Counted from the first letter of the stretch, positions 1 to 64,000 are shown. The stretch is 64,000 nt of DNA from an uncultured virus (IMG/VR IMGVR_UViG_3300025277_000017) (IMGVR_UViG_3300025277_000017); one strand, 5' to 3'. The notes: generated from the sequence alone by a model not told the origin. Translations and numbers: made by a program.

Positions 1-104
1 GCATAATTGTCCACGATAGTGTAGAGGGTAGTACCCCCATTATTAACGCCACTGCCAACTTTCCCAACGGGTCTAAACCCAAAGGCCGCGTCAACATTAG
101 CCAT
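1..104 (-). CDS. Partial capsid-associated protein (5' end only)
   Basis: Hand translation MANVDAAFGFRPVGKVGSG..., GAGG SD upstream; an N-terminus of this type typically precedes the major capsid gene in such phages. Confidence 0.65.
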   Translation of the reverse strand, partial: MANVDAAFGFRPVGKVGSGVNNGGTTLYTIVDNY

Positions 105-131
105 GATTTTATCCTCACAGATAAATTGTTA

Positions 132-154
132 TACACACCCCCCATGGGTGTGTA
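132..154. other. Intergenic stem-loop
   Basis: TACACACCC-CCCAT-GGGTGTGTA, 9-bp perfect stem; no U-tract after it on the coding strand. Confidence 0.5.
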
Positions 155-181
155 AAAATTGTGTAAATTGTGTGGAGGAAA

Positions 182-649
182 CTAAGTGTTTCTTTTGCCA
201 CCAAAACTTACGCGAGTGCTTCTCTCTTTCGAGATCGGCATGCTAGGATGTTGGTCCTTCAAAGGATCGTTTGCGATTGCGTCGTCCTTATCCTGCGTTA
301 CTTGTGCAAAATATTTTTTACGCTCCTCTACCGTTTCCTTAGGAATTCGCGCTAGCATTAAACCTCCAACAGCTATGACACCATTATACTTGCCTGAATC
401 AATTTGAGGCCATTCAGTATCAGGATATTCATCCCCTCGGACAAATTCCCAACCTTCGCGCAGTCTAGCGGATACATTTTTTTGATCCATCTGTCCTACG
501 GACTCGGCCCTTATCCAGCGATGGACGAATCCAGCTGGTGCAGGTGGTGCATCTAGTGATGACGGTGGAGTCCATGGTTTCCTTCGAGAAGTTTTCTCTC
601 TGGTTTCAGACTCGCGTGATGGTAGTTTTTTTTCTTTTATATTTTCCAT
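182..649 (-). CDS. Conserved head-module protein
   Basis: 155 aa with WTPPSSLDAPPAPAGFVHRWIR and GGLMLARIP motifs; between scaffold and capsid genes. Confidence 0.75.
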   Translation of the reverse strand: MENIKEKKLPSRESETREKTSRRKPWTPPSSLDAPPAPAGFVHRWIRAESVGQMDQKNVSARLREGWEFVRGDEYPDTEWPQIDSGKYNGVIAVGGLMLARIPKETVEERKKYFAQVTQDKDDAIANDPLKDQHPSMPISKERSTRVSFGGKRNT

Positions 650-653
650 ATGC

Positions 654-1592
654 CTACTCCTTCACGTACTTCGCATATTCGCTTAGTGGCACACCTAGTT
701 TTTTTGAAATGGCTACCTGTGATGGTGTGAGTCGCACAGTGCCTTTGCGCCTGATTGGCATACCTCTGTTTGCAGAGGCAACTGCCTGCATAGGCGGTGA
801 ACCTTGTTCAAACTTATGAGGAAATGTATCCCTCATCCTTTTGTCTACTTCATTATAGTACGAATCGGATGTGGTGTCAAATCCTTCTTCAACCAGTTTA
901 CGATGAATTGAGAAGGATGTCAAGGTCATTGGTTCATCTTCCCCAAACCACTTGTTTTTTTCAGCCCAGTTCTCTGCCTTTGGATCCGGCGGAGGAGGCG
1001 CTTGTGGCCGTGGTGGCTGGTACTGGGGCATTTGTGGTTGACGTGGGTCAACCCCCCTTGCCCTCATTTCCTGAGCCAATCTCTCCCTTTGGGCCTTGTG
1101 GGATGCCGCACGGTCCTCTTCTATAGCCAAACGGCTAAGTTGAGCCTGTGCATCAACCTGTTTATCAACGTCCCCTAGATCCATCGCGTCCTTCAATGAC
1201 TTCTTGGCTTCAGCAATCTGCGATGCCACACGGTCACCAAATTCAGCAACATATCCATGGTCCAACGCCTGGGCCTGTTGTCTTATTTTCTGTGATTCAC
1301 CTTGCACTCCTTGTGCATACTGAATGGCAGCCTGTTCTCGTCTTTCTGTTTCCCTTAATTTCTTGGTCAGCTTGTCAATTCGTGACTGAACTTTCCTGCC
1401 GTAGTCCTCAACCTCGGATTCTGAGGCCGCAACTACTTCCTTTTCCCCCACATCTATTATACTGTCATTATCTGACGTGACAGCTGTTGGGGTATCCTTT
1501 ATCTCAACATCAACGGAAGATCCCTCATTGGGGATATCGACCATTTTTTCATCCGCCTCGGCCTGTGTTTGTACCTTGGTTTCTGCAGGCAT
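654..1592 (-). CDS. Putative capsid scaffolding protein
   Basis: 312 aa, acidic N-terminus, long coiled coil, C-terminal LTPSQVAISKKLGVPLSEYAKY; position downstream of portal. Confidence 0.7.
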   Translation of the reverse strand: MPAETKVQTQAEADEKMVDIPNEGSSVDVEIKDTPTAVTSDNDSIIDVGEKEVVAASESEVEDYGRKVQSRIDKLTKKLRETERREQAAIQYAQGVQGESQKIRQQAQALDHGYVAEFGDRVASQIAEAKKSLKDAMDLGDVDKQVDAQAQLSRLAIEEDRAASHKAQRERLAQEMRARGVDPRQPQMPQYQPPRPQAPPPPDPKAENWAEKNKWFGEDEPMTLTSFSIHRKLVEEGFDTTSDSYYNEVDKRMRDTFPHKFEQGSPPMQAVASANRGMPIRRKGTVRLTPSQVAISKKLGVPLSEYAKYVKE

Positions 1593-1604
1593 AATTTACT
1601 CCTG

Positions 1605-2099
1605 TTATTTGTATTGCAAGATATCCTCCGGGTCCTTTACCACGGCGATTATCTCGTCATCATTAAGTATTCTCACTTCACCACCCTCTATTCCAAAACG
1701 GGATCCGGCGTAGCGACCGAATATAATCCAGTCGTTTTTCTTGCACCATGGTCCGTTTGGAAATCTCTCTGTGTCTCTGTATGCATCTGGCCCAACTTTC
1801 AAGACTAATGCTGTAACTGTTGTATAGCCCCGCTCCTCGATTGTCTCATCAGACAATATTATTCCACCCTTTGTCTTTCCTTGCCCCTTGTATGGCAGAA
1901 CGAGTATTCTCCATCCTGTGGGATTTGGTAATCTATCTAAAATTTTATCTGTTGGCAGATGCTTAATCTCATTAAGGGCCTCCTGTTGTATTTTTGCAAC
2001 AAACCGGTTTTCCTTTTCTTCCGCAATTTTGTTATTTTCATCCGCCTCTATGGATAAGTCTTTTTCTTCCAGGGCGAATCTACGTTTCGGTATCTCCAT
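1605..2099 (-). CDS. groES: GroES-like co-chaperonin with N-terminal extension
   Basis: PTGWRILV..KTKGGIIL..VLKVGP..RYAG..ILNDDEIIAVV. Confidence 0.9.
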   Translation of the reverse strand: MEIPKRRFALEEKDLSIEADENNKIAEEKENRFVAKIQQEALNEIKHLPTDKILDRLPNPTGWRILVLPYKGQGKTKGGIILSDETIEERGYTTVTALVLKVGPDAYRDTERFPNGPWCKKNDWIIFGRYAGSRFGIEGGEVRILNDDEIIAVVKDPEDILQYK

Positions 2100-2277
2100 C
2101 TTCTTTTTTCTGCAGGTCCTGTATTTCCTGTTCCATTATGTTATAAGCCTTGAATTCACCAACCGTTTTGTTGTACACGTCCCAGCTGTGAATGCCATTG
2201 GCGATAACTGTTTTTATCTGTTCCTTGCGCTCCCTAACCCTCTTTAGGATCAGGTAAATAGCGGTAGTATCTTCCAT
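2080..2277 (-). CDS. Hypothetical protein
   Basis: 65 aa ORF coupled to both neighbours. Confidence 0.75.
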   Translation of the reverse strand: MEDTTAIYLILKRVRERKEQIKTVIANGIHSWDVYNKTVGEFKAYNIMEQEIQDLQKKEDGDTET

Positions 2278-2630
2278 TAATTATTTTCAATTTCGATAAT
2301 CTGTTTTTCACATTTATCGGCAACTCCACGAACAGAGGATTTAGCTCCTGGCATAATTGACCAGCCAATTTTTTCCACATATTCATCTCTTTGCCAATAA
2401 CTTTTCTCTTTCAGTTCCGCGAACCTCTCAACTTTGTTGGGGTCCTTAAGATACTGTGCGACGCAGATCGGTACAAGATTTTCTAGGACAACTTCTTTAG
2501 CCATTTTCTTACCTTCTTCTTCGGCAGTACTACTTGTCACTACCCATCCTGTCCAAAAAACAACGATTAGCAATACTATAGATCCAGTCACTATTCCCCA
2601 TATAAAAGGGGGTTTTATCATTTCTTTCAT
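2277..2630 (-). CDS. Membrane-anchored protein
   Basis: N-terminal TM helix, PICVAQ and a second Cys; AT-rich upstream gap. Confidence 0.7.
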   Translation of the reverse strand: MKEMIKPPFIWGIVTGSIVLLIVVFWTGWVVTSSTAEEEGKKMAKEVVLENLVPICVAQYLKDPNKVERFAELKEKSYWQRDEYVEKIGWSIMPGAKSSVRGVADKCEKQIIEIENN

Positions 2631-2675
2631 TAATTTTCCTTTTTTTCTTTATATATTATTTTAATTTAATTACAA

Positions 2676-3110
2676 CTATTTTTTAACCAAACTTCCACCA
2701 AAATACAATCCGACGATCGCAGCCATAAGGTGCGTGTCCATTGGCGTTATGACAACACCGGCGAACTGCCTGTCAACAAGCATTTCCTTCTGCTCTATGA
2801 GGAACAAGAAACCTCTACTGAACTCCGTCCATGTGAGAAATACCGATACGTCAAAGAAGACCGGCACTATCTTTGGCCATACGATTATGAAGAATACCGC
2901 CGTCAGCGCGATTATCCTCCTTGTCCATGTAAATCCTTTGTTATCATATTGTCTTGCCTTTTCAATCGCGTCCATCTGGAATTTTCCGCGTGCGAGAAGC
3001 ATCTTCTGCTCCGCCTGTTTCGCCTTGATCGACTGTCCCCAGATGGTCATGAAACCACCCAGAAGGGAGGACCCTAGCATTGTGACCATTTCAACGGGCA
3101 ATCCAAACAT
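2676..3110 (-). CDS. Membrane protein, holin-like
   Basis: Three hydrophobic segments, WTRR motif, ends GLYFGGSLVKK. Confidence 0.55.
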   Translation of the reverse strand: MFGLPVEMVTMLGSSLLGGFMTIWGQSIKAKQAEQKMLLARGKFQMDAIEKARQYDNKGFTWTRRIIALTAVFFIIVWPKIVPVFFDVSVFLTWTEFSRGFLFLIEQKEMLVDRQFAGVVITPMDTHLMAAIVGLYFGGSLVKK

Positions 3111-4018
3111 TAGCTTAACCTCAGTAAACTTACTATTCCACCGCGTTTGGCGAACTGTGTACTATGCACGTTAATCATCGCCTGCTGCAAGTTGGCCTGT
3201 GGGGTATAGTAGTTCGCCATTTGCTCAACTGGATTTCCTCTTCGTGGGTCTCCGTAATATCCGGTGCCTCCACCGCCACCGCCGCCACCGCTATCCCAAT
3301 ACGACGTCGCCGATTGGTCAGTTTTTGCCAGATCCTGCGCAGTGCGTTCGTCCCAGTAGGCATCTTTCGCTGTTCCGTAATCAAAGTCCGTTTGACCTTG
3401 GTACTGGTCCATCAACGACTTTCCCAGTCCGGTATATATATATTGTGGGCTTATTTTCTGATCATATTCATCAGTCCTTTTTCCAGTCATAATAGGATCC
3501 CCCCCATATGCCGTTGTAACAATGCTGGGCATTCCAAACTGGTCACGCCATGCAGCGCTCCCCAGTATTTCTTCTTCTGTAAATCCTTTTTCTTTATTTA
3601 CTCTAATAAATTCTTTTCCTTCCCAGCTTTTAGCGTATTTTTCCTGACCTGCTTCCAGGGAAGCTAATTGCTGTATTCTTTCTAGTTCAGTCATTGACTC
3701 CCAAGCCTGCTGTTCTGAAGGGGTTGCTGCTGGGGTTGTCGGGGTTGATGGTCCTAATCCCAATTTTTCCCTTCTTACATCAGGAATTCCACTAACATAA
3801 TCCTTTAATACTTGAGCCGCCGCAGTGTTCCCTTCTCCTTTTGCTTCTAATTCTCTAAGCTTTTTTTCAAACTTATGCTCGCCTGTTCCGCCTGTTTCAC
3901 CTTTTGGTCCACCATCAGGTGTCGTTGATCCACCATTACCAGAAGAATATGGTGTTCCACCATGAGTGGCTCCAGCAGTGGTTGGGCCACCATAATTAGG
4001 TCCTTGTACCCACACCAT
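3110..4018 (-). CDS. Putative internal virion protein
   Basis: 302 aa, Gly-rich, ends FAKRGGIVSLLRLS. Confidence 0.6.
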   Translation of the reverse strand: MVWVQGPNYGGPTTAGATHGGTPYSSGNGGSTTPDGGPKGETGGTGEHKFEKKLRELEAKGEGNTAAAQVLKDYVSGIPDVRREKLGLGPSTPTTPAATPSEQQAWESMTELERIQQLASLEAGQEKYAKSWEGKEFIRVNKEKGFTEEEILGSAAWRDQFGMPSIVTTAYGGDPIMTGKRTDEYDQKISPQYIYTGLGKSLMDQYQGQTDFDYGTAKDAYWDERTAQDLAKTDQSATSYWDSGGGGGGGGTGYYGDPRRGNPVEQMANYYTPQANLQQAMINVHSTQFAKRGGIVSLLRLS

Positions 4019-4020
4019 TT

Positions 4021-5202
4021 TTAGTACCCCAACCTTTTTCTTCTAAGCCACGCACGATATTCTTCCTCGTTCTCAAATATTTGTTGATCAGGGTTAAATG
4101 GATCGTGGGGTCCTCTTGGGGGAAACGGTAAGGAATAATTCTCTCGTGTATAAGGAGCTCGCATAGCTCTCATAATTCCTGCCTCCCTTGCTGAATCGTT
4201 ATAAGGTATAATTGGTGGTATAGGTTCCCCTCCAAATTCTATTCCTATTTCCGGGTACGGATATTCCTGAAATTTATCAAAATCTCCTTGTGGATTTGGA
4301 ATTCCCAGAGGAGCTGAAACTGGAGATACATACTCGTTTTGTCTTCTAATATAATCTTCCCTTCCTTCGTCAAAAGAAAGTGGCTCAGCCCATTCGTCTG
4401 GTACATCGGCAAATACCATTTCTCCTTGGTTACTCTTAGAGTAATAGTCGTCTTGCTTTTCTTGTGCGCCCCATTGACTTTCAATTGCATCGTCTAAAAT
4501 ATCCGAAGAGATTGTTGTTTCAAAATTATCGATCTTTTTTTGCTCTTCATCAACTAATGCTTGAATTTTTTCTTCACGTGTTAGTTCTTCAGGTACCAAT
4601 GAAGGTTCCCCTTCTGGATGTGGCCATGGTCCTTCATACTCATACGGAGGTGGTCCTCCATATGGAACATCTTCGAGGTGTGGTCCAAATGTCTTTGCTA
4701 CGTATTCAGCTTTTTCCTCGGGTGTATCACCTGCAAGAGCACTAGTAATACCACTATAAGCCGAATCACCAAAATCCTTAATTCTCTTCTTTGTCTTTCC
4801 AGCCAGTTCTGAAAGCATCGCACCCCATATTCCACCTTTATCCGCATAATCCATAAATCCACCTGTAAGTGGATACATCTGATTGTAAGCGGGCTTGTTT
4901 AACTGACGAAAATCTTCCGTACTACGCATGAATGCATCTTGAGCGCCCTGTGGTGTTACAACACCAGCAAGCGACATTCCGGCGTCAGTGTATTTTCTGT
5001 TCCTGTTCCAGTCGCGTCTTAGTTCTTTTAGCCTGTCAACATCCGCTCCGCCTAGATTAGGTTGGCGCTGCAAGTCCATCATTTCACGATGGACTATACC
5101 GGCGCCACTTGTACGAAGAGCCTGTGCACTACGTGCTGGATGCGTCCTCCTTACTCGAGGAGCCCTAGAAGCTAGATATTTATCTCTTCCTTCTTCAGCC
5201 AT
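4021..5202 (-). CDS. Hypothetical protein (acidic, Pro-rich C-half)
   Basis: 393 aa ORF in operon. Confidence 0.7.
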   Translation of the reverse strand: MAEEGRDKYLASRAPRVRRTHPARSAQALRTSGAGIVHREMMDLQRQPNLGGADVDRLKELRRDWNRNRKYTDAGMSLAGVVTPQGAQDAFMRSTEDFRQLNKPAYNQMYPLTGGFMDYADKGGIWGAMLSELAGKTKKRIKDFGDSAYSGITSALAGDTPEEKAEYVAKTFGPHLEDVPYGGPPPYEYEGPWPHPEGEPSLVPEELTREEKIQALVDEEQKKIDNFETTISSDILDDAIESQWGAQEKQDDYYSKSNQGEMVFADVPDEWAEPLSFDEGREDYIRRQNEYVSPVSAPLGIPNPQGDFDKFQEYPYPEIGIEFGGEPIPPIIPYNDSAREAGIMRAMRAPYTRENYSLPFPPRGPHDPFNPDQQIFENEEEYRAWLRRKRLGY

Positions 5203-5333
5203 TATCCACCTATAATTATTACTTTAAGGACCACCAGAACGATAATCACTACAATTCCGGATTTAATCCAATCCTTCAATTTCCAGTCATTCCATTCCTT
5301 TAGATGTCCCCAAAGATCTTTCAATAAATTCAT
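5202..5333 (-). CDS. Small membrane protein (43 aa; not in ORF track)
   Basis: MNLLKDLWGHLKEWNDWKLKDWIKSGIVVIIVLVVLKVIIIGG; AGGAGGT SD; TAATG overlap with next gene. Confidence 0.8.
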   Translation of the reverse strand: MNLLKDLWGHLKEWNDWKLKDWIKSGIVVIIVLVVLKVIIIGG

Positions 5334-5346
5334 ATCGACCTCCTTG

Positions 5347-5580
5347 TTAACATTGTTTATCTTTCATACCACCACTTACTCGACCTCCATGGTGATATTT
5401 CTTCTTCATCATTCCACCTTTTTTCTTCTTCACCGTTCCACCTGCTTTATATTTTTTCTTTGTTCCACCCTTCTTGTATCCGGCCATGTTGACCTTCTGT
5501 CCTGTGGCACGCGCATGCTTCTGTGCCTGTTGCACTCCAGCTGAAGTGTATGGAAATTTTTTACTTCCTACCTTTGGCAT
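5347..5580 (-). CDS. Small Lys-rich protein with xxGG repeats
   Basis: Start reassigned to MPKVGSKKFPY (GGAGG SD); YKKGG, YKAGG, KKKGG, YHHGG. Confidence 0.8.
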   Translation of the reverse strand: MPKVGSKKFPYTSAGVQQAQKHARATGQKVNMAGYKKGGTKKKYKAGGTVKKKKGGMMKKKYHHGGRVSGGMKDKQC

Positions 5581-5719
5581 TTGCAGTTCCTCCTTTTTTC
5601 TTGTTAATAAGTCCACCTTTTTTTGTGGGCTTACCGCTGTATTTTTCCGTCCATCTCTTGGCGATTGCCGGCTCCTTAGCCCACATGTATTTTCTTTGTT
5701 TTTCCGACTTGAATGGCAT
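5561..5719 (-). CDS. Small basic protein (52 aa; not in ORF track)
   Basis: MPFKSEKQRKYMWAKEPAIAKRWTEKYSGKPTKKGGLINKKKGGTANAKGRK; TAATG coupling. Confidence 0.8.
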   Translation of the reverse strand: MPFKSEKQRKYMWAKEPAIAKRWTEKYSGKPTKKGGLINKKKGGTANAKGRK

Positions 5720-5997
5720 TAATGTAAGGTTGGTTTCTCGCCTTCCCGAAAAAATTCTATAAGTTCTTCCTGGATATGAAAACTTTGAGCAACGGCCTCG
5801 AACATTCGTGAAGCGTCAAAAGGGCCCAATGCCTCAACATACATGTTGCGGGTCACTGCCAACAACGCACCACAAACTTGCAAATAGTCTTCATTGGAAC
5901 TTATCTCTTCCTTCGCTACCTGTTCAATCTTTTGCATCACTGTGCTAAGTTTTTCAAGTTGTTTTTTTATTCTGTCCGTTTGCTTTTGATCTTGCAT
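5719..5997 (-). CDS. Hypothetical protein
   Basis: 92 aa overlapping the portal 3' end; ends KPTLH. Confidence 0.7.
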   Translation of the reverse strand: MQDQKQTDRIKKQLEKLSTVMQKIEQVAKEEISSNEDYLQVCGALLAVTRNMYVEALGPFDASRMFEAVAQSFHIQEELIEFFREGEKPTLH

Positions 5998-8518
5998 TTT
6001 CCCTTGCTATTCTTTCAGCTGATTGATTTTTCCTTTCAGCCACTTCATTCTTCATGGCTTCCCTAGTGGCCGCCATGTTCTCTTTCAGAAGCGCCATTGC
6101 TTCCGTGGAATCTTCCTTATTAACATCTGCTGACGCTTTCATCAAGTCAATACTTGTTTCCGCTTCCAGCTTGTCCCTTTCAAGGTCAAGTTTTTCAGCG
6201 TCCACCATCATGTCCTTCTGCAATTTCATTTGCGTTTCCATTGCCTTTAGGTCAATTTCTTGCTGTTTAAGCTTGATTAGTGGATCTTGAGCTTCTCGTT
6301 TCATTCTAGCCTCTTCGTCTTGCGCCAGTTGTTGAGTCATTTGTGCTTCAATTTGTGCCTGTTCAGCAGCCTGCTGATTTACTAATTGATCCTGTTGCTG
6401 TTGCAATTGTTGCATTGCTTGTAGATTCTGTTGTGCCTGTTGCATTTGCTGCTGCAACTGTTGCAATTGTTGTTTATATTTTTCTTGTACCTGTTGCCCC
6501 GCAATCAATGAGATATGCTCCGATACGTGTGCCTGCAGCATAGCGTACAACTGCGGATTGATCTGCACCATTCTTGTAAACATAAACTCGGCGTGTGCCT
6601 GCATATGCGCCATGTGGTCCTGCATTGGAAATGACTTTGGCTCTTTTCCACGCATTGCACCGGCATTCTCCATTGCCGGACTCATGGGTTCCGGAATCTC
6701 CGGATCCGGCTTCAGTATCGCTTCAACGTTGTCAACACCCATCGCGTCATACATTCTTCTGTATGCCTCGCGCAAATTATGAAGCTGCGGTGCGGCACTT
6801 GCCAATTGCAGTTGCTGCTGCGCCAGCGTAACACGCTGCGCCATTGAGAATATATTCGGATCGGATACTGGAATAACATCAATACGGTCATCAAAATCCG
6901 ATTGCTTAATTTCCTGATTTCCACCAACAACCATGTAAGGATATTGAGGTGGAAGATAAATCTGAAATACTTTTGCCAGTAACTTGAATTCAATCTTCTG
7001 TGCATAGTGCAGTCGCTTGTGTATTGCACTCATGACTTTTGTTCCACGCTCTAAAAGAGCAAGTGTTGTTCCTACAGGATTTTGCTCGTTTCCTTCTCCC
7101 ATTTTCATGTCCGCAATCGCAGCAAAAGATTTTCCTGCGTCAACTGCAAATCCTAAAAGAGCAAACAGAACCTGTGATGGTTCCTTGTAGGGAAGTGGTA
7201 ATAGTGATTCCTTGATTGAAACTCCTGTAACATCCACATCACGAAATTCTCCTGGCTGTAAAGGCTCATCATGGTCGCGTATACGCATTCCTCGTGCCTT
7301 GAAACCTGCTGGCAGATTGGCAAGAGTACCTGCATCAATTAACTGCCGCAAAACACTTGTTGCAGTTCTTGACAATCCACCTAGCATATGTATTAGACCA
7401 AAGCCGTAAAAGCCCAGTCCTGGGAGGAACTTGTAGTGTACAAAATAGTGGTTCTTTACAAAGTTTGGATCATTCTGTTTCCAGTTTCTTCTTATGGAAA
7501 GAACCGTCCTTGAAAATTGGTCTATTGAAACTATGTAGGGAAGCTTTACGCCGGACGTGTCCTCAAATCCGGGGATGTCGGCATTAACATGCATCTCCAG
7601 TATGACATGCTCGTCATCATCGGATGAATAATTCTTTTCAACACCATGCAATTCATCAACCTTATCAACAGTATCGGATGACTCCGTCTGTCCTGTTGGA
7701 AGTTCCACGTCACGGTAGAATCCACCCAGTTGCTGCTTTCTTACATCATTTCCGTTTGTCTTTATGACATGCGTTATTCTATCTGCACTTTCCAGATCCG
7801 TTGCCATGTAGTTGATTACCAAATCCTCACTGGTAATGAACTTTGCCACCGCACGTTTTAATAATCCATCATAATATACTTTCTTGAACGCCGATCCTGA
7901 AAGTGGAAGATAAAACAGCAGTTGGTCCATGTCCGGATCGTACTCACGCATGACATCAGTAATCTGATAGTTCATGAATTGCTGCACCCTCTTCGCCTGA
8001 TCTTGAACTTCAGGTGTCGAGAGTCCTACAACTTGGGTACGAACGGGGCCGCTTGGGGGGAGAAGTTCCTTATACGCTTGGGCTTGAAACTGTGTAACAG
8101 ATTCAGCGAGTAAGGGGTGAACGACCCCGGACGCTCCTTCGAACGGTTGGGTACGGTCTTCATACTTGAAGCCCATCATATCAAGGCCTTTGACATAGGA
8201 TTCCTCCCAGTCCTTCCTTGAATCCTTATCCGATTCGAATCCTGCAAGCAGGTCGTTTGACAACCTACCTAACTCATTATCTTCAATATAGTCCGCCAGA
8301 TTCGCATCATGCGGAATATTTGCTGTGTCTATTGGCGCGTTGGGATCAAAATTAACGTCTGCACTTCCATCCTCATTTTCCATCAATTCAATGTCCGGAT
8401 CAAACTTAACACTTTTATCCAGTTCCAGTTGCACCTCTTCGCCGGCTGGCTCTATGTCCAAAGCCCCCGTCAGCGCCTCTAACGCCTTGTCTATGTTATT
8501 TTTTCTATTGTCTGCCAT
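5954..8518 (-). CDS. Portal protein
   Basis: 854 aa; GASGVVHPLLAESVTQFQAQAYKELLP, GSAFKKVYYD, Q-rich C-terminal coil as in P22-like portals. Confidence 0.9.
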   Translation of the reverse strand: MADNRKNNIDKALEALTGALDIEPAGEEVQLELDKSVKFDPDIELMENEDGSADVNFDPNAPIDTANIPHDANLADYIEDNELGRLSNDLLAGFESDKDSRKDWEESYVKGLDMMGFKYEDRTQPFEGASGVVHPLLAESVTQFQAQAYKELLPPSGPVRTQVVGLSTPEVQDQAKRVQQFMNYQITDVMREYDPDMDQLLFYLPLSGSAFKKVYYDGLLKRAVAKFITSEDLVINYMATDLESADRITHVIKTNGNDVRKQQLGGFYRDVELPTGQTESSDTVDKVDELHGVEKNYSSDDDEHVILEMHVNADIPGFEDTSGVKLPYIVSIDQFSRTVLSIRRNWKQNDPNFVKNHYFVHYKFLPGLGFYGFGLIHMLGGLSRTATSVLRQLIDAGTLANLPAGFKARGMRIRDHDEPLQPGEFRDVDVTGVSIKESLLPLPYKEPSQVLFALLGFAVDAGKSFAAIADMKMGEGNEQNPVGTTLALLERGTKVMSAIHKRLHYAQKIEFKLLAKVFQIYLPPQYPYMVVGGNQEIKQSDFDDRIDVIPVSDPNIFSMAQRVTLAQQQLQLASAAPQLHNLREAYRRMYDAMGVDNVEAILKPDPEIPEPMSPAMENAGAMRGKEPKSFPMQDHMAHMQAHAEFMFTRMVQINPQLYAMLQAHVSEHISLIAGQQVQEKYKQQLQQLQQQMQQAQQNLQAMQQLQQQQDQLVNQQAAEQAQIEAQMTQQLAQDEEARMKREAQDPLIKLKQQEIDLKAMETQMKLQKDMMVDAEKLDLERDKLEAETSIDLMKASADVNKEDSTEAMALLKENMAATREAMKNEVAERKNQSAERIARENARSKANGQNKKTT

Positions 8519-11500
8519 GTGCGGCTATTCCCCCTCTCCTGTACGCCGGAAGTCCTTTCGAAATTTTAAACAACGCCTCGTTATTTCCCTTCAAGTAAAT
8601 CATCGGAACTTTCCAGCCTACACCTTTATCGTCTATTATAGACGTTTCTATAATTTTTGCACCACTTTTCTTTGAAACTTTTCTCAAGGCGTCCTTTACC
8701 ATTGGTCCGTACGCTACAAGGTTTCCGTGGAAACTTTGATCCGTTGGCCGAAGTCCCCTGTTCTTGATTGCGGACGTCGCAACGGCAACGCCGTCATATC
8801 CCCCTTCCTGCGCCATCTTCGTCGCGTACTTGATGACAAACTCATTGTAGTCCTCCGTCTTGCTGTACGGTCCCTGCGGAATCTTGGTTGTCGCCGGAGT
8901 GGCCTTTTTCTTGCTCTCGTCAATTATTTTTCTTATCCTTGTTCTTTCCCTGTTAAGCTTCGCTATTCGTTTTTGAGTTGCCACCGTCTGCGGCTGTGAC
9001 GCCAAGTCATCAATCTTGGCAACAATCAACTTGAACTGTTCCTCATTTACCTTATCCGATGCACTCACGGGAAGCGGAACGTCTCCGCGTGGAGCATAGC
9101 GTGAGTGCATCAGTGTTTGTGGATTAACCGTTTCCCCTCTCTGTAAAGCCTTACTAGCCACCCTCTTCGCCGCGTTGATTGGCTGGTGCATGTCTGACTG
9201 TATTTCCTCTATGAAGAGGATCCTGTTTCCTAACTCATCCGTCCTGTCGGTCATTCGCATGTGAACGAAGGCATTTTCCCCTGCCTTATCAGGCATTCTA
9301 AAGTCATGCGCATATTTGTAAACAGGCTCGCCCTTCCGCATGCTTCCGGGGGTGTACCTGAAGAGGAGCTCGCGTGGGTTCTCGCCTCCACCCAGTGTCT
9401 GCGTTCCTGCAAACTGGGGCTTTCCTGCGTATTCCTTCAGCCCGGCCGTTCTCTTTCCTGCGGCACTGGAAAGCTGCGCAACCATCTTTTTCATGTCAAA
9501 CGGAAAGTTCTTCGGAACGCCGGCATCGAGTGCGTTAGCGACGCCGTAGTTGTCAAATATGTAATTGTCAACGCTCTTAAGTATTGAATCCGCCTCTGTC
9601 CTGAAGAAAGGTTCCGCGCCTTCCTTCAATCCGCGGTTAAGCTGTTCCTCCGCTGATTTCAGGAGCCTGAAGAATCCAGCCTGTTTTTGGTCACGGTATG
9701 CCTGTGGGTCGATTTTGGCGAGGCTTTTTGAAAGTTTTTCCATCATTTCCCCTCCAATCTCTCGTCCGGCAACCTCTACGTCCATCTTCGGCGCAATCCT
9801 GTCAAACGCGTCCGCGAGTACCTTTTTGGGTATGATCTTGTTCTTGTACTGTGATAATAACGGCGCGAGTGAGGTGTCATTCAGTTCCTCATGCCTGATG
9901 GCAGGAAGTTCCTGACTTACCCTTCGCGTTTCATCCGTCACGCCTGCTGACGCACGCTGTTCCAGTTTCAATCTTGCAAGGGTGTCATTCGCCTGCTTAA
10001 CCTTTAATTTATGTGCCTGAAGTAATTTACTTGCGGCAATAACGTCAGGGTGGGAGCTGTTCCCCCTGTGCATTTTCATCAATCCGCCAAAATTTTCTCT
10101 AATACCTTTTCCTTCCGCCATCACCATTCTAAGATTGGTTTCCGCTTCCTTAAACACCGCTTGGGGTTTCATCCCCATCAGATAGTCAAGCCACTGCTGG
10201 CCCGTCATGCCCTCCTGCGGGGAAGCGATGATCTTTTCCCTTGAGCCCCAGAATATGGCTCCTGGCTGATCCGGATCCCCGTATTTTGTTCCTTTTGCTA
10301 TTTTAATTTTTTTACCCACCATTCCAAGATCCACTTCCGGCGCAGGTTCACTTACACCTTCTTTTGTCTTGGGTGGTCGTTTTCCAAATATCTTAAACGT
10401 TGAGGCGTCCTGTGTTCTTAGTTTTGCAAGGTCGTCTAAAGCAAGTTGTGCACCCTCAAGTGTTTGAAAATCCCTATCCAATATTCTAACACCACTCTCA
10501 TCCGTTAATGTGTAAGGACCTTTTGGCGGTTTATACATCCTTGCCTTTGCCGGCCTTGCTCTTGTTGCGTACTGAGTCAACTTTCCTAGAACCTTCGGTG
10601 CGAATTTCATCACTATTCCTCCTCCCGCAAAGCTCTGCGGGTTTGCCCTTATCATTGCCACAGCGTCGTCGACGCTGAATTTTTCCGCCATGCCGCCTTT
10701 GTTCATTCTGGGTGTTATGCCCCAAAAGGAATGTGGGCCTCCATGTTCAAATTGAGAAGGAGAATAATTCCAATAAGGGTCATCAATAGATTCCGTGTAA
10801 CCCCTTCCAGGGGGTCCTACTATTCTATTGTATTTATTAGGATCTTTATCAAACATTGTTGCCCCACCAGTAAAATCTTCTACATTACCCCTCAAAATTT
10901 CTGCAGCGTATTGATAATATGGATGTTTTTCCGTCATATCAAAATCCCAAAAATTAAGATTCTTTTCGCTACGGAAAGGAGTGAATTGACCTTGTCCAGC
11001 AATAACTCTTTTTATTGGAGAATAATTTTCATATCCCTGCAAGCCATAAGTGGTATCAGGTCCTTTATAACTAGCTCTATTTTGAATTACATGTCCAATT
11101 GCTTGTGCATCTCTAAAATTACCCCCACCACCAGGTGAACTTTCAGCATACATCATTCTCGCCAATGCTTCCACATCACTCATATTTTTAAGTTTAATCG
11201 TGCGTCTACTTTCATCTACTTGAGGTTTATAATCACGCATGCTCGTTCCGCCGCGGTAGTATCCGTGTATGCCTTTTCCTCCACGGAACTGATCTTCCCA
11301 TTTCATCATAGCGTCCTCATCAATGGTTTTTTGCATCTGATCAATCTCTTTTTTATATTTTTTTGTTATTGATGACTTGCTGAGCATGTTCTTCATCTTC
11401 CCCACCGTTCCGAACACATTACCAGAAGGTGAGAACGAGTCAACGAAACTCTCAAATATGTTTGAATACGAATTGTCCATGCCATCAACAGATGCGTAAT

Positions 11501-13601
11501 CAACCATCATATCATCCGCATCACCTTTCAATATGCCTAGTTCTCTCTCAAGCTGTGACTTATTTGTAGTAAAAGGGTATTCAATCCAGTCATCCTTCGC
11601 TATGTCCTCTCCGCCGGCCTCCATGTGCCAGTTATCATCAACGAACCTCGTCTCCTTGTTGATCTTGTCAATCACCACGTGCTGGTCGTTGCCGTGGTCG
11701 TAAGCCTTGTTCTTCCATGTTATGGTTGTCTGACCCGGTTCCTCCGTCAAGACCACGTCGTCCCACCATTCATCGCCGCCCTTTGATTTAGGAACCAACT
11801 CCTCGGCCTTCACCTGATCGCTCGTCTTTATCCTGTAATGGCTTTCCGTTCCCGTCTCTCCCCCGTACAACTTGATTTTCTTAGAACCAAGCTTTTGAAC
11901 TTGAGAGTTATTGCCCATCCTGAACACGGTTTTCGCGGTTATAGGAACATCCTTCAATGCTGAAAGCATTCCGTTCACCCACGGTGGGGCAAATGACAGT
12001 GCCGCTTTCTTCGCGGCTGGTGCCGCAAGTTTCATTGCCGATTTTGGAATCGCCGCGGCGGCGGCCGTCGCTCCTACGCCCTTCATGAATTTTCTTCTTG
12101 ACATCATTCCAAGGCTCTCACCCAGAAGCTTCTTGATCAGCCCGCCTCCGGCATAGCCGTTGACTATTCCGCCTTCGTTCATTCCGCTAAATTTAATCTT
12201 TTCCATTTTCTGTGTTTCGGGGTTTAAAAACTTCATTTGTTTTGTAGGATACTGCCTTGGAAGATCCTCCACAAGAGGACGTATAAAACTTTTACTCTGA
12301 TCATACCATTTTCCATAAATTACGTCATCAATATTTGACTGCACCCCTATCGCACGCATGTCATCATCCCATCCTGCCAATTCAAACTCAATTTCCCATC
12401 TTCTATCAGGATCCGTCGTCTCCTTCCTCATCTTTCGCAATTTTCTTACATTAAACTCCGCGGTGCTGTGTTTCATGTTCCTTACCCATGTGGAAAGGGC
12501 TTTCGCCATTTCAGGACTTCTATGCATGCTGAAAGTTTCATGAAGAGCCTGCATGAACGTCCTTCCATGCTTTAAAAGACCCTCCGCCGTCTTCTTTAAT
12601 TCAGGGGTTAGGTTACTTAAAACAATATTATTTAGCTGTTGTTCCCTTTTCTTCCTTCTTGATTTTATTAAGGTAAATTTTTGACTTTGCCTGCTCTTAG
12701 CTTGGGTAAAATGATCCACTGCTTGTCTTAGCCTCCCAGTGGGGGAGACGCTTGATGTAGTTATATCGGTTCCCTTTGGAGTGCCATAACGGCTGATTGT
12801 CTTTTCCAAAGGGGGATTGTGGGCTTTTCTTATACGACTAATTATCGCCTCATTAACTGACGGAATACCTTGAGGGCTGAGACTAGAAAATCTTGGATCC
12901 TTCGCCATGTCGCGCGTGTGAGTGGTTAGATACCTGGGCTGTTTGGTTACTGGGTCTATTTCCTTTAAATAATTTTCAACATCAATTTCTTTTTTTACCC
13001 TGCCTCTAGTCAGTGGATATCTATTTAAGTTTGTTCTTAATGGAAAATCTGGAACAGCTGCTTTAATAGTTCCTGACAGAGTTCCACTTGGTTGTGTAGC
13101 TACTGAAATAGGCCCATACCCTTTCTTAGTTCTTTCCTTGTTAATTAGCCGTGCCAACAATGGGTTAGTAAGCCTGTCCATTCCCATGGGCCTACCCATG
13201 AATTCATAATCACCATATTTTGAATACAAGTTCTTTATAATGGGAATATCTATCAATTGACGCGCATAGTAATCGGTATAAAGAGGCTTATATTCGTCTT
13301 TAATTGTTCTACGTTTACGGCCGGGGATATGCTCTGTGTGTTCTCTAGGAACTTTGACGTTTCCAACATAATAATGTGTTCCTTTTGGCTTTGGTACTGT
13401 ATTTGCTACATATTTATTAACCCCTTTATGTTTCTTTATTTTTACATGGGGTGAATCCCTGTCAAAATAACGCATAGGCCTAGCGCCTGTTTCATCACGC
13501 GACACTCTAACAGCAACATCATTAGGTCTCTTGTTCTTTTGTGTTCTCCCTAATTTAGATAGCTGTTTTAAAGTTAACTCTGCTGCTTTTTTAACTACCA
13601 T
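8505..13601 (-). CDS. Giant multidomain virion protein with cell-wall hydrolase (SleB/Hydrolase_2-like) module
   Basis: 1698 aa; EALARMMYAES..AIGHVIQNR..VIAGQGQF; C-terminal HMRMTDR..LFIEEIQSDMHQ motif of large phage proteins. Confidence 0.75.
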   Translation of the reverse strand: MVVKKAAELTLKQLSKLGRTQKNKRPNDVAVRVSRDETGARPMRYFDRDSPHVKIKKHKGVNKYVANTVPKPKGTHYYVGNVKVPREHTEHIPGRKRRTIKDEYKPLYTDYYARQLIDIPIIKNLYSKYGDYEFMGRPMGMDRLTNPLLARLINKERTKKGYGPISVATQPSGTLSGTIKAAVPDFPLRTNLNRYPLTRGRVKKEIDVENYLKEIDPVTKQPRYLTTHTRDMAKDPRFSSLSPQGIPSVNEAIISRIRKAHNPPLEKTISRYGTPKGTDITTSSVSPTGRLRQAVDHFTQAKSRQSQKFTLIKSRRKKREQQLNNIVLSNLTPELKKTAEGLLKHGRTFMQALHETFSMHRSPEMAKALSTWVRNMKHSTAEFNVRKLRKMRKETTDPDRRWEIEFELAGWDDDMRAIGVQSNIDDVIYGKWYDQSKSFIRPLVEDLPRQYPTKQMKFLNPETQKMEKIKFSGMNEGGIVNGYAGGGLIKKLLGESLGMMSRRKFMKGVGATAAAAAIPKSAMKLAAPAAKKAALSFAPPWVNGMLSALKDVPITAKTVFRMGNNSQVQKLGSKKIKLYGGETGTESHYRIKTSDQVKAEELVPKSKGGDEWWDDVVLTEEPGQTTITWKNKAYDHGNDQHVVIDKINKETRFVDDNWHMEAGGEDIAKDDWIEYPFTTNKSQLERELGILKGDADDMMVDYASVDGMDNSYSNIFESFVDSFSPSGNVFGTVGKMKNMLSKSSITKKYKKEIDQMQKTIDEDAMMKWEDQFRGGKGIHGYYRGGTSMRDYKPQVDESRRTIKLKNMSDVEALARMMYAESSPGGGGNFRDAQAIGHVIQNRASYKGPDTTYGLQGYENYSPIKRVIAGQGQFTPFRSEKNLNFWDFDMTEKHPYYQYAAEILRGNVEDFTGGATMFDKDPNKYNRIVGPPGRGYTESIDDPYWNYSPSQFEHGGPHSFWGITPRMNKGGMAEKFSVDDAVAMIRANPQSFAGGGIVMKFAPKVLGKLTQYATRARPAKARMYKPPKGPYTLTDESGVRILDRDFQTLEGAQLALDDLAKLRTQDASTFKIFGKRPPKTKEGVSEPAPEVDLGMVGKKIKIAKGTKYGDPDQPGAIFWGSREKIIASPQEGMTGQQWLDYLMGMKPQAVFKEAETNLRMVMAEGKGIRENFGGLMKMHRGNSSHPDVIAASKLLQAHKLKVKQANDTLARLKLEQRASAGVTDETRRVSQELPAIRHEELNDTSLAPLLSQYKNKIIPKKVLADAFDRIAPKMDVEVAGREIGGEMMEKLSKSLAKIDPQAYRDQKQAGFFRLLKSAEEQLNRGLKEGAEPFFRTEADSILKSVDNYIFDNYGVANALDAGVPKNFPFDMKKMVAQLSSAAGKRTAGLKEYAGKPQFAGTQTLGGGENPRELLFRYTPGSMRKGEPVYKYAHDFRMPDKAGENAFVHMRMTDRTDELGNRILFIEEIQSDMHQPINAAKRVASKALQRGETVNPQTLMHSRYAPRGDVPLPVSASDKVNEEQFKLIVAKIDDLASQPQTVATQKRIAKLNRERTRIRKIIDESKKKATPATTKIPQGPYSKTEDYNEFVIKYATKMAQEGGYDGVAVATSAIKNRGLRPTDQSFHGNLVAYGPMVKDALRKVSKKSGAKIIETSIIDDKGVGWKVPMIYLKGNNEALFKISKGLPAYRRGGIAAHGRQ

Positions 13602-14978
13602 CTACGGACCTTCCTGGCGCATCCGTAAATATTGATCAAGAAGTTCCAGGCCAGCAGGCGGCACGAAATACTGCCCTCCTAGTTTTCTGGTAAGGTTTAT
13701 ATTCTTAGCTCCTTGGCCTATTAATGACGGTGAAATTTGGCTCATGTAGTTCAACATTTTAGGTGAATTTTTTAATGAATATCTAGCTGCAGCTGGAAGT
13801 CCCATAGTTGCAATTGCATCCCCTATTGTATCAAGCCCATGCAGAAATCCTGCGTTCTCCGGATCGGAATATTTAAGCAACCCACGATCCTCCCAGTTTA
13901 CAAGTAATTCAACAAGGGGGTCGTAGGCGCCGAATGAAAATTCATCACTGTATGGAATTCCAAATCCAGTCATTACATCAGGCGACATGTGGAATCCGTA
14001 CTCGTCCATCATTTCACGCTCATACTCCTTCATGACATATTCACTTACCTGCTCCCCATATCTATCACTGACTTTGTCTGTAAATATATTTGCTACGTCA
14101 TCAGCGTATGCTTTATTCCACTGCTCATATGTCCTGTTCCCTTGCGGATTGTCCATTTCCCATTTTTCTTTGTCCAATTCTTTTTCTGATTTTTTCCACA
14201 GATCTTCCTCAGCGGCTTGTGTCATGAGGTCACTGATATGCCCTTCTTCCCAGTCCCATCCTTTGTCAATCCACTTATTAAGGATATCGTCGCTTAATTT
14301 TGGATCGCGCAATGGGTTTTCATTGTAGCCCGGCCACCATCCCTGAGTTAGATAGTCAAGGTAATACCCCGTCGCACCCGTTCCGGAATGTTCTGACGGA
14401 TCAAAATGTATTCCCATTGGATTGTACCATGATGCGTGCTTTGCCTTTCTGTCTGGATCATCATAGTCCCATAATGCTTCTGTTTCTACGTCCAGCCCAG
14501 CTAATCTTGGAATTGAGCGAGCTGCCTCCTGAATACCCTGTGCCACATACCCCAAGGTATTGACTGGAACTTTCCACATGTCACCTATTTGTCGTTTCCA
14601 GTCACGTTCAGTGTCACCAGCAACGGGAGTTCCTGTCTCATATGATCTGTGCCATTTCTTAAAAGATTCAGGAACTGTTTCTGTTCCCCAATTAACAATC
14701 GCTTCATTTACTGGATCTAGCCAACGGCTAGCTTCTGGATAAATTGACTCGATGACATTCATCGTTGGGCTAATATAATTTCTATCTTTATTACTTTGGC
14801 TATATAAGTCTACACCCACACGTTCAGGTTTTTCCTTAAAAAATCTGTCTGAGACATAATCCTTAATTCCACTGGCCAGGGACACTATTCCGCTGCCAGG
14901 AACTCCCCATATTGCATCACCAAACTCCGGTTTTGATCTTTCCTTATATTTTTTTTTGCTATACTCTTCTATGCCCAT
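13602..14978 (-). CDS. Hypothetical acidic, Trp-rich protein
   Basis: 458 aa, TGATG-coupled to terL. Confidence 0.75.
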   Translation of the reverse strand: MGIEEYSKKKYKERSKPEFGDAIWGVPGSGIVSLASGIKDYVSDRFFKEKPERVGVDLYSQSNKDRNYISPTMNVIESIYPEASRWLDPVNEAIVNWGTETVPESFKKWHRSYETGTPVAGDTERDWKRQIGDMWKVPVNTLGYVAQGIQEAARSIPRLAGLDVETEALWDYDDPDRKAKHASWYNPMGIHFDPSEHSGTGATGYYLDYLTQGWWPGYNENPLRDPKLSDDILNKWIDKGWDWEEGHISDLMTQAAEEDLWKKSEKELDKEKWEMDNPQGNRTYEQWNKAYADDVANIFTDKVSDRYGEQVSEYVMKEYEREMMDEYGFHMSPDVMTGFGIPYSDEFSFGAYDPLVELLVNWEDRGLLKYSDPENAGFLHGLDTIGDAIATMGLPAAARYSLKNSPKMLNYMSQISPSLIGQGAKNINLTRKLGGQYFVPPAGLELLDQYLRMRQEGP

Positions 14979-16441
14979 CAGTAGTATTCTCTCCCCAGTT
15001 GCGCGTGTTCAGTCTTATCATCCTTGAAGTCATCTTTCAAGGAAACATAGTATCCTTGACGATAACGCATCAACGCCTGCGTGGTAGAATCCACGTAGTC
15101 ATCATTGTCTCCGAAGGGGAAGGCCGCGCATTCCTCGATCACTTCCTCAGCGAATTTTTTATTGGGCGCCCATATCGCCCCCGACTCAAAGAGCGGGGCT
15201 ACGCTGTTTACCCTCGAGTGCTTATCGTTGCCTCTTGAGGGTGTGTAATTTATAACAGGTATTCCTGCCTTTTGCAACTCATGAGTTAACGGAAGGCCGG
15301 ATGCCTTCGCCTCTATCAATATCATCTCCGGCTCCCAGTACTTGTACTCCTCCATCGCCTTCTTTTTCAGCTCAGGAAAGTTCCATCGCCCCCTTTTTGC
15401 GTCAAGGAGTATAAGGGACTCCCGGTCGTCCTCCGACGGCGAAAATACGCCCCATGTCGTGATTGCCGAGAAATCGGCCGTCTCTTTTTTCGAATACGCC
15501 GTGTCATAGGACTGAATTATGTATTTCAATTCAGGAATATCGTCTTTTTCCCATTTTTTCCACCATTCACGCTTAATTAGGGCTCCTTCCTCGGAAGTTG
15601 GGTTCTGCATCCACTGCGCGTTCCATTTTGTGAGCGGAATGGACGCTTTTACCTTATTCAGGTTGTCCATGTCCCAAAAATTTCCCCACATTGGCTTTTC
15701 GTTCAAAATAGCCGGAAATTCGACGATTTCCCACTGGTCAGCCATCGCTTCCTTGCCCTGTTCCACCAAAAGCCGTCCTGTTAGGTCCTTTACGGACCAT
15801 CTTGTCATTACAAGGACTATGGCACCGCCAGGTTGAAGACGCTGGCGAGGACCAGAAGTATACCACTCATAATGACCGTCCAGCACAGTAGGAGACAGAG
15901 CATCCTGTTCTGAGTGAGGATCATCAATAACCAGCAAATCGGCACCACGGCCAGTAATAGCGCCCCCGACACCAGCAGCAAAATACTCCCCGCCATGATT
16001 CGACTCCCAACGCCCAGCAGCCTTAGAATCCGCCGCCAAATGGACACCAGGAAAGACTTTAGCATATTCATCCGACTCCAATAAGTTCTTTGTCTTGCGA
16101 CCGAAGCGAATTGATAGCTCTCCGGTGTGTGTTGTTTGTATCAGCTTTGCCTTTGGGTGTCTACCCATGAAAAATGCGGGGAACAAATGTGACGCGAACT
16201 CCGATTTTGTGTGCCTTGGCGGCATGTTTACGATTAACCGCTTCAATTCGCCATTTGCAACGCGGTTCAGCTTCTCAGCATAGATTCTGTGGTGATATCC
16301 CTCGATAAAATCGGGCCAAACGGACTTTACAAAGGTCAAAAAGTCCTTTTGTGTTGCTTCCTGCTTATCTAATATTGCGTTTTTAAGGATATATTTCAAA
16401 GTTTGGGTGTCCAAACTTTCCAATTTAGAAATGTTTTGCAT
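14978..16441 (-). CDS. terL: Terminase large subunit
   Basis: MPPRHTKS Walker A, LLVIDDP Walker B, VMTRW, SYDTA and DDYVDS nuclease motifs. Confidence 0.95.
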   Translation of the reverse strand: MQNISKLESLDTQTLKYILKNAILDKQEATQKDFLTFVKSVWPDFIEGYHHRIYAEKLNRVANGELKRLIVNMPPRHTKSEFASHLFPAFFMGRHPKAKLIQTTHTGELSIRFGRKTKNLLESDEYAKVFPGVHLAADSKAAGRWESNHGGEYFAAGVGGAITGRGADLLVIDDPHSEQDALSPTVLDGHYEWYTSGPRQRLQPGGAIVLVMTRWSVKDLTGRLLVEQGKEAMADQWEIVEFPAILNEKPMWGNFWDMDNLNKVKASIPLTKWNAQWMQNPTSEEGALIKREWWKKWEKDDIPELKYIIQSYDTAYSKKETADFSAITTWGVFSPSEDDRESLILLDAKRGRWNFPELKKKAMEEYKYWEPEMILIEAKASGLPLTHELQKAGIPVINYTPSRGNDKHSRVNSVAPLFESGAIWAPNKKFAEEVIEECAAFPFGDNDDYVDSTTQALMRYRQGYYVSLKDDFKDDKTEHAQLGREYY

Positions 16442-16628
16442 TTTTTAAAAATTTTTCTCCCTGGAGTCCCTTTATAACGTTTTTACACGTAATTGTCACT
16501 CTCAAACTCACCTTTAGATTTTTCAAAGCATGCTTATTGAAAAAGGGGGGGGATAGGGGTCGGAGCTTGGAGCTTCCAGACCGGGCGGCGAGTTTACGAG
16601 CCGCATAAACACCCGGGCGCGCGACTTG

Positions 16629-16646
16629 TGTTGTATTTATGCAACA
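16629..16646. promoter_or_regulatory. 18-bp imperfect palindrome, copy 1
   Basis: TGTTGTATTTATGCAACA; exact reverse complement at 25519-25536. Confidence 0.55.
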
Positions 16647-16684
16647 CCACTACATCTAGTATGCTTCGACCCACTACATCTTGT
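16647..16684. promoter_or_regulatory. Two tandem NrdR-box-like sites
   Basis: CCACTACATCTAGT (16647-16660) and CCACTACATCTTGT (16671-16684) resemble acaCwAtATaTwGtgt. Confidence 0.55.
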
Positions 16685-16694
16685 ACCTGGGCAC

Positions 16695-16726
16695 AAAAAA
16701 AGGGCTACTCCTTGATGTAGCCCTTT
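16695..16726 (-). terminator. Intrinsic terminator closing the early cassette region
   Basis: Minus strand AAAGGGCTAC-ATCAAGGA-GTAGCCC-TTTTTTT. Confidence 0.85.
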
Positions 16727-16752
16727 GATCGTTGATATCAACTAGGAGAACT

Positions 16753-17076
16753 CTATTGAGCTAAACCCAATCTCTTAAGTAAATAACCAATGTCCTTTTG
16801 CAAGTGCTGAATTAACTCTAATGATTTAGTATTATCATTGTCTTTGTTTTCAACAACCCATTCAACAAGGCTATTCATAATAACACCACTTACTAGCTTC
16901 CAATCCATGCTGTTAGCTTTTGGAACTGAAGCAATAGCAGACTTGATGTCTGTTATTGTTGCTTGATCTTTGGTGTATTCAATTACTTCATTAATAACTG
17001 AACTAATGTCCACATTACTGACTGAAGTCGGTTTTTCGTTTCTTGGATCGTTTGTAGTCGTTACTTCTTTCGTCAT
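16753..17076 (-). CDS. Hypothetical early protein
   Basis: 107 aa, AGGAG SD, followed by terminator. Confidence 0.8.
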   Translation of the reverse strand: MTKEVTTTNDPRNEKPTSVSNVDISSVINEVIEYTKDQATITDIKSAIASVPKANSMDWKLVSGVIMNSLVEWVVENKDNDNTKSLELIQHLQKDIGYLLKRLGLAQ

Positions 17077-17173
17077 TTCTATTTCTCCTTTAAAATATTA
17101 CTATCATTATTAATATGATAAGTAAAGCATAAAACCAAAATTTATAAGACATAATGTGTATAACTCCCGGGCA

Positions 17174-17257
17174 TTAAACTAAAAATACATTGTAAGCAAA
17201 GTAAAACATAACACCCCAAAAGATAGCAATATAAATAGCTAGAACAATCAAGTTCAT
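17174..17257 (-). CDS. Small hydrophobic peptide (27 aa)
   Basis: MNLIVLAIYIAIFWGVMFYFAYNVFLV; preceded by an 11-bp hairpin; no clear SD. Confidence 0.5.
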   Translation of the reverse strand: MNLIVLAIYIAIFWGVMFYFAYNVFLV

Positions 17258-17267
17258 TGTGTGTCTT

Positions 17268-17292
17268 TTGGTGTGGCATTTTGCCACACCAA
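17268..17292. other. Perfect 11-bp hairpin
   Basis: TTGGTGTGGCA-TTT-TGCCACACCAA. Confidence 0.6.
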
Positions 17293-17330
17293 CCTGAATG
17301 ATATTCTCCAAATTCTAATTTCAATTACTA

Positions 17331-17576
17331 TCATTGTACAACTCCGTTCACATGAGTAATGGTATTTGGGTTTACATTTGCCCAACGACTTTGTTCACCA
17401 TAACCATTACCAACCTTGTAAACTAGAACATAATCATTATGCTCTCTGTGTTCTCCATCAATATGTTTAGTCAAGCCTAAAATACCTCGATGGATATAAC
17501 CCTCTTCTCCACTATTCTTTAACCAACGAACAGAGAAAAGACCTTTAACTCTTGATTTAAAATCGTTCTTTGTCAT
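17331..17576 (-). CDS. Small beta-rich early protein (possibly SH3/Sm-like fold)
   Basis: 81 aa, AGGAG SD; FSVRWLKNSGE...WANVNPNTI pattern. Confidence 0.7.
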   Translation of the reverse strand: MTKNDFKSRVKGLFSVRWLKNSGEEGYIHRGILGLTKHIDGEHREHNDYVLVYKVGNGYGEQSRWANVNPNTITHVNGVVQ

Positions 17577-17598
17577 TTCTAATTCTCCTTATACTTAC

Positions 17599-17626
17599 AA
17601 TATAAGCATTTATTAGGGTATTTCAA
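17599..17626 (-). promoter_or_regulatory. Sigma70-like promoter
   Basis: TTGAAA-16-TATATT upstream of the 17576 gene. Confidence 0.5.
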
Positions 17627-17770
17627 GAAAACAATTAAGGTAATACTAAGGCATTTTCAAATGTGGCTGGAAGGAGGCTGCGTCCCGTGCGACCCGGGCG
17701 AACAATAAATGTCCTATCATCATGGAGTTTGAGAATGGGAGTTTGCAGGAGTTTGGGAGCTTAGAATGGC

Positions 17771-18000
17771 CTACTGATCAACCGAGGAAAGACTAAACTC
17801 CATTGCCATCTCCTTTAACGAGAGGACTTACAGATATGACTACCATGCCTCTCTATTGGGTGGAATATTCTTATCTAAAGCACCCAAATTCTTATGCTCG
17901 AATTGTGGTAAAGACCACGCTTCTGGTCAGTTTCCTAACTGTTCCGCAAAAAGAGAAACAGAGTGATTGATATCCCGACTTAAAAAACATCAATCAGTAG
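17771..18000 (-). ncRNA. Candidate structured non-coding RNA (~230 nt)
   Basis: Downstream of a near-consensus promoter; closing stem CTACTGAT/ATCAGTAG plus several internal hairpins; no convincing ORF. Confidence 0.45.
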
Positions 18001-18031
18001 TATCAAATACCTTTACTCTATTTCTACTCTC

Positions 18032-18079
18032 ATTATACTACGAATCCGATTCATAGTCAATGGCTGTTTATGTGGATAA
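18032..18079 (-). promoter_or_regulatory. Sigma70 promoter with upstream DnaA box
   Basis: TTGACT-17-TATAAT (18060-18032); TTATCCACA on minus at 18071-18079. Confidence 0.8.
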
Positions 18080-18230
18080 CTTTCCAGTCAGGAGGAACTT
18101 AAACGCCCGGCGCCCGGTGCGAACATCGACAGGATGCTCATCAAAATAAAACTGCGGTAAATAAGGGAGTTTGGGAGTTTTGGGGCGAGTATTGAGCTCG
18201 CCCCTTGAGGTGTAAATTTTATGAGTCATC

Positions 18231-18259
18231 ATTATAACACAAACAGTTCAGGAAAGCAA
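18231..18259 (-). promoter_or_regulatory. Sigma70 promoter
   Basis: TTGCTT-17-TATAAT with extended TG. Confidence 0.75.
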
Positions 18260-18447
18260 GGACTGTTTTGGGAGGGAAATCCCAGGCGCCCGGTGCGTCA
18301 TCACCAGGATTCTTGGACCAAAATAAAACTGCGGAAAATAAGGGAGTTTGGGAGTTTTGAGGCGACCAGCAACCTGCTGCGCCTGGGAACCAGCTGCATC
18401 AGTTCAGGCCGAAGCAGCCAGTTATATCCCGGGAGCTTGATGGAGTT

Positions 18448-18534
18448 TTAACCCCACCAATAGTTAAAGCCATACCATAAAAAGAAGCAGAAAACCGCCA
18501 ATTTTATAGGTATGAGTAATGTAAGTCAATCCAT
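18448..18534 (-). pseudogene. Small membrane peptide gene with TGA at codon 3
   Basis: MD*LTLLIPIKLAVFCFFLWYGFNYWWG; own promoter and AAGGT SD; resembles 24856-24954. Confidence 0.6.
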
Positions 18535-18573
18535 ACTACCTTCTCTTTCTACCTGCAATTACAGGTGATTACA

Positions 18574-18629
18574 ATCATACCAGGTGACATCAGGATCGTC
18601 AACAGGAAAATAATGGCGGAAATCAGCCA
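18574..18629 (-). promoter_or_regulatory. Sigma70 promoter with upstream 17-bp motif
   Basis: TTGACG-17-TATGAT with extended TG; ATGGCGGAAATCAGCCA at 18613-18629. Confidence 0.75.
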
Positions 18630-18823
18630 TTCATCTCCGTGAGAAACCCCGCGGGCGCCCCGGTGCGCAAACTGTCCTGAATACGAAATCCCAGAAAAGT
18701 CCCATTTATAGTGGGAGTTTGGGAGTTCTGCCCTTGACAACGCTGCCGGGATCGCCCCGGGCGCCCAGTTAACCCTCCCGCAACCACCAATAAAAATCGG
18801 TAATATGCGGGAGTTTGGGAGTT

Positions 18824-19036
18824 CTAGTTCGTTTGGGGTTTGAAGATGTTCCTCACTTGGTGACCGAAACTGTCCTCTGCCTCTTTGTGTGCTTCCTCTA
18901 CACGCTTGGCATTACGAGTCATAACGGGAACAACCCCGTCATAATGATTCGCAATCCTAGTTAATATTGAATTCATTTCTTCTTGATTCTCAGCAATGCG
19001 ATTCAATGCTTCAGTAATCGATTGGTCTACTACCAT
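18824..19036 (-). CDS. Hypothetical coiled-coil early protein
   Basis: 70 aa, AAGGT SD, own promoter. Confidence 0.75.
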   Translation of the reverse strand: MVVDQSITEALNRIAENQEEMNSILTRIANHYDGVVPVMTRNAKRVEEAHKEAEDSFGHQVRNIFKPQTN

Positions 19037-19131
19037 ATATACCTTTCTACTTTCTGAGTCTGTTATGAATCACTTCAAAGGGACTCAATCTACTGTCTTT
19101 TTTTATATGTGCTACAGCTACACATAATAGT

Positions 19132-19160
19132 ATTATACCATAAACTTATCCACAATGCAA
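19132..19160 (-). promoter_or_regulatory. Sigma70 promoter with DnaA box in spacer
   Basis: TTGCAT-17-TATAAT, extended TG; TTATCCACA at 19146-19154. Confidence 0.85.
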
Positions 19161-19306
19161 GACATCATTTCAACTATTTTCAGGAGGGGAAATCCCGGGC
19201 TCTCTTTCTATTTATAGAAACAGAGAGGGCTGTGCCCTGAACTTGTAAACTGCGAGTACTACGAGCCAAGCGTTCATTCGTATGCCTCATCTCTATTTCT
19301 ATTTGT

Positions 19307-19335
19307 ATTATAACATAAAGTTATCCACAATGCAA
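19307..19335 (-). promoter_or_regulatory. Sigma70 promoter with DnaA box in spacer
   Basis: TTGCAT-17-TATAAT, extended TG; TTATCCACA at 19321-19329; 19321-19356 repeats 19146-19181 with one mismatch. Confidence 0.85.
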
Positions 19336-19425
19336 GACATCATTTGAACTATTTTCCTGTCAGGAACGCCCGGCGCGCCCGGTGCGGGCACTGGCCACAG
19401 GCCACCATCTAAAAAAATTTGCGCA

Positions 19426-19854
19426 TTAACGGGAGTTTGGGAGTTTCAGGAGCTTGTGCAGCGTCATCCCTGACAGGGGACCTTCGTACAATGCCCCGGG
19501 CACGGAATCATAGTCCATATCCCGGAGTTCTTGGAGTTTTGCGCTTGAGAAAAGCTTTACGGTCCTATGGCCTTGGTCGAGTATGAGAGTATAAACTGGT
19601 GCTCCGGATATTACATGAATGGTATTCCATGCCAATTGAAGGGGTGAAATCAATACCTTTCCAATACCCTTTTTATTACGTCTTGCAATTTTTAATTCTA
19701 AAGTAAAAAATCCTGTATCTTTATGAAACACAACACAATCTGGAAATCCAGGAGTAGCGTAGCTCTCAATGCGTGATACTAGGTAATGTTCCTTACCACT
19801 TGTCAATAATTTCTTTAAATTCTTCCAGAAGTTTGTTTCCGGTTTTACGGTCAT
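19426..19854 (-). CDS. PD-(D/E)XK nuclease, Holliday-junction resolvase/VRR-NUC-like
   Basis: E..RIE..PGFPD..LELK..SPLQLAW. Confidence 0.8.
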   Translation of the reverse strand: MTVKPETNFWKNLKKLLTSGKEHYLVSRIESYATPGFPDCVVFHKDTGFFTLELKIARRNKKGIGKVLISPLQLAWNTIHVISGAPVYTLILDQGHRTVKLFSSAKLQELRDMDYDSVPGALYEGPLSGMTLHKLLKLPNSR

Positions 19855-19975
19855 ACTTCTTTCTGTCCCTCACTACTCGTGGTTTGTACTTCTGTGATGT
19901 CCTTAATTCCTTCGCCACTGGATTTCTCTTCGACCGAAAGGACAGTTTGATTACCTTCTTTTCTAAATTTTCCAT
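19793..19975 (-). CDS. Small basic protein overlapping terS and the nuclease gene
   Basis: KRNPVAKELRTSQKYKPRVVRDRKKYDRK, a motif familiar from small phage proteins; AGGA upstream. Confidence 0.45.
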   Translation of the reverse strand: MENLEKKVIKLSFRSKRNPVAKELRTSQKYKPRVVRDRKKYDRKTGNKLLEEFKEIIDKW

Positions 19976-20546
19976 CTAATCCTAATTCCTTTAACTGTTT
20001 AAGAACGTCATCCCTTGACATGTCATCAATTGATCCTGTCCTAATTTCTCTTCTCTCAATATACAGTCCTGCAGCCTGTCCACGCAGCCTTTCGGCATTG
20101 ACAGCTGCACTGTATGACTTCTCTCTTAGAGCCCTCTCTCGGAGTCTTGCCAATTCCTGTACATGCTTGCCCATTTGTACTCTGTGTGTATCCGTAATTT
20201 CTTCCCTTCTTTTCAACACTGCAGCAACAACACGGGGAAATTTCTTTATGTTTAACAGCTCGGAAGCTGTAACATGTGCACGGTCAACATTATATCCAGC
20301 TTGCCTGGCACATGCTGTTGGAGTCATTCTACCCTCATTATCCGTATATATTTCAACAAAAACCCTTTGTTTATCAGTCAATCCATCGTTCCCTTTAGGG
20401 TATTTAAGGGACATATCCCTCTTCACAATGGTATTGGCTGAGGTATTGGCTGGAAGCTTTTTTTGAATCTTGCTTAACTCTTTGTTTATACTGGTTTTTT
20501 TAACCATTTTGACCTTATTTTCACTGTTTTTCTCCACTTTTTTCAT
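19851..20546 (-). CDS. terS: Terminase small subunit
   Basis: LTDKQRVFVEIY..ACARQAGY..ASELL HTH, AAVNAE..RG..GLY; ATG at 20546 preferred to TTG at 20555. Confidence 0.8.
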   Translation of the reverse strand: MKKVEKNSENKVKMVKKTSINKELSKIQKKLPANTSANTIVKRDMSLKYPKGNDGLTDKQRVFVEIYTDNEGRMTPTACARQAGYNVDRAHVTASELLNIKKFPRVVAAVLKRREEITDTHRVQMGKHVQELARLRERALREKSYSAAVNAERLRGQAAGLYIERREIRTGSIDDMSRDDVLKQLKELGLDGKFRKEGNQTVLSVEEKSSGEGIKDITEVQTTSSEGQKEV

Positions 20547-20661
20547 CCTTGCCAATACCTTGCCAATACCCGGTATCCCTTATCCCATAACGAGAATCGC
20601 AAAAGGTATTGCGGTATTGGCTGAAAACTACTTTTCGTAAAAGTAAAAATTGATTTGAGCA

Positions 20662-20967
20662 TCACAGCGCAATACCAATACCTTTACTAGTAATGATGAT
20701 TGACCTCTTCATATATGGAATTAACCTAACATATCCGCGCTTTTTTAAGCTATGCACGAAGGCATGTATACGACTTTTCGACTTATAGTTCAATACCTGT
20801 TTCATCTCCTCATAGGAGGGTGAATACCCATTTTGGTCCATAAAATCGGCTAAAAACTTGAGAAATTTGGCCTGCTTGGGGGTCAATCCAAACTGATCCT
20901 TGCCAATACCTTTGCCAATACCTTCCTGGTTTACGTATTTTATTTCATTTTCCGTTAATTTTACCAT
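20662..20967 (-). CDS. LexA-type DNA-binding domain without peptidase
   Basis: LTPKQ..NGYSPSYEEM..SKSRIH..LKKRGYV..RSI. Confidence 0.85.
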   Translation of the reverse strand: MVKLTENEIKYVNQEGIGKGIGKDQFGLTPKQAKFLKFLADFMDQNGYSPSYEEMKQVLNYKSKSRIHAFVHSLKKRGYVRLIPYMKRSIIITSKGIGIAL

Positions 20968-21051
20968 TTTAATACGCTCCGCATGTGCTTAAAAGAATCA
21001 GCACTAATAATATAATAAGCACTAATAATGTAACTACTTCTATCTTAGATA

Positions 21052-21390
21052 TCATTTTTTGTCCTCATATCCTGTTGTATCCGGGTGTCCATAATAATCC
21101 TTGCGTAACTTAGTGGTCATCTCCCATTTACCCCATTCACCAATGGATTCCGGCGTAAATGATTTTCTCAAGTCTTTTTTCATCTGCACTTCCTCATCGC
21201 TGAGAGGGATCCGCACTGGAGCCTTATCATTATACTTATAACCCGTAAGTGGTGCCCATGTGAAGAGGAGATTTTTGTCCTTCCACTTTTCATTGATGAA
21301 AGCGGAAGCGCCCTCATCGTTACTGAACTCCCTTACGATTTTTTCCTTTAGGGTTTGCTTGTCCCACAAGTTGAACTCGTACATTCTCAT
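21052..21390 (-). CDS. Hypothetical protein
   Basis: 112 aa, AAGGA SD. Confidence 0.7.
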   Translation of the reverse strand: MRMYEFNLWDKQTLKEKIVREFSNDEGASAFINEKWKDKNLLFTWAPLTGYKYNDKAPVRIPLSDEEVQMKKDLRKSFTPESIGEWGKWEMTTKLRKDYYGHPDTTGYEDKK

Positions 21391-21703
21391 ATTCTTTTCC
21401 TTTATCCAAATACCAAATTTTATCTATCCAACTCCTTGGAATTGAACAGAACCTTCCGCCGTCCAGTTCTTTTTTCTCCGCACCTTCCCAGCAGATGCTA
21501 CCCATGATGACAATCTTTTCCTTGTCCTCATGGACAATCCATCCGACATCATAAACCTGTGCCAACCCGTGTTTAAGTACCTGGGCAATCGGCGTCCAGC
21601 CACCTTCACCGTCCTGCGCGTCAAGCCAGTGTATTACAGCCAGACGTGCCTTACTCGGCGTAAAAACCGGCTTCTTCGACTTCTTCTTTTGCAGTGCTTT
21701 CAT
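21320..21703 (-). CDS. Conserved phage protein
   Basis: IHWLDA..GW..VGWIVHED..IPRSWI. Confidence 0.7.
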   Translation of the reverse strand: MKALQKKKSKKPVFTPSKARLAVIHWLDAQDGEGGWTPIAQVLKHGLAQVYDVGWIVHEDKEKIVIMGSICWEGAEKKELDGGRFCSIPRSWIDKIWYLDKGKEYENVRVQLVGQANPKGKNRKGVQ

Positions 21704-22031
21704 CCGTTGATTCCCTCTCTATGTTCCTGTGTCCGTCCGTGATAATCTTCATTATTTCCACGTTTGTCTGAAGCCTTACCTCGTAGTCCTGGAACACAAC
21801 AATCCAAAATGATGCCTGTCCACCAGTGTTGGTGGTCACATCGCCACGCCTGAAGTTTTCCACAGTCTTGTGGTATCCTCTAGACAGCAATTCCAGCATC
21901 TTGGATCTGAAAAGAATATCGGCGGTATGATCCTCAAACCCCAGCTGCCACGCCGGCTTTTCCATCAACTCCGTCTTGGGATTGACCTTGCCGTCGGACA
22001 TTTGGGCTATTGTAACGATTGTTTTCGTCAT
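21651..22031 (-). CDS. Hypothetical protein
   Basis: 126 aa, coupled. Confidence 0.7.
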   Translation of the reverse strand: MTKTIVTIAQMSDGKVNPKTELMEKPAWQLGFEDHTADILFRSKMLELLSRGYHKTVENFRRGDVTTNTGGQASFWIVVFQDYEVRLQTNVEIMKIITDGHRNIERESTDESTAKEEVEEAGFYAE

Positions 22032-22315
22032 TAGTTCACCTTATTCCTGTTGTTCCAATTCATATTCACCCGGTCGTAATTGTCCCGCACGACAGTCTCG
22101 TCAAATCCTGCCATTGCGGCGTCCTTCTTCATCTCCTCCGTATGCTTGATGAACTCCTCTATGATCCCCAGCACAATGTGGATTCCAAGCGGCTGTCCAT
22201 AAACGGTAACGGCGGAGATTTTCCCCACTAGCGCGGGAAACTCTATGTCGGCCTTCTCGGCCTTCCCAAGAATCTTACTTATCTCTGCGTTTGCTTTTAA
22301 TAATTCCTTTATCAC
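22031..22315 (-). CDS. Hypothetical protein
   Basis: 94 aa, GTG start with AAGGA SD. Confidence 0.7.
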   Translation of the reverse strand: MIKELLKANAEISKILGKAEKADIEFPALVGKISAVTVYGQPLGIHIVLGIIEEFIKHTEEMKKDAAMAGFDETVVRDNYDRVNMNWNNRNKVN

Positions 22316-22466
22316 GTATCCTTACTCCTTTCACTAATGCTTCCTTGCTGATAATGTGCATCATTTCCTGTCCCGGTCCACGATGCTTCGTCCTCCCCAT
22401 ACGGACCAATGCATCGTAGTACGGTATCTTTATCGCCACACTCTTGTATTTCGTGGTGTCAACCAT
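22275..22466 (-). CDS. Small DNA-binding protein (ribbon-helix-helix-like)
   Basis: DTTKYKSVAIKIPYYDAL pattern. Confidence 0.55.
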   Translation of the reverse strand: MVDTTKYKSVAIKIPYYDALVRMGRTKHRGPGQEMMHIISKEALVKGVRIRDKGIIKSKRRDK

Positions 22467-23262
22467 TCACTGCGCGTGGGTATGTTGGTTTAATGTAGGC
22501 CCCATTGCCTTGTTGCGCCACATTGAAGTAGGCTTTCTCATGACTGCTTACGCCGCGGTTGAAGATAAAATTAAATACCTCCACGTACAACGCCGCCGTG
22601 CGCTTTGTCTGCTGCAGTTCGCCGGCGTATTTGTCCACTTGCCTCATGAACCGTTTGGCATCCCAAATTGGCTGGCGCATCACCATCACCATCCCCATCA
22701 CGAATCTTTCATGCTTGTAGAGTGGTGTGTATTCTTTCAGGGATGTAAGAAAATCGGCCTTTTCAATGGCATCATGCAGGTTATCGATGGTTATATTACC
22801 ATCCCTGAATATTCCCTGCGAAGTTCTTCCCAACGGAATGTTGCATAGCAAGTCAATGTTCGCCTGAAACGTAAAACCGTATTTTCTCTTGAACCAGTCA
22901 AACGTATGGTAAGGGCCAGTTGCATCCTTCTCCGCCACCACGTTGGAATGCAGATAGTCATCATTTGTCCATTTCTTGTCAACCTGGTTGATGTCCCTGA
23001 TTTGTTCCAGCGACATGGCAGGCACAATCATGTAGTACACAGGATAGCCGCATATCTCGGCCGCCTTGAGACGGTGCTGTCCGTCATTGACCACTAGGCA
23101 TGGAAAAATAATGTTTTTTTCCGATACCACTATGGGCATAGGAACATGTCCTTTTCGCATGGACTTAACCAGCTTCTTCACGTGTTTCGGGTCAATTGGG
23201 CGATTTCCCTCTATAAACTTAAATTGACCATAGTCTGTTGTTTTGTGGATTTTATTGTCCAT
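22459..23262 (-). CDS. ParB/Srx-like N-terminal domain protein
   Basis: NRPID..HVKKLVKSM..PIVV..DGQHRLKA. Confidence 0.8.
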   Translation of the reverse strand: MDNKIHKTTDYGQFKFIEGNRPIDPKHVKKLVKSMRKGHVPMPIVVSEKNIIFPCLVVNDGQHRLKAAEICGYPVYYMIVPAMSLEQIRDINQVDKKWTNDDYLHSNVVAEKDATGPYHTFDWFKRKYGFTFQANIDLLCNIPLGRTSQGIFRDGNITIDNLHDAIEKADFLTSLKEYTPLYKHERFVMGMVMVMRQPIWDAKRFMRQVDKYAGELQQTKRTAALYVEVFNFIFNRGVSSHEKAYFNVAQQGNGAYIKPTYPRAVNG

Positions 23263-23366
23263 AATTTATTTCTCTCACTTTCATTTCTTCCACGAAAAGA
23301 ATCTTCCTTCCGCATTTATCCACACGCACACTAACGCGCGCGAGGAAACTCTTTAATGTAATTTTT

Positions 23367-24071
23367 TTATGCATTGATCCCCTTCACCGGTCCGTCCAGC
23401 TTGAAGTGCACGTTGAATGACATTGATCTTCTTTCACCCTCAGACCTAAACGGGTAGACCTGGTGTGCCAGCCATGACGGAAACAAATAAAAGTCCCCAA
23501 CCACGGGCTTCACCACATAGCTGTGTCGCGCAAAATGGTTTGGAATTGATCCCAGGAATTCCAAACATCCCGCCGTTGGATGGTGGTCCTCCTTCTCATA
23601 CTCTTCCTTAAATCCTGGTGGGATCTTAAGAAACGCCACCCCGGAGAGGTTAGCGTCATGTATGTGTATGGGATTGAAGTCACCAGCATACTGTGATACC
23701 ACCCACACGCTGAAGGATACCTTCGCCTTGTCACTCAATCCTTCCGGGAGAACGCGCTTGATGTACTCATGCGCCATCGTGATGAGAAACTCGGGAAAAC
23801 CCTTGATCTCGTTGTGGTTGATCGCAACCTCCTTCTTGACGTTGCCGGCGAGGTTATGGGACCAGTCCCTTTCCTTGCTCAGCTTCTCGTCATGCAGGAT
23901 TTCGTCCGCCTGCACGTTGAGAAGGTTGACATAGCCCTGCGGCATGTTGACCTTCAGGATGCTCGGCCCAAACGGCTGGTAGATGTCGTACTGTATCTCT
24001 TTCTCAGCCAGGGTCTGTTCCCTCCCATTTGTCGAAGTCATATCCTGCGTCTTCAAATTCCTCGTCGTCAA
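23367..24071 (-). CDS. 2OG-Fe(II) oxygenase family protein
   Basis: FNPIHIH, LSGVAFL, LFPSWLAHQVYPF, RRSMSFN; true start may be 24041. Confidence 0.85.
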   Translation of the reverse strand: MTTRNLKTQDMTSTNGREQTLAEKEIQYDIYQPFGPSILKVNMPQGYVNLLNVQADEILHDEKLSKERDWSHNLAGNVKKEVAINHNEIKGFPEFLITMAHEYIKRVLPEGLSDKAKVSFSVWVVSQYAGDFNPIHIHDANLSGVAFLKIPPGFKEEYEKEDHHPTAGCLEFLGSIPNHFARHSYVVKPVVGDFYLFPSWLAHQVYPFRSEGERRSMSFNVHFKLDGPVKGINA

Positions 24072-24201
24072 TTATCTCGTCGATCCTCTCAACGATCGCT
24101 TCTTCTTTTGCGTGAAGCGCCTCTAGTTTACCAAGCTCTTTCTTGATTTTTTGCAGAGGTGTTAGTTTCTTTCTTGCTTTTTTCTTTGTTTTCTTTGCCA
24201 T
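24004..24201 (-). CDS. Small basic/acidic protein
   Basis: 65 aa, GGAGG SD. Confidence 0.75.
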   Translation of the reverse strand: MAKKTKKKARKKLTPLQKIKKELGKLEALHAKEEAIVERIDEIIDDEEFEDAGYDFDKWEGTDPG

Positions 24202-24210
24202 AATTACCTC

Positions 24211-24600
24211 CTATAGCTTTTCAATCTTGTCAACCCACTCCCTAATGAGTGGCTTTCCCAGTTGCAGTGGCCCTTGCAGATATTGTCCGCTTCCGTCACT
24301 GCCAACAAACTTTAGTGTCCTTATCATCGCATCCTCTTCATTCTTAGCGCGTATCGTATAAGCGAATGTATATTCCCTTTTCGTAACAATGCGGTAAGTG
24401 TTCTTTTCCTCGCCCTTTTCAACATGGAACGTATCCATCCCGCCAATGCGTTTTTCAATCTTGCCTTCCTGCGGACGCTCGAAGGCGACCTTGGGCTGCT
24501 TGTATTTCCTTGAGTCCTTGATCGCTTGTTCAGCTCGTTTCGCACGAATCTTGTTTCGCTGCTCCTGTATGTGTTTTTCTTTTTGTTCATTCATCCTCAA
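24211..24600 (-). CDS. Hypothetical protein
   Basis: 129 aa in operon. Confidence 0.7.
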   Translation of the reverse strand: MRMNEQKEKHIQEQRNKIRAKRAEQAIKDSRKYKQPKVAFERPQEGKIEKRIGGMDTFHVEKGEEKNTYRIVTKREYTFAYTIRAKNEEDAMIRTLKFVGSDGSGQYLQGPLQLGKPLIREWVDKIEKL

Positions 24601-24779
24601 AATCTTTTGACCGACGCAATTTCGTCCCTGAAATCACCCCACCTGTATTCCTCCATGTCATCAACTCCGTAGCCGTAGCGGCGCATGAGAATTGACATGA
24701 CGCGTCTAAGCCTGGGACGCTCCTCGGGTTTGTCCTTCAATTCATCCTTTAATTTCAGTAACTTGTTGTACGTGCTCAT
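24597..24779 (-). CDS. Hypothetical protein
   Basis: 60 aa, overlapping stop/start junctions. Confidence 0.7.
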   Translation of the reverse strand: MSTYNKLLKLKDELKDKPEERPRLRRVMSILMRRYGYGVDDMEEYRWGDFRDEIASVKRF

Positions 24780-24856
24780 TTTCTCATGGTCCAGAACATT
24801 ATAATTAGTCCCACTGATATGATCACTGCGTACAGAAAAATGTTGAATGGGTCCAT
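24776..24856 (-). CDS. Small membrane peptide (26 aa)
   Basis: MDPFNIFLYAVIISVGLIIMFWTMRK; TAATG and ATGA coupling. Confidence 0.7.
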   Translation of the reverse strand: MDPFNIFLYAVIISVGLIIMFWTMRK

Positions 24857-24954
24857 TACATTCCCAACCATGTTGTGTACACCCAGATCAAGATTTGGAA
24901 CGCTATCCAAACCTTGATTGGGATCACAAGCAACCAGAAAAGCGACCAGATCAT
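24856..24954 (-). CDS. Small membrane peptide (32 aa)
   Basis: MIWSLFWLLVIPIKVWIAFQILIWVYTTWLGM; ATGA coupling. Confidence 0.7.
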   Translation of the reverse strand: MIWSLFWLLVIPIKVWIAFQILIWVYTTWLGM

Positions 24955-25346
24955 TTTCTTACACCGTTAATCACTTTTGCAAGTGTCCCAATGCGGACTT
25001 TCTCCACTTCCTTTGGTGTGAGAGAATTTTTCCTTATCGCTATGTATTCATAATCCAAGTTACCGTGCTTTTTTTGAACGAGGGTGACGAGGTTGTTGTC
25101 ATAGGCACTCAATACATGCCTTCTGAACTTGTCCACGCGCACCCTGTCGTTCGTTGGCGCGATCCGCTGGATTGTCGGATCCACGATATATCCACGGTAG
25201 TAGGATAACTTTTCTCCCTTTCTGGACTTGTTGATCCAGTTTTGGAATGCCTTGAAACTCATCATAATGTTATTAAGCTCCCCATCGCTGAGGTAGCTTC
25301 TCTTGTCCTTGGAATAAATTCCTGTCTTGTTATAAACTCTTGTCAT
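24951..25346 (-). CDS. Conserved phage protein
   Basis: 131 aa; YYRG..LVTLVQKK..YEYIAIR. Confidence 0.75.
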   Translation of the reverse strand: MTRVYNKTGIYSKDKRSYLSDGELNNIMMSFKAFQNWINKSRKGEKLSYYRGYIVDPTIQRIAPTNDRVRVDKFRRHVLSAYDNNLVTLVQKKHGNLDYEYIAIRKNSLTPKEVEKVRIGTLAKVINGVRK

Positions 25347-25431
25347 CTCATCTCTTTTTTTAGGTGGGCCACACCCAGATGGCCCACCCTTAGGAAATCA
25401 TAATATGTCTAACTATATTATAACAGCCCAT

Positions 25432-25487
25432 ATTATAGGGTAAATAATGGGATAAGTCAAGTAAATAATTATGGCGGAAATCAGCCA
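25432..25487 (-). promoter_or_regulatory. Sigma70 promoter with upstream 17-bp motif
   Basis: TTGACT-17-TATAAT (25460-25432); ATGGCGGAAATCAGCCA at 25471-25487; 9-bp leader hairpin 25363-25388. Confidence 0.8.
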
Positions 25488-25518
25488 AAAAACCTTGTCA
25501 AGTAAAAAATCACTTTGT

Positions 25519-25549
25519 TGTTGCATAAATACAACAGGTATTGTATAAC
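25519..25549 (+). promoter_or_regulatory. Putative promoter overlapped by 18-bp palindrome copy 2
   Basis: TTGCAT-17-TATAAC; TGTTGCATAAATACAACA at 25519-25536. Confidence 0.5.
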
Positions 25550-25577
25550 AAAATCCTCAACTTCATTTCATCTCGGT

Positions 25578-25617
25578 GGACCTTGTGAGCACATTCGTTG
25601 CTCCAAGGTCCCTTTTT
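25578..25617 (+). terminator. Terminator-like hairpin
   Basis: GGACCTTG(T)GAGCA-CATTCGT-TGCTCCAAGGTCC followed by CTTTTT. Confidence 0.6.
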
Positions 25618-25716
25618 AAGGACAATTAGCGTGACACGTAGAATCAGAAATATCTGGTATAAATTTAAAAAATGGTTAAGATATCAACCTCATAAAACAT
25701 ACTTACGAGGAAAATA

Positions 25717-25950
25717 ATGGTCAAGATATGGCTTCTGTTGATGCTAATGTCTACCCCAAACCAACCATCAGTCAAGTACAACGCGGCGATCTATCCAACG
25801 GAAGATCAATGCATACAGGCACGGGAGGGATTTATGGAGTCATTTGAAGCAAAACCACAGGAATACAAGGATACAATGAGGACGGAAGCTATCTGCATCC
25901 CCTTTGAATCATTCCCCATTAAGGGAATGCCTTCACCTATTGGTGTATGA
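25717..25950 (+). CDS. Small exported/membrane protein with two Cys
   Basis: Hydrophobic N-terminus, GAGG SD. Confidence 0.75.
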   Translation: MVKIWLLLMLMSTPNQPSVKYNAAIYPTEDQCIQAREGFMESFEAKPQEYKDTMRTEAICIPFESFPIKGMPSPIGV

Positions 25951-26144
25951 GAATTATCATTTTACTGTTGGCGCTACTTATGGTAGGGTGCTATGACATG
26001 AATACTTTAAGCGTCAAGCCGTCAACAACCACAGTTACATATGGACAAGACAGGAGCACGGGTGAAAAGGACGCAAAGAATGATGTCTTGACGAATAATA
26101 GAAAGCAGTCATGGACAATTAAACAGGTGTTCAAATGGGAGTAG
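25947..26144 (+). CDS. Small lipoprotein
   Basis: Signal peptide with lipobox LMVGC. Confidence 0.7.
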   Translation: MRIIILLLALLMVGCYDMNTLSVKPSTTTVTYGQDRSTGEKDAKNDVLTNNRKQSWTIKQVFKWE

Positions 26145-26147
26145 ATT

Positions 26148-26513
26148 ATGAACGGACTTAAAATATCATTCGCCGTCGTGGCCTTTGTCCTCGTTCAGGG
26201 GATAGGAGTCATATGGTACATTTCAAAATTGGATTCTCGGGTCGACCAAATGTACGCAAGCTTCGAGGAAGAGAATAAGAAAGAAGTAATAGAGAATCAG
26301 GTCAAGATGAAAATAGATCTGCAAAATTTAATCGCTGATGTCAAGACACTGCAAAAAGAAATGAAGCGAATGAACCAGAAAGACAAGGAGATCGTAAAGC
26401 AAAACCGTTCCATAGAGAAGCAGCACAAGGATCTGTTTAAGTTCCTGAAACAGCAACAACAGGGAATGAACCAGCAGAACGAACAGAAAGGTGGTTATAG
26501 CTATGGTGACTAA
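26148..26513 (+). CDS. TM-anchored coiled-coil protein
   Basis: N-terminal TM then heptad repeats. Confidence 0.75.
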   Translation: MNGLKISFAVVAFVLVQGIGVIWYISKLDSRVDQMYASFEEENKKEVIENQVKMKIDLQNLIADVKTLQKEMKRMNQKDKEIVKQNRSIEKQHKDLFKFLKQQQQGMNQQNEQKGGYSYGD

Positions 26514-26587
26514 TGGACTGGTTTGATAAGTTGATTATAGCCATAGGAATCATAACAGTGATAATATTTGTAATTGTGGTGGTATAA
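26513..26587 (+). CDS. Small membrane peptide (24 aa)
   Basis: MDWFDKLIIAIGIITVIIFVIVVV; TAATG coupling on both sides. Confidence 0.7.
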   Translation: MDWFDKLIIAIGIITVIIFVIVVV

Positions 26588-26994
26588 TGACTGACAGACT
26601 CGATGTATCGGATAAAACAGCGATCAGCATGCCTATGCGCAACCTTTTGGCCATCCTATCGGCCACAGCGGTAGGCGTGTGGGCCTTCTTCGGGATCCAG
26701 GAGCGCTTGAATAACGTAGAAACTCGGGTAACTCTATCCGAATCAGACCTCACGAAAAATACAGAATTTAGAATCAAATGGCCTCGTGGTGAATTAGGCA
26801 GTTTGCCCGCGGACGCTCAGCAGGATCTCCTAATTGAATTTCTTAGTTCTCAAATTGAGTCCATGATGGAAGATATGGAGTCCATGATGAGCAATTCAGT
26901 GAACATAAAGAGAGCGCAGCAGGATATAGAACGATTGCTTAATGATGTAGAAAAGCTTAAAGATAAATTGAGGGAGTCAAATGGAAGTAATTAG
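26587..26994 (+). CDS. TM-anchored coiled-coil protein
   Basis: SMPMRNLLAIL..GVWAFF..NTEFRIKWPRG..LPAD. Confidence 0.75.
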   Translation: MTDRLDVSDKTAISMPMRNLLAILSATAVGVWAFFGIQERLNNVETRVTLSESDLTKNTEFRIKWPRGELGSLPADAQQDLLIEFLSSQIESMMEDMESMMSNSVNIKRAQQDIERLLNDVEKLKDKLRESNGSN

Positions 26995-27295
26995 CGTAAT
27001 CGTCATGTTCATATTTGGAAATATGGATGACCAGGAGCACAGGATGACGCAATACGTTCCAATGGAATCACTGTCATCATGCATGAAGGAAGTAAGAATA
27101 CTCAAGAAAAAGGAAACAGACTATACAAAGAACGCATTCTGCGGACCGGCACTCGTGGAACTGAGTGATGACGGGGAAATATTGACATTACATACGGAGC
27201 TCCCTGAAGGAGCGAAGATGGTGAGGAAAGAAATAAGTAGAGAAGCATTTGAGAGATGGACACTTAGGTCCAAGGAGAAATGGAATAACAAGTAA
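26981..27295 (+). CDS. Small exported/membrane protein with two Cys
   Basis: Hydrophobic N-terminus, SLSSCMK...AFC; GGAG SD. Confidence 0.7.
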   Translation: MEVISVIVMFIFGNMDDQEHRMTQYVPMESLSSCMKEVRILKKKETDYTKNAFCGPALVELSDDGEILTLHTELPEGAKMVRKEISREAFERWTLRSKEKWNNK

Positions 27296-27310
27296 CTATA
27301 AGGAAACTAA

Positions 27311-27514
27311 ATGACTACAGGAAAAATTAAATGGTTTAATCCAGCCAAAGGATATGGATTTATTGAAAACGGAACAGGAGGCAAGGATGTCTTTCTGCAT
27401 GTATCGGCTTTGGAAAAGGCGGGTATTGACACACTAAAAGAAGGAGAAGAGATAGAATTCGATATAGGGGAGAACAAGGGAAAAGAAAACGCCATTAACA
27501 TTAAAAAGATGTAG
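27311..27514 (+). CDS. cspA: Cold-shock protein
   Basis: GKIKWFN..KGYGFI (RNP1), DVFLHVSAL (RNP2). Confidence 0.95.
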   Translation: MTTGKIKWFNPAKGYGFIENGTGGKDVFLHVSALEKAGIDTLKEGEEIEFDIGENKGKENAINIKKM

Positions 27515-27526
27515 GTTTTAGGGTGT

Positions 27527-28003
27527 TTAGTCTTTGCGTGATCCGTACGATTGAATTACTTTCAGCATCGAATGAACGCCATTTCTCCTACCAGGAGTCA
27601 AAAGATTATCAAGGCTCAAACCGTCTAATTCTTTTTCTTCAAAGGATGCTATATCGCTTCTTGTAGAATTACTGAAAACATCAGCAAGAAGGCATACCAT
27701 TCCCTTTGATATCAACGCAGCTGAATCGGCCGTAAAATAAATCTTGTCATCATATGTAAAATGTGGAACCAGCCATGTCTGTGACTGGCAACCTGGGACC
27801 TCAAACTCCGGTAATTTGAACCGCTCCGGCACGATCGCCGACTTCTTCCCGAAGTCCATCAGCCACGTGTAGCGGTCTATCATCTCATCCATGTCATTGA
27901 GCAGGTCTATGTAGGTTTTCAGCTTGCTTTGAATGGTGGATACAGGATCGACATTGGTAATCTTGCAATCCCCCAGAATCTTCATTACCTCTTCAGTCTT
28001 CAT
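27527..28003 (-). CDS. sufE: SufE-like sulfur acceptor
   Basis: RYTWLMDFGK, VPGCQSQTW, ADSAALISKG, LTPGRRNG. Confidence 0.9.
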   Translation of the reverse strand: MKTEEVMKILGDCKITNVDPVSTIQSKLKTYIDLLNDMDEMIDRYTWLMDFGKKSAIVPERFKLPEFEVPGCQSQTWLVPHFTYDDKIYFTADSAALISKGMVCLLADVFSNSTRSDIASFEEKELDGLSLDNLLTPGRRNGVHSMLKVIQSYGSRKD

Positions 28004-28293
28004 TACCCACTTCCTTTCAAAATTTTATTTACATAATCGTTAATGGGCTCAAGCTTGTCCTGCATCTCTTCAGATGGGGTTCTCTCTTCCTTCTGCCTGA
28101 TGGAATCTTTTAACCCCATATCAAGTAACTCCTTTTCCTCCAGCATTTTGGTATAAAAATCTTTTGGCTCATATAAAAATTTTGTGTAGCAGTATTCACA
28201 TACGGCCTTGTTCTCCTTGTCCACTGTGTACCACACAATAGGATGGTCATCGCCGCATGAAAATGTTTTGGTATGAATTACTTTGGGTTTCAT
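28003..28293 (-). CDS. zf-CHCC-type zinc-finger protein
   Basis: FSC..DHPIVW..AVCEYC. Confidence 0.75.
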   Translation of the reverse strand: MKPKVIHTKTFSCGDDHPIVWYTVDKENKAVCEYCYTKFLYEPKDFYTKMLEEKELLDMGLKDSIRQKEERTPSEEMQDKLEPINDYVNKILKGSG

Positions 28294-28295
28294 TT

Positions 28296-28400
28296 TTAAT
28301 ATCCGGTGAGAAAATGATTAGGATATTTAATCTGCATGTATGTGACAAATACCATGTATGATACAACGGCAAGAAATAAAACTAGAATAAAATATTTCAT
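28296..28400 (-). CDS. Small membrane peptide (34 aa)
   Basis: MKYFILVLFLAVVSYMVFVTYMQIKYPNHFLTGY. Confidence 0.6.
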   Translation of the reverse strand: MKYFILVLFLAVVSYMVFVTYMQIKYPNHFLTGY

Positions 28401-28528
28401 TTTTTATTTTTCTGTTTGTACCACTTTGTGTTTTTTTTGTTCCATCGTTTGTGCCATGCCCAGCAGCTTAGCATGCCCCCATAATGCTCGCATAGGTAAT
28501 AAAAATAATTTTTAATTTTCTTGATCAT
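28397..28528 (-). CDS. Small basic protein (43 aa)
   Basis: MIKKIKNYFYYLCEHYGGMLSCWAWHKRW...; GGAG SD, ATGA coupling. Confidence 0.6.
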   Translation of the reverse strand: MIKKIKNYFYYLCEHYGGMLSCWAWHKRWNKKNTKWYKQKNKK

Positions 28529-28817
28529 AGTTACACTCCGGTTCCATTTTTATGCACGCAATTGTGTTCTGTGAATCATTAAAACCATCAGGCGGAATTA
28601 CAAGTGGGTTTGATTTCGCCACCACTTCCTTATCTTTCCATGGCCAGTTCAACGTTGTGCACCCAGCCAGTAGGCCAAAGAGCAAAAACACTAAAATGAG
28701 TAAAATACCCGGGTACAACAGGTACCGGGAACCCCTTAAACCCCGATATAGGCGAGATATGAGCTTTTTTATTTGGCTCAATACGGTCTTTTCTTCCCCT
28801 GGGTCCCAAACGTCCAT
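28512..28817 (-). CDS. Putative lipoprotein
   Basis: Start reassigned to MDVWDPGEE (TAATG); TM, lipobox LAGC, NPLVIPP. Confidence 0.65.
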   Translation of the reverse strand: MDVWDPGEEKTVLSQIKKLISRLYRGLRGSRYLLYPGILLILVFLLFGLLAGCTTLNWPWKDKEVVAKSNPLVIPPDGFNDSQNTIACIKMEPECNYDQEN

Positions 28818-29008
28818 TACTCGTCTTTCTTCTCCTTGAACAGTTCCAAAGTCCAATTGCACTGCTGGATTGCTCCTTGTAAACCATTTATAGTGGCTTC
28901 CATGTTTCTTATTGCGTCTCTCCCCTGGCTTATTTTTGCCGTAAGATCATCAAGCTGCTTTTGCAGTTCTGATTTTCTTTTTTCAACGTCTTCTTTTTCC
29001 GGTCTCAT
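28817..29008 (-). CDS. Coiled-coil protein
   Basis: 63 aa, GGAGG SD. Confidence 0.75.
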   Translation of the reverse strand: MRPEKEDVEKRKSELQKQLDDLTAKISQGRDAIRNMEATINGLQGAIQQCNWTLELFKEKKDE

Positions 29009-29121
29009 TATTTCCTCCTCAGTTTTAATCCCAAGCGGGCACGCCTTCGGTTCTTTCTCTTATTAGATCCAACCTTGCGTCTCCCCTTGTGTCTCTTTCT
29101 TTTCAGGTCCGCCTTGCTCAC
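29008..29121 (-). CDS. Very basic peptide (37 aa)
   Basis: MSKADLKRKRHKGRRKVGSNKRKNRRRARLGLKLRRK; GTGA and TAATG coupling. Confidence 0.65.
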   Translation of the reverse strand: MSKADLKRKRHKGRRKVGSNKRKNRRRARLGLKLRRK

Positions 29122-29393
29122 GGTCCTACGTATTTCTCCTTATACTTCTCAGAAATCTCCGTAGAGCAATACGGACCGCATAAAAAGTTAATCTTATATT
29201 CAAGAGAAGGATACCACGCCTTAGAGAGCGTATACTTCCATTCATTCCCGTCAAACCATGTATTGCAGTTGAAGCATTTGAACTCCGGCGCCGTGCCACC
29301 TTCAGGACCCGGTCGTACATGTTTTGTATCATAGTCAACACCTTTCTTATACCCCACAGAGGCCTTCGCATTCATCCGCAAACTCCTCATCAA
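29118..29393 (-). CDS. Zinc-binding protein (CxxC...FLCGPYC)
   Basis: Four Cys; true start probably ~29360. Confidence 0.65.
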   Translation of the reverse strand: MMRSLRMNAKASVGYKKGVDYDTKHVRPGPEGGTAPEFKCFNCNTWFDGNEWKYTLSKAWYPSLEYKINFLCGPYCSTEISEKYKEKYVGP

Positions 29394-30432
29394 AGGTATT
29401 AAACAATTCCTTTTGCTTGGGTGGTTCTAGAAAATTCATGCTTCGAAGTGGAACAGCTTTCTTGTGCAAAAACAGTTCAGCTGTTGTATTTTTTAATCCA
29501 TGTCTTATGGCGTCATCAACCTCGCATGCGTCCTCCCAATCCTTGGGGTAGTTCTTCTGCATGTTCTTCCACTGATCATTGTGGTGATAAGGACACCCTA
29601 TGCACGAGGACTTGCCTGGCATAGGATGCTTTTTAATGTCACGGTACCACTGTAAGCAGTCCGCTCTTGACATCTTCATCTCGATCAATGGCCAACGGGA
29701 TTCCAACCATGGAAGCCTAGCTTTCTTCATTCTCATTGCTTCATCTGTGGATATGCCAATCCATTGTTCGACGATTGTTCCTTTCTTAACCCGGTGTCGT
29801 GGTTTGATACCGAGCAACTCCCTCATCTTTTTCTGGATGGGGATAACTTTATAATCATGTGTACATTGCCTGTAGAGCATTCCAACCTTTCCACCTGGAC
29901 GTGCCGCAAACAGTGGTGGATTTGGAACCCTTCCGGCAAAAGACTTCCATTCCTCGTTGGATCCTTTCACTGGATTGGCTGCTCTAATGAGGTCTTCTCT
30001 TAAATTGCTTCTTTCCACCGTGTAAATGGGGCAAATCGTGATGGCTTTTTTGAGATATTCCACGTGCTCATAGACAAAGGATGGTTCCCATCCAGTGTCA
30101 GCGAATATCATGCAGTCCGGTTTGTGCTTTGTCAGTCCTTCTTGAGCCATGAGTGCGAGACAGGAAGACTGTACCCCTGCGCCGAGCGATAATACACGCA
30201 TTGTGGGCTCTTTTTCTTTTCCTTCCTCGTCTTTGTATACTGGCTCATGCGTTGCCGCAACCGCTGCCATGTTATTGAGCTTTCTGCGGTCAACCTTGTG
30301 AGACATTTCTTCCAAAAGCTTACGCCTTTCATATTCCATCTGCTCCTGGTTTATAGCGAATCCTGGCTTAGTGGGGCTATTGGTATAGCCTTTTTTCTTC
30401 CCTTGTTCCCTATAACCTACTTTTCTATTCAT
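29347..30432 (-). CDS. PAPS-reductase/adenine nucleotide alpha-hydrolase family protein
   Basis: VLSLGAGVQSS, FADTGWE, RQCT..YK, IGISTDE, KSSCIGCPY, ECEGLC. Confidence 0.8.
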   Translation of the reverse strand: MNRKVGYREQGKKKGYTNSPTKPGFAINQEQMEYERRKLLEEMSHKVDRRKLNNMAAVAATHEPVYKDEEGKEKEPTMRVLSLGAGVQSSCLALMAQEGLTKHKPDCMIFADTGWEPSFVYEHVEYLKKAITICPIYTVERSNLREDLIRAANPVKGSNEEWKSFAGRVPNPPLFAARPGGKVGMLYRQCTHDYKVIPIQKKMRELLGIKPRHRVKKGTIVEQWIGISTDEAMRMKKARLPWLESRWPLIEMKMSRADCLQWYRDIKKHPMPGKSSCIGCPYHHNDQWKNMQKNYPKDWEDACEVDDAIRHGLKNTTAELFLHKKAVPLRSMNFLEPPKQKELFNTFDEEFADECEGLCGV

Positions 30433-30474
30433 TATTTCTTCCTATATTGTATACTATTTTATGGCTTAAATCAA

Positions 30475-32343
30475 TCATTTTGCGTGACCCCAACTTTGGT
30501 CAATCTTATACTCTACTTTGGAAGGAACTTCAAGCGCTACGCAGGTCTCCATAATTTCCTTTATTTTTTCCCCTTCTTCTTTACTTTTGACGCTGCAATT
30601 CAGCTCATCATGAACCTGTATTAGGGGAACAGCCCCCAATTTCTCATATATATCAACCATTGCCTTTTTGGTTTGGTCCGCAGCGGAACCTTGAATCAAT
30701 CTGTTAAGGGCCTTATAGGTTCCCGCTCTCTTGACTGTGGTATATTCAGCTTGCGCCTGCTTCAGTGGCAATGCTCGGTTAAATTCCCTAGTGAACCAAG
30801 CTGGTTCGTAAAGATCGAATCGGCATTTTCTTCCAAGAAGGGTTCTGATGGTTCCAACGGCACTTGCTCTATTCATCACATCTTCCAGCATTTCCTGCAT
30901 GAAAGGAACCTTTATTCTAAATTCCTTTAAAATATTCTTTGCTTCCATTGGTGTAATGTCCAAATCAACTGCCATTTTCTTGTACCCCATTCCATACATT
31001 ACCCCTAGACCTATAGTCTTTGCCAATTTTCTAGGAATATCAGCCATATCAGCTGTTTGCTGATGGAAATCAAGATCCTTTTCCCTGTAGGCTTCCTGTA
31101 CCTCAACAGCTCCATCATTCTTGTTAAGAACAGCGAAGTGGGTTAAAAGCCTAGGTTCCTGCTGTGAATAATCAGCTGAAAGCCACTGTTCCCCCTCCTC
31201 AGGAATGAAAATCTTTCTTATTTCTATACCCATTTCCCCCCTGATTGGAATCTGCTGTAAGTTGGGACAGTACATGGAGAATCTTCCAGTAACCGTTCCC
31301 CCACTATCCCCCCTAATTTGATTTATATGTGCGTGTATCCTGTCATTGTGTATATATTTGGCTATACCATCTATGAATGTACCCTGTAACTTGTTGAATA
31401 TCCTCGCCTTGGTAATAAGACGTGGAAGCTCATGCTCGTGGGTTTCCAAGAATGTCTGGGTAAAACTGGGTGCCTTTGTTTTTTCCGTCATTGGATATTC
31501 CAAATTAAGGGAATTAAACGCCTTCGCGACTGACCTCGCTGACCACAAATCCACATAAGATCCTGTTAAGTCTTTCACTCTTTTTAAAATTTTTTTCTCT
31601 TTGTTTCTAAGCTTATTCTTTAGAGCAAAGGCTTTTGTCATGTCAACCCTCACTCCTTTCTTTGTCATATTGAATATGACGTTAATAAGGCGGCATTCTA
31701 TGTCATAGATGCTCTGAAGAGATTCTTTTTCTATTTCAATCTTTAATCTTTCATGCAGTTGCAAAGTCAACCTTGCATCCGCTTCAGCGTATTCCCCCAC
31801 AAATTGCGCGTTCATTTTGTACATCTCACTCTTGGGATCCAGTCCCAATTCAGCCGCAGCTTTCTTGAGTGTTGCTTCGTTTTTGTACTCTCCTAGGTAT
31901 TGGGACACTATGCTATTAAGTGTATATGAAAATCTATTCTCATCAATAAGGGCTGACGCAATCATTGTATCATGTATGTATCCTTTTACTTCTATTCCTA
32001 TTCTCCACAGCCACCCAATGTCATACTGCGCATTATGAAACACTTTGTCTATTGAATCGTCTTCACATACAGATTTAATGTATTTTAGGACAGCTTCCTT
32101 GTCCATGTTTCCGCCACCATCATGATCAATGGGATAATAGGCACTGAAATGTCCATCAGATATGGCAATACCTATAACCTTTCCTATGCCTCGTGGCCAA
32201 CCTGGGCCCATTTTCTTCAGATCTGTATCGCAAGTCTCCAAGTCCACAGCCACTACGGGTCTTTCCTTCATGGATGGAAATTCAGTAGGATGAACCCACT
32301 CTGATTTTATAGTGTTAGCAAAGATAAATTCATTTTGTTTCAT
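30475..32343 (-). CDS. polA: Family A DNA polymerase with 3'-5' exonuclease
   Basis: DLET, HNAQYD, TGRFS..PNLQQIP, DYSQQEPR, AKTIGLGVMYG, QVHDE. Confidence 0.95.
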   Translation of the reverse strand: MKQNEFIFANTIKSEWVHPTEFPSMKERPVVAVDLETCDTDLKKMGPGWPRGIGKVIGIAISDGHFSAYYPIDHDGGGNMDKEAVLKYIKSVCEDDSIDKVFHNAQYDIGWLWRIGIEVKGYIHDTMIASALIDENRFSYTLNSIVSQYLGEYKNEATLKKAAAELGLDPKSEMYKMNAQFVGEYAEADARLTLQLHERLKIEIEKESLQSIYDIECRLINVIFNMTKKGVRVDMTKAFALKNKLRNKEKKILKRVKDLTGSYVDLWSARSVAKAFNSLNLEYPMTEKTKAPSFTQTFLETHEHELPRLITKARIFNKLQGTFIDGIAKYIHNDRIHAHINQIRGDSGGTVTGRFSMYCPNLQQIPIRGEMGIEIRKIFIPEEGEQWLSADYSQQEPRLLTHFAVLNKNDGAVEVQEAYREKDLDFHQQTADMADIPRKLAKTIGLGVMYGMGYKKMAVDLDITPMEAKNILKEFRIKVPFMQEMLEDVMNRASAVGTIRTLLGRKCRFDLYEPAWFTREFNRALPLKQAQAEYTTVKRAGTYKALNRLIQGSAADQTKKAMVDIYEKLGAVPLIQVHDELNCSVKSKEEGEKIKEIMETCVALEVPSKVEYKIDQSWGHAK

Positions 32344-32620
32344 TTTTTTCCTTATTGAGTTTTTTGATATGTTTTCTGGTCACTTCTCCCATTAGCTCAC
32401 CGCGAGATTTCTTGGGGGTGTACTGATCTTCCAAGAGCAATTCAGCATAGTGGATAACTTTTTCCACGTCCTGTTTTCCCCCCTTGATACTGTGCCTGGT
32501 GATATACTTGACAATGTTTCCTTCATACCAACCAAGCTTATTCTTAACGATATAGTGGCTAGGCTGGATTGCCATTCTTTTATAATGGTCTCCTCCTATC
32601 TGTTTTTTATGGGCACTCAT
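32330..32620 (-). CDS. DUF3310/T7 gp1.7-like protein
   Basis: QIGGDHYK, EGNIVKYITR, KGGKQDVEKVIHY. Confidence 0.8.
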   Translation of the reverse strand: MSAHKKQIGGDHYKRMAIQPSHYIVKNKLGWYEGNIVKYITRHSIKGGKQDVEKVIHYAELLLEDQYTPKKSRGELMGEVTRKHIKKLNKEKNETK

Positions 32621-34122
32621 ATTTTGAATCCCCCATAGTTTTGTGGTTCTATTATATGCAGTTGTTCTTTTGCGCGTGTTACCCCCACATAAAAGACTCT
32701 GTGCGTATCGTCTGGATTGACTTCCATTTCCTCCCTGTTGGCGCGGGAAAGATCCGTGAACAGCATAACGTTATCACACTCTCCACCCTTGGCCATGTGA
32801 ATGGTGCTTAAGTTAATGAGAGGATCAGAGGATAAAGTCTTGTTAACCTTTTCCAACGATCGTATGTACTCTATATTTCTATTTCCTATTTTCTCAAACA
32901 CCACATCCCAAGGCGTGCCGGACGCACACAATCCATGGTGCATCGTTAATTCTTCAACACCATACATTTTATCTTCACTTAATGTGTTCAAATTCTTATA
33001 GCCCCTTTCAACACCAATCTTGGTTGGTAGGTAACTGTATATGTAAGATACCTCATCATAGGAAAGTTCATCACCCTCGTTCAGTTTTTTCCATGCATCT
33101 ATGGCTGACAGTATTTCTTTCTTGACTGGAAGCTTATTATTTTTCTTGTATGCCAATCCCTGTTGTCTTAGGTTTTCCTCAATCTCATTCAACATATATC
33201 CGCACGGAGCCAGGACAAGCCATTTTCCTATGCTTAAATCAATGGGATCAGGATATGCATGTAATTCAGCTACACCATGTACATTTCTTGGCAGCCATTC
33301 CTTATCCCTTCTATTGTCTATTCTTTTTACTATCGAGTCCGCAATTCTGTGAACAGCGCGAGGACATCTATAAGAGTGTTTAAGGATGGTTACATTCCCT
33401 TCCATATTTATGAAATGTTCAATACTAGCGCCTGCCCACCTAAAGATGGCTTGGTCATCATCCCCGCTTATGTAAACTCTCTTGGCATTCTTCCATATTT
33501 TGGAGCACATTTTCCACTGTAAATTGGTTAGATCCTGTGCTTCATCAATGAATACCACTTCCAACTTTGGGGTAGGTCCCGTCTCGATCCACAGAGAAAG
33601 CATGTCAGTGAAATCATGCTTGTTATTACCATGTTTATAATCCTCTAACGCCCTGTAAGCCATTAATAGCTCATACCAGTTAAAATTAAAATTATGTTTA
33701 TTATAGAATTCTTCCAGTTCCATGCATTGATTTCTGCATTTATTTATTTCCCTTAATAGCTTGTTGTCTGTTGTAATTATTCCTGTATCTTCCCAGTCCT
33801 GAGTGACAAATTCCAGGTCAACACCAGACTCAGCCGAGAATGATTTGTAATCTTTTGGGTTCATTATTTCCGTTTTTGCCATTCCTAGTTGCCTTTTTCC
33901 AAATGCGTGTAGTGTACAGAAGTAAGGCAAGTCATCATCAGTCAAGCTAAATTTTTCTTTGGCCCTATCACGTGCTTCATTAGTAGCTTTGGTAGTAAAA
34001 CTGAAGAATCCAATTTCATTTGAATCAGCAGTCTTCTCCTTTAGCTCCCGGTCCACTATCCGCAGAAGTTCCTCAGTTTTCCCCGTGCCGGGTGGGCCTA
34101 GTATGATGTTAATTTCTGGCAT
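32617..34122 (-). CDS. UvrD/SF1 helicase
   Basis: GPPGTGKT, FIDEAQD, GDDDQAIF, STIHMAKGGE, YVGVTRAK; start reassigned to MPEIN. Confidence 0.9.
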   Translation of the reverse strand: MPEINIILGPPGTGKTEELLRIVDRELKEKTADSNEIGFFSFTTKATNEARDRAKEKFSLTDDDLPYFCTLHAFGKRQLGMAKTEIMNPKDYKSFSAESGVDLEFVTQDWEDTGIITTDNKLLREINKCRNQCMELEEFYNKHNFNFNWYELLMAYRALEDYKHGNNKHDFTDMLSLWIETGPTPKLEVVFIDEAQDLTNLQWKMCSKIWKNAKRVYISGDDDQAIFRWAGASIEHFINMEGNVTILKHSYRCPRAVHRIADSIVKRIDNRRDKEWLPRNVHGVAELHAYPDPIDLSIGKWLVLAPCGYMLNEIEENLRQQGLAYKKNNKLPVKKEILSAIDAWKKLNEGDELSYDEVSYIYSYLPTKIGVERGYKNLNTLSEDKMYGVEELTMHHGLCASGTPWDVVFEKIGNRNIEYIRSLEKVNKTLSSDPLINLSTIHMAKGGECDNVMLFTDLSRANREEMEVNPDDTHRVFYVGVTRAKEQLHIIEPQNYGGFKI

Positions 34123-34528
34123 CTCTAATTCTTTTCTCCTCCGTTCTATGACAATTGGCGCATAGTACAATGCATTTCATCCATTCTTTTTTCATTTTCT
34201 TAAACTGTTGCCAACTTGTTCTCCAAAAAGAAGAGACAGGTCTTTCTTTTTTTTCTGGATTTATATGGTGATAGTCTAACCTTTCTGGATATTTTTTAAA
34301 TTTTTTATTGCAGTGAGAACACCCAAGTTTGGTTTTGGATGCATTATACAAAGCTGTTATTGCATCATAAACTTTTTTCTTATTAGCTTTGTGATATGAC
34401 CTTTGCCTTTCAAATGCTTCAGGACTTCTAAAATCTGCATACTTCTTTCCTCTTTTCATAGTGTATCCAACAAATATATATCCATCTTCTCTTTTATCAC
34501 CGTATTTTAAGTTAGAACGGTATGTCAT
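34109..34528 (-). CDS. HNH endonuclease
   Basis: CSHC..LDYHHINP..LCANCH; sits between primase and helicase. Confidence 0.8.
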   Translation of the reverse strand: MTYRSNLKYGDKREDGYIFVGYTMKRGKKYADFRSPEAFERQRSYHKANKKKVYDAITALYNASKTKLGCSHCNKKFKKYPERLDYHHINPEKKERPVSSFWRTSWQQFKKMKKEWMKCIVLCANCHRTEEKRIRDARN

Positions 34529-36056
34529 CTTTTTCCTCCCTATCAAACTCTGAGTCCTGTTTAGGAAAGGCCGGAATGCCCCATACGTTCACGCCCTTGC
34601 CCTTGATCTTGAAGAATTCCGATCTGAATCCTTTTATGTTTTGTATTTCCGCTATGATCTGTCCTGTGTTGCTGAAATGGTTGAATTTCTGCCTGATAAG
34701 ATAGGCGTGGAGGTCCTGAAGCCTGAAATAGGTTATATTGTAGTCCTTCGCTTCGGAATCGTCCTGTGTCCACGGTCTTCTTATGAGTATTTGTCCTTTG
34801 TTTTTTGCCTGCGCCCGATCAGTACAGAACTCCTGGAGGTGAGCCATGAACTGTCCGGACACAGATCCGTCACTGGAAACTTTGGTAATTTGAGCCTTTT
34901 TCATTTTCTCATTTACGAGTTTTTGCCAGTCAGACGTCTTCATCAACGGAGGCATAATGGTCAATACGTCCATTGCGCGCCGCTGAAACTTTGTTTGTAT
35001 CTGTAATTCCTCAGTGCTTAATTGAATCTTGTAGTCATCTTCATCAGGCTTATCATTGGGAATTTCAAGGAACCACTGTGGGGGCTTCGTATCCAGCTTG
35101 GTCAGTTCCCCCAATGCCTGGGCCAAATCGCTGCCATCTATTCCGTATTTCCTGAGCTTGCATATGATGGAATTGCAGTAGGAAACTATTGGCTGATCCT
35201 TGCACTTATAGTTATAATCTTTCTTGTTGAGTTGTGATACTACAACGGTTACTTCCTTGTGATCCAATGGTGGTTCCATATATTTCTGATTATATTTTTC
35301 CAGTAAATTCTCCCAATTTGTGGGGTCGAACTTTCTCAGGTAAACTCCAATGTTAAATAGACCGTTGTTGCGTGTTCCTTCCGGAAATCCTTGATCACAC
35401 AGTGCCTGCAGGCACGGTGGTCCATCCTTGATGGCCTCGTCATCAACACTCACTTTTACCTTGTCTATGTCTTCCACGCTGTACTTGTCGTACATCGCAT
35501 AAAATTCCTTTAACGTTGCTGGCTCCCCATTATTCTTGATGGCAAACCTAACTGTCTTTCTTGCATGGTAATAGGGAAGATTAAGGAAATTTCCCACGTC
35601 CCCCTTTTCCGGCTGAATGCCGGATTGTTTTGGAAATATTTCTGATTTTGATTGACCTAGTAGCGCCGCAATTGCGGAAAGCTTATTTTTCATGGTCTTG
35701 GATGCAATCGTATTTTTCATAAAGAGGAAGATGTGAGCTCCTCCACTCTTTGACTTGCAGTGCACTAATGGTAATTTTAATTTTCTGATTTTGATAATAA
35801 GACTATGGTGATCAATAGGATAATCATCAATATCAATGCATCCCCACTTAGTAGTATTATCAGCCCTAATAGGAATAATCCCAAGAGACGGACCCTCACC
35901 CTTGAGGTGTTTTTCCCAGAGTTCATCGGTTACCTCCCTTCTGACAACAGAAGATTTGCCTTGTTGCTTACCGTCAGCACGTGCCCCATTGGGTTGGTGC
36001 TGACCGTAAGCTATATCCAAACCTTCAAATATGAACTTGAATTTCTCAACTTCCAC
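34512..36056 (-). CDS. Primase (AEP-like with PriCT-type domain)
   Basis: WGCIDID, SKSGGAH, NLPY, PPC..EGTRNNGLF; ends DDIPF. Confidence 0.8.
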   Translation of the reverse strand: MEVEKFKFIFEGLDIAYGQHQPNGARADGKQQGKSSVVRREVTDELWEKHLKGEGPSLGIIPIRADNTTKWGCIDIDDYPIDHHSLIIKIRKLKLPLVHCKSKSGGAHIFLFMKNTIASKTMKNKLSAIAALLGQSKSEIFPKQSGIQPEKGDVGNFLNLPYYHARKTVRFAIKNNGEPATLKEFYAMYDKYSVEDIDKVKVSVDDEAIKDGPPCLQALCDQGFPEGTRNNGLFNIGVYLRKFDPTNWENLLEKYNQKYMEPPLDHKEVTVVVSQLNKKDYNYKCKDQPIVSYCNSIICKLRKYGIDGSDLAQALGELTKLDTKPPQWFLEIPNDKPDEDDYKIQLSTEELQIQTKFQRRAMDVLTIMPPLMKTSDWQKLVNEKMKKAQITKVSSDGSVSGQFMAHLQEFCTDRAQAKNKGQILIRRPWTQDDSEAKDYNITYFRLQDLHAYLIRQKFNHFSNTGQIIAEIQNIKGFRSEFFKIKGKGVNVWGIPAFPKQDSEFDREEKDDIPF

Positions 36057-36077
36057 AAAACCTCCAATAGATATCCC

Positions 36078-36857
36078 TTAAAAAGGAATATCTACGTTGC
36101 TTTCAGTTGTCTGCGGTTTTGCGATTGATTTTGGTTCTTCCGGTTTTGCTTCTACTGCACCACTTGATGCGGCAGTAGAAAATGCTTTACCTTCACCGTA
36201 AACGGAAGCGTCAGTTACCTGATCCCCCTTTTCTACTTGGAAGCCAAACCAGCTACCTCGATCATTTGATTCACCTACCGTTGTTATTTTGTAGGTAAAG
36301 GCATATGTTGGAGGCGTAAACATCCCAGATGGACCCTTAATTTTTTGTGACAGCATCAGGCTGTTCCAACGTCTGCTTTTCTTAAGCTGACTTGAAGCCA
36401 TGCTGATCACGGCATTTTGGTATCCACCATTTATTTTAGCCAATACATAATGATAAGCTGTTTGAACAATATGGTTGCCGTTGTCAAGTACATATCTTCC
36501 GGTCATTGGATCCCTAGCTGCTTTTCCTAGAATGCCACTGTCGGCACTATGGGAAGCAATAAATCCTCCACCCTGTTCACGAGCTTTCCATTCAACATAT
36601 CTTAGGTGATAAAAAACGGGAATGACAGTTAATTCAGGAAATGTTTCCTGGGTAACTGTATTATACAGTTGACCAGCTTTTGCTGTTTCAATGTATTCCG
36701 CTTTTGATGGGTTTATTTGAGGGCTTCCGGATTGAAGGATAGTTATGTAGGGGATAGCTGTATCCCTTGAAAGATCCAACGCTCCAAAGCCACTTGTGAT
36801 TTTAGAGTCCGCGGCAATTGTTGCCACGTCGACTGAATTATTAGTTTTTTTATTCAT
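36078..36857 (-). CDS. Putative ssDNA-binding protein
   Basis: IPYITILQSGSPQ, beta-rich core, tail VDIPF, replication-module position. Confidence 0.65.
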   Translation of the reverse strand: MNKKTNNSVDVATIAADSKITSGFGALDLSRDTAIPYITILQSGSPQINPSKAEYIETAKAGQLYNTVTQETFPELTVIPVFYHLRYVEWKAREQGGGFIASHSADSGILGKAARDPMTGRYVLDNGNHIVQTAYHYVLAKINGGYQNAVISMASSQLKKSRRWNSLMLSQKIKGPSGMFTPPTYAFTYKITTVGESNDRGSWFGFQVEKGDQVTDASVYGEGKAFSTAASSGAVEAKPEEPKSIAKPQTTESNVDIPF

Positions 36858-36878
36858 TAGTATTTCCTCTTTAAGTTA

Positions 36879-37427
36879 TTAAGATTTAATAGTTGTTTTT
36901 TGTCCTACATACGCCCCTAACAGATCCATCGGTAATTTCTTACCGGATTCATGTTGTTCACGTACAAAGGCGCGAAGGGTGGAAGGTTCGACCCACTCGC
37001 GTTGTGAAGACTCATATCCCTCTTTATTCAAGTGTTCCAAAAGTCCTCTAGCTTTCTCATCTTCATTCCTCCCAAAGCTACAAGAGACTTGGTTCTTTAC
37101 TAAATCACCAAATCCGTTGTTCCTTAACCAAGCATAAGCCATTGCCTTTTTTTCTGGCTTGATGGAAGCGCCATAATAGTCCTTAACGGATATTAACCTT
37201 CCATCTGCTAGTTTTAATTCTGATAAACCTACTTCCGCAAAAAGACTAGGAAGAACTTCTTCCGATAGTTTTTTCTTATAGTCTTCTTTCTTTTTTAATT
37301 GTTCCTTTATATCGTTTATTTCTTTATCTGTTTCTGCAACATCCGTTGCAACTGCACCAATCCTGCCTAAATTATCTTGGGGTACACCCTCGACATCCTT
37401 TGCCATTTGATTTACTAAATTATTCAT
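36879..37427 (-). CDS. Conserved replication-module protein
   Basis: AWLRNNGFGDLVK, VEPSTLRAFVRE. Confidence 0.75.
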   Translation of the reverse strand: MNNLVNQMAKDVEGVPQDNLGRIGAVATDVAETDKEINDIKEQLKKKEDYKKKLSEEVLPSLFAEVGLSELKLADGRLISVKDYYGASIKPEKKAMAYAWLRNNGFGDLVKNQVSCSFGRNEDEKARGLLEHLNKEGYESSQREWVEPSTLRAFVREQHESGKKLPMDLLGAYVGQKTTIKS

Positions 37428-37734
37428 GTTTTCCTTTCAAGTCTATTTCTATATCATAATATCTTGTTTCGTTGCGGTCCCACTTCAGTACCTTGAAGCG
37501 TCCGTTGTTGTGTTCTGCAGCAATTGCTCCTGCAACCGCTATTATAGCAGGATCTCCGATTAAAAGCAAGTAGTCATTATCATTAAAATCCCTCAATTCT
37601 TTTTGAAGCTTAAATGTTAAAGGACTGGATGATAAAATCATCTGTTTATTGTCAGGAAGAACAATTTTTAAATCACCAAACTTTTCAGCTGACCTTATAT
37701 TTCTTCCCATTTCTTGCAAAACGTAAACTGTCAT
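37420..37734 (-). CDS. Conserved hypothetical protein
   Basis: SAEKFG..DYLLLIGDP..VLKWDR. Confidence 0.75.
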   Translation of the reverse strand: MTVYVLQEMGRNIRSAEKFGDLKIVLPDNKQMILSSSPLTFKLQKELRDFNDNDYLLLIGDPAIIAVAGAIAAEHNNGRFKVLKWDRNETRYYDIEIDLKGKHE

Positions 37735-37745
37735 AATTTTATTTC

Positions 37746-37783
37746 TTGATTTGTATTATATCATATGTTATAATACGAGTCAA
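37746..37783. promoter_or_regulatory. Overlapping divergent sigma70 promoters
   Basis: Plus TTGATT-17-TATAAT (37746-37774); minus TTGACT-17-TATAAT (37783-37755). Confidence 0.85.
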
Positions 37784-37797
37784 CATTAGAAATAGGA

Positions 37798-39237
37798 ATG
37801 TACAAATTTAAAACAGAGCCATACGAGCATCAAAAGGATGCACTAAAAAAATGCTGGAACAAGGAGTCATTTGCAGTGTTCGCAGAAATGGGAACAGGCA
37901 AGACCAAGATAGCGTTGGACAACGCTTGCATATTATACAACAAGGGAAAGATTGATCGTGTTCTTGTGATAGCTCCCAAGGGAGCCTACATGACATGGGT
38001 GGAACAAGAAATTCCAGCACACGTTCCGGATTATATAGAAAAGAAAGTACTCGCCTGGAAACAGTCCACGAGCCAGAAATACAAAGCGCAATTGAAGGAC
38101 ATAATGGATATTCAGGATTATAAATTAAAAATTATGGTCATGAACGTGGAAGCTTTTTCCACGAAAAAAGGGACTGACTTTGCCAGATTATTCCTGATTG
38201 GTCGTTCAATGATGATCGTGGATGAAAGCACTACCATAAAAAATCCACAGGCAAAAAGAACCAAATCAATATTGAAATTGGGAAAGGATACCAAATACAG
38301 AAGAATACTGACTGGATCCCCAGTTACCCGGTCGCCCATGGATCTCTGGTCACAGATGGATTTCCTGAACCCGGAAATACTGGAGCAATCAAGCTATTAT
38401 GCATTCAGGACTCGCTATGCAATCATGGTCACGTCAAATGCAGCCGGCGGAACGCATACATACCAGCGTATCGTCAAGTTTCAGAACCTAAAGCAACTGG
38501 GGGAGCTAGTAGCACCCCATTCATACCGCATATTGAAGAAGGACTGTCTTGACTTACCAGATAAGGTATATACCAAACGTGAGATAGAATTAAGTGATGA
38601 ACAAAAAGAGGCGTATGTGGATATGAAAGCTAACGCTATAGCTACCCTTAAAGGGCAATCCATGACTGCAGTTAACGTCCTTACCCAACTGATAAGGCTT
38701 CACCAGATAACGTGCGGTCATATGAAAACAGATGCCGGCCATACCATAGATCTTAGAAGCAACAGAATAGATGAACTAATGCAGATTTTGGGTGAGACAA
38801 CCGGAAAGGTGATTATATGGGCAAATTACATACATGACATTGAAAAGATTGAAGCTAATATAGCCTTAAGCGATTTCGGAGCAGATTCTCTGTGCACTTA
38901 TTACGGCGCAACACCAGCCGATAAAAGGCAGGAATGCATCCGAAAGTTCCAGGACCCAGATTCAAAGGTAAGATTTTTTATTGGTAACACCCAAACTGGC
39001 GGATACGGTATTACCCTTACCGCCGCAAGCACGGTGATCTACTATTCAAACAATTATGATCTGGAAAAGAGAATACAGTCAGAGGATCGTGCTCACCGCA
39101 TAGGGCAGAAGAACAAGGTACTGTACATTGATCTAATGTCAAAAGGGACTGTGGATGAAAAAATCATACAGTCCCTTCGAAGCAAGGTTAACATCGCCAA
39201 AGAAATCAGTGGCGAGGAACTTATTGCTTGGATTTAA
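37798..39237 (+). CDS. SNF2-family helicase
   Basis: EMGTGKT, VDEST, LTGSP, GYGITLT, QSEDRAHRIGQ. Confidence 0.92.
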   Translation: MYKFKTEPYEHQKDALKKCWNKESFAVFAEMGTGKTKIALDNACILYNKGKIDRVLVIAPKGAYMTWVEQEIPAHVPDYIEKKVLAWKQSTSQKYKAQLKDIMDIQDYKLKIMVMNVEAFSTKKGTDFARLFLIGRSMMIVDESTTIKNPQAKRTKSILKLGKDTKYRRILTGSPVTRSPMDLWSQMDFLNPEILEQSSYYAFRTRYAIMVTSNAAGGTHTYQRIVKFQNLKQLGELVAPHSYRILKKDCLDLPDKVYTKREIELSDEQKEAYVDMKANAIATLKGQSMTAVNVLTQLIRLHQITCGHMKTDAGHTIDLRSNRIDELMQILGETTGKVIIWANYIHDIEKIEANIALSDFGADSLCTYYGATPADKRQECIRKFQDPDSKVRFFIGNTQTGGYGITLTAASTVIYYSNNYDLEKRIQSEDRAHRIGQKNKVLYIDLMSKGTVDEKIIQSLRSKVNIAKEISGEELIAWI

Positions 39238-39619
39238 TTTTTATTTGTTTTGGTTTTTCGGATTCCGGAATTTCCCGTTTATAAGTAACTTTAAGAAGTC
39301 CATCCTTTAGCTCCGCTCCATTAATCATAATGTGTTCATGAAGCTGGAATTTTTTGATAAAACTCCTATCAGAAATTCCTTTATGCCAAAAATCTTCTGA
39401 GGTTTTTTCTTCTTTACACCCAGAAACATGTAAAGTTTGCTCTTTTACTTCAACTTTCAAATCTTTCTCAGCGAACCCTGCAACAGCAAATTCAATGACG
39501 CCTAAGTCATCTTTTTCTTTAATGTTGTATGGGGGATAAGTTGAGACTCTTTTGAAACCGTCAAAAAAGTCGTTGTGGAAACCAAGAAAATGGTTACGTA
39601 TAATATCTAGCTCGTTCAT
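39221..39619 (-). CDS. Small heat-shock protein (Hsp20/IbpA-like)
   Basis: YPPYNI, EFAVAGF, HKGISDRSF, AELKDGLL, PKQIKI. Confidence 0.93.
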   Translation of the reverse strand: MNELDIIRNHFLGFHNDFFDGFKRVSTYPPYNIKEKDDLGVIEFAVAGFAEKDLKVEVKEQTLHVSGCKEEKTSEDFWHKGISDRSFIKKFQLHEHIMINGAELKDGLLKVTYKREIPESEKPKQIKIKSKQ

Positions 39620-39670
39620 ATGTACCTCCTATTAAAGCAAGATTTAGCAGGACCCATTACGGCATCCTAG
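39620..39670 (-). promoter_or_regulatory. ROSE-like RNA thermometer
   Basis: UCUUGCUUUAAUAGGAGG: UUGCU faces the SD; upstream hairpin AGGAUGCC/GGGUCCU. Confidence 0.6.
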
Positions 39671-39673
39671 GTA

Positions 39674-40342
39674 CTATATAACACTTTCTGAATATTTTTC
39701 AAGTCTTTTCATGAAGGAATCTGATGCCCTCGTGAAATTCTCACCATCAAGCTCGAATCGCTGAAACAGCATTCCCCTGGAACACATCAGCACTACTCCT
39801 TGGTCAATTTCCGTTCCAAAGAGGTGGTTATGTGCCTGGGCATAGGCGGCGAGCTGCATGAGGTAATCCTGTACCCACTCTCTCTTCTTGGGCTTGTTTG
39901 TCTGCTTAAAGTCGATAATGGCAGGCCTTCCCTTATATAGTCCAACCATGTCAGTAGTCCCAGCGTACTTGCCAGGCAAATACAGATGAACTTCAGAACC
40001 CCATACCTCGTCAACATCCTTCAATCCCTCCTCTATTATCTTTTTCGCCATCAGCTCCGCTTGCACGCCAACGTCCGTGAGATCCTTGTATGGTTTTCCG
40101 TTCACATAATGTTCTATGTATAGGTGGAGCGCGGTTCCAATCTGGGCCGCGTCCGTCATAATTTTTTCGGCTTTTTTCTCCCCCACGCGCTTTCGCCATG
40201 CGTGAAGGCCACTCTTGTCCTTTGTCTTGGAGAGGACTGAGGTTACGGACGGTAAACTTTCCCCGTCGGGTGTAAGGTATATTCTATATTCTCCGTCTTG
40301 CCTCTTGAGAGAGGCGTAGTCATACTTCTTTATAAATTTCAC
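39674..40342 (-). CDS. PD-(D/E)XK exonuclease
   Basis: PSVTSVLS, WRKRVGE, GTALH, YAGTTD, IIDFKQ, QLAAYA; start reassigned to GTG 40342. Confidence 0.88.
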   Translation of the reverse strand: MKFIKKYDYASLKRQDGEYRIYLTPDGESLPSVTSVLSKTKDKSGLHAWRKRVGEKKAEKIMTDAAQIGTALHLYIEHYVNGKPYKDLTDVGVQAELMAKKIIEEGLKDVDEVWGSEVHLYLPGKYAGTTDMVGLYKGRPAIIDFKQTNKPKKREWVQDYLMQLAAYAQAHNHLFGTEIDQGVVLMCSRGMLFQRFELDGENFTRASDSFMKRLEKYSESVI

Positions 40343-40349
40343 GCATGCA

Positions 40350-41279
40350 TTATAGCACAAGTGAGACCAATCCGCCAGTGTTATAATTGTATCCAGGAGG
40401 CCCTTGATTTGGATATCTATGGGGGTGTTGATCATGCTGGAGGAAAGCCCCAGTATGCTTACCAGGAAGCATGCCGGCACGCTCTGCTTCATGTTTAGCG
40501 GTCCTCATCAAGTTTCCTCCCCATCCAAGTTCTTTTTGACCCATATTTCCTACCATCTCATAAGCATTCCGCACTGTTTGTGGGTTTTGACCGTACACGG
40601 CTCCTGTGGCGTATATGGGTATATGCTGTACCTCACCTGGAGAATACTGTATAGTTGCTTGACGGTTGGGGTCATAGGCTTGGTATTTATCCGTAAAAGC
40701 CTTCCATGTTTTTGATTTGCTTGGAACACCTGTATCTCTCCCCGTAAACCAGTGTTTTTTATTTTCTCTAATCCCTAAGTACTGATCCCACAATGGATGC
40801 TTATACTCGTGCCTGTAGACGTCGGAGATAAAGCTCTGAAGAGACCCCTTACTTGGATCCCAATCACCAATTATCTCGCTTAAATTAATATCCATTCTAG
40901 TCCTTGGATCATCATCAGGATCAAAGGGGTCATCGACATCCACTTGCCCCCAATAACGGTTTCCTTCTGGGGATTCTTTCAATCTTCCTTTCTTTTGCTC
41001 CTCATCATAGAGGTATCTCATGGGTCCTTCCATGGTGTGCTTTCTTAATCCCATGAGGGCCATCTCATCATAATCATAGAGTGATGTACCCAATCCTTCC
41101 ATCAGTTTCGATCGTTCAGTAGCACTAAGTTCATCGGAAGGTTTTCCATACATGATGTCATCGTACATGTCCTGTTCGAACTCGATGTCACCCAGTCCGG
41201 CTTGCAATAGCCAGTCTGGGTCGTTGTATAAATGATCTATGACAGATGAACTACTGAGATTTGAGGTTCTGTTTGCCAT
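40350..41279 (-). CDS. Putative internal virion protein, possible HExxH metalloprotease
   Basis: YRHEYKH; ends YNTGGLVSLVL. Confidence 0.6.
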   Translation of the reverse strand: MANRTSNLSSSSVIDHLYNDPDWLLQAGLGDIEFEQDMYDDIMYGKPSDELSATERSKLMEGLGTSLYDYDEMALMGLRKHTMEGPMRYLYDEEQKKGRLKESPEGNRYWGQVDVDDPFDPDDDPRTRMDINLSEIIGDWDPSKGSLQSFISDVYRHEYKHPLWDQYLGIRENKKHWFTGRDTGVPSKSKTWKAFTDKYQAYDPNRQATIQYSPGEVQHIPIYATGAVYGQNPQTVRNAYEMVGNMGQKELGWGGNLMRTAKHEAERAGMLPGKHTGAFLQHDQHPHRYPNQGPPGYNYNTGGLVSLVL

Positions 41280-41830
41280 TATCTCTTACCTCCAGGAAAT
41301 GGTATCACGTTGGCCCCACTCGCCGCGTCCTGCCTTCGCTGTCTCGCGAGGGCGATCATGTATTTCTCGTAGTCGGTGAGTCCACGCACGCGCATGTTTC
41401 TTTTCGCCATCTGCGCGATCGCGTTCTGTGCCAGCTCGTCCACGTATTCCTGTCCCCCGAACTCACCCCAGTAGGTCCTTCCCGCCTCGTTCATCTTGGC
41501 GTACTCATCTGGGTTCGCGCGGTACCAGTTGATGAGGTCCTTTGTCGTTCTTTCACTGTTGAGTCTCGCCTTCATCGTCTGCATTATTCCGCTGTAGGGC
41601 GTCGCCTTGTTCTCCGGTGTTACATACTTTGACGCGTTTCGCAGAAGCCCTTCCGCCGCACCCATCCTTGATGAAAGCGCCACTCCATAAGGATACCACG
41701 CTTCATACGCGGTTTCATTCTTCAATGTCTGGACGTGACGGTCCTTTGGATATTGCTTAGCTATGGCAAGGACGCGACGCATCGCCTCCTTGCCATACTT
41801 TTTGCCGATCAGTGATAGTACTCCGTACAT
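41279..41830 (-). CDS. Hypothetical protein
   Basis: 183 aa, ends NVIPFPGGKR. Confidence 0.75.
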   Translation of the reverse strand: MYGVLSLIGKKYGKEAMRRVLAIAKQYPKDRHVQTLKNETAYEAWYPYGVALSSRMGAAEGLLRNASKYVTPENKATPYSGIMQTMKARLNSERTTKDLINWYRANPDEYAKMNEAGRTYWGEFGGQEYVDELAQNAIAQMAKRNMRVRGLTDYEKYMIALARQRRQDAASGANVIPFPGGKR

Positions 41831-41849
41831 TCTCCCCCCAAGCGGCCCC

Positions 41850-42050
41850 CTATCCTATTAAACCTGTGTAAACTGCCCTCAACAACAACCCCAAGACCAT
41901 GAACGAAACCATCCAGACAATCTTAAAGATCGTATCAATCTTGGAACTCATGTGTGTAATATGATTGTCCAGCTTCTGATGGATCAACCGAAGCTCTCCC
42001 TCAATCCTGATGATGTCCTCGCGGTTCGCTGTTATTTTTTCTTCGGCCAT
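41850..42050 (-). CDS. Small coiled-coil plus TM protein
   Basis: KLDNHITHM then C-terminal TM helix. Confidence 0.7.
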   Translation of the reverse strand: MAEEKITANREDIIRIEGELRLIHQKLDNHITHMSSKIDTIFKIVWMVSFMVLGLLLRAVYTGLIG

Positions 42051-42589
42051 TACCAATTAGTCCCCCAATTTATGTAAGCATTGTAATCTTCATCATCAAT
42101 ATCATATCCACCGCCAAATCCTAAAGTTCCACCCCATAAATTTTTATCAAAATCATAGCCAATTTGTTGATCATTTATGTCAACATCAGGGAAAAAAGGA
42201 TCAAATTGACTGTAAATGTTTTTCATTTTATTAACTGCAGGACTGTTTGCCATTGCCAACATAAGACCTGAATTATTTCGAGGTTGATCTGCCTTGACAT
42301 TCCAGAAGGAACCTTCGCCGCCACCAACATTATTTTGATACCAAGGGGGTAAGTTTGGATCTCTATTTCTAAGTAAACCTTCACCTGGAGGTGTTTCATC
42401 CCTGATCAGTCTGTCAATGACTCCAGGAGCCTGTTGTAAATGTCTTAAAAAATCTAAATCCATACCAGGCGAAGACCTAATAGTATTATCCTGAAGTATG
42501 CGTTCAATTTCAGTTGGTCCTGCACGGTCATATCCAATGTTTGGTCTGTCAACTCTTGGTTGTAATTTTTGTCTCTCTCTTGGTGGCAT
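42050..42589 (-). CDS. Hypothetical protein
   Basis: 179 aa, RPNIGYDRAGP motif, aromatic beta-like C-terminus. Confidence 0.7.
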   Translation of the reverse strand: MPPRERQKLQPRVDRPNIGYDRAGPTEIERILQDNTIRSSPGMDLDFLRHLQQAPGVIDRLIRDETPPGEGLLRNRDPNLPPWYQNNVGGGEGSFWNVKADQPRNNSGLMLAMANSPAVNKMKNIYSQFDPFFPDVDINDQQIGYDFDKNLWGGTLGFGGGYDIDDEDYNAYINWGTNW

Positions 42590-45500
42590 TATAATACTCC
42601 CATTATTCCCTTGTTCTGTGCATTCTGAAAAGGATTGTCATTGATTCCTGTCTGTATGTCCGTGTACTTTCCCTGATTGTTCATCACGGGGTTCATCTCC
42701 ATCAGTCCGCCTCCGGCAGCATACTGTGTTCCGCCGCCGTACTGCGCAGCCAACGCCGCGTCAGTGTTTCCTGTATACAACGCTCCAGCTGCCGCCGGAT
42801 TCATTGTCGGATTGCTCATTATTGAAGCGCCAACACGTGATGTGTCATACGCTCCTCCCGCCGCCTCAGGCGCGTAGTCAACCGCTCCTTCCGGTGCCCC
42901 AATTTTTGGACTTAGGAGAGACGGTGTTGGATCTATATCAGCTCCCTTTTTAATAGCATCATATCCTGCTCCAAGCGTGTCAAGCGGATTCATGACAGCC
43001 TCGCCCACTCTGGCGCCAGTTGTCAGTAAGGCATCCTTGGCTTTTTCATTGAATGTTTGTGCCTGCTGGAATCTTTGTCCTGACTGGTCAAACATTTTTT
43101 GATCTTCCTCAAGTTCATGCAAATCACGGTCAAACGCAATCCATTCCTCCGGGTACATACGAACCAGTCTGGCAAAGTTTGCAAGCCTAATTGTCTCCGG
43201 CAGGTTTGCATCTACCATGTTTTTAAGTACCCTGTGCGATACTGGATTGGTTAGAACCTTTCCGCCATAGTTGATCATGAACGCCGCGGCACTCATCATC
43301 AACGGTCCAATTCCTATAAGGGTGCCAGCCTCGGCGGCTCCTTTTCCCATCGCTCCTGGACCCAATGCCGCACCAGGAATAAACGCTCTTACAGCTGACC
43401 TAGTGGAACCCATGACTGCACGACGCATCATGAACTTCGCTCCGCTAGGAACGCCGTTCTCGAAAAGCTTCGCGAGAACCATTGATAGGTCATCAAAGTC
43501 CTTCTGGGTTGGCATCTTTGTTCTTTCTCCCCTTATGAATCCTTCCGGCAATTCCTCGCCGAAGATTTCCTTCAGTCCCTTGCCAACTCCCGTTTCATAT
43601 ACCTGGTCATCAAAATGGGTCCATCCAACTCCAGGCTCCCAAATCCTGAGCTTTGTTACTTCCGGTGACTCATCAAGCGCGTGACTGAACAGTGATTTTA
43701 ACTTGGATCCTTCCTTTCCAAGTCCAAGTCCGGCCCTGAATCCTGCCGCGTCAAAATATTGCAGTCCTTCCTTTTCAACAATGGATGCATTGAACAGGTC
43801 ATCAACGTATGTTCCTAATCCGTTGTGGTATCCACGGTCGCCCACAATTCTTCTGATTGCAGCCAGTTCCGCCTTTCCGTCTATGGCATGTGCCTTTGAT
43901 GCATTAATAATGGTATCAAATAGAGTATGAGAAGCACGTGTTGTACTGTTGTCAAGAATAATGTTGAATCCCCTTTGCTTTACTTCCCCTCTCGCCGCTG
44001 TCTTGCCAACATTCGTTCCCCAAAGCATCAGCCCTGAAGAGACAAACTTGTCATACTCATCAAACGCCTTGGCAATATCCGGGTATCCCATTTTTTCAAG
44101 GGATGCTACATCATTCTCCCACGCCTTCATAAGGCGTGAAATGTCATCCGCATAGGTGGTCTTCGCCAGTACCTTGTCCTTGAGTGGAGCCAGCAAGTCA
44201 TTGATCTGCTCGCGAAGCCCTTTCATTTGATGCACGTCTAGCATTGCGTGCGCCCTTCCTTCGCCAACAGGTTTTATTATTTGTTTTTCCAGGAAGTCGA
44301 TCAGCTTGTTTCTTACTTCCGATGGGATTATTTCTCCTCCAGGGTCAAGCTGAAGCTTCTCCCTGTATTCCCTTAGCGTCTGTTTTGCAACGTTGACCAG
44401 ATTCTCATTGGAGAATCCCTTGCCCATGCCTTCCGCCGCCTCAGTGAATCCCTTCTCCAGTGTCTTTGCCTGTGCTATGAATCCCTTTAAGTTCTGTGAT
44501 GCTAGGAAGTCCCAGCTCTCCAGCATCTCGTCAAGGTGTCCGTATGGTGCAAATCCACCAATCATTTTTCTCATGACTCCATCAATGTAGAAGTCACTCT
44601 GTTTTGCCATGTTGTTCTTTATGCTGATTCCGAACAGCGGTGCTGGGGATAGCATTGAGGTTATCTTTCCACCCAAAGTTCCACCAACCATTTGCCTTCC
44701 AACCATTGTTCCGGCAATCTCAGTTGGATCAGGCCACCATTCATTGGACCCTTTCTTGATAGGTCCTGGTGGGCCAAGCCAGTTGAGTGCCTTTGAATTG
44801 GTAGCACGCCATAGGAAATTTCCAAGTCCCAGTGGTAGGTTGAATGAAAGCTGTTCCTTTGGTACCTTCAATCCTCTTGTTGCAATCAAGTCCAGTTCAT
44901 TCTGCGATGGCATCCATCGCTCAAGAACCCTTTGCTCCCCTTCCAGCAGTTCCTTTCCGCTGACAATTCCTGGCGCCTTGCTGGGCTTTTGCCTAAACAT
45001 CCTGAATGGAGTGTGTCCAACTACTTTTCTTATTCCGTAATATGCCGGCCTTAACGCGAAGAATCCAGCTGTCAGTCCCGCATCCCAGTAGGCGGCGTTG
45101 AGAGCGTTGCCTAATCTTTTCTTTTGTGTTGGCCTGTTGATTCCCTGAGGACCAAACGTCCATGATTCAGGAACAAGCGTTGCCAGTGTGGCATCAACCA
45201 AACTCGCCTGCTTGTTTGGATCACGCATGTATCCTTTCGCCTTTCCTGCCTTGTTCATCATATCCAGCATGCCCTCGTAGCCATAGTCCGCCACGCCGAC
45301 GGCCATTGCGCCACCTATGACGGCGCCAGCTGTCCTTGCAAGCCAGTTTCCTTTTGACTTTCCAAATCCCTTTGCAGCTCCTTTAAAAAATTTATCCCTT
45401 ACTAATTTTTCACCCTTGACTGATCCGTATATTCCACCACCTATGTATCCCGTCATTTCAATTGCAGGATATGGGTTAGGATTATTGGTGAACAGTCCTA

Positions 45501-46008
45501 TATTATCACGCATGTCCAGTACTTCAGGGGACACAACGGTAAAGTCAGTCTTAGGATTCAATCCCTCGTTGGCCATAATTTCATTTATTCCCTGTACAGC
45601 CAGATCAAGCTTCGATTGATCTCCGGTTTCCGTAAATCTTCTCTTCGCGGTATCCGCTATCAAGAGTGCTTGGTCACGCACACGGTCCCTCTTCTCACGG
45701 TACAGTCTAGACTCTTGCAGCTCCGCTTTTCTTTGCGCCACGTCCGCCTTGCTTTGCAGTATCCAGTTGTCCTTTCCGTATCGCCATCCAGTCTTTCCGA
45801 AAGGAATATTCCATGCGGTTCCTAAGGCCGCCATTGGTACATCAGTAAGCTTCTTCTGGAATTCCCTTCCTTTCATTATCTTTTCTTTCGCTTCAGTCTG
45901 TGGAACTCCGCCTTCAGTGGTCTCACCCTTGTATTTCTTGTACGCATTCTTGTGGTCAAGGAAAGGCTTAACTGTTGATTGAAATTTTTGTATTGATGAC
46001 TGTGCCAT
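42589..46008 (-). CDS. Large putative ejected (internal virion) protein
   Basis: 1139 aa, Gly/Ala-rich hydrophobic segments; YAAGGGLM near C-terminus. Confidence 0.7.
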   Translation of the reverse strand: MAQSSIQKFQSTVKPFLDHKNAYKKYKGETTEGGVPQTEAKEKIMKGREFQKKLTDVPMAALGTAWNIPFGKTGWRYGKDNWILQSKADVAQRKAELQESRLYREKRDRVRDQALLIADTAKRRFTETGDQSKLDLAVQGINEIMANEGLNPKTDFTVVSPEVLDMRDNIGLFTNNPNPYPAIEMTGYIGGGIYGSVKGEKLVRDKFFKGAAKGFGKSKGNWLARTAGAVIGGAMAVGVADYGYEGMLDMMNKAGKAKGYMRDPNKQASLVDATLATLVPESWTFGPQGINRPTQKKRLGNALNAAYWDAGLTAGFFALRPAYYGIRKVVGHTPFRMFRQKPSKAPGIVSGKELLEGEQRVLERWMPSQNELDLIATRGLKVPKEQLSFNLPLGLGNFLWRATNSKALNWLGPPGPIKKGSNEWWPDPTEIAGTMVGRQMVGGTLGGKITSMLSPAPLFGISIKNNMAKQSDFYIDGVMRKMIGGFAPYGHLDEMLESWDFLASQNLKGFIAQAKTLEKGFTEAAEGMGKGFSNENLVNVAKQTLREYREKLQLDPGGEIIPSEVRNKLIDFLEKQIIKPVGEGRAHAMLDVHQMKGLREQINDLLAPLKDKVLAKTTYADDISRLMKAWENDVASLEKMGYPDIAKAFDEYDKFVSSGLMLWGTNVGKTAARGEVKQRGFNIILDNSTTRASHTLFDTIINASKAHAIDGKAELAAIRRIVGDRGYHNGLGTYVDDLFNASIVEKEGLQYFDAAGFRAGLGLGKEGSKLKSLFSHALDESPEVTKLRIWEPGVGWTHFDDQVYETGVGKGLKEIFGEELPEGFIRGERTKMPTQKDFDDLSMVLAKLFENGVPSGAKFMMRRAVMGSTRSAVRAFIPGAALGPGAMGKGAAEAGTLIGIGPLMMSAAAFMINYGGKVLTNPVSHRVLKNMVDANLPETIRLANFARLVRMYPEEWIAFDRDLHELEEDQKMFDQSGQRFQQAQTFNEKAKDALLTTGARVGEAVMNPLDTLGAGYDAIKKGADIDPTPSLLSPKIGAPEGAVDYAPEAAGGAYDTSRVGASIMSNPTMNPAAAGALYTGNTDAALAAQYGGGTQYAAGGGLMEMNPVMNNQGKYTDIQTGINDNPFQNAQNKGIMGVL

Positions 46009-47969
46009 TACTGCTCCAATTGCTCCAGAATGTTATTTGTTATGCTTTGGGTACTCTCTTTATTCTCCTGATGGTCCTGCGTTATATTACCCTCTATTGA
46101 AAATCTATAAGAGCCATATAATTCAGCCCCTTCAATATCATGCCTGTAATAGTTTTCTTTATCGTTGTATCTAAGTTGGTAGTACGCCCCTTTGAACTTG
46201 TCAATGCCACTAATCTTAAATGCATCAGGTGCGTGCGTCCATCCACTCTCCTGCGCAAAGTCATAGTCACTGGTGTATTCCGCCCCTTCTAGAGCGCTCA
46301 GCATGTTGTTGTAGAGCTGGTTGTATATGAATGTAAATCCCTCTATAACCTGTTGAGGTGAGGTGTATACTGAATCACCGAATCCAGTCATTTTTGTTTC
46401 AGCGAATGATCTTCTAAGAACGTCCGCCAGCATACGTCCAGTAGGCTGCCTGTCCCTTGCTAACGCCAGTCCAAGTGTAGTCTCGAATGTCATGAGTGCT
46501 GAACGGTCAGGGTTCTCAAGGATCATCTTCATGCTGTCCCACGTCACATATTCCGCCGCTGTTCCTGGATCAATCATTGTTTTACCGTCATCAGAATACC
46601 TAGCGCCTTCATTCTCTCCATATTTATTTGCATGATCCAGCCACACCCCTACTTTTCCGTTTGGAGTGTCCATGAGATAGTCAGCTCGTTCCGGTACTGT
46701 GCTTTCTTTTGCAAAATCACCCACTTGCCTCTCAAAATCTTTCATGTCACCACCGCTTCCTGACGATACAGCGGCATTCATCAGTTGATTAAACAAGTCA
46801 AGCTTAGGTTGAATTATTCTTCCTGCTTCACCAATCGCGCCAAGGACAGTATCCCTATTTTCAATGATGGTAGGCATGATGAAGTCCGCCATTGTATCCA
46901 GTGTACGTTTCAAGTACTTGGCATACTTAAGTTGCTGATCCATTTGTGCTGGTGTCTTGAACGTCGCCTGTCCACCACCACCTGGATCTGAACGTTTAAT
47001 TCCTTCCTTTGTCGCCGTTGTGTCAATGAATGTGAATCGGTCATATCCAAGCTGGCTGTTGATGTCCATGAGGTTTTGAATCTCAGGGCTTTTTCGGTAG
47101 AAAGTCTGCAATCTTTGTTTGTCAATAGGAATAGGGTCGCCATTACGGTCGTATATCATTTCTCCCTTATCATTCTCTTTGTATATATTCTCGTAGACAA
47201 CGGTGAACGGTCCACTACGATCATTCATCTTATCCAGTTCGGACATGTACATGTTAAGGGCTGCGGCTCCTATTTCTCTATCCGCCTTTCCTTTCTCCAC
47301 TCCCATCTGGAATAGCGTTGGTGCCATTTGCATCCCTGCCTGTCCTACGACATCGAAGAATCCTGCCACACCTTGCTGGTCCGTTCTTCCTGACATGAGT
47401 GCCGATCCAACCTGCAACAGCATCGCGAGTGACTGCATCTTCTGTCCCTCGTCGCCGTCACCCATGATCTGCCTTATGACATCCTTGTAACCTTCAATTC
47501 TTTTCAGGCTGTCATTGTCAATGAGTCCCGCATACATGTTTGACTGCTCCAGCAGAGCGGTATTGGTTGTCTCCGAATCCTCTATTGAATCACCTGTAGC
47601 GTTAGACTCTTCATGTGCTTCCGTATCTTCATCAACTATCTTATTCTTTTCCGTCTCAGGAAATGTAAGTAAATCATCTTCAGGAGGTTTTGTTTCTGTT
47701 GGTTTTTCCTCCACTATTTCATCTAGATCCAGCGTCTGCACCCTCTCCGGAATGGTACCATATGCCGCGAGTGGTCCTCCAAGGGCGACTGCCTGCTTGA
47801 ATCTTCCCTGATTGCCTGCAGCGGCGTCCATGTAGTTCTTTGCATAGGGACGTGCCCTTTCCGCCGCACGCGTGGCAAATTCCTGTGCCGTTCCAGTCAT
47901 CCTGTAGGCCGATCTTGCGGCCTTGTTCAATATTGGTTTGAAAAGCGGTCTAAGAAATGGATTGCCCAT
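46008..47969 (-). CDS. Putative ejected protein
   Basis: 653 aa between pilot-like and large internal protein genes. Confidence 0.65.
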   Translation of the reverse strand: MGNPFLRPLFKPILNKAARSAYRMTGTAQEFATRAAERARPYAKNYMDAAAGNQGRFKQAVALGGPLAAYGTIPERVQTLDLDEIVEEKPTETKPPEDDLLTFPETEKNKIVDEDTEAHEESNATGDSIEDSETTNTALLEQSNMYAGLIDNDSLKRIEGYKDVIRQIMGDGDEGQKMQSLAMLLQVGSALMSGRTDQQGVAGFFDVVGQAGMQMAPTLFQMGVEKGKADREIGAAALNMYMSELDKMNDRSGPFTVVYENIYKENDKGEMIYDRNGDPIPIDKQRLQTFYRKSPEIQNLMDINSQLGYDRFTFIDTTATKEGIKRSDPGGGGQATFKTPAQMDQQLKYAKYLKRTLDTMADFIMPTIIENRDTVLGAIGEAGRIIQPKLDLFNQLMNAAVSSGSGGDMKDFERQVGDFAKESTVPERADYLMDTPNGKVGVWLDHANKYGENEGARYSDDGKTMIDPGTAAEYVTWDSMKMILENPDRSALMTFETTLGLALARDRQPTGRMLADVLRRSFAETKMTGFGDSVYTSPQQVIEGFTFIYNQLYNNMLSALEGAEYTSDYDFAQESGWTHAPDAFKISGIDKFKGAYYQLRYNDKENYYRHDIEGAELYGSYRFSIEGNITQDHQENKESTQSITNNILEQLEQ

Positions 47970-47971
47970 TT

Positions 47972-49003
47972 TTAACCTCCTTGCAAGTTCTGATAGCCCT
48001 GATATGCAGCGAGTCCTGTGATTCCGGTTCCAACGGCCTGTGCAAGCGGACTGGTTCCAGGCGATGTTCCCATCGCTGTCGCCATCGCGCTTGAAGGCAT
48101 GCCTTGATAGATGTCGGAAACGAATCCCAATCGCTGGTATGGCTCATACGTTTGCTGTAACTGCTGTCTGTACTGTGCATCCAAGAACTGTTGTTGTGCT
48201 TGTTGCTGCACGGATCCTGATGCCATCAGTGACGCAATGTCTCCCTGTGCCTGTTGCTGCTGTTGTCCCCCTAATCCAGCCATTTGAGTTGCTGCCTGAC
48301 CGTATCTCCCCATTTGTCCTGCAAATTGCTGTTGCGCCTGTTGTTGCGCTTGTCCATAATTCTGTGCCAATGACTGTCCCACTGTCTCTGCCTGCTGTCT
48401 TCCAAGCTCCGCAGCTTGAACTCCTTGCCTTGCTCCGCCAAACGATCCAACCTGTCCTGCCTGTGCGGCGGCCTGATTCTGTAATTTTTGGAACTGGCTT
48501 TCTATTCCAGCAGTGACGTGCTGTTGGTATGGATTCATATAATCCTGATATCCTACTTGGCCTGCCGTCTGCCCCGTTGGGTCATACGCCCCTGTTGCCG
48601 CCTGCGCATATTGTGACGCAGTGTTCAAGTAAGGCTGAAATGCTCCTAGTCCTGTTGTTGCAAGACCGAATGCCTGTGTTTGTTGAGGATTAAATGCTGC
48701 AACTTGCTGCTGTGGAATTTGAACTTGTCCTTCTGCCGCTCTTTGCCCCCTAGTTAGGTCTTCCCATTTAGTTCCTGGTGCATAAGCGCCTCCGGCAGGT
48801 CCTTGATATGTATATTTTCCAAAGTCTGGGTCACCAACCTTTGCTCCAGGGGTGGAAAGTTCCCATGGATTCTGTCCAAAGCGGGCATACTGCTGGGCAG
48901 TGCCCATCAACCCCATCTTCGCCGCTTCTATCTGTGGTGCGTCTCTTGTAAACTGTGTCTGAAATTGTGTGCCACTTGGGCTTTCACCGCCGCCAAAACT
49001 CAT
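47972..49003 (-). CDS. Gln/Gly-rich DNA-transfer (pilot-like) protein
   Basis: YMNPYQQHV, GSFGGARQGV, Q-rich helices. Confidence 0.7.
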   Translation of the reverse strand: MSFGGGESPSGTQFQTQFTRDAPQIEAAKMGLMGTAQQYARFGQNPWELSTPGAKVGDPDFGKYTYQGPAGGAYAPGTKWEDLTRGQRAAEGQVQIPQQQVAAFNPQQTQAFGLATTGLGAFQPYLNTASQYAQAATGAYDPTGQTAGQVGYQDYMNPYQQHVTAGIESQFQKLQNQAAAQAGQVGSFGGARQGVQAAELGRQQAETVGQSLAQNYGQAQQQAQQQFAGQMGRYGQAATQMAGLGGQQQQQAQGDIASLMASGSVQQQAQQQFLDAQYRQQLQQTYEPYQRLGFVSDIYQGMPSSAMATAMGTSPGTSPLAQAVGTGITGLAAYQGYQNLQGG

Positions 49004-49452
49004 AATTTTCTCCTATAAGCGTTCGCAAAATGTTCCATACCTAGGCGTTTTGCCATCGCGTCAAATTTTTTTGTCTCATTGTCCGAAAGGCGTGGCTCGA
49101 AGTACACTTCTTGCGCTCCGTTCATCTTCGCCCAGTCCATAAATTTTCTCATCATAAATATACCTGCCATTCCGTTTCGCTTCGTGGGTTCAACATATAG
49201 TTCAAGCTCCCTTGCAAACTTCTCACGGCTGAAGTTGTATTCCAACAGCCTTCCAACCATGAACCCAATCCTCTCTTCATCCTTCAGTGCAACGATCCCG
49301 AAATAGTTTGGATCATTGGTTGCGGTGTCTATGTATCTCGCCACCTTCTTCTTATCATATTCAACCTCGCTCCAGTCTGACTCCTCATGGTGCTCCTTGG
49401 ATACATACATCATCCACTCGAAGTCGTTAGGTTCCAAGAACCTCCATTCCAT
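49000..49452 (-). CDS. GNAT-fold acetyltransferase-like protein
   Basis: IGFMVG..LYVEPTKRNG..WAKMNGA..RLG. Confidence 0.75.
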   Translation of the reverse strand: MEWRFLEPNDFEWMMYVSKEHHEESDWSEVEYDKKKVARYIDTATNDPNYFGIVALKDEERIGFMVGRLLEYNFSREKFARELELYVEPTKRNGMAGIFMMRKFMDWAKMNGAQEVYFEPRLSDNETKKFDAMAKRLGMEHFANAYRRKL

Positions 49453-49455
49453 TAT

Positions 49456-49833
49456 CTACCCATGGTGCTTCCCGTATTTTTCACGTTTCTCCTTGGTTTC
49501 TTTTTGTTGCCTCTTCAGGGCTTCTTTTAACTTTTGTTTATCCTCTTTAGACTTGGCTTCTTTTTTAGCTTTAGCCTTTCCAGCTGCATATGCTACACCT
49601 GCAATGATAGCTCCCTTACCAATGTCTCTCGTAGTTTTCTTGATTTCTGGTATTATTGGTCTTGCTTTTTCTGCTATCCTCGTTCCAGCAATTCCTTTAG
49701 GTTGTTTAATTCCTAAAGCTTCACTGGGTTTAATTGCTGGATAAGCTCCTTTTACTCTTTTACCAAGCACTGGTGCTTTTTTTAAATGTTTTTTAAGGAC
49801 TTTTCCCATTCCCCTTAATGCTGCGCCTGCCAT
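49456..49833 (-). CDS. Lys-rich protein
   Basis: 125 aa, GGAGG SD. Confidence 0.75.
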   Translation of the reverse strand: MAGAALRGMGKVLKKHLKKAPVLGKRVKGAYPAIKPSEALGIKQPKGIAGTRIAEKARPIIPEIKKTTRDIGKGAIIAGVAYAAGKAKAKKEAKSKEDKQKLKEALKRQQKETKEKREKYGKHHG

Positions 49834-50921
49834 TATATTACCTCCGACATGGTTTCTGATTCGGGATCGAGTACGTTCATAAGGTCGTACATTTGTCTAG
49901 CCCCTGCGTAGCGATCCCCACCACCCAGGTTTTCGACTGCCTTTGCAGTCATCACGAACTCACCGTCAGACAGGTTCGCATTGATTGAATCCGATGTTCC
50001 AGTTCCCGGTCCACTGACACCGCCGCCATTTTCCAATGACGCTATGCCACCCTTGTTCCAGAATCCGCCACCAGTCGCCCACGGGTTTGTCATTTCCCCT
50101 TCGATCATCTCTTCAGGGACTCCGTACATCCATGCCAGTTCTTTTTTTCTTTTCTTTTGTGACTCTTCCCATTCCTCTTCCGGCGTCATTCTTCCGCCGT
50201 AGAGTGCCGCAGCCTGTGAGGCCGCCGTCGGTAGCCAGTTGGCCACTTGTTCTCCGCCGGTGAACACAGAAGCGCCTGACTGAGGGTCATACACTTGTTT
50301 CAACGGTGTAGTCTTGGAGAATATGTCCGCTCCAGGAAGTTCCCCACCTGTAAGTGCAGTTAAATCTATTGGTTTTTCACCAGGAATAGCGGAAGGTTTG
50401 GTATAACTTCCTTTTAAGACATCCCAAGGGGTCATTTTTTGAAATTCGTAACCCTTTTTTGGAACCATTCCTGTTATATCTTCCCACCTTTTTCCCCCTA
50501 TTCCAGGGGCATAAGGTCCTCCAGCCGCTCCTGACGGCGTTCTAGTTCCCATCCATCTTCGTCCTGTTACTCCCATCTCTTCGGGAATTACATCGGCAAA
50601 TTGCTGGTTGTATGCGTTCGCGCCTTGCGCAGCGCTCATGTAGGAGAACGGAATTGACGCAAGTCCTGCGTACATCGCCGCCTTGCCTGGCCTTTTTGAT
50701 CCGCTCAGCGCCGCCGTTCCGTATCCCATGGCTGACTGCATAAGCATGTTCCTCGCCATGGGGTTCATTCCACTAAACGCACTTCCAAGCCAACCTAACT
50801 TTCCACCTTGGCCCAACAGACTCGCCAATTTAGCGCTTCCCATAATGCCTGATCCAACCATAGGTAGAAGGAATGGCAGAAACGGTTTCGCCTTCTTAAG
50901 TAGTTTGCTTAGGAATCCCAT
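49833..50921 (-). CDS. Putative virion protein with GPGTGTSDSI domain
   Basis: GGVSGPGTGTSDSINANLSDGEFVMTAKAV, a motif seen in phage tail/internal proteins. Confidence 0.75.
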   Translation of the reverse strand: MGFLSKLLKKAKPFLPFLLPMVGSGIMGSAKLASLLGQGGKLGWLGSAFSGMNPMARNMLMQSAMGYGTAALSGSKRPGKAAMYAGLASIPFSYMSAAQGANAYNQQFADVIPEEMGVTGRRWMGTRTPSGAAGGPYAPGIGGKRWEDITGMVPKKGYEFQKMTPWDVLKGSYTKPSAIPGEKPIDLTALTGGELPGADIFSKTTPLKQVYDPQSGASVFTGGEQVANWLPTAASQAAALYGGRMTPEEEWEESQKKRKKELAWMYGVPEEMIEGEMTNPWATGGGFWNKGGIASLENGGGVSGPGTGTSDSINANLSDGEFVMTAKAVENLGGGDRYAGARQMYDLMNVLDPESETMSEVI

Positions 50922-50923
50922 TA

Positions 50924-51511
50924 TTATGATGCCATTAACTGATCAAATATTCTCAACAGTTCATCACCAGCAGGCTGTATTCCAGTACCACCCTGTCCAA
51001 GTGGGTGATTAGGATCATTTAAGTTTTTCCATATCAATTGTATTGTTCTGTTACGGTCTGTCGTGCTCATGTCAGACAGTCCTGCTACATCAAAGGGTCC
51101 ACCCCAAGGTGGCTCGGATGGATCTGGAAATGGTGGTGGAAATGGATCTGGAAATGGTGGTGGAAATGGATCTCCTGGTCTTGGTGGCCATTGAGGTCCT
51201 CCCCACAATCGTGATGTGTTCATTCCACCCAGCATTGCATTAACCATATCATTCGCGCCGGATGCCCCTTGACCTCCGAATATACCACCCATACGATCAC
51301 GTCCTATGTTTGGACTCCCTACAGGTACATTTGTCATTGGTCTTTCAAAGCCTGGTTGATTATATGTTCTGTCACCCATATTCAGGTATGTCGCTGGTTC
51401 CCTTCTTGCTGGTCCCGCACGATCAAATCCTATGTTGGGACGACTGTCGCCCGGCCGTACTCTTTGAGGGACAGAACCTGCCATTCTCATTATTCTATCG
51501 TCATAAACCAT
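50924..51511 (-). CDS. Pro/Gly-rich protein
   Basis: 195 aa; RPNIGFDRAGP; PFPPPFPD repeats. Confidence 0.7.
   Translation of the reverse strand: MVYDDRIMRMAGSVPQRVRPGDSRPNIGFDRAGPARREPATYLNMGDRTYNQPGFERPMTNVPVGSPNIGRDRMGGIFGGQGASGANDMVNAMLGGMNTSRLWGGPQWPPRPGDPFPPPFPDPFPPPFPDPSEPPWGGPFDVAGLSDMSTTDRNRTIQLIWKNLNDPNHPLGQGGTGIQPAGDELLRIFDQLMAS
51119..51173. repeat. 24-bp in-frame tandem repeat
   Basis: TGGATCTGGAAATGGTGGTGGAAA x2 plus partial copy. Confidence 0.85.
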
Positions 51512-51523
51512 TTTGTTTTCTCC

Positions 51524-51775
51524 CTATGATGTTCCGCCGAATATGCCAGGTAACTTGTTCACGCTGATCGCGACGTCCCTCCTTATGTCATTTTCTGTGG
51601 TATCAGTCGCAGGGTTGTTGATGTCGGTTTGCGCATCCTCTTCACTGGCGTAAACCTCCCCTGTTGTGGCGTGCTTGACGGTGGTATTAGTTTCCACGTC
51701 GGGTGCCGTGATTATAGTCTTTCCGGCTGTCACGATTATGTCCTCTTTTATAGTCATTTTTTGTCCTCCTTGCAA
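51524..51775 (-). CDS. Conserved small protein
   Basis: TGEVYASEEDAQTDINNPAT..DIRRDV; start may be 51757. Confidence 0.7.
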   Translation of the reverse strand: MQGGQKMTIKEDIIVTAGKTIITAPDVETNTTVKHATTGEVYASEEDAQTDINNPATDTTENDIRRDVAISVNKLPGIFGGTS

Positions 51776-51787
51776 GAATTATTATTA

Positions 51788-52450
51788 TTATCCAGGGTTC
51801 CCTATCTCAAGTATTGAAAAATGGGAGTGAAGATCATTCGCTGATCCCGGATGAAATGTGATATATTCACTTTCATCCATGACTTGAGGACGCGCACAAA
51901 ACTCGGCAGCTAAACCAGCAGCTACTGTCCCCCCTAAATAAATAAAAGCAGTATCACTTGAATCATTGAATTTTACATAAGTGGTACCCGAGGCGTTGCT
52001 TGTATCATCATTATGAATTAATACCGAACTAACTATGGCCTTCTTGGCCGTCGGAACGGTGTAAACTGTTACCGTATCAGTTGTTGTATAATCATTTCGC
52101 TTGGCGATGAACTTGTTGTTGACTCCCTGGTCCCTTTCCAAAATGGATAAATGCAGTGTTAACCTATTGGAGTCACCGGCGGTGGCTTTGATAATATCCC
52201 CTTCATTTAAAATTAAATTTCTAGCAAAAATGTCCGTTTCCACCAAGGCACTAATTGTTGCTGCAGTTATAACAGAAAACACGTTCGCACTGGAATCCGT
52301 AATTGTGATTGTAAGGGTCGTTGCGTTGTTTGAAGTTTCAGAATACCTGAAACTGTTAAGAAAAGCCGTCTTTTCATCCGGAACCGTATAAAGGGTCGTC
52401 GCGCTCGTTGTTGACAGGTTATATCTTTTTGTTACGTAATTGTGCGCCAT
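51788..52450 (-). CDS. Tail-associated protein with two similar halves
   Basis: YVTKRYNLSTTSATTLYTVP vs FIAKRNDYTTTDTVTVYTVP; both halves end SILE. Confidence 0.75.
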   Translation of the reverse strand: MAHNYVTKRYNLSTTSATTLYTVPDEKTAFLNSFRYSETSNNATTLTITITDSSANVFSVITAATISALVETDIFARNLILNEGDIIKATAGDSNRLTLHLSILERDQGVNNKFIAKRNDYTTTDTVTVYTVPTAKKAIVSSVLIHNDDTSNASGTTYVKFNDSSDTAFIYLGGTVAAGLAAEFCARPQVMDESEYITFHPGSANDLHSHFSILEIGNPG

Positions 52451-52627
52451 CTACTGTCCTATGTACCATGCCAGTCGTTCCTGTTCCTCACGGAGCTGCT
52501 CCGGAGTGTAGGTGGAATTCAGTGCCTTGATTACCTGATCAAGCGCCTCGACCAGTTTGTTGAACTGATCGGGGTCCACCCTGTTCTCATACGACTGCGG
52601 CAGTACTGGTTGATCAATCTTTGACAT
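52451..52627 (-). CDS. Small structural protein (58 aa; not in ORF track)
   Basis: MSKIDQPVLPQSYENRVDPDQFNKLVEALDQVIKALNSTYTPEQLREEQERLAWYIGQ; AGGAG SD. Confidence 0.8.
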   Translation of the reverse strand: MSKIDQPVLPQSYENRVDPDQFNKLVEALDQVIKALNSTYTPEQLREEQERLAWYIGQ

Positions 52628-52766
52628 TGGTAATGTACTCCTTCGCCTTTTCCAGATCCTCGTCCGTCAGGTCCCCTTCGGGCTTGATGATGCGCGCGAC
52701 TTTTATGAGGGTGTCCTGGTTATACATCAGGTAATGTCCTTTCATTGGTTTTTTTTCTATGTCCAT
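52614..52766 (-). CDS. Small protein (50 aa; not in ORF track)
   Basis: MDIEKKPMKGHYLMYNQDTLIKVARIIKPEGDLTDEDLEKAKEYITNVKD; TAATG coupling. Confidence 0.7.
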   Translation of the reverse strand: MDIEKKPMKGHYLMYNQDTLIKVARIIKPEGDLTDEDLEKAKEYITNVKD

Positions 52767-54646
52767 TATCTGCCCCCGTCCGGCCTGACTTCAGCGCGGA
52801 AAGTTCCGAACCTCCAGTCGTCGCCTGTGGCGTCGCTTTCAATCCTGAGAGCGGCCTGTCGTCCCCGTGCGCGTGTGTCAATCTTGTCCGTTGAGGTCGT
52901 AATCTCATACGGTCCGTTTGTCCTTTGGGTTGATGATGGATAGTCGCGAAACTTGAGTGTCAGGTCAACCGATCCCGACAGGTTCTTGAAGTCGGGTATG
53001 AATCTTTTAATCGACATCATTTTTTCGCCGTCCTCAAGATCAACGTCAGCTGACTCTATGTAGGATGTCATCGCGCTGCCGTCGGCGTCCTTCCCGAACT
53101 CATGCTTGTAGAAAAATGTCCTTCCCGCCGTCGCCCCGTACACGGTTGGAATTGGAGTGGTCGTGTCATCCGCGTCGTATTCCGCCGCGTATGGATTATT
53201 GTATGCGCTGCGGTCCGCCCACGCGCTTCTTGCCAGTGAGCCAACGTGCCAGGAATTTTCCTGGTAGTTGTATGTTACCTGCTTGTCCAGCTGCACGGAA
53301 TCACTTGACGGATAGAACCACATCACCTCTCCAAAGTCGGAAAGGGTGGAACAAAATACGTCCTGCTGCGCAATTGGCTCGATGTCATCGAACACATGAT
53401 CCTGCACTGTGCAGTCAAGTTTCTTGACTGCCCCGTCGAACACGAAGAATGATTCCTTACCCATCCAGAACACCCTTCCGCCAATATCAATCGCGGCGTT
53501 CATTCCCACTGCACCGCAATTGTCGGCGATGAGCTTGAAACCAAACGTAAACGGTGGGCCAATGAACTGCATCTGGTAGAGGGAGGTGTCGGTGAAAACA
53601 AGGATTACGCCCCTGCTCCTGACCGCCGCCATGATCTGGCTTCCCCTTGTCAATCGCTGTGAGCCGGCCGTGTTGGTCGCAGTCGGCGTCCACGTGTTGT
53701 TGTTTTCCTGGTCGCACCAGCGTATGAACATGTTGTCCTGCGTTGAGCTGGTCGCGATTGTTGTTTCCGTTCCGAACAGAATGACGTGCCGGTCATCACC
53801 CGAGATCAGCATGATCCTGTTTGTCGTTGGCGCGTTGCTCAGAACCGTTGCCAGGTTGCCGCTGAGTCCTGATGATGTATCCCACGTGTACAGTCCTCCA
53901 TTTAACTGGCACGCTAGGGCGTCCTCGCCCCAGTTGTCCAAACTCCATTTTCCGGATTCAAGAACAGCAGGCGACGCTGTAATATCCTCACGAGAATCGC
54001 CCCATTCAGTCTGGTTCCACACTCCCATGCCCCAGCCATATCCATAGATGGACGTGGCAGGACCGGATCTAATCTTGTATGTCGCCGTCGCCGTCGCGCC
54101 ACTTGCCGTTGACGTTGCCGCCGCAGGCGAAGTGATCGTGAACGTGTTGGCGGTTACAACCGCCGGGCTTGACGTGTCAAGCAATGTAAGTATTTCAAAT
54201 TCGTTCTGCAGGTTGGCCTGCGTAACGCCGCCAACGTCCGCGCTGACACTGGAAATCGTCACGTAGTCCCCAACACGTGCGCCATGGGACCCATCCGTCA
54301 CGGTGATGGTCGTCGATCCACTGGTTGTGTTAAACTGGGTAATGCTTCCTGTTCCACGCGTTGGAGTGGCATCATAGTACTTGTCCGCCAGTATATCCGA
54401 ATAGACGTAGAGCTTCTTGTTGGTTCCGAACATCGTGTACTTGACACCGTCCAGATCAACCCATGTCAAAAGGGCACGCGTCGCCCCTATAAGGGCATCG
54501 CTTGTGATCTTCAGCCATCCGCCAATCTTTTCGGGCAATCCGGAACGAAAGCGGACGTTATCACCGTCTATCCACGTTCCCTCGGCACCGTATTCGGTTC
54601 GCTGCTTGTCGATTCCCGGCCGTATCTGTATCTTGGCTAGTGGCAT
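52766..54646 (-). CDS. Tail hub/nozzle protein (P22 gp10-like)
   Basis: 626 aa beta-propeller-like; NVRFRSGLPEKIGGW, DTRARGRQ, PDGGR. Confidence 0.75.
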   Translation of the reverse strand: MPLAKIQIRPGIDKQRTEYGAEGTWIDGDNVRFRSGLPEKIGGWLKITSDALIGATRALLTWVDLDGVKYTMFGTNKKLYVYSDILADKYYDATPTRGTGSITQFNTTSGSTTITVTDGSHGARVGDYVTISSVSADVGGVTQANLQNEFEILTLLDTSSPAVVTANTFTITSPAAATSTASGATATATYKIRSGPATSIYGYGWGMGVWNQTEWGDSREDITASPAVLESGKWSLDNWGEDALACQLNGGLYTWDTSSGLSGNLATVLSNAPTTNRIMLISGDDRHVILFGTETTIATSSTQDNMFIRWCDQENNNTWTPTATNTAGSQRLTRGSQIMAAVRSRGVILVFTDTSLYQMQFIGPPFTFGFKLIADNCGAVGMNAAIDIGGRVFWMGKESFFVFDGAVKKLDCTVQDHVFDDIEPIAQQDVFCSTLSDFGEVMWFYPSSDSVQLDKQVTYNYQENSWHVGSLARSAWADRSAYNNPYAAEYDADDTTTPIPTVYGATAGRTFFYKHEFGKDADGSAMTSYIESADVDLEDGEKMMSIKRFIPDFKNLSGSVDLTLKFRDYPSSTQRTNGPYEITTSTDKIDTRARGRQAALRIESDATGDDWRFGTFRAEVRPDGGR

Positions 54647-54653
54647 TTAACTC

Positions 54654-55661
54654 CTAGTTTGTTGCGTAAAACGGCATCCAGTAACTGGTTCCACCGACAT
54701 CCACGAGAACGTGTCCCGTCAATGATCCCACGCTTGTGTCCGTTGTAACGTTCGTGCTTTGGTCAGAGGCGCTTGTTCCATCGAACTTGATGAAAGGCTT
54801 GTCCTCGTCATCCTGGTCGAGCAACAGGCAGGGAACGGCTCCCGATGCGCTGTTCTGGTTTATCTCCAGCTTTGCCGCCGGAGCGAGCACGCCAATGCCG
54901 ACCCTGTCAGTTCCGCCGTCCGAGACAAAATTATTCGCGTCCCCGTTGCTTTCAATCCTGTAGTCAAGGTCCGCTGATGCATTATTGAATATGAAAGATC
55001 CGCCGTCAAATTCAACATTCCCTGTTGCCTTGAGGCTGCCGACAATATCCAGTGTAAATGAAGGGGAAGACTGGTTAATGCCAATCGTGTCCGCGCTGCC
55101 GTCAACAAAGAAGGCATGCGTGTAAGAGGCGGATTCAATCCTGAAATCAAGGTCGTTCGCCGATGCTTCATTAAAAGTAAAAGCACCACCATTAAAATTA
55201 ACGGCTCCCGCCACGTCCAGTGTTCCGTTGGCCGTGATATTTCCCGCATCGTCCAAGACGTCGAACATCGTCGATCCGTCCGTGTACAGTAAGTGTTTTG
55301 ATCCTGCTATAAGTCCATCAGTTGTTCCTGTTCCACCAGCCGGCTTGAAGTTAAGAGTGTATGTTCCCATGGTCGCCGCATTGTCAACAATGTACCAGTT
55401 CTCCACCGCCTCGCACTGCATGGTTGTGTTGCCCGTCAGCGTTCCCGTCAGTTTTATGATTGCGTTGCTTGTTTCATCCGCTGTTGTTCCGTCCGTTGCC
55501 GTCAGGGAATCCGTTGTGCTCGCTATTGCGACAGAGACGTATCCCTTGATAGCCGATTCCAGCTTTTGCAAATTGTTATTTGTTATTGTACCCCAAGTCG
55601 CGGCGTTCTCCCCCGTTGTCTGGAGCTCAAGGTTCAGGGTGCCTGAATATGTCGATGCCAT
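54654..55661 (-). CDS. Tail fibre-like protein
   Basis: MASTYS..GENAATWGTITNNNL, DFRIES repeats. Confidence 0.7.
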   Translation of the reverse strand: MASTYSGTLNLELQTTGENAATWGTITNNNLQKLESAIKGYVSVAIASTTDSLTATDGTTADETSNAIIKLTGTLTGNTTMQCEAVENWYIVDNAATMGTYTLNFKPAGGTGTTDGLIAGSKHLLYTDGSTMFDVLDDAGNITANGTLDVAGAVNFNGGAFTFNEASANDLDFRIESASYTHAFFVDGSADTIGINQSSPSFTLDIVGSLKATGNVEFDGGSFIFNNASADLDYRIESNGDANNFVSDGGTDRVGIGVLAPAAKLEINQNSASGAVPCLLLDQDDEDKPFIKFDGTSASDQSTNVTTDTSVGSLTGHVLVDVGGTSYWMPFYATN

Positions 55662-55678
55662 TTTTAGTTCCTCCTTAT

Positions 55679-56014
55679 CTAATCAATTTCCGTCCATGAC
55701 GCCGTCTGGCTGTCATCAACTTCCGTCCAATCTACTGTCTGGCTGTCATCCGTCTCGTTCCACAAAGTAAGATCCACGTCATTCACGCTCAGGGTGATCA
55801 AGGTCTGGAATGCCTCCCCGAATGCCGTCTCGTCTCCAATGCTGAACGTTGCATAATTTCCTGTCGCGTCCACGGGTGCCGAACCGGTAACCGTTTCCGT
55901 GCCGATGCTGAATGTTGCTGCATTTCCACCTTCCGTGAATGAAAGGTTATGCACCACGCTCAGCATTGCGTCCTGGAATGCCTGCTCCGCGAATGCTGTG
56001 TGTCCTAGAAGCAT
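55679..56014 (-). CDS. Small structural protein
   Basis: MLLGHTAFAE; W-T-E-V-D-D-S-Q-T repeats. Confidence 0.7.
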   Translation of the reverse strand: MLLGHTAFAEQAFQDAMLSVVHNLSFTEGGNAATFSIGTETVTGSAPVDATGNYATFSIGDETAFGEAFQTLITLSVNDVDLTLWNETDDSQTVDWTEVDDSQTASWTEID

Positions 56015-56017
56015 CTG

Positions 56018-56629
56018 TTACCCATTTGGATCCGTTGGCCATTCGCCAAGTGGCTTGCTTTGTACACCGTCCGTTATTGTATAAGTAAACAAAGCCGCCA
56101 AAGCGTCCACGTCCGCCGCACCGTCCACCTGTGCCTGCATTGAATTGCACTTGGCCCTCACGGCCGTCCTGTAATCCGTTATGGCACTGGGTATTGACGT
56201 TCCGGCTTCCGTGTTACGTATAACATACCAGTCATATTTTGCAAGAAGTCCTGCCGCCTGTCTGTCGAATAGTTCCTTTTTAACTGTCTTTAAGCCTTTA
56301 GTAACAACTTGATTTCCATTATCATCTAGTATTGGGTTGTCATCTCCATCAACCTCATTTCTATCCGCAATGGCTTTAGCAACAGCCGTGCCATATGTTG
56401 CCGTTACGACTCCCCCTGCAAAGGCTAGGGTCTGGTTGGTATTAGTGTACCATTTCTCATCCCTTTTATTGGTATCATCATAAACAACCGAATAGATGCC
56501 TATGGCATTTAAATCTGCTTCCGGCCACAGACTGTGAATGTTCTGGGGATACTGAACGTCACCTATCGTCATCCCCCTAGGATTATTATAGGTTTTTGTT
56601 ATTGTGTTATCTTCTACTAAAGCGTACAT
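56018..56629 (-). CDS. Tail fibre assembly chaperone-like protein
   Basis: LLAKYDWYVIR..YRTAVR..WP. Confidence 0.7.
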   Translation of the reverse strand: MYALVEDNTITKTYNNPRGMTIGDVQYPQNIHSLWPEADLNAIGIYSVVYDDTNKRDEKWYTNTNQTLAFAGGVVTATYGTAVAKAIADRNEVDGDDNPILDDNGNQVVTKGLKTVKKELFDRQAAGLLAKYDWYVIRNTEAGTSIPSAITDYRTAVRAKCNSMQAQVDGAADVDALAALFTYTITDGVQSKPLGEWPTDPNG

Positions 56630-56642
56630 TTCTCCTCCTTAA

Positions 56643-57746
56643 TTATTTTGCCGTGCACGGTACTCCCCCTGATGTTACAAATGGTTGTTCTGCGAATGCC
56701 ATATATAAATAATTATCACCGCTTGTATTATCATTATTTTCAGTATTTCTAATTTTAAAACCATTAGATAATAAATCAATTACAGTTGCACTATCATTTA
56801 CACTTTCAGCATTAGCCCCATTAGCTAATAAAACTGTTCCATTTGGATTTGTTCCTCCAGTTGTTGTTCTTTTGTTATCTCTTATTACCCAATTTGATAC
56901 GCTGTCTACATTTTTATACAGAAGATAAGCTGGTTTAAATCCTGTATAAACAAATGGGCCGTCTGCATTTCCGTTGCCTGTATACCCACCAAATTTTGAG
57001 TAGCCTTGTATTTCCCTCCAAGCATAGCATACAAATGTTTCAGTATCACCGTGAACTCCCGAATTACTTAATGAACATACTGTTGATGTTGGTGCTGTGT
57101 CATTCCAAATAAGAAAATCAGTAGTTGCATCAGTAGTATCTAAAACCAAGTAATCCGTTTCTGGTGCCGCTGTATTGGCACTATGATACATATACCAGTT
57201 ATTTACTGTGCTTCTTTCCTTGAATAAAAGAACATCTGGAACTGCACCAAGACCGTGTGATACTGTTGCTGTTGCTCCTGTTCCTGTATAAAGAATTATT
57301 GAAAATCCCGCTGTTGTATTTGCTTGGTGTGTACTTGCTAAAATTTGTGATGCACCGCTTCCACTCGCACTTACAGATGATGTTGAACCGCCATTAGCTT
57401 TCCATTGCCATGCTACGTGACCATCATCTGCATAATTAATTTGATTTGTTCCAGAAGTAGCTCCCAAGCTAAAACCATCAGAACTAAAAGCTGTCAAGTT
57501 CATATTTCCCGATGCATCACCTTCTGCAGCATCTTCATCTGATTTCAATGATTTAGATGTACCAGTTCCTCTGGTTGAATCATACAAACCGTGAGCGGCA
57601 GAAATTTCTCTATTCTTCATCCAAATTAAATCTGGTGCAAAATCTCCTGCATTAGCGTCATTGGTAATAGCATTTGCATCTGCATTACCAGTATATAATT
57701 GAATATGAAAATGTGCTGATGGGTCATCTATTGTTGTATAAGCCAT
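56643..57746 (-). CDS. Receptor-binding/tail fibre domain protein
   Basis: Start reassigned to MAYTTIDDP; YTGN, PDLIWMKNR, GFSIILYTG, YLYMAFAE. Confidence 0.75.
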   Translation of the reverse strand: MAYTTIDDPSAHFHIQLYTGNADANAITNDANAGDFAPDLIWMKNREISAAHGLYDSTRGTGTSKSLKSDEDAAEGDASGNMNLTAFSSDGFSLGATSGTNQINYADDGHVAWQWKANGGSTSSVSASGSGASQILASTHQANTTAGFSIILYTGTGATATVSHGLGAVPDVLLFKERSTVNNWYMYHSANTAAPETDYLVLDTTDATTDFLIWNDTAPTSTVCSLSNSGVHGDTETFVCYAWREIQGYSKFGGYTGNGNADGPFVYTGFKPAYLLYKNVDSVSNWVIRDNKRTTTGGTNPNGTVLLANGANAESVNDSATVIDLLSNGFKIRNTENNDNTSGDNYLYMAFAEQPFVTSGGVPCTAK

Positions 57747-59182
57747 TATCCATACTCCGCTAGGTTCTTGGTGCAAAGGGCATAGTAGCCACTAGGTACT
57801 GCGAATTCAAAGTTTCCGTATCCGTTGGCATCCGCATTGCCACTTGATATTGAATGTACAGGATTTCCAAAATTAACCTGACCTTCTCCAGCTTGTGAAC
57901 CAGAAGCATAAGTCATAAATACATAAGGATTGGATTTAGTTTCAGAAAGATTTTCTGTTTTAGTTAAACTTCCTTCCACATAATATTTAATTGTTTTTGT
58001 TCCACTATCTAAATCAATCGCAAATCCAACTATCTCATTTTGAGCAACAACTGTTCCACCTGTTTGTGTATTTGAACCATTAGCATAAACATATCCATCT
58101 CTCCTATAACTGTAACTATCTGTAAAATTGCCTGGATAATCAGTAGCAGCATGATTATCTACAGCATCATAACCAACTTGCCCTATGCCTGATTGGGGAT
58201 TATAGTCATTATCATTAGTACACTTTAGTTCTATATACCATTTCCCATTTTGCATAGCTATTGAACTTTTACTAGTAAAAGTTCCACTAACTTGTAAATT
58301 ACCCTCTGCTAATGTCGCGCCACTCATTAATGGGTTCATTGTAGCAAAATTATTCGTTGGCGTGTCTGTAATCATATGTTTTGCGGCAAGACTGTCGCTT
58401 GTAAAATGATTATCATTTCCAGAAGTGTCAGCACCTATTGTTCCTGTTCCGGCAGTTCCTGTGCCTGATTCTTTAAGTTCCATAAAGTGTCCGTTGTTCC
58501 CCCAAGTAACATCCGGACTCTTGGGTTTCCATATTCCACTATCCTCATCTGCTTCTCCAAATGATGATGGAGTTAAAGCAGAGCCATCAACAAAAGCAAG
58601 TTCAGCGAATGATGAATCACAAGGCGTGTTTTCATACCAAGCAGTTTTACCAACAGTTCCATCAAACCATAAATGCGAGTTACTGGCGTTACCAAAAGAC
58701 CAATCATCATTTTGGTCAGGCCAAGTTGCACTATCCGTTGCCGTTATTTGAGTGTTATTTACATATAGTTTTACTCTATTTGTATCCGTTCCCTGTGAAG
58801 TATCACCAACTAAAACAATATGATACCAAGCACTAAAATCACGATAAAGTGGTGACCAATTTATATTGGGATTTGTGCCTGAAAGAGTATCAAAAAAGGT
58901 AAATTGTGCATTGGATGCATCTGAATAGTGAAGATACCCAATATTATTACCACTTCCGTCTAAACTTCCCCAAATTTGTTGTGCAACTCTGCTGTCTAGG
59001 GAAGCATCAGTTGTGGAAGTATGAGGCTTAAACCAAAAGCTTACTGTAAATTTATCAATATCAGTAGCTGTGTCTAAGTCTCTCTTTAAAGTAGGGCGGT
59101 CTGCTATTGTACACCTAACTCCGTTAGTTACATTATATCCTGTATCTGCTGCCGAATTAGCTCCACCTATTAAGAATGCCAT
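57746..59182 (-). CDS. Concanavalin/LamG plus SPRY-like tail protein
   Basis: FTVSFWFK, WYHIV, GKWYIE, GFAIDLD, VPSGYYALCT. Confidence 0.75.
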   Translation of the reverse strand: MAFLIGGANSAADTGYNVTNGVRCTIADRPTLKRDLDTATDIDKFTVSFWFKPHTSTTDASLDSRVAQQIWGSLDGSGNNIGYLHYSDASNAQFTFFDTLSGTNPNINWSPLYRDFSAWYHIVLVGDTSQGTDTNRVKLYVNNTQITATDSATWPDQNDDWSFGNASNSHLWFDGTVGKTAWYENTPCDSSFAELAFVDGSALTPSSFGEADEDSGIWKPKSPDVTWGNNGHFMELKESGTGTAGTGTIGADTSGNDNHFTSDSLAAKHMITDTPTNNFATMNPLMSGATLAEGNLQVSGTFTSKSSIAMQNGKWYIELKCTNDNDYNPQSGIGQVGYDAVDNHAATDYPGNFTDSYSYRRDGYVYANGSNTQTGGTVVAQNEIVGFAIDLDSGTKTIKYYVEGSLTKTENLSETKSNPYVFMTYASGSQAGEGQVNFGNPVHSISSGNADANGYGNFEFAVPSGYYALCTKNLAEYG

Positions 59183-59183
59183 A

Positions 59184-61733
59184 TTAAGCCCTTGTTAAGT
59201 TAAGGTTTCTTCCAACTTCTATCCAATGTGAATTGTGATATCTAAAGGTAAATAAATCACCCTTGGCTGCCGTTGTAGTGGCCGTTGGAGCAGTACCACC
59301 TGTAAATTCAAAAGCGGCGTTCCAAGCAATTGTCCTTGAACCTGTTCCATCCTGTATACAAAGAATAGAAATATACTGTCCTGTTGTAGGATTAGAAGGT
59401 AAATCAAAGGTCACATTACCTGTCAGTGTTACTTGTGCAACTGGCGATGCCCGTACATCCCAATCCTGCGTAGTGTCAAAGGTCAATGTATCTTCTTCCA
59501 AGTACACACCACCTGTTATTTTTGTTAGGTTGTTTGAATCTGCTGATAATACTTTTGATGCCGCACTTGTTCCCAGTGTTGTTAAATCTGAATAGTTTAA
59601 TTCTGTTGCTGTTGAAGTTACTCCATCAAGAATATTCAGTTCAGCCGCCGTTGATGTTACATTCGTTCCACCTATATCAAGGGTAACCATTTGAACTTCA
59701 CCCGCAAAAGTTGCCAATGAACTTGTTACTGTTGAATTCGGCGTGAGCGTTAAATGGGTTACGTATGTTCCCGCTGAATTAATGTCATTACCAAGAGTAA
59801 TGGTACCCCCGTCAGCGACGTTTAATTTCCATTCATCTCCTGCGTCATCGCCTTCATCAGCCATTAAGGTAATGGCTAGTCCCGCACCTTCAGTTGCTGC
59901 AATTTTTAAGGAATCAGTTGTTGTTTCATCATATCCTACAAGAACATTTTGGTCTGAGCCAAATTGAATATACTTATCATCGGCGATATAAAAATCACCC
60001 CATTCAGCACTAGCAGAACCTAAATCAGCACCACCAGAAGCATCGGGAATAATTGACGTTTCCGCTGTGAATGTGTCAGTTCGTATTCCGGAAGTACCAT
60101 TATCTATTGCTCCAAAACCTGAAGTTATGGAACCTGAATCCAATGCACCAGTTGTAACAATGTTACCGCCGCCAACACTATGACTTGCAAAATAAGTTGA
60201 TACTGTATCAACATTAGTCATTGCCATTGTACCACCATCATTGATGAGTATTCCGTCACCGCTTGCTACAGCGGTAGTGCCTCTTGAAGTACCGCCATCA
60301 ATTAAGTTAATCTCAGCCGCAGTAGTTGTTACATTAGTTCCCCCAATATCAAGGGTAACCATTTGAACTTCCCCTGCGAAAGTTGCCAATGAGCTTGTTA
60401 CTGTTGAATTTGGTGTAAGTGTTAAATGAGTTACAAAAGTTCCTGCGGAATTAATATCGTTACCAAGAGTAATAGTGCCACCGTCAGCTACATTTAATTT
60501 CCATTCATCTCCCGCATCATCACCCTCATCAGCCATTAAGGTAATGGCTAGGCCCGCTCCTTCGGTCGCCGCAATTTTTAAAGTATCAGTTGTTGTTTCA
60601 TCATATCCTATAAGAATATTTTGGTCTGAGCCAAATTGAATGTATTTGTCATCGGCAACATATATATCTCCCCATTCTAAAGCGGCTGTTCCAATATCTG
60701 CTCCGCCTGAAGCATCCGGTACGAGTGAAGTTTCTGCCGTGAATGTGTTAGTTCGTATTCCGGAAGTTCCGTTATCTATTGCCCCGAAACCTGAAGTTAT
60801 GGAACCACTATCTAAAGCACCAACTGTTACTATATTACCGCCACCAACACTTTCAGCAGCCATATATGTAGAAACAGTCTGCACAGTAGTCATTCTCATT
60901 GTGCCATCGTCATTAATGAGAATACCATCTCCATCTGCAACAGCAGTAGTGCCTCTTGCAGTACCTCCATCAATTAAATTTATTTCGGCTGCAGTAGTTG
61001 TTACTGTTGTACTCGCAATACTAAGAGCATCTGTTTCTAAAGTTCCATCAATATCCGCATTACCGGATATATCCAATGTTGCTGCGTCTAACTCACCCGA
61101 TAAAGTAATATCAGTGGCACCAGTAATGGCACCATTTAATGCAACAGCACCATTAATGTCTATTGTAGTTGCGGCTATTTGTACTTCTGTATCTGCAACA
61201 ATGTCTAATTGACCATCCGTAGATGAATAAATATATAAACCAGTATCATAAAATTGAATTTTTTCTGTACTATTTATTAAAATGTCATCAGAGAATTTAA
61301 AGTAATCCTCATCCTCCATCCATGTTAGTACGCCGTCGGCATCAGCACCGTCAAACGTTAATGTATAATCAACGCCTGCGGATCCTGTTCCAATTGTTAA
61401 ATTATTATTTGTATCGAGGGAAGCAATCTTGCTTGCCGGCAAGGTGCAAAATACGTCCTTCGTGCCAGCACTGAAATCAACAGCGGAATCGCTGTTCGAG
61501 CTTGAAATAACTGTTGTTCTTGCTAGTGTATCCGTTGACGCGTCTGTTACGGTTCCAAGGCCAACTTCCCATTCGTCCTCGTCACGGTTGACAATGGCGT
61601 AGTATGTCGTATTGCCATCCCCGATTCCCGCAACGAATGTCTCAAATGCTGTAACAGCGCCGCTCAGATCAAGCGTGCCTGTTCCCGTTGTTGTCGAAGT
61701 TTCCTTGACTCTATCATTCAGCTTTAGCGCCAT
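59184..61733 (-). CDS. Tail fibre protein with internal duplication
   Basis: DRVKETSTTTGTG N-terminus; QDGTGSRT C-terminal domain. Confidence 0.8.
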   Translation of the reverse strand: MALKLNDRVKETSTTTGTGTLDLSGAVTAFETFVAGIGDGNTTYYAIVNRDEDEWEVGLGTVTDASTDTLARTTVISSSNSDSAVDFSAGTKDVFCTLPASKIASLDTNNNLTIGTGSAGVDYTLTFDGADADGVLTWMEDEDYFKFSDDILINSTEKIQFYDTGLYIYSSTDGQLDIVADTEVQIAATTIDINGAVALNGAITGATDITLSGELDAATLDISGNADIDGTLETDALSIASTTVTTTAAEINLIDGGTARGTTAVADGDGILINDDGTMRMTTVQTVSTYMAAESVGGGNIVTVGALDSGSITSGFGAIDNGTSGIRTNTFTAETSLVPDASGGADIGTAALEWGDIYVADDKYIQFGSDQNILIGYDETTTDTLKIAATEGAGLAITLMADEGDDAGDEWKLNVADGGTITLGNDINSAGTFVTHLTLTPNSTVTSSLATFAGEVQMVTLDIGGTNVTTTAAEINLIDGGTSRGTTAVASGDGILINDGGTMAMTNVDTVSTYFASHSVGGGNIVTTGALDSGSITSGFGAIDNGTSGIRTDTFTAETSIIPDASGGADLGSASAEWGDFYIADDKYIQFGSDQNVLVGYDETTTDSLKIAATEGAGLAITLMADEGDDAGDEWKLNVADGGTITLGNDINSAGTYVTHLTLTPNSTVTSSLATFAGEVQMVTLDIGGTNVTSTAAELNILDGVTSTATELNYSDLTTLGTSAASKVLSADSNNLTKITGGVYLEEDTLTFDTTQDWDVRASPVAQVTLTGNVTFDLPSNPTTGQYISILCIQDGTGSRTIAWNAAFEFTGGTAPTATTTAAKGDLFTFRYHNSHWIEVGRNLNLTRA
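59623..60995. repeat. 672-bp (224-codon) tandem duplication
   Basis: Anchor CCATCAA at 59623, 60295, 60967; the two protein copies are highly similar. Confidence 0.9.
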
Positions 61734-61742
61734 TGAAACTCC

Positions 61743-62174
61743 TTACGCTAGTCTTAGAATAGCATTGCTTGCATCTGCTGCCGGAAACGCAATTGTAAAC
61801 GTTCCGCTTGTTGACGTCTTGTCGCCACCAAAGTCCAGAACAACTACAGCCTTATTAGAAGCATTACTATTATAAATTAATGCACCGCGTGCAGTGATTG
61901 TTGCTGATGTAAAAGATATATCAGAAAAATCGCAAAGAGCAGTTGTTCCACTTGTAGTTGGGGTCACTGCTGTCAATGAACCACCTCCAGCCGTGTAGGT
62001 TCCTGAATTAGAAACTTCGTTTGTAGCGGAATAAGCAGTTGTTGAAGCGCTTAGAGTAGCCGAGCTAGAATACAATGCAATTTTAAAAGTGTCCCCTGTT
62101 GTAGCCGTGAAATCATGACCTTCAACGAGAATCTCCTGCTTAAAACTGGTACAAACAGCTTGGGTTATTGCCAT
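61743..62174 (-). CDS. Virion structural protein
   Basis: MAITQAVCTSFKQE, FKIALY, TARGALIYN, LDFGGDK. Confidence 0.8.
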   Translation of the reverse strand: MAITQAVCTSFKQEILVEGHDFTATTGDTFKIALYSSSATLSASTTAYSATNEVSNSGTYTAGGGSLTAVTPTTSGTTALCDFSDISFTSATITARGALIYNSNASNKAVVVLDFGGDKTSTSGTFTIAFPAADASNAILRLA

Positions 62175-62177
62175 GTC

Positions 62178-62882
62178 TTATCCTCCTATGGATTTTTGTT
62201 GTGTTTGCATGCCTGGTATTTTTAGTTCCCCATGCATGTACTCATCTCTTCGGTGCTTTCCTTGTTGTTCGATTATCAACTCCTGAATGGCACGTTGATA
62301 TGATTGTTCATATAATTGCAGCATTTCCGCTGGTCCCTTCAAGAATTTGAAGGCTTCTGCAAGACTTCCGTAAAGCAACGCCGATGGGGCATTGTTCCCC
62401 AACCATGAAGTTGTGTTGGAACTGGACAGTCTTGTTGGTAATCTAGTGATTCCTATCTCTATATTATATGCTGCATCTGGTGTTGGCGCAACATAAATTG
62501 TGTCCTCGTCCCACCAGGACCAATATTTTGGAGTTCCTGTCGATGTACGAACTGGCCAGTATTCATTCATGAAACTAATGTCTCGTTGTTCTAAGAAATC
62601 TCTTGTTGCTGTTCCTGAAGCAGGATAAATATGTACTGTTCTTATTGTAGCTAATGATGTTGGAGTTGCACCAATTCCCGATGCGCCAGGAAGAGATAAG
62701 AAAGGATTGCTCGACGTTAAGGCTGAATACTGATGAGACTTAAACGCATCAATATCAGCTTCCCTTAATATCCTGTTCTCTGTATGTTCTATAAAGTCGT
62801 CCGTTATTGTGGATGTAAGCACATCAGTGCTTGTTTCCGTGTAATTTAAAATCTGCGTTGTTAATTCAGCGTATGTTGTCAT
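62178..62882 (-). CDS. Head-tail adaptor-like protein
   Basis: MTTYAEL, GTPKYW, VAPTPD, LLYGSLAEA. Confidence 0.7.
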   Translation of the reverse strand: MTTYAELTTQILNYTETSTDVLTSTITDDFIEHTENRILREADIDAFKSHQYSALTSSNPFLSLPGASGIGATPTSLATIRTVHIYPASGTATRDFLEQRDISFMNEYWPVRTSTGTPKYWSWWDEDTIYVAPTPDAAYNIEIGITRLPTRLSSSNTTSWLGNNAPSALLYGSLAEAFKFLKGPAEMLQLYEQSYQRAIQELIIEQQGKHRRDEYMHGELKIPGMQTQQKSIGG

Positions 62883-63376
62883 TATGCACTCAATGTTGCC
62901 GGACCAGAAGAGGCATATCCTCCTCCACCACTGCCTGTTGTTCCTGCAGCTGTTGAAACTGCAAAGGTATAAAAATCATCATCTGTTTTTGTAATGCTAT
63001 ATCCATCAGAATCTTCCAACTCATCTACATCAGCTCCAAATATATGTCCTCTGACGTCCCTGAACCTTACAGTATCACTGCTTGACCGTCCATGGCCAGG
63101 TTCAAAAACTGATATTGTTGTGCTACTTGCCGTAAACCTAAAGGGGTTTAGAGGAAGTTTATGTTCCACTTCACTTTCATCCCTATCCGTTCTAGCGTAT
63201 TGTAGTGCTTCCTTGTCAGCAGAATGCTTACGGGGATGGTCCTGTGCTGTCTTGGGTTCAAATTCACTTCTATGAACACGCGCACCATTCCATTCCTTTA
63301 CCATTTCCTTGTAGGGAAATTCCATTCCACTACGGTCAGAGATAGACTTAGCGTATTTTCCTTTAGAGTACGCCAT
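62882..63376 (-). CDS. Conserved structural-region protein
   Basis: GKYAKSISDRSGMEFPY..EWNG. Confidence 0.75.
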   Translation of the reverse strand: MAYSKGKYAKSISDRSGMEFPYKEMVKEWNGARVHRSEFEPKTAQDHPRKHSADKEALQYARTDRDESEVEHKLPLNPFRFTASSTTISVFEPGHGRSSSDTVRFRDVRGHIFGADVDELEDSDGYSITKTDDDFYTFAVSTAAGTTGSGGGGYASSGPATLSA

Positions 63377-63381
63377 TTATC

Positions 63382-63615
63382 CTACCACTTAGAATCTTTA
63401 GATCCTACCCAATGATACTTACCACCTTTAGTGGCCGCACCCATGCTTTGCACAGTGCCAGAAACAGTTCCTTTGGACAGTGAAACAGATTTTGCCTTTT
63501 CCTTAGCCTTGGCTTCAGGAACAGAATTAGTTCCTCTATCACTCCAGTTTCCCTTTACTCCGCCTTTGGAACTTCTTCCGGTATTAGTGTCTTTATTCCA
63601 GTTTGGATTGCTCAT
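63382..63615 (-). CDS. Small basic protein
   Basis: 77 aa, MGAATKGG; AGGAGG SD. Confidence 0.75.
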   Translation of the reverse strand: MSNPNWNKDTNTGRSSKGGVKGNWSDRGTNSVPEAKAKEKAKSVSLSKGTVSGTVQSMGAATKGGKYHWVGSKDSKW

Positions 63616-63701
63616 TATTCCTCCTTTTTACATTCGCAGTCTTGACATTCACAATTGTCTCCACAATTGCATTCAGGACCGCATTTTTCACATTTAACCA
63701 T
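63615..63701 (-). CDS. Cys-rich metallothionein-like peptide (28 aa)
   Basis: MVKCEKCGPECNCGDNCECQDCECKKEE; GGAGGT SD; TAATG coupling. Confidence 0.75.
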   Translation of the reverse strand: MVKCEKCGPECNCGDNCECQDCECKKEE

Positions 63702-63709
63702 ATTACCTC

Positions 63710-64000
63710 CTATGGTATGTAGGCTTGTGCCGGTTCAACCCTGAACGACGTTCGTTCACGGTCATTTTCAGCAGCGCGTTTAAATTCCTCGTCATACACC
63801 GCTTTTAAGTTTGCACTTAGCATTGGTGCCCTCTTTAAGCTTATATAGTAAGCCAATCCCGCAGTCAAACACGGAAGAAAATAGAATGGGACATCGGCGT
63901 TATTAACGTAATCACCGGCATCCTGTATTCTTCCAATATAGAAATACTTGAAAATGTAAGCCTTGTTTGGGCTTGGATATAGGAAAAGGGTCATGTCATA
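63710..64000 (-). CDS. Partial head-tail connector/adaptor protein (3' end)
   Basis: LYPSP..RIQDAG..DVPFYFLPCLTAGLAYY..YDEEFKRA; runs off the window. Confidence 0.7.
   Translation of the reverse strand, partial: YDMTLFLYPSPNKAYIFKYFYIGRIQDAGDYVNNADVPFYFLPCLTAGLAYYISLKRAPMLSANLKAVYDEEFKRAAENDRERTSFRVEPAQAYIP

What the first reader, a model, noticed from the sequence alone, without database searches (positions are those of the whole stretch)
8505..13601. 1698-aa protein looks like a polyprotein segmented by GG motifs
Seen: MNEGG/YAGGG (~12140-12182), YYRGG (~11250), MNKGG/FAGGG (~10620-10706) and YRRGG (~8530) divide the ORF into four blocks. The SleB-like hydrolase block lies exactly between YYRGG and MNKGG and looks AT-richer than its flanks. 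Sequences after the paired GG motifs (LIKKLLG; IVMKFAPKVLGKL) resemble the basic amphipathic N-termini of stand-alone genes (MGFLSKLLKK, MGNPFLRPLFKPIL, MAGAALRGMGKVLKK). Inference: exchangeable cargo cassettes released by cleavage.
Basis: partly seen in the sequence, partly recalled or inferred. Interest (0 to 1): 0.78.

Follow-up and report, generated by a model that had tools for sequence, protein, structure and literature searches.

The report
Double-glycine cassette polyprotein in marine phage
A giant protein of an uncultured marine phage is built from four modules that its relatives swap or drop at a short glycine-glycine motif; it is likely carried in the virion and likely cut at these motifs, which would free a predicted cell-wall enzyme and expose a buried peptide that resembles a bacterial export signal.

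Summary
The 1698-aa ORF lies between terminase and portal of a podophage whose portal is closest to HTVC023P-type pelagiphages. Six [YFM]-x-[KREG]-G-G motifs divide it into A (variable, HNH-like pattern), B, C (SleB-like hydrolase) and D (a domain shared with large polyvalent proteins). Among 83 sequences with B and D, slot C holds three unrelated cargos (41/23/6) or is cleanly absent (13). B is absent once, A has seven sequence classes, and near-identical pairs switch at the motif. New here: B starts with a Tat-like signal (SRRKFMK; passes the Pfam and TIGRFAM cut-offs) 14 residues behind a motif. The same signal sits at the natural N-terminus where B starts its own gene. The cultured phage HTVC027P has a similar layout with KR instead of RR. 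Cleavage itself is not shown: no protease was found, the motif also ends proteins, and a docking tag or an internal start remain possible. Verdict: a likely injected, processed cargo polyprotein, a new variant of a known kind, and testable in HTVC027P.

The parts
8505..13601 (-). Modular ORF, 1698 aa, no cysteine, between the terminase module and the portal
12183..13601 (-). Block A (aa 1-473): basic, variable cargo slot; H...N...N pattern as in HNH nucleases by eye only
   Evidence: 7 BLAST classes among 52 A slots; alignment; one homologue hits Pfam HNH at E 0.14, this protein has no hit
12168..12182 (-). Motif 1, MNEGG (end of A)
   Evidence: contigs diverge at 12177 in runs X1 and X6
12141..12155 (-). 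Motif 2, YAGGG (start of B), followed by a basic aliphatic stretch
11997..12104 (-). Internal Tat-like signal (SRRKFMK, about 12 uncharged residues, basic Ala-rich stretch)
   Evidence: Pfam PF10518 23.1 bits, cut-off 22.7; TIGR01409 20.9, cut-off 16.7; 71 of 75 B copies fit [ST]RRxF[LMIV]
11262..12140 (-). Block B (aa 488-780): signal plus a beta-rich domain of unknown function; the profile search gave only 51 hits
11247..11261 (-). Motif 3, YYRGG (B/C joint)
   Evidence: 83 of 83
10707..11246 (-). Block C (aa 786-965): SleB/Hydrolase_2-like cell-wall hydrolase cassette, low GC3; replaced by SLT or a third class, or absent, in relatives
10692..10706 (-). Motif 4, MNKGG (end of C)
   Evidence: 82 of 83
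10632..10691 (-). 20-aa spacer between motifs 4 and 5; stand-alone D genes keep a 17-20 aa leader plus motif
10617..10631 (-). Motif 5, FAGGG (start of D), followed by a basic aliphatic stretch
   Evidence: 83 of 83
8544..10616 (-). Block D (aa 996-1686): constant part; its EEIQSD-containing domain also occurs in large polyvalent phage proteins; carries a roughly 90-aa insert (9909-10154) that is not motif-bounded
8529..8543 (-). Motif 6, YRRGG, 7 residues before the stop; its codons also form a purine-rich stretch 10 nt before the portal start
49833..50921 (-). Other motif-bearing gene; aa 288-344 match the GG-GEFV element of tape measure proteins
3110..4018 (-). Cys-free gene ending in the motif
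40350..41279 (-). Cys-free gene ending in the motif, with an HExxH-like stretch; only identical copies found
5347..5580 (-). Short basic peptide with several motif copies, conserved behind the portal

Best explanation
This is a modular phage protein whose blocks are exchanged between relatives at a double-glycine motif, and it is likely packaged in the head, likely cut at these motifs by an unidentified protease and likely injected as separate pieces. Shown: the motif is conserved at protein level at every block joint. Recombination swaps or removes A, B and C at these joints, and B begins with a Tat-like peptide that is the natural N-terminus where B starts its own gene. Inferred: (1) virion cargo, from the position between terminase and portal, the absence of cysteine and the polyvalent-protein domain. 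(2) A cut at GG; after motifs 2 and 5 it would give B and D basic amphipathic N-termini like those of free cargo genes, and the motif pairs would drop a short spacer. (3) C would act as the entry muramidase, one of three interchangeable chemistries. (4) Freed B would be handed to the host Tat translocase or bind it. Which bond is cut, when, and by what enzyme is unknown.
For: Slot C has three classes with no BLAST link between them (SLT-like 41, Hydrolase_2-like 23, third 6) and is absent in 13, where motifs 3 and 4 merge into one. P0036 lacks B and joins motif 1 to motif 3. On a D-domain tree of 75 rows the C label needs 20 changes (minimum 3, shuffled mean 33.3; quick tree), and P0003/P0004 have identical D cores but different C classes. 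P0055/P0058: A 99%, B 100%, C 13%, D 96%, switching inside the motifs; P0045/P0044 swap only A, at the motif. Unanchored local alignments end or start near the motif in 35 of 64, 17 of 30 and 32 of 41 pairs, and none of the 64 ends before the GG (pairs not independent). The GG codons vary synonymously and only 49 of 243 read GGA-GGN, so the signal is in the protein. The Tat-like motif is in 71 of 75 B copies, 11-22 residues after GG when fused and at residue 8 in five B-first genes (L087 directly after a stop). 22 of 61 fused copies have no Met between motif and RR, and L057 has no ATG/GTG/TTG there. No 19-residue window reaches Kyte-Doolittle 1.6 in 62 signals or 51 full-length proteins, so an uncleaved membrane anchor is unlikely. 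There are 0 Cys in 139,443 residues of 139 sequences. HTVC027P gp42 has GG motifs then a Tat-like segment in the same gene slot. P0115 carries the same segment twice behind LNE, which looks like a T4-type head-protease site (site type recalled; one sequence, no context).
Against: No peptidase family was found in any window ORF scanned; the contig lacks the capsid gene region, so the search is incomplete. The one HExxH gene has only identical copies. Terminal motifs lie 3-24 residues from the C-terminus, and stand-alone D genes keep leader plus motif, which separation of domains alone does not explain. About 45% of B/C and C/D pairs break away from the motif in the unanchored test, and a roughly 90-aa insert in D (12 of 107) is not motif-bounded. 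A-slot classes may be remote HNH relatives rather than unrelated. The HTVC027P group reads KR in 48 of 49 versions, gp42's module has no Pfam Tat hit, and its mature domain does not align with B. Only 3 of 21 B-bearing homologues scanned pass the Pfam Tat cut-off (17 hit at E<=0.01). Internal uncleaved Tat signals exist (class IV/V; PMC13673990). N4 vRNAP is packaged unprocessed (PMC5512222). This protein has in-frame Met-Met just before the signal. In lambda gpH the motif (aa 733) lies beyond the estimated cut at about 690-710 (PMC12617516).
Confidence: 0.58

Rival explanations
1. The motif is a docking or loading strand, not a cut site. Each cargo carries it as a tag that binds the procapsid or ejection apparatus; fused genes keep their tags at the joints and the protein is injected whole.
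For: The motif ends several unrelated Cys-free proteins and repeats in short basic peptides. It also opens the GG-GEFV element of tape measure proteins, which overlaps a region predicted as a 'hook' in JBD30 (PMC11445458). No protease was found. Stand-alone D keeps leader and motif.
Against: It leaves the internal Tat-like signal without a free N-terminus or a membrane anchor. It does not explain why B and D begin with N-terminus-like stretches right after motifs 2 and 5. Tag and cut site are not exclusive: the T4 capsid-targeting sequence is both (recalled).
Confidence: 0.2
2. Not a virion protein: a late cytoplasmic polyprotein for lysis or host takeover, in which B-C is cut off and Tat exports the muramidase as an endolysin.
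For: A Tat-like signal lies upstream of a cell-wall hydrolase in one chain, and the sequence after motif 3 does not look like a new N-terminus (3% of 65). No separate endolysin family was seen among the window ORFs scanned.
Against: 13 homologues have B without C and P0036 has C without B. The SLT cargo matches internal-virion lysozyme PHROGs. Cys absence and the polyvalent-protein domain point to virion cargo.
Confidence: 0.1
3. B is produced by an internal translation start, or the whole chain is an uncleaved class V Tat substrate; no proteolysis is needed.
For: In-frame Met-Met precedes the signal in this protein, and 39 of 61 fused copies have a Met between motif and RR. Class V substrates are known (PMC13673990).
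Against: 22 of 61 fused copies lack a Met there and L057 lacks all three common start codons. There is no transmembrane-length hydrophobic segment. It does not account for the other motifs.
Confidence: 0.07
4. The motifs are only flexible linkers or conserved boundary sequences that serve as recombination points.
For: Breakpoints between a conserved and a variable block must fall at the edge of the conserved one.
Against: Specific residues at five to seven positions, synonymous codon variation, and the same motif at C-termini of unrelated proteins and in cultured relatives.
Confidence: 0.05

Closest known systems
Phage polyvalent proteins (Iyer et al. 2017, PMC5512222; P1 DdrB, N4 vRNAP)
   Same: Large multidomain phage protein with a peptidoglycan-attacking domain, likely capsid cargo; the D domain occurs in a 2756-aa LPD22 protein and matches LPD-annotated models; processing is proposed for the class.
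   Different: No zincin MPTase or other peptidase domain in the chain; joints are marked by a short GG motif that P0065 lacks; a Tat-like signal did not appear in the passages read.
T4 internal proteins and Alt with capsid-targeting sequence cut by gp21 (recalled)
   Same: Short recurrent motif on unrelated cargo, likely both address and cut site; P0115 links an LNE site to the same Tat-like segment.
   Different: Different motif (GG, not [IL]xE), podophage, no gp21-like protease found, motifs internal and C-terminal rather than N-terminal.
Lambda gpH/gpHC and other tape measure proteins
   Same: gpH carries FATGG and YATGG at aa 733 and 778 and loses about 14 kDa from a glycine-rich C-terminal region by an unknown enzyme (PMC12617516); another gene of this window shares the GG-GEFV element.
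   Different: This ORF has the bare motif without the GEFV element; the lambda cut is estimated at about 690-710, upstream of the motif, so identity of motif and cut site is not established.
GG|X polyprotein processing in ASFV, adenovirus and virophages (recalled; mavirus seen only as a search listing, PMC6048507)
   Same: Core proteins made as precursors with double-glycine sites, including short basic peptides.
   Different: Those viruses encode a Ulp1/adenain-type cysteine protease; none was detected here, and the virus is a tailed phage.
HTVC023P-type pelagiphages (HTVC027P gp42)
   Same: Portal 54-58% identical; same gene slot; GG motifs followed by a Tat-like segment.
   Different: No tblastn match to block D among 50,697 phage records; KR instead of RR; the host of this phage is unknown.

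Membership tests
Viral polyprotein (proteolytically processed) | Recurrent sequence-specific motif at domain joints | tested here: met
Viral polyprotein (proteolytically processed) | Blocks also occur as separate genes | tested here: met
   B-first genes L087, L090, L101, L103, L104; D-only genes L086, L097, L098
Viral polyprotein (proteolytically processed) | Cognate protease identified | tested here: inconclusive
   no peptidase family in the ORFs scanned; capsid region missing; many ORFs unannotated
Viral polyprotein (proteolytically processed) | Cleavage products observed | not testable with these tools
   needs N-terminomics
Phage polyvalent proteins | Two or more disparate effector domains in one large chain | tested here: met
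   hydrolase cassette plus D domain shared with LPD proteins
Phage polyvalent proteins | Named LPD, MPTase or other hub domain in the chain | tested here: inconclusive
   no Pfam, PHROG or NCBIfam hit of that kind; link only through a homologous domain and fold search
Phage polyvalent proteins | Packaged in the capsid and injected | not testable with these tools
   inferred from gene position and Cys absence
Tat substrate | S/T-R-R-x-F-L-K motif | tested here: met
   KR in 48 of 49 versions of the HTVC027P-type module
Tat substrate | Hydrophobic h-region after the motif | tested here: inconclusive
   uncharged run median 12 residues, weakly hydrophobic (mean best 12-mer 1.0)
Tat substrate | Signal at the N-terminus (class I-III) | tested here: not met
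   internal at aa 501 here; N-terminal only in B-first homologues or after a cut
Tat substrate | Membrane-spanning internal signal (class IV/V) | tested here: not met
   0 of 62 signals reach KD 1.6 over 19 residues; simple hydropathy test only
Tat substrate | TatC-dependent export | not testable with these tools
   needs reporter assay
SleB / Hydrolase_2 (PF07486), block C | Score above curated cut-off | tested here: inconclusive
   25.4 bits against 27; same-class homologues P0024 and P0044 pass
HNH nuclease, block A | Profile match to HNH | tested here: inconclusive
   pattern by eye; best Pfam hit E 0.14 in 1 of 10 A regions
Tape measure GG-GEFV element | Motif followed by the GEFV module | tested here: not met
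   absent from this ORF; present in ORF 49833-50921

The most novel reading that the evidence does not exclude
A widespread lineage of marine podophages uses an undescribed double-glycine processing code to assemble plug-and-play injected polyproteins. The cut unmasks a host Tat export signal, so one injected piece is re-exported to the periplasm or occupies the Tat translocase. The same code may underlie the long-unexplained cleavage of lambda-type tape measure proteins.
Probability: 0.3. Interest if true: 0.9.

Novelty: new variant of a known kind. Interest (0 to 1): 0.74.

Why it matters
Phage injected polyproteins are thought to be processed, but cut sites are rarely known. This gives a concrete motif with residue-level evolutionary support and explains how entry enzymes are swapped between phages. 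It also points to phage use of the host Tat pathway, which I did not find in print. The cultured pair HTVC027P and Pelagibacter HTCC1062 has a similar layout, so one proteomics experiment can decide it, and the motif offers a candidate for the unknown gpH cut.

Tried and rejected
Shine-Dalgarno explanation of GG: rejected for internal motifs by codon variation; the terminal motif may double as the portal ribosome site, but tails of 13-24 aa occur elsewhere. The crAssphage KxGG lead (recalled): no such passage in PMC10172136 or PMC10136315. Mycobacteriophage tape measure processing at a GG motif (recalled): not found in the passages of PMC1796659 or PMC4351075. HExxH ORF 40350-41279 as the protease: only 2 identical loci. 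The GEFV module as protease or reader: no evidence gathered, and no complex prediction was obtained. D domain fold: model pLDDT 83, no PDB match at E<=0.001, weak acetyltransferase rows only, and the wide search returned coiled-coil matches; a GNAT-like core is an unproven guess. B fold: model pLDDT 71, no viral-library match at E<=0.001, Atlas best 0.77; no PDB fold search of B was obtained. The conserved 155-aa head gene has no named family. P0115 has no relatives in viral contigs. Host: 3 short MAG contigs, probably misbinned phage DNA, no host inference. Sequencing runs: no RNA holder listed; contig depth not used. Contig joints replacing block C (10682/10694 to 11229) occur in 5 of 8 runs, but with only 20-24 letters on the short side, so they count as weak. 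Literature searches without a description of this motif or of a phage Tat signal: (open-access library only; no supplements read).

Full report
Setting. The window is almost all of a 64.6-kb virus record. It has terminase (14978-16441), portal (5954-8518), GroES, tail and ejection genes. The portal is 54-58% identical to those of Pelagibacter phages HTVC027P and HTVC023P, which resemble podoviruses (bioRxiv 10.1101/2019.12.14.876532, passages). The host is unknown. The 1698-aa ORF sits between a 458-aa gene and the portal, a slot that holds different proteins in cultured relatives. The full protein has no PHROG hit and one Pfam hit, a Tat signal.

The observation. They are 6 of 22 GG positions. 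A pattern fitted to them is far above chance (6 against 0.18), but that test is circular. The real test is conservation. I collected homologues from viral contigs and from the protein collection (66 hits; three weak hits and one self-hit dropped before counting). Of 83 sequences with both B and D, motif 3 is present in 83, motif 4 in 82, motif 5 in 83, motif 6 in 79, motif 2 in 61 and motif 1 in 33. The last two are low because many sequences are cut short, start with B, or have a single motif there. The set holds some near-duplicates. The GG codons vary freely, so the constraint is on the protein. Block C has GC3 40/180 against about 0.54 in B and D, and is lower than D in 14 of 18 loci.

Cassette exchange is shown. 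Seventy C slots fall into three classes with no BLAST link between their last 115 residues: 41 SLT-like, 23 Hydrolase_2-like and 6 of a third kind with only a weak endolysin PHROG hit. In 13 sequences C is missing and motifs 3 and 4 collapse into one. P0036 lacks B, joining motif 1 to motif 3, and P0063 has another insert between two motifs. On a quick tree of the D core (75 rows) the C label needs 20 changes, against a minimum of 3 and a shuffled mean of 33.3, so it is clustered but was swapped many times. Two proteins with identical D cores carry different classes. In close pairs the switch is at residue level: P0055/P0058 are 99-100% alike in A and B, 13% in C and 96% in D; P0045/P0044 differ only in A; this protein and L010 share B-D but only 10% in A, and agreement begins at MNEGG. 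Without anchoring on the motif, local alignments stop or start near it in 35 of 64 (B/C), 17 of 30 (C/D) and 32 of 41 (A/B) pairs. The rest run on into the cargo, and no B/C alignment ends before the GG. One counter-example: a roughly 90-aa insert in D, present in 12 of 107, has no motif at its edges. The 52 A slots form 7 BLAST classes, but many share an H...N...N pattern and may be distant HNH relatives. Contigs with no differences bridge motifs 3 and 4 (these runs may be the source sample), so an assembly chimera there is unlikely.

A buried export-like signal. B begins with SRRKFMK and about 12 uncharged residues, passing both the Pfam and TIGRFAM cut-offs. 71 of 75 B copies fit the consensus; 17 of 21 B-bearing proteins scanned hit the Pfam model at E<=0.01, 3 above its cut-off. 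In fused proteins the arginines lie 11-22 residues after the GG. In five genes that start with B they are at residue 8, in L087 straight after a stop codon. An internal start cannot be the general answer, because 22 of 61 fused copies have no Met between motif and arginines, though this protein does. Uncleaved internal Tat signals exist (PMC13673990, passages and section 6), but no segment here is hydrophobic enough to span a membrane (0 of 62 signals, 0 of 51 full proteins). The stretches after motifs 2 and 5 are basic and aliphatic like many cargo-gene N-termini, while those after motifs 3 and 4 are not. HTVC027P gp42 shows GG motifs and then a similar segment. Among 49 distinct versions from 80 loci, 48 read KR and 36 have a GG motif within 30 residues; the profile match to B (94%) rests on the signal alone (1.4% without it). 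The fixed KR weakens a strict Tat reading. P0115, from a profile search that gave 51 hits, repeats the segment twice behind LNE, which looks like a T4-type head-protease site (recalled).

Virion cargo. The 139 homologous sequences contain no cysteine in 139,443 residues; 26 of 51 window proteins of 120 aa or more are also Cys-free, among them portal, scaffold-like and ejection genes. The D core folds confidently (pLDDT 83). It matches 18 viral models at E<=0.001, three of them annotated as large polyvalent proteins, and occurs in a 2756-aa LPD22 protein without motifs. No solved structure matched. A matrix built from the motifs finds 10 sites in 68 window ORFs against 1.6 expected; six are training sites and four lie in other late-region genes. 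It also finds 6, 8 and 8 sites in the fetched parts of HTVC023P, HTVC027P and DSL-LC04 (1.5, 0.6 and 1.6 expected), but only 2 against 1.0 in Caulobacter phage RW, and two HTVC027P hits fall in terminase and another gene outside the cargo slots. One carrier, ORF 49833-50921, has the tape measure GG-GEFV element. Lambda gpH has the motif at aa 733 and 778 and is cut near its glycine-rich C-terminal region at an unknown site by an unknown enzyme; the size estimate puts the cut at about 690-710 (PMC12617516, passages), so the fit is loose.

What is missing. No peptidase family was found in the window ORFs scanned, and the record lacks the capsid gene region. The HExxH gene is not conserved. Terminal motifs 3-24 residues from the end, basic peptides with repeated motifs and leader-bearing D genes fit a loading tag as well as a cut site; both roles could coexist. 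P1 DdrB is processed and N4 vRNAP is not (PMC5512222, passages and section 8), so class membership does not decide the matter.

Literature. Nine searches gave no paper on this motif or on a phage-borne Tat signal. A word search in PMC9599517 on HTVC023P-type genomes found no mention of protease, peptidase, hydrolase, lysozyme, internal or Tat. Passages only were seen for PMC10136315, PMC10172136, PMC13277306, PMC1796659, PMC4351075 and PMC11445458; no supplements were read, and subscription papers are not covered. T4 gp21 processing and ASFV/adenovirus GG sites are recalled. Earlier unchecked notes of this scan report similar GG joints and buried Tat signals in other phages; they are not independent support.

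Verdict. Motif-bounded cassette exchange: shown (about 0.95). Virion cargo: likely. Cleavage at the motifs: 0.58. Real use of Tat after unmasking: about 0.3 for the whole chain of steps. New variant of a known kind; interest 0.74.

Noticed in passing
P0115 (733 aa): Two tandem units, each with an LNE-containing leader directly followed by the same Tat-like segment as block B; apparently an unrelated phage; no relatives in viral contigs.
   Followed up: partly
L028:17212-19890 (HTVC027P gp42): Cultured pelagiphage protein with GG motifs, an HTH-like region and a C-terminal module opening with a KR-type Tat-like segment; 80 related loci.
   Followed up: yes
window 49833-50921: Cys-free podophage protein ending in the tape measure GG-GEFV element, invariant in 5 aligned copies while the middle varies.
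   Followed up: partly
window 5347-5580: Short Lys-rich peptide with repeated motifs, conserved behind the portal in many loci; could be a DNA-condensing or internal peptide.
   Followed up: no
window 40350-51511: Run of Cys-free genes around the ejection proteins, interrupted by a GNAT acetyltransferase (49000-49452); 42050-42589 and 50924-51511 share an RPNIG.DR stretch.
   Followed up: no
window 27311-28293: Host-like genes for a cold-shock protein, SufE and a zf-CHCC finger; also Hsp20 (39221-39619), a 2OG-Fe(II) oxygenase (23367-24071) and a LexA-type DNA-binding domain (20662-20967).
   Followed up: no
L086:1032-2669, L097:1-1782, L098:1-1560, L087:4842-6083: In split loci an A-like domain plus motif is followed by a different basic module and forms its own gene, upstream of B-D or D.
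   Followed up: partly
L052:918-956: Frame break inside the spacer between motifs 4 and 5, giving a D gene that starts 8 residues before the motif; natural or a sequencing error.
   Followed up: no
window 13602-14978: The gene between terminase and the polyprotein is itself variable in length and sequence among relatives (331-579 aa) and Cys-free.
   Followed up: no
window 59184-61733: Tail protein with a long internal duplication.
   Followed up: no
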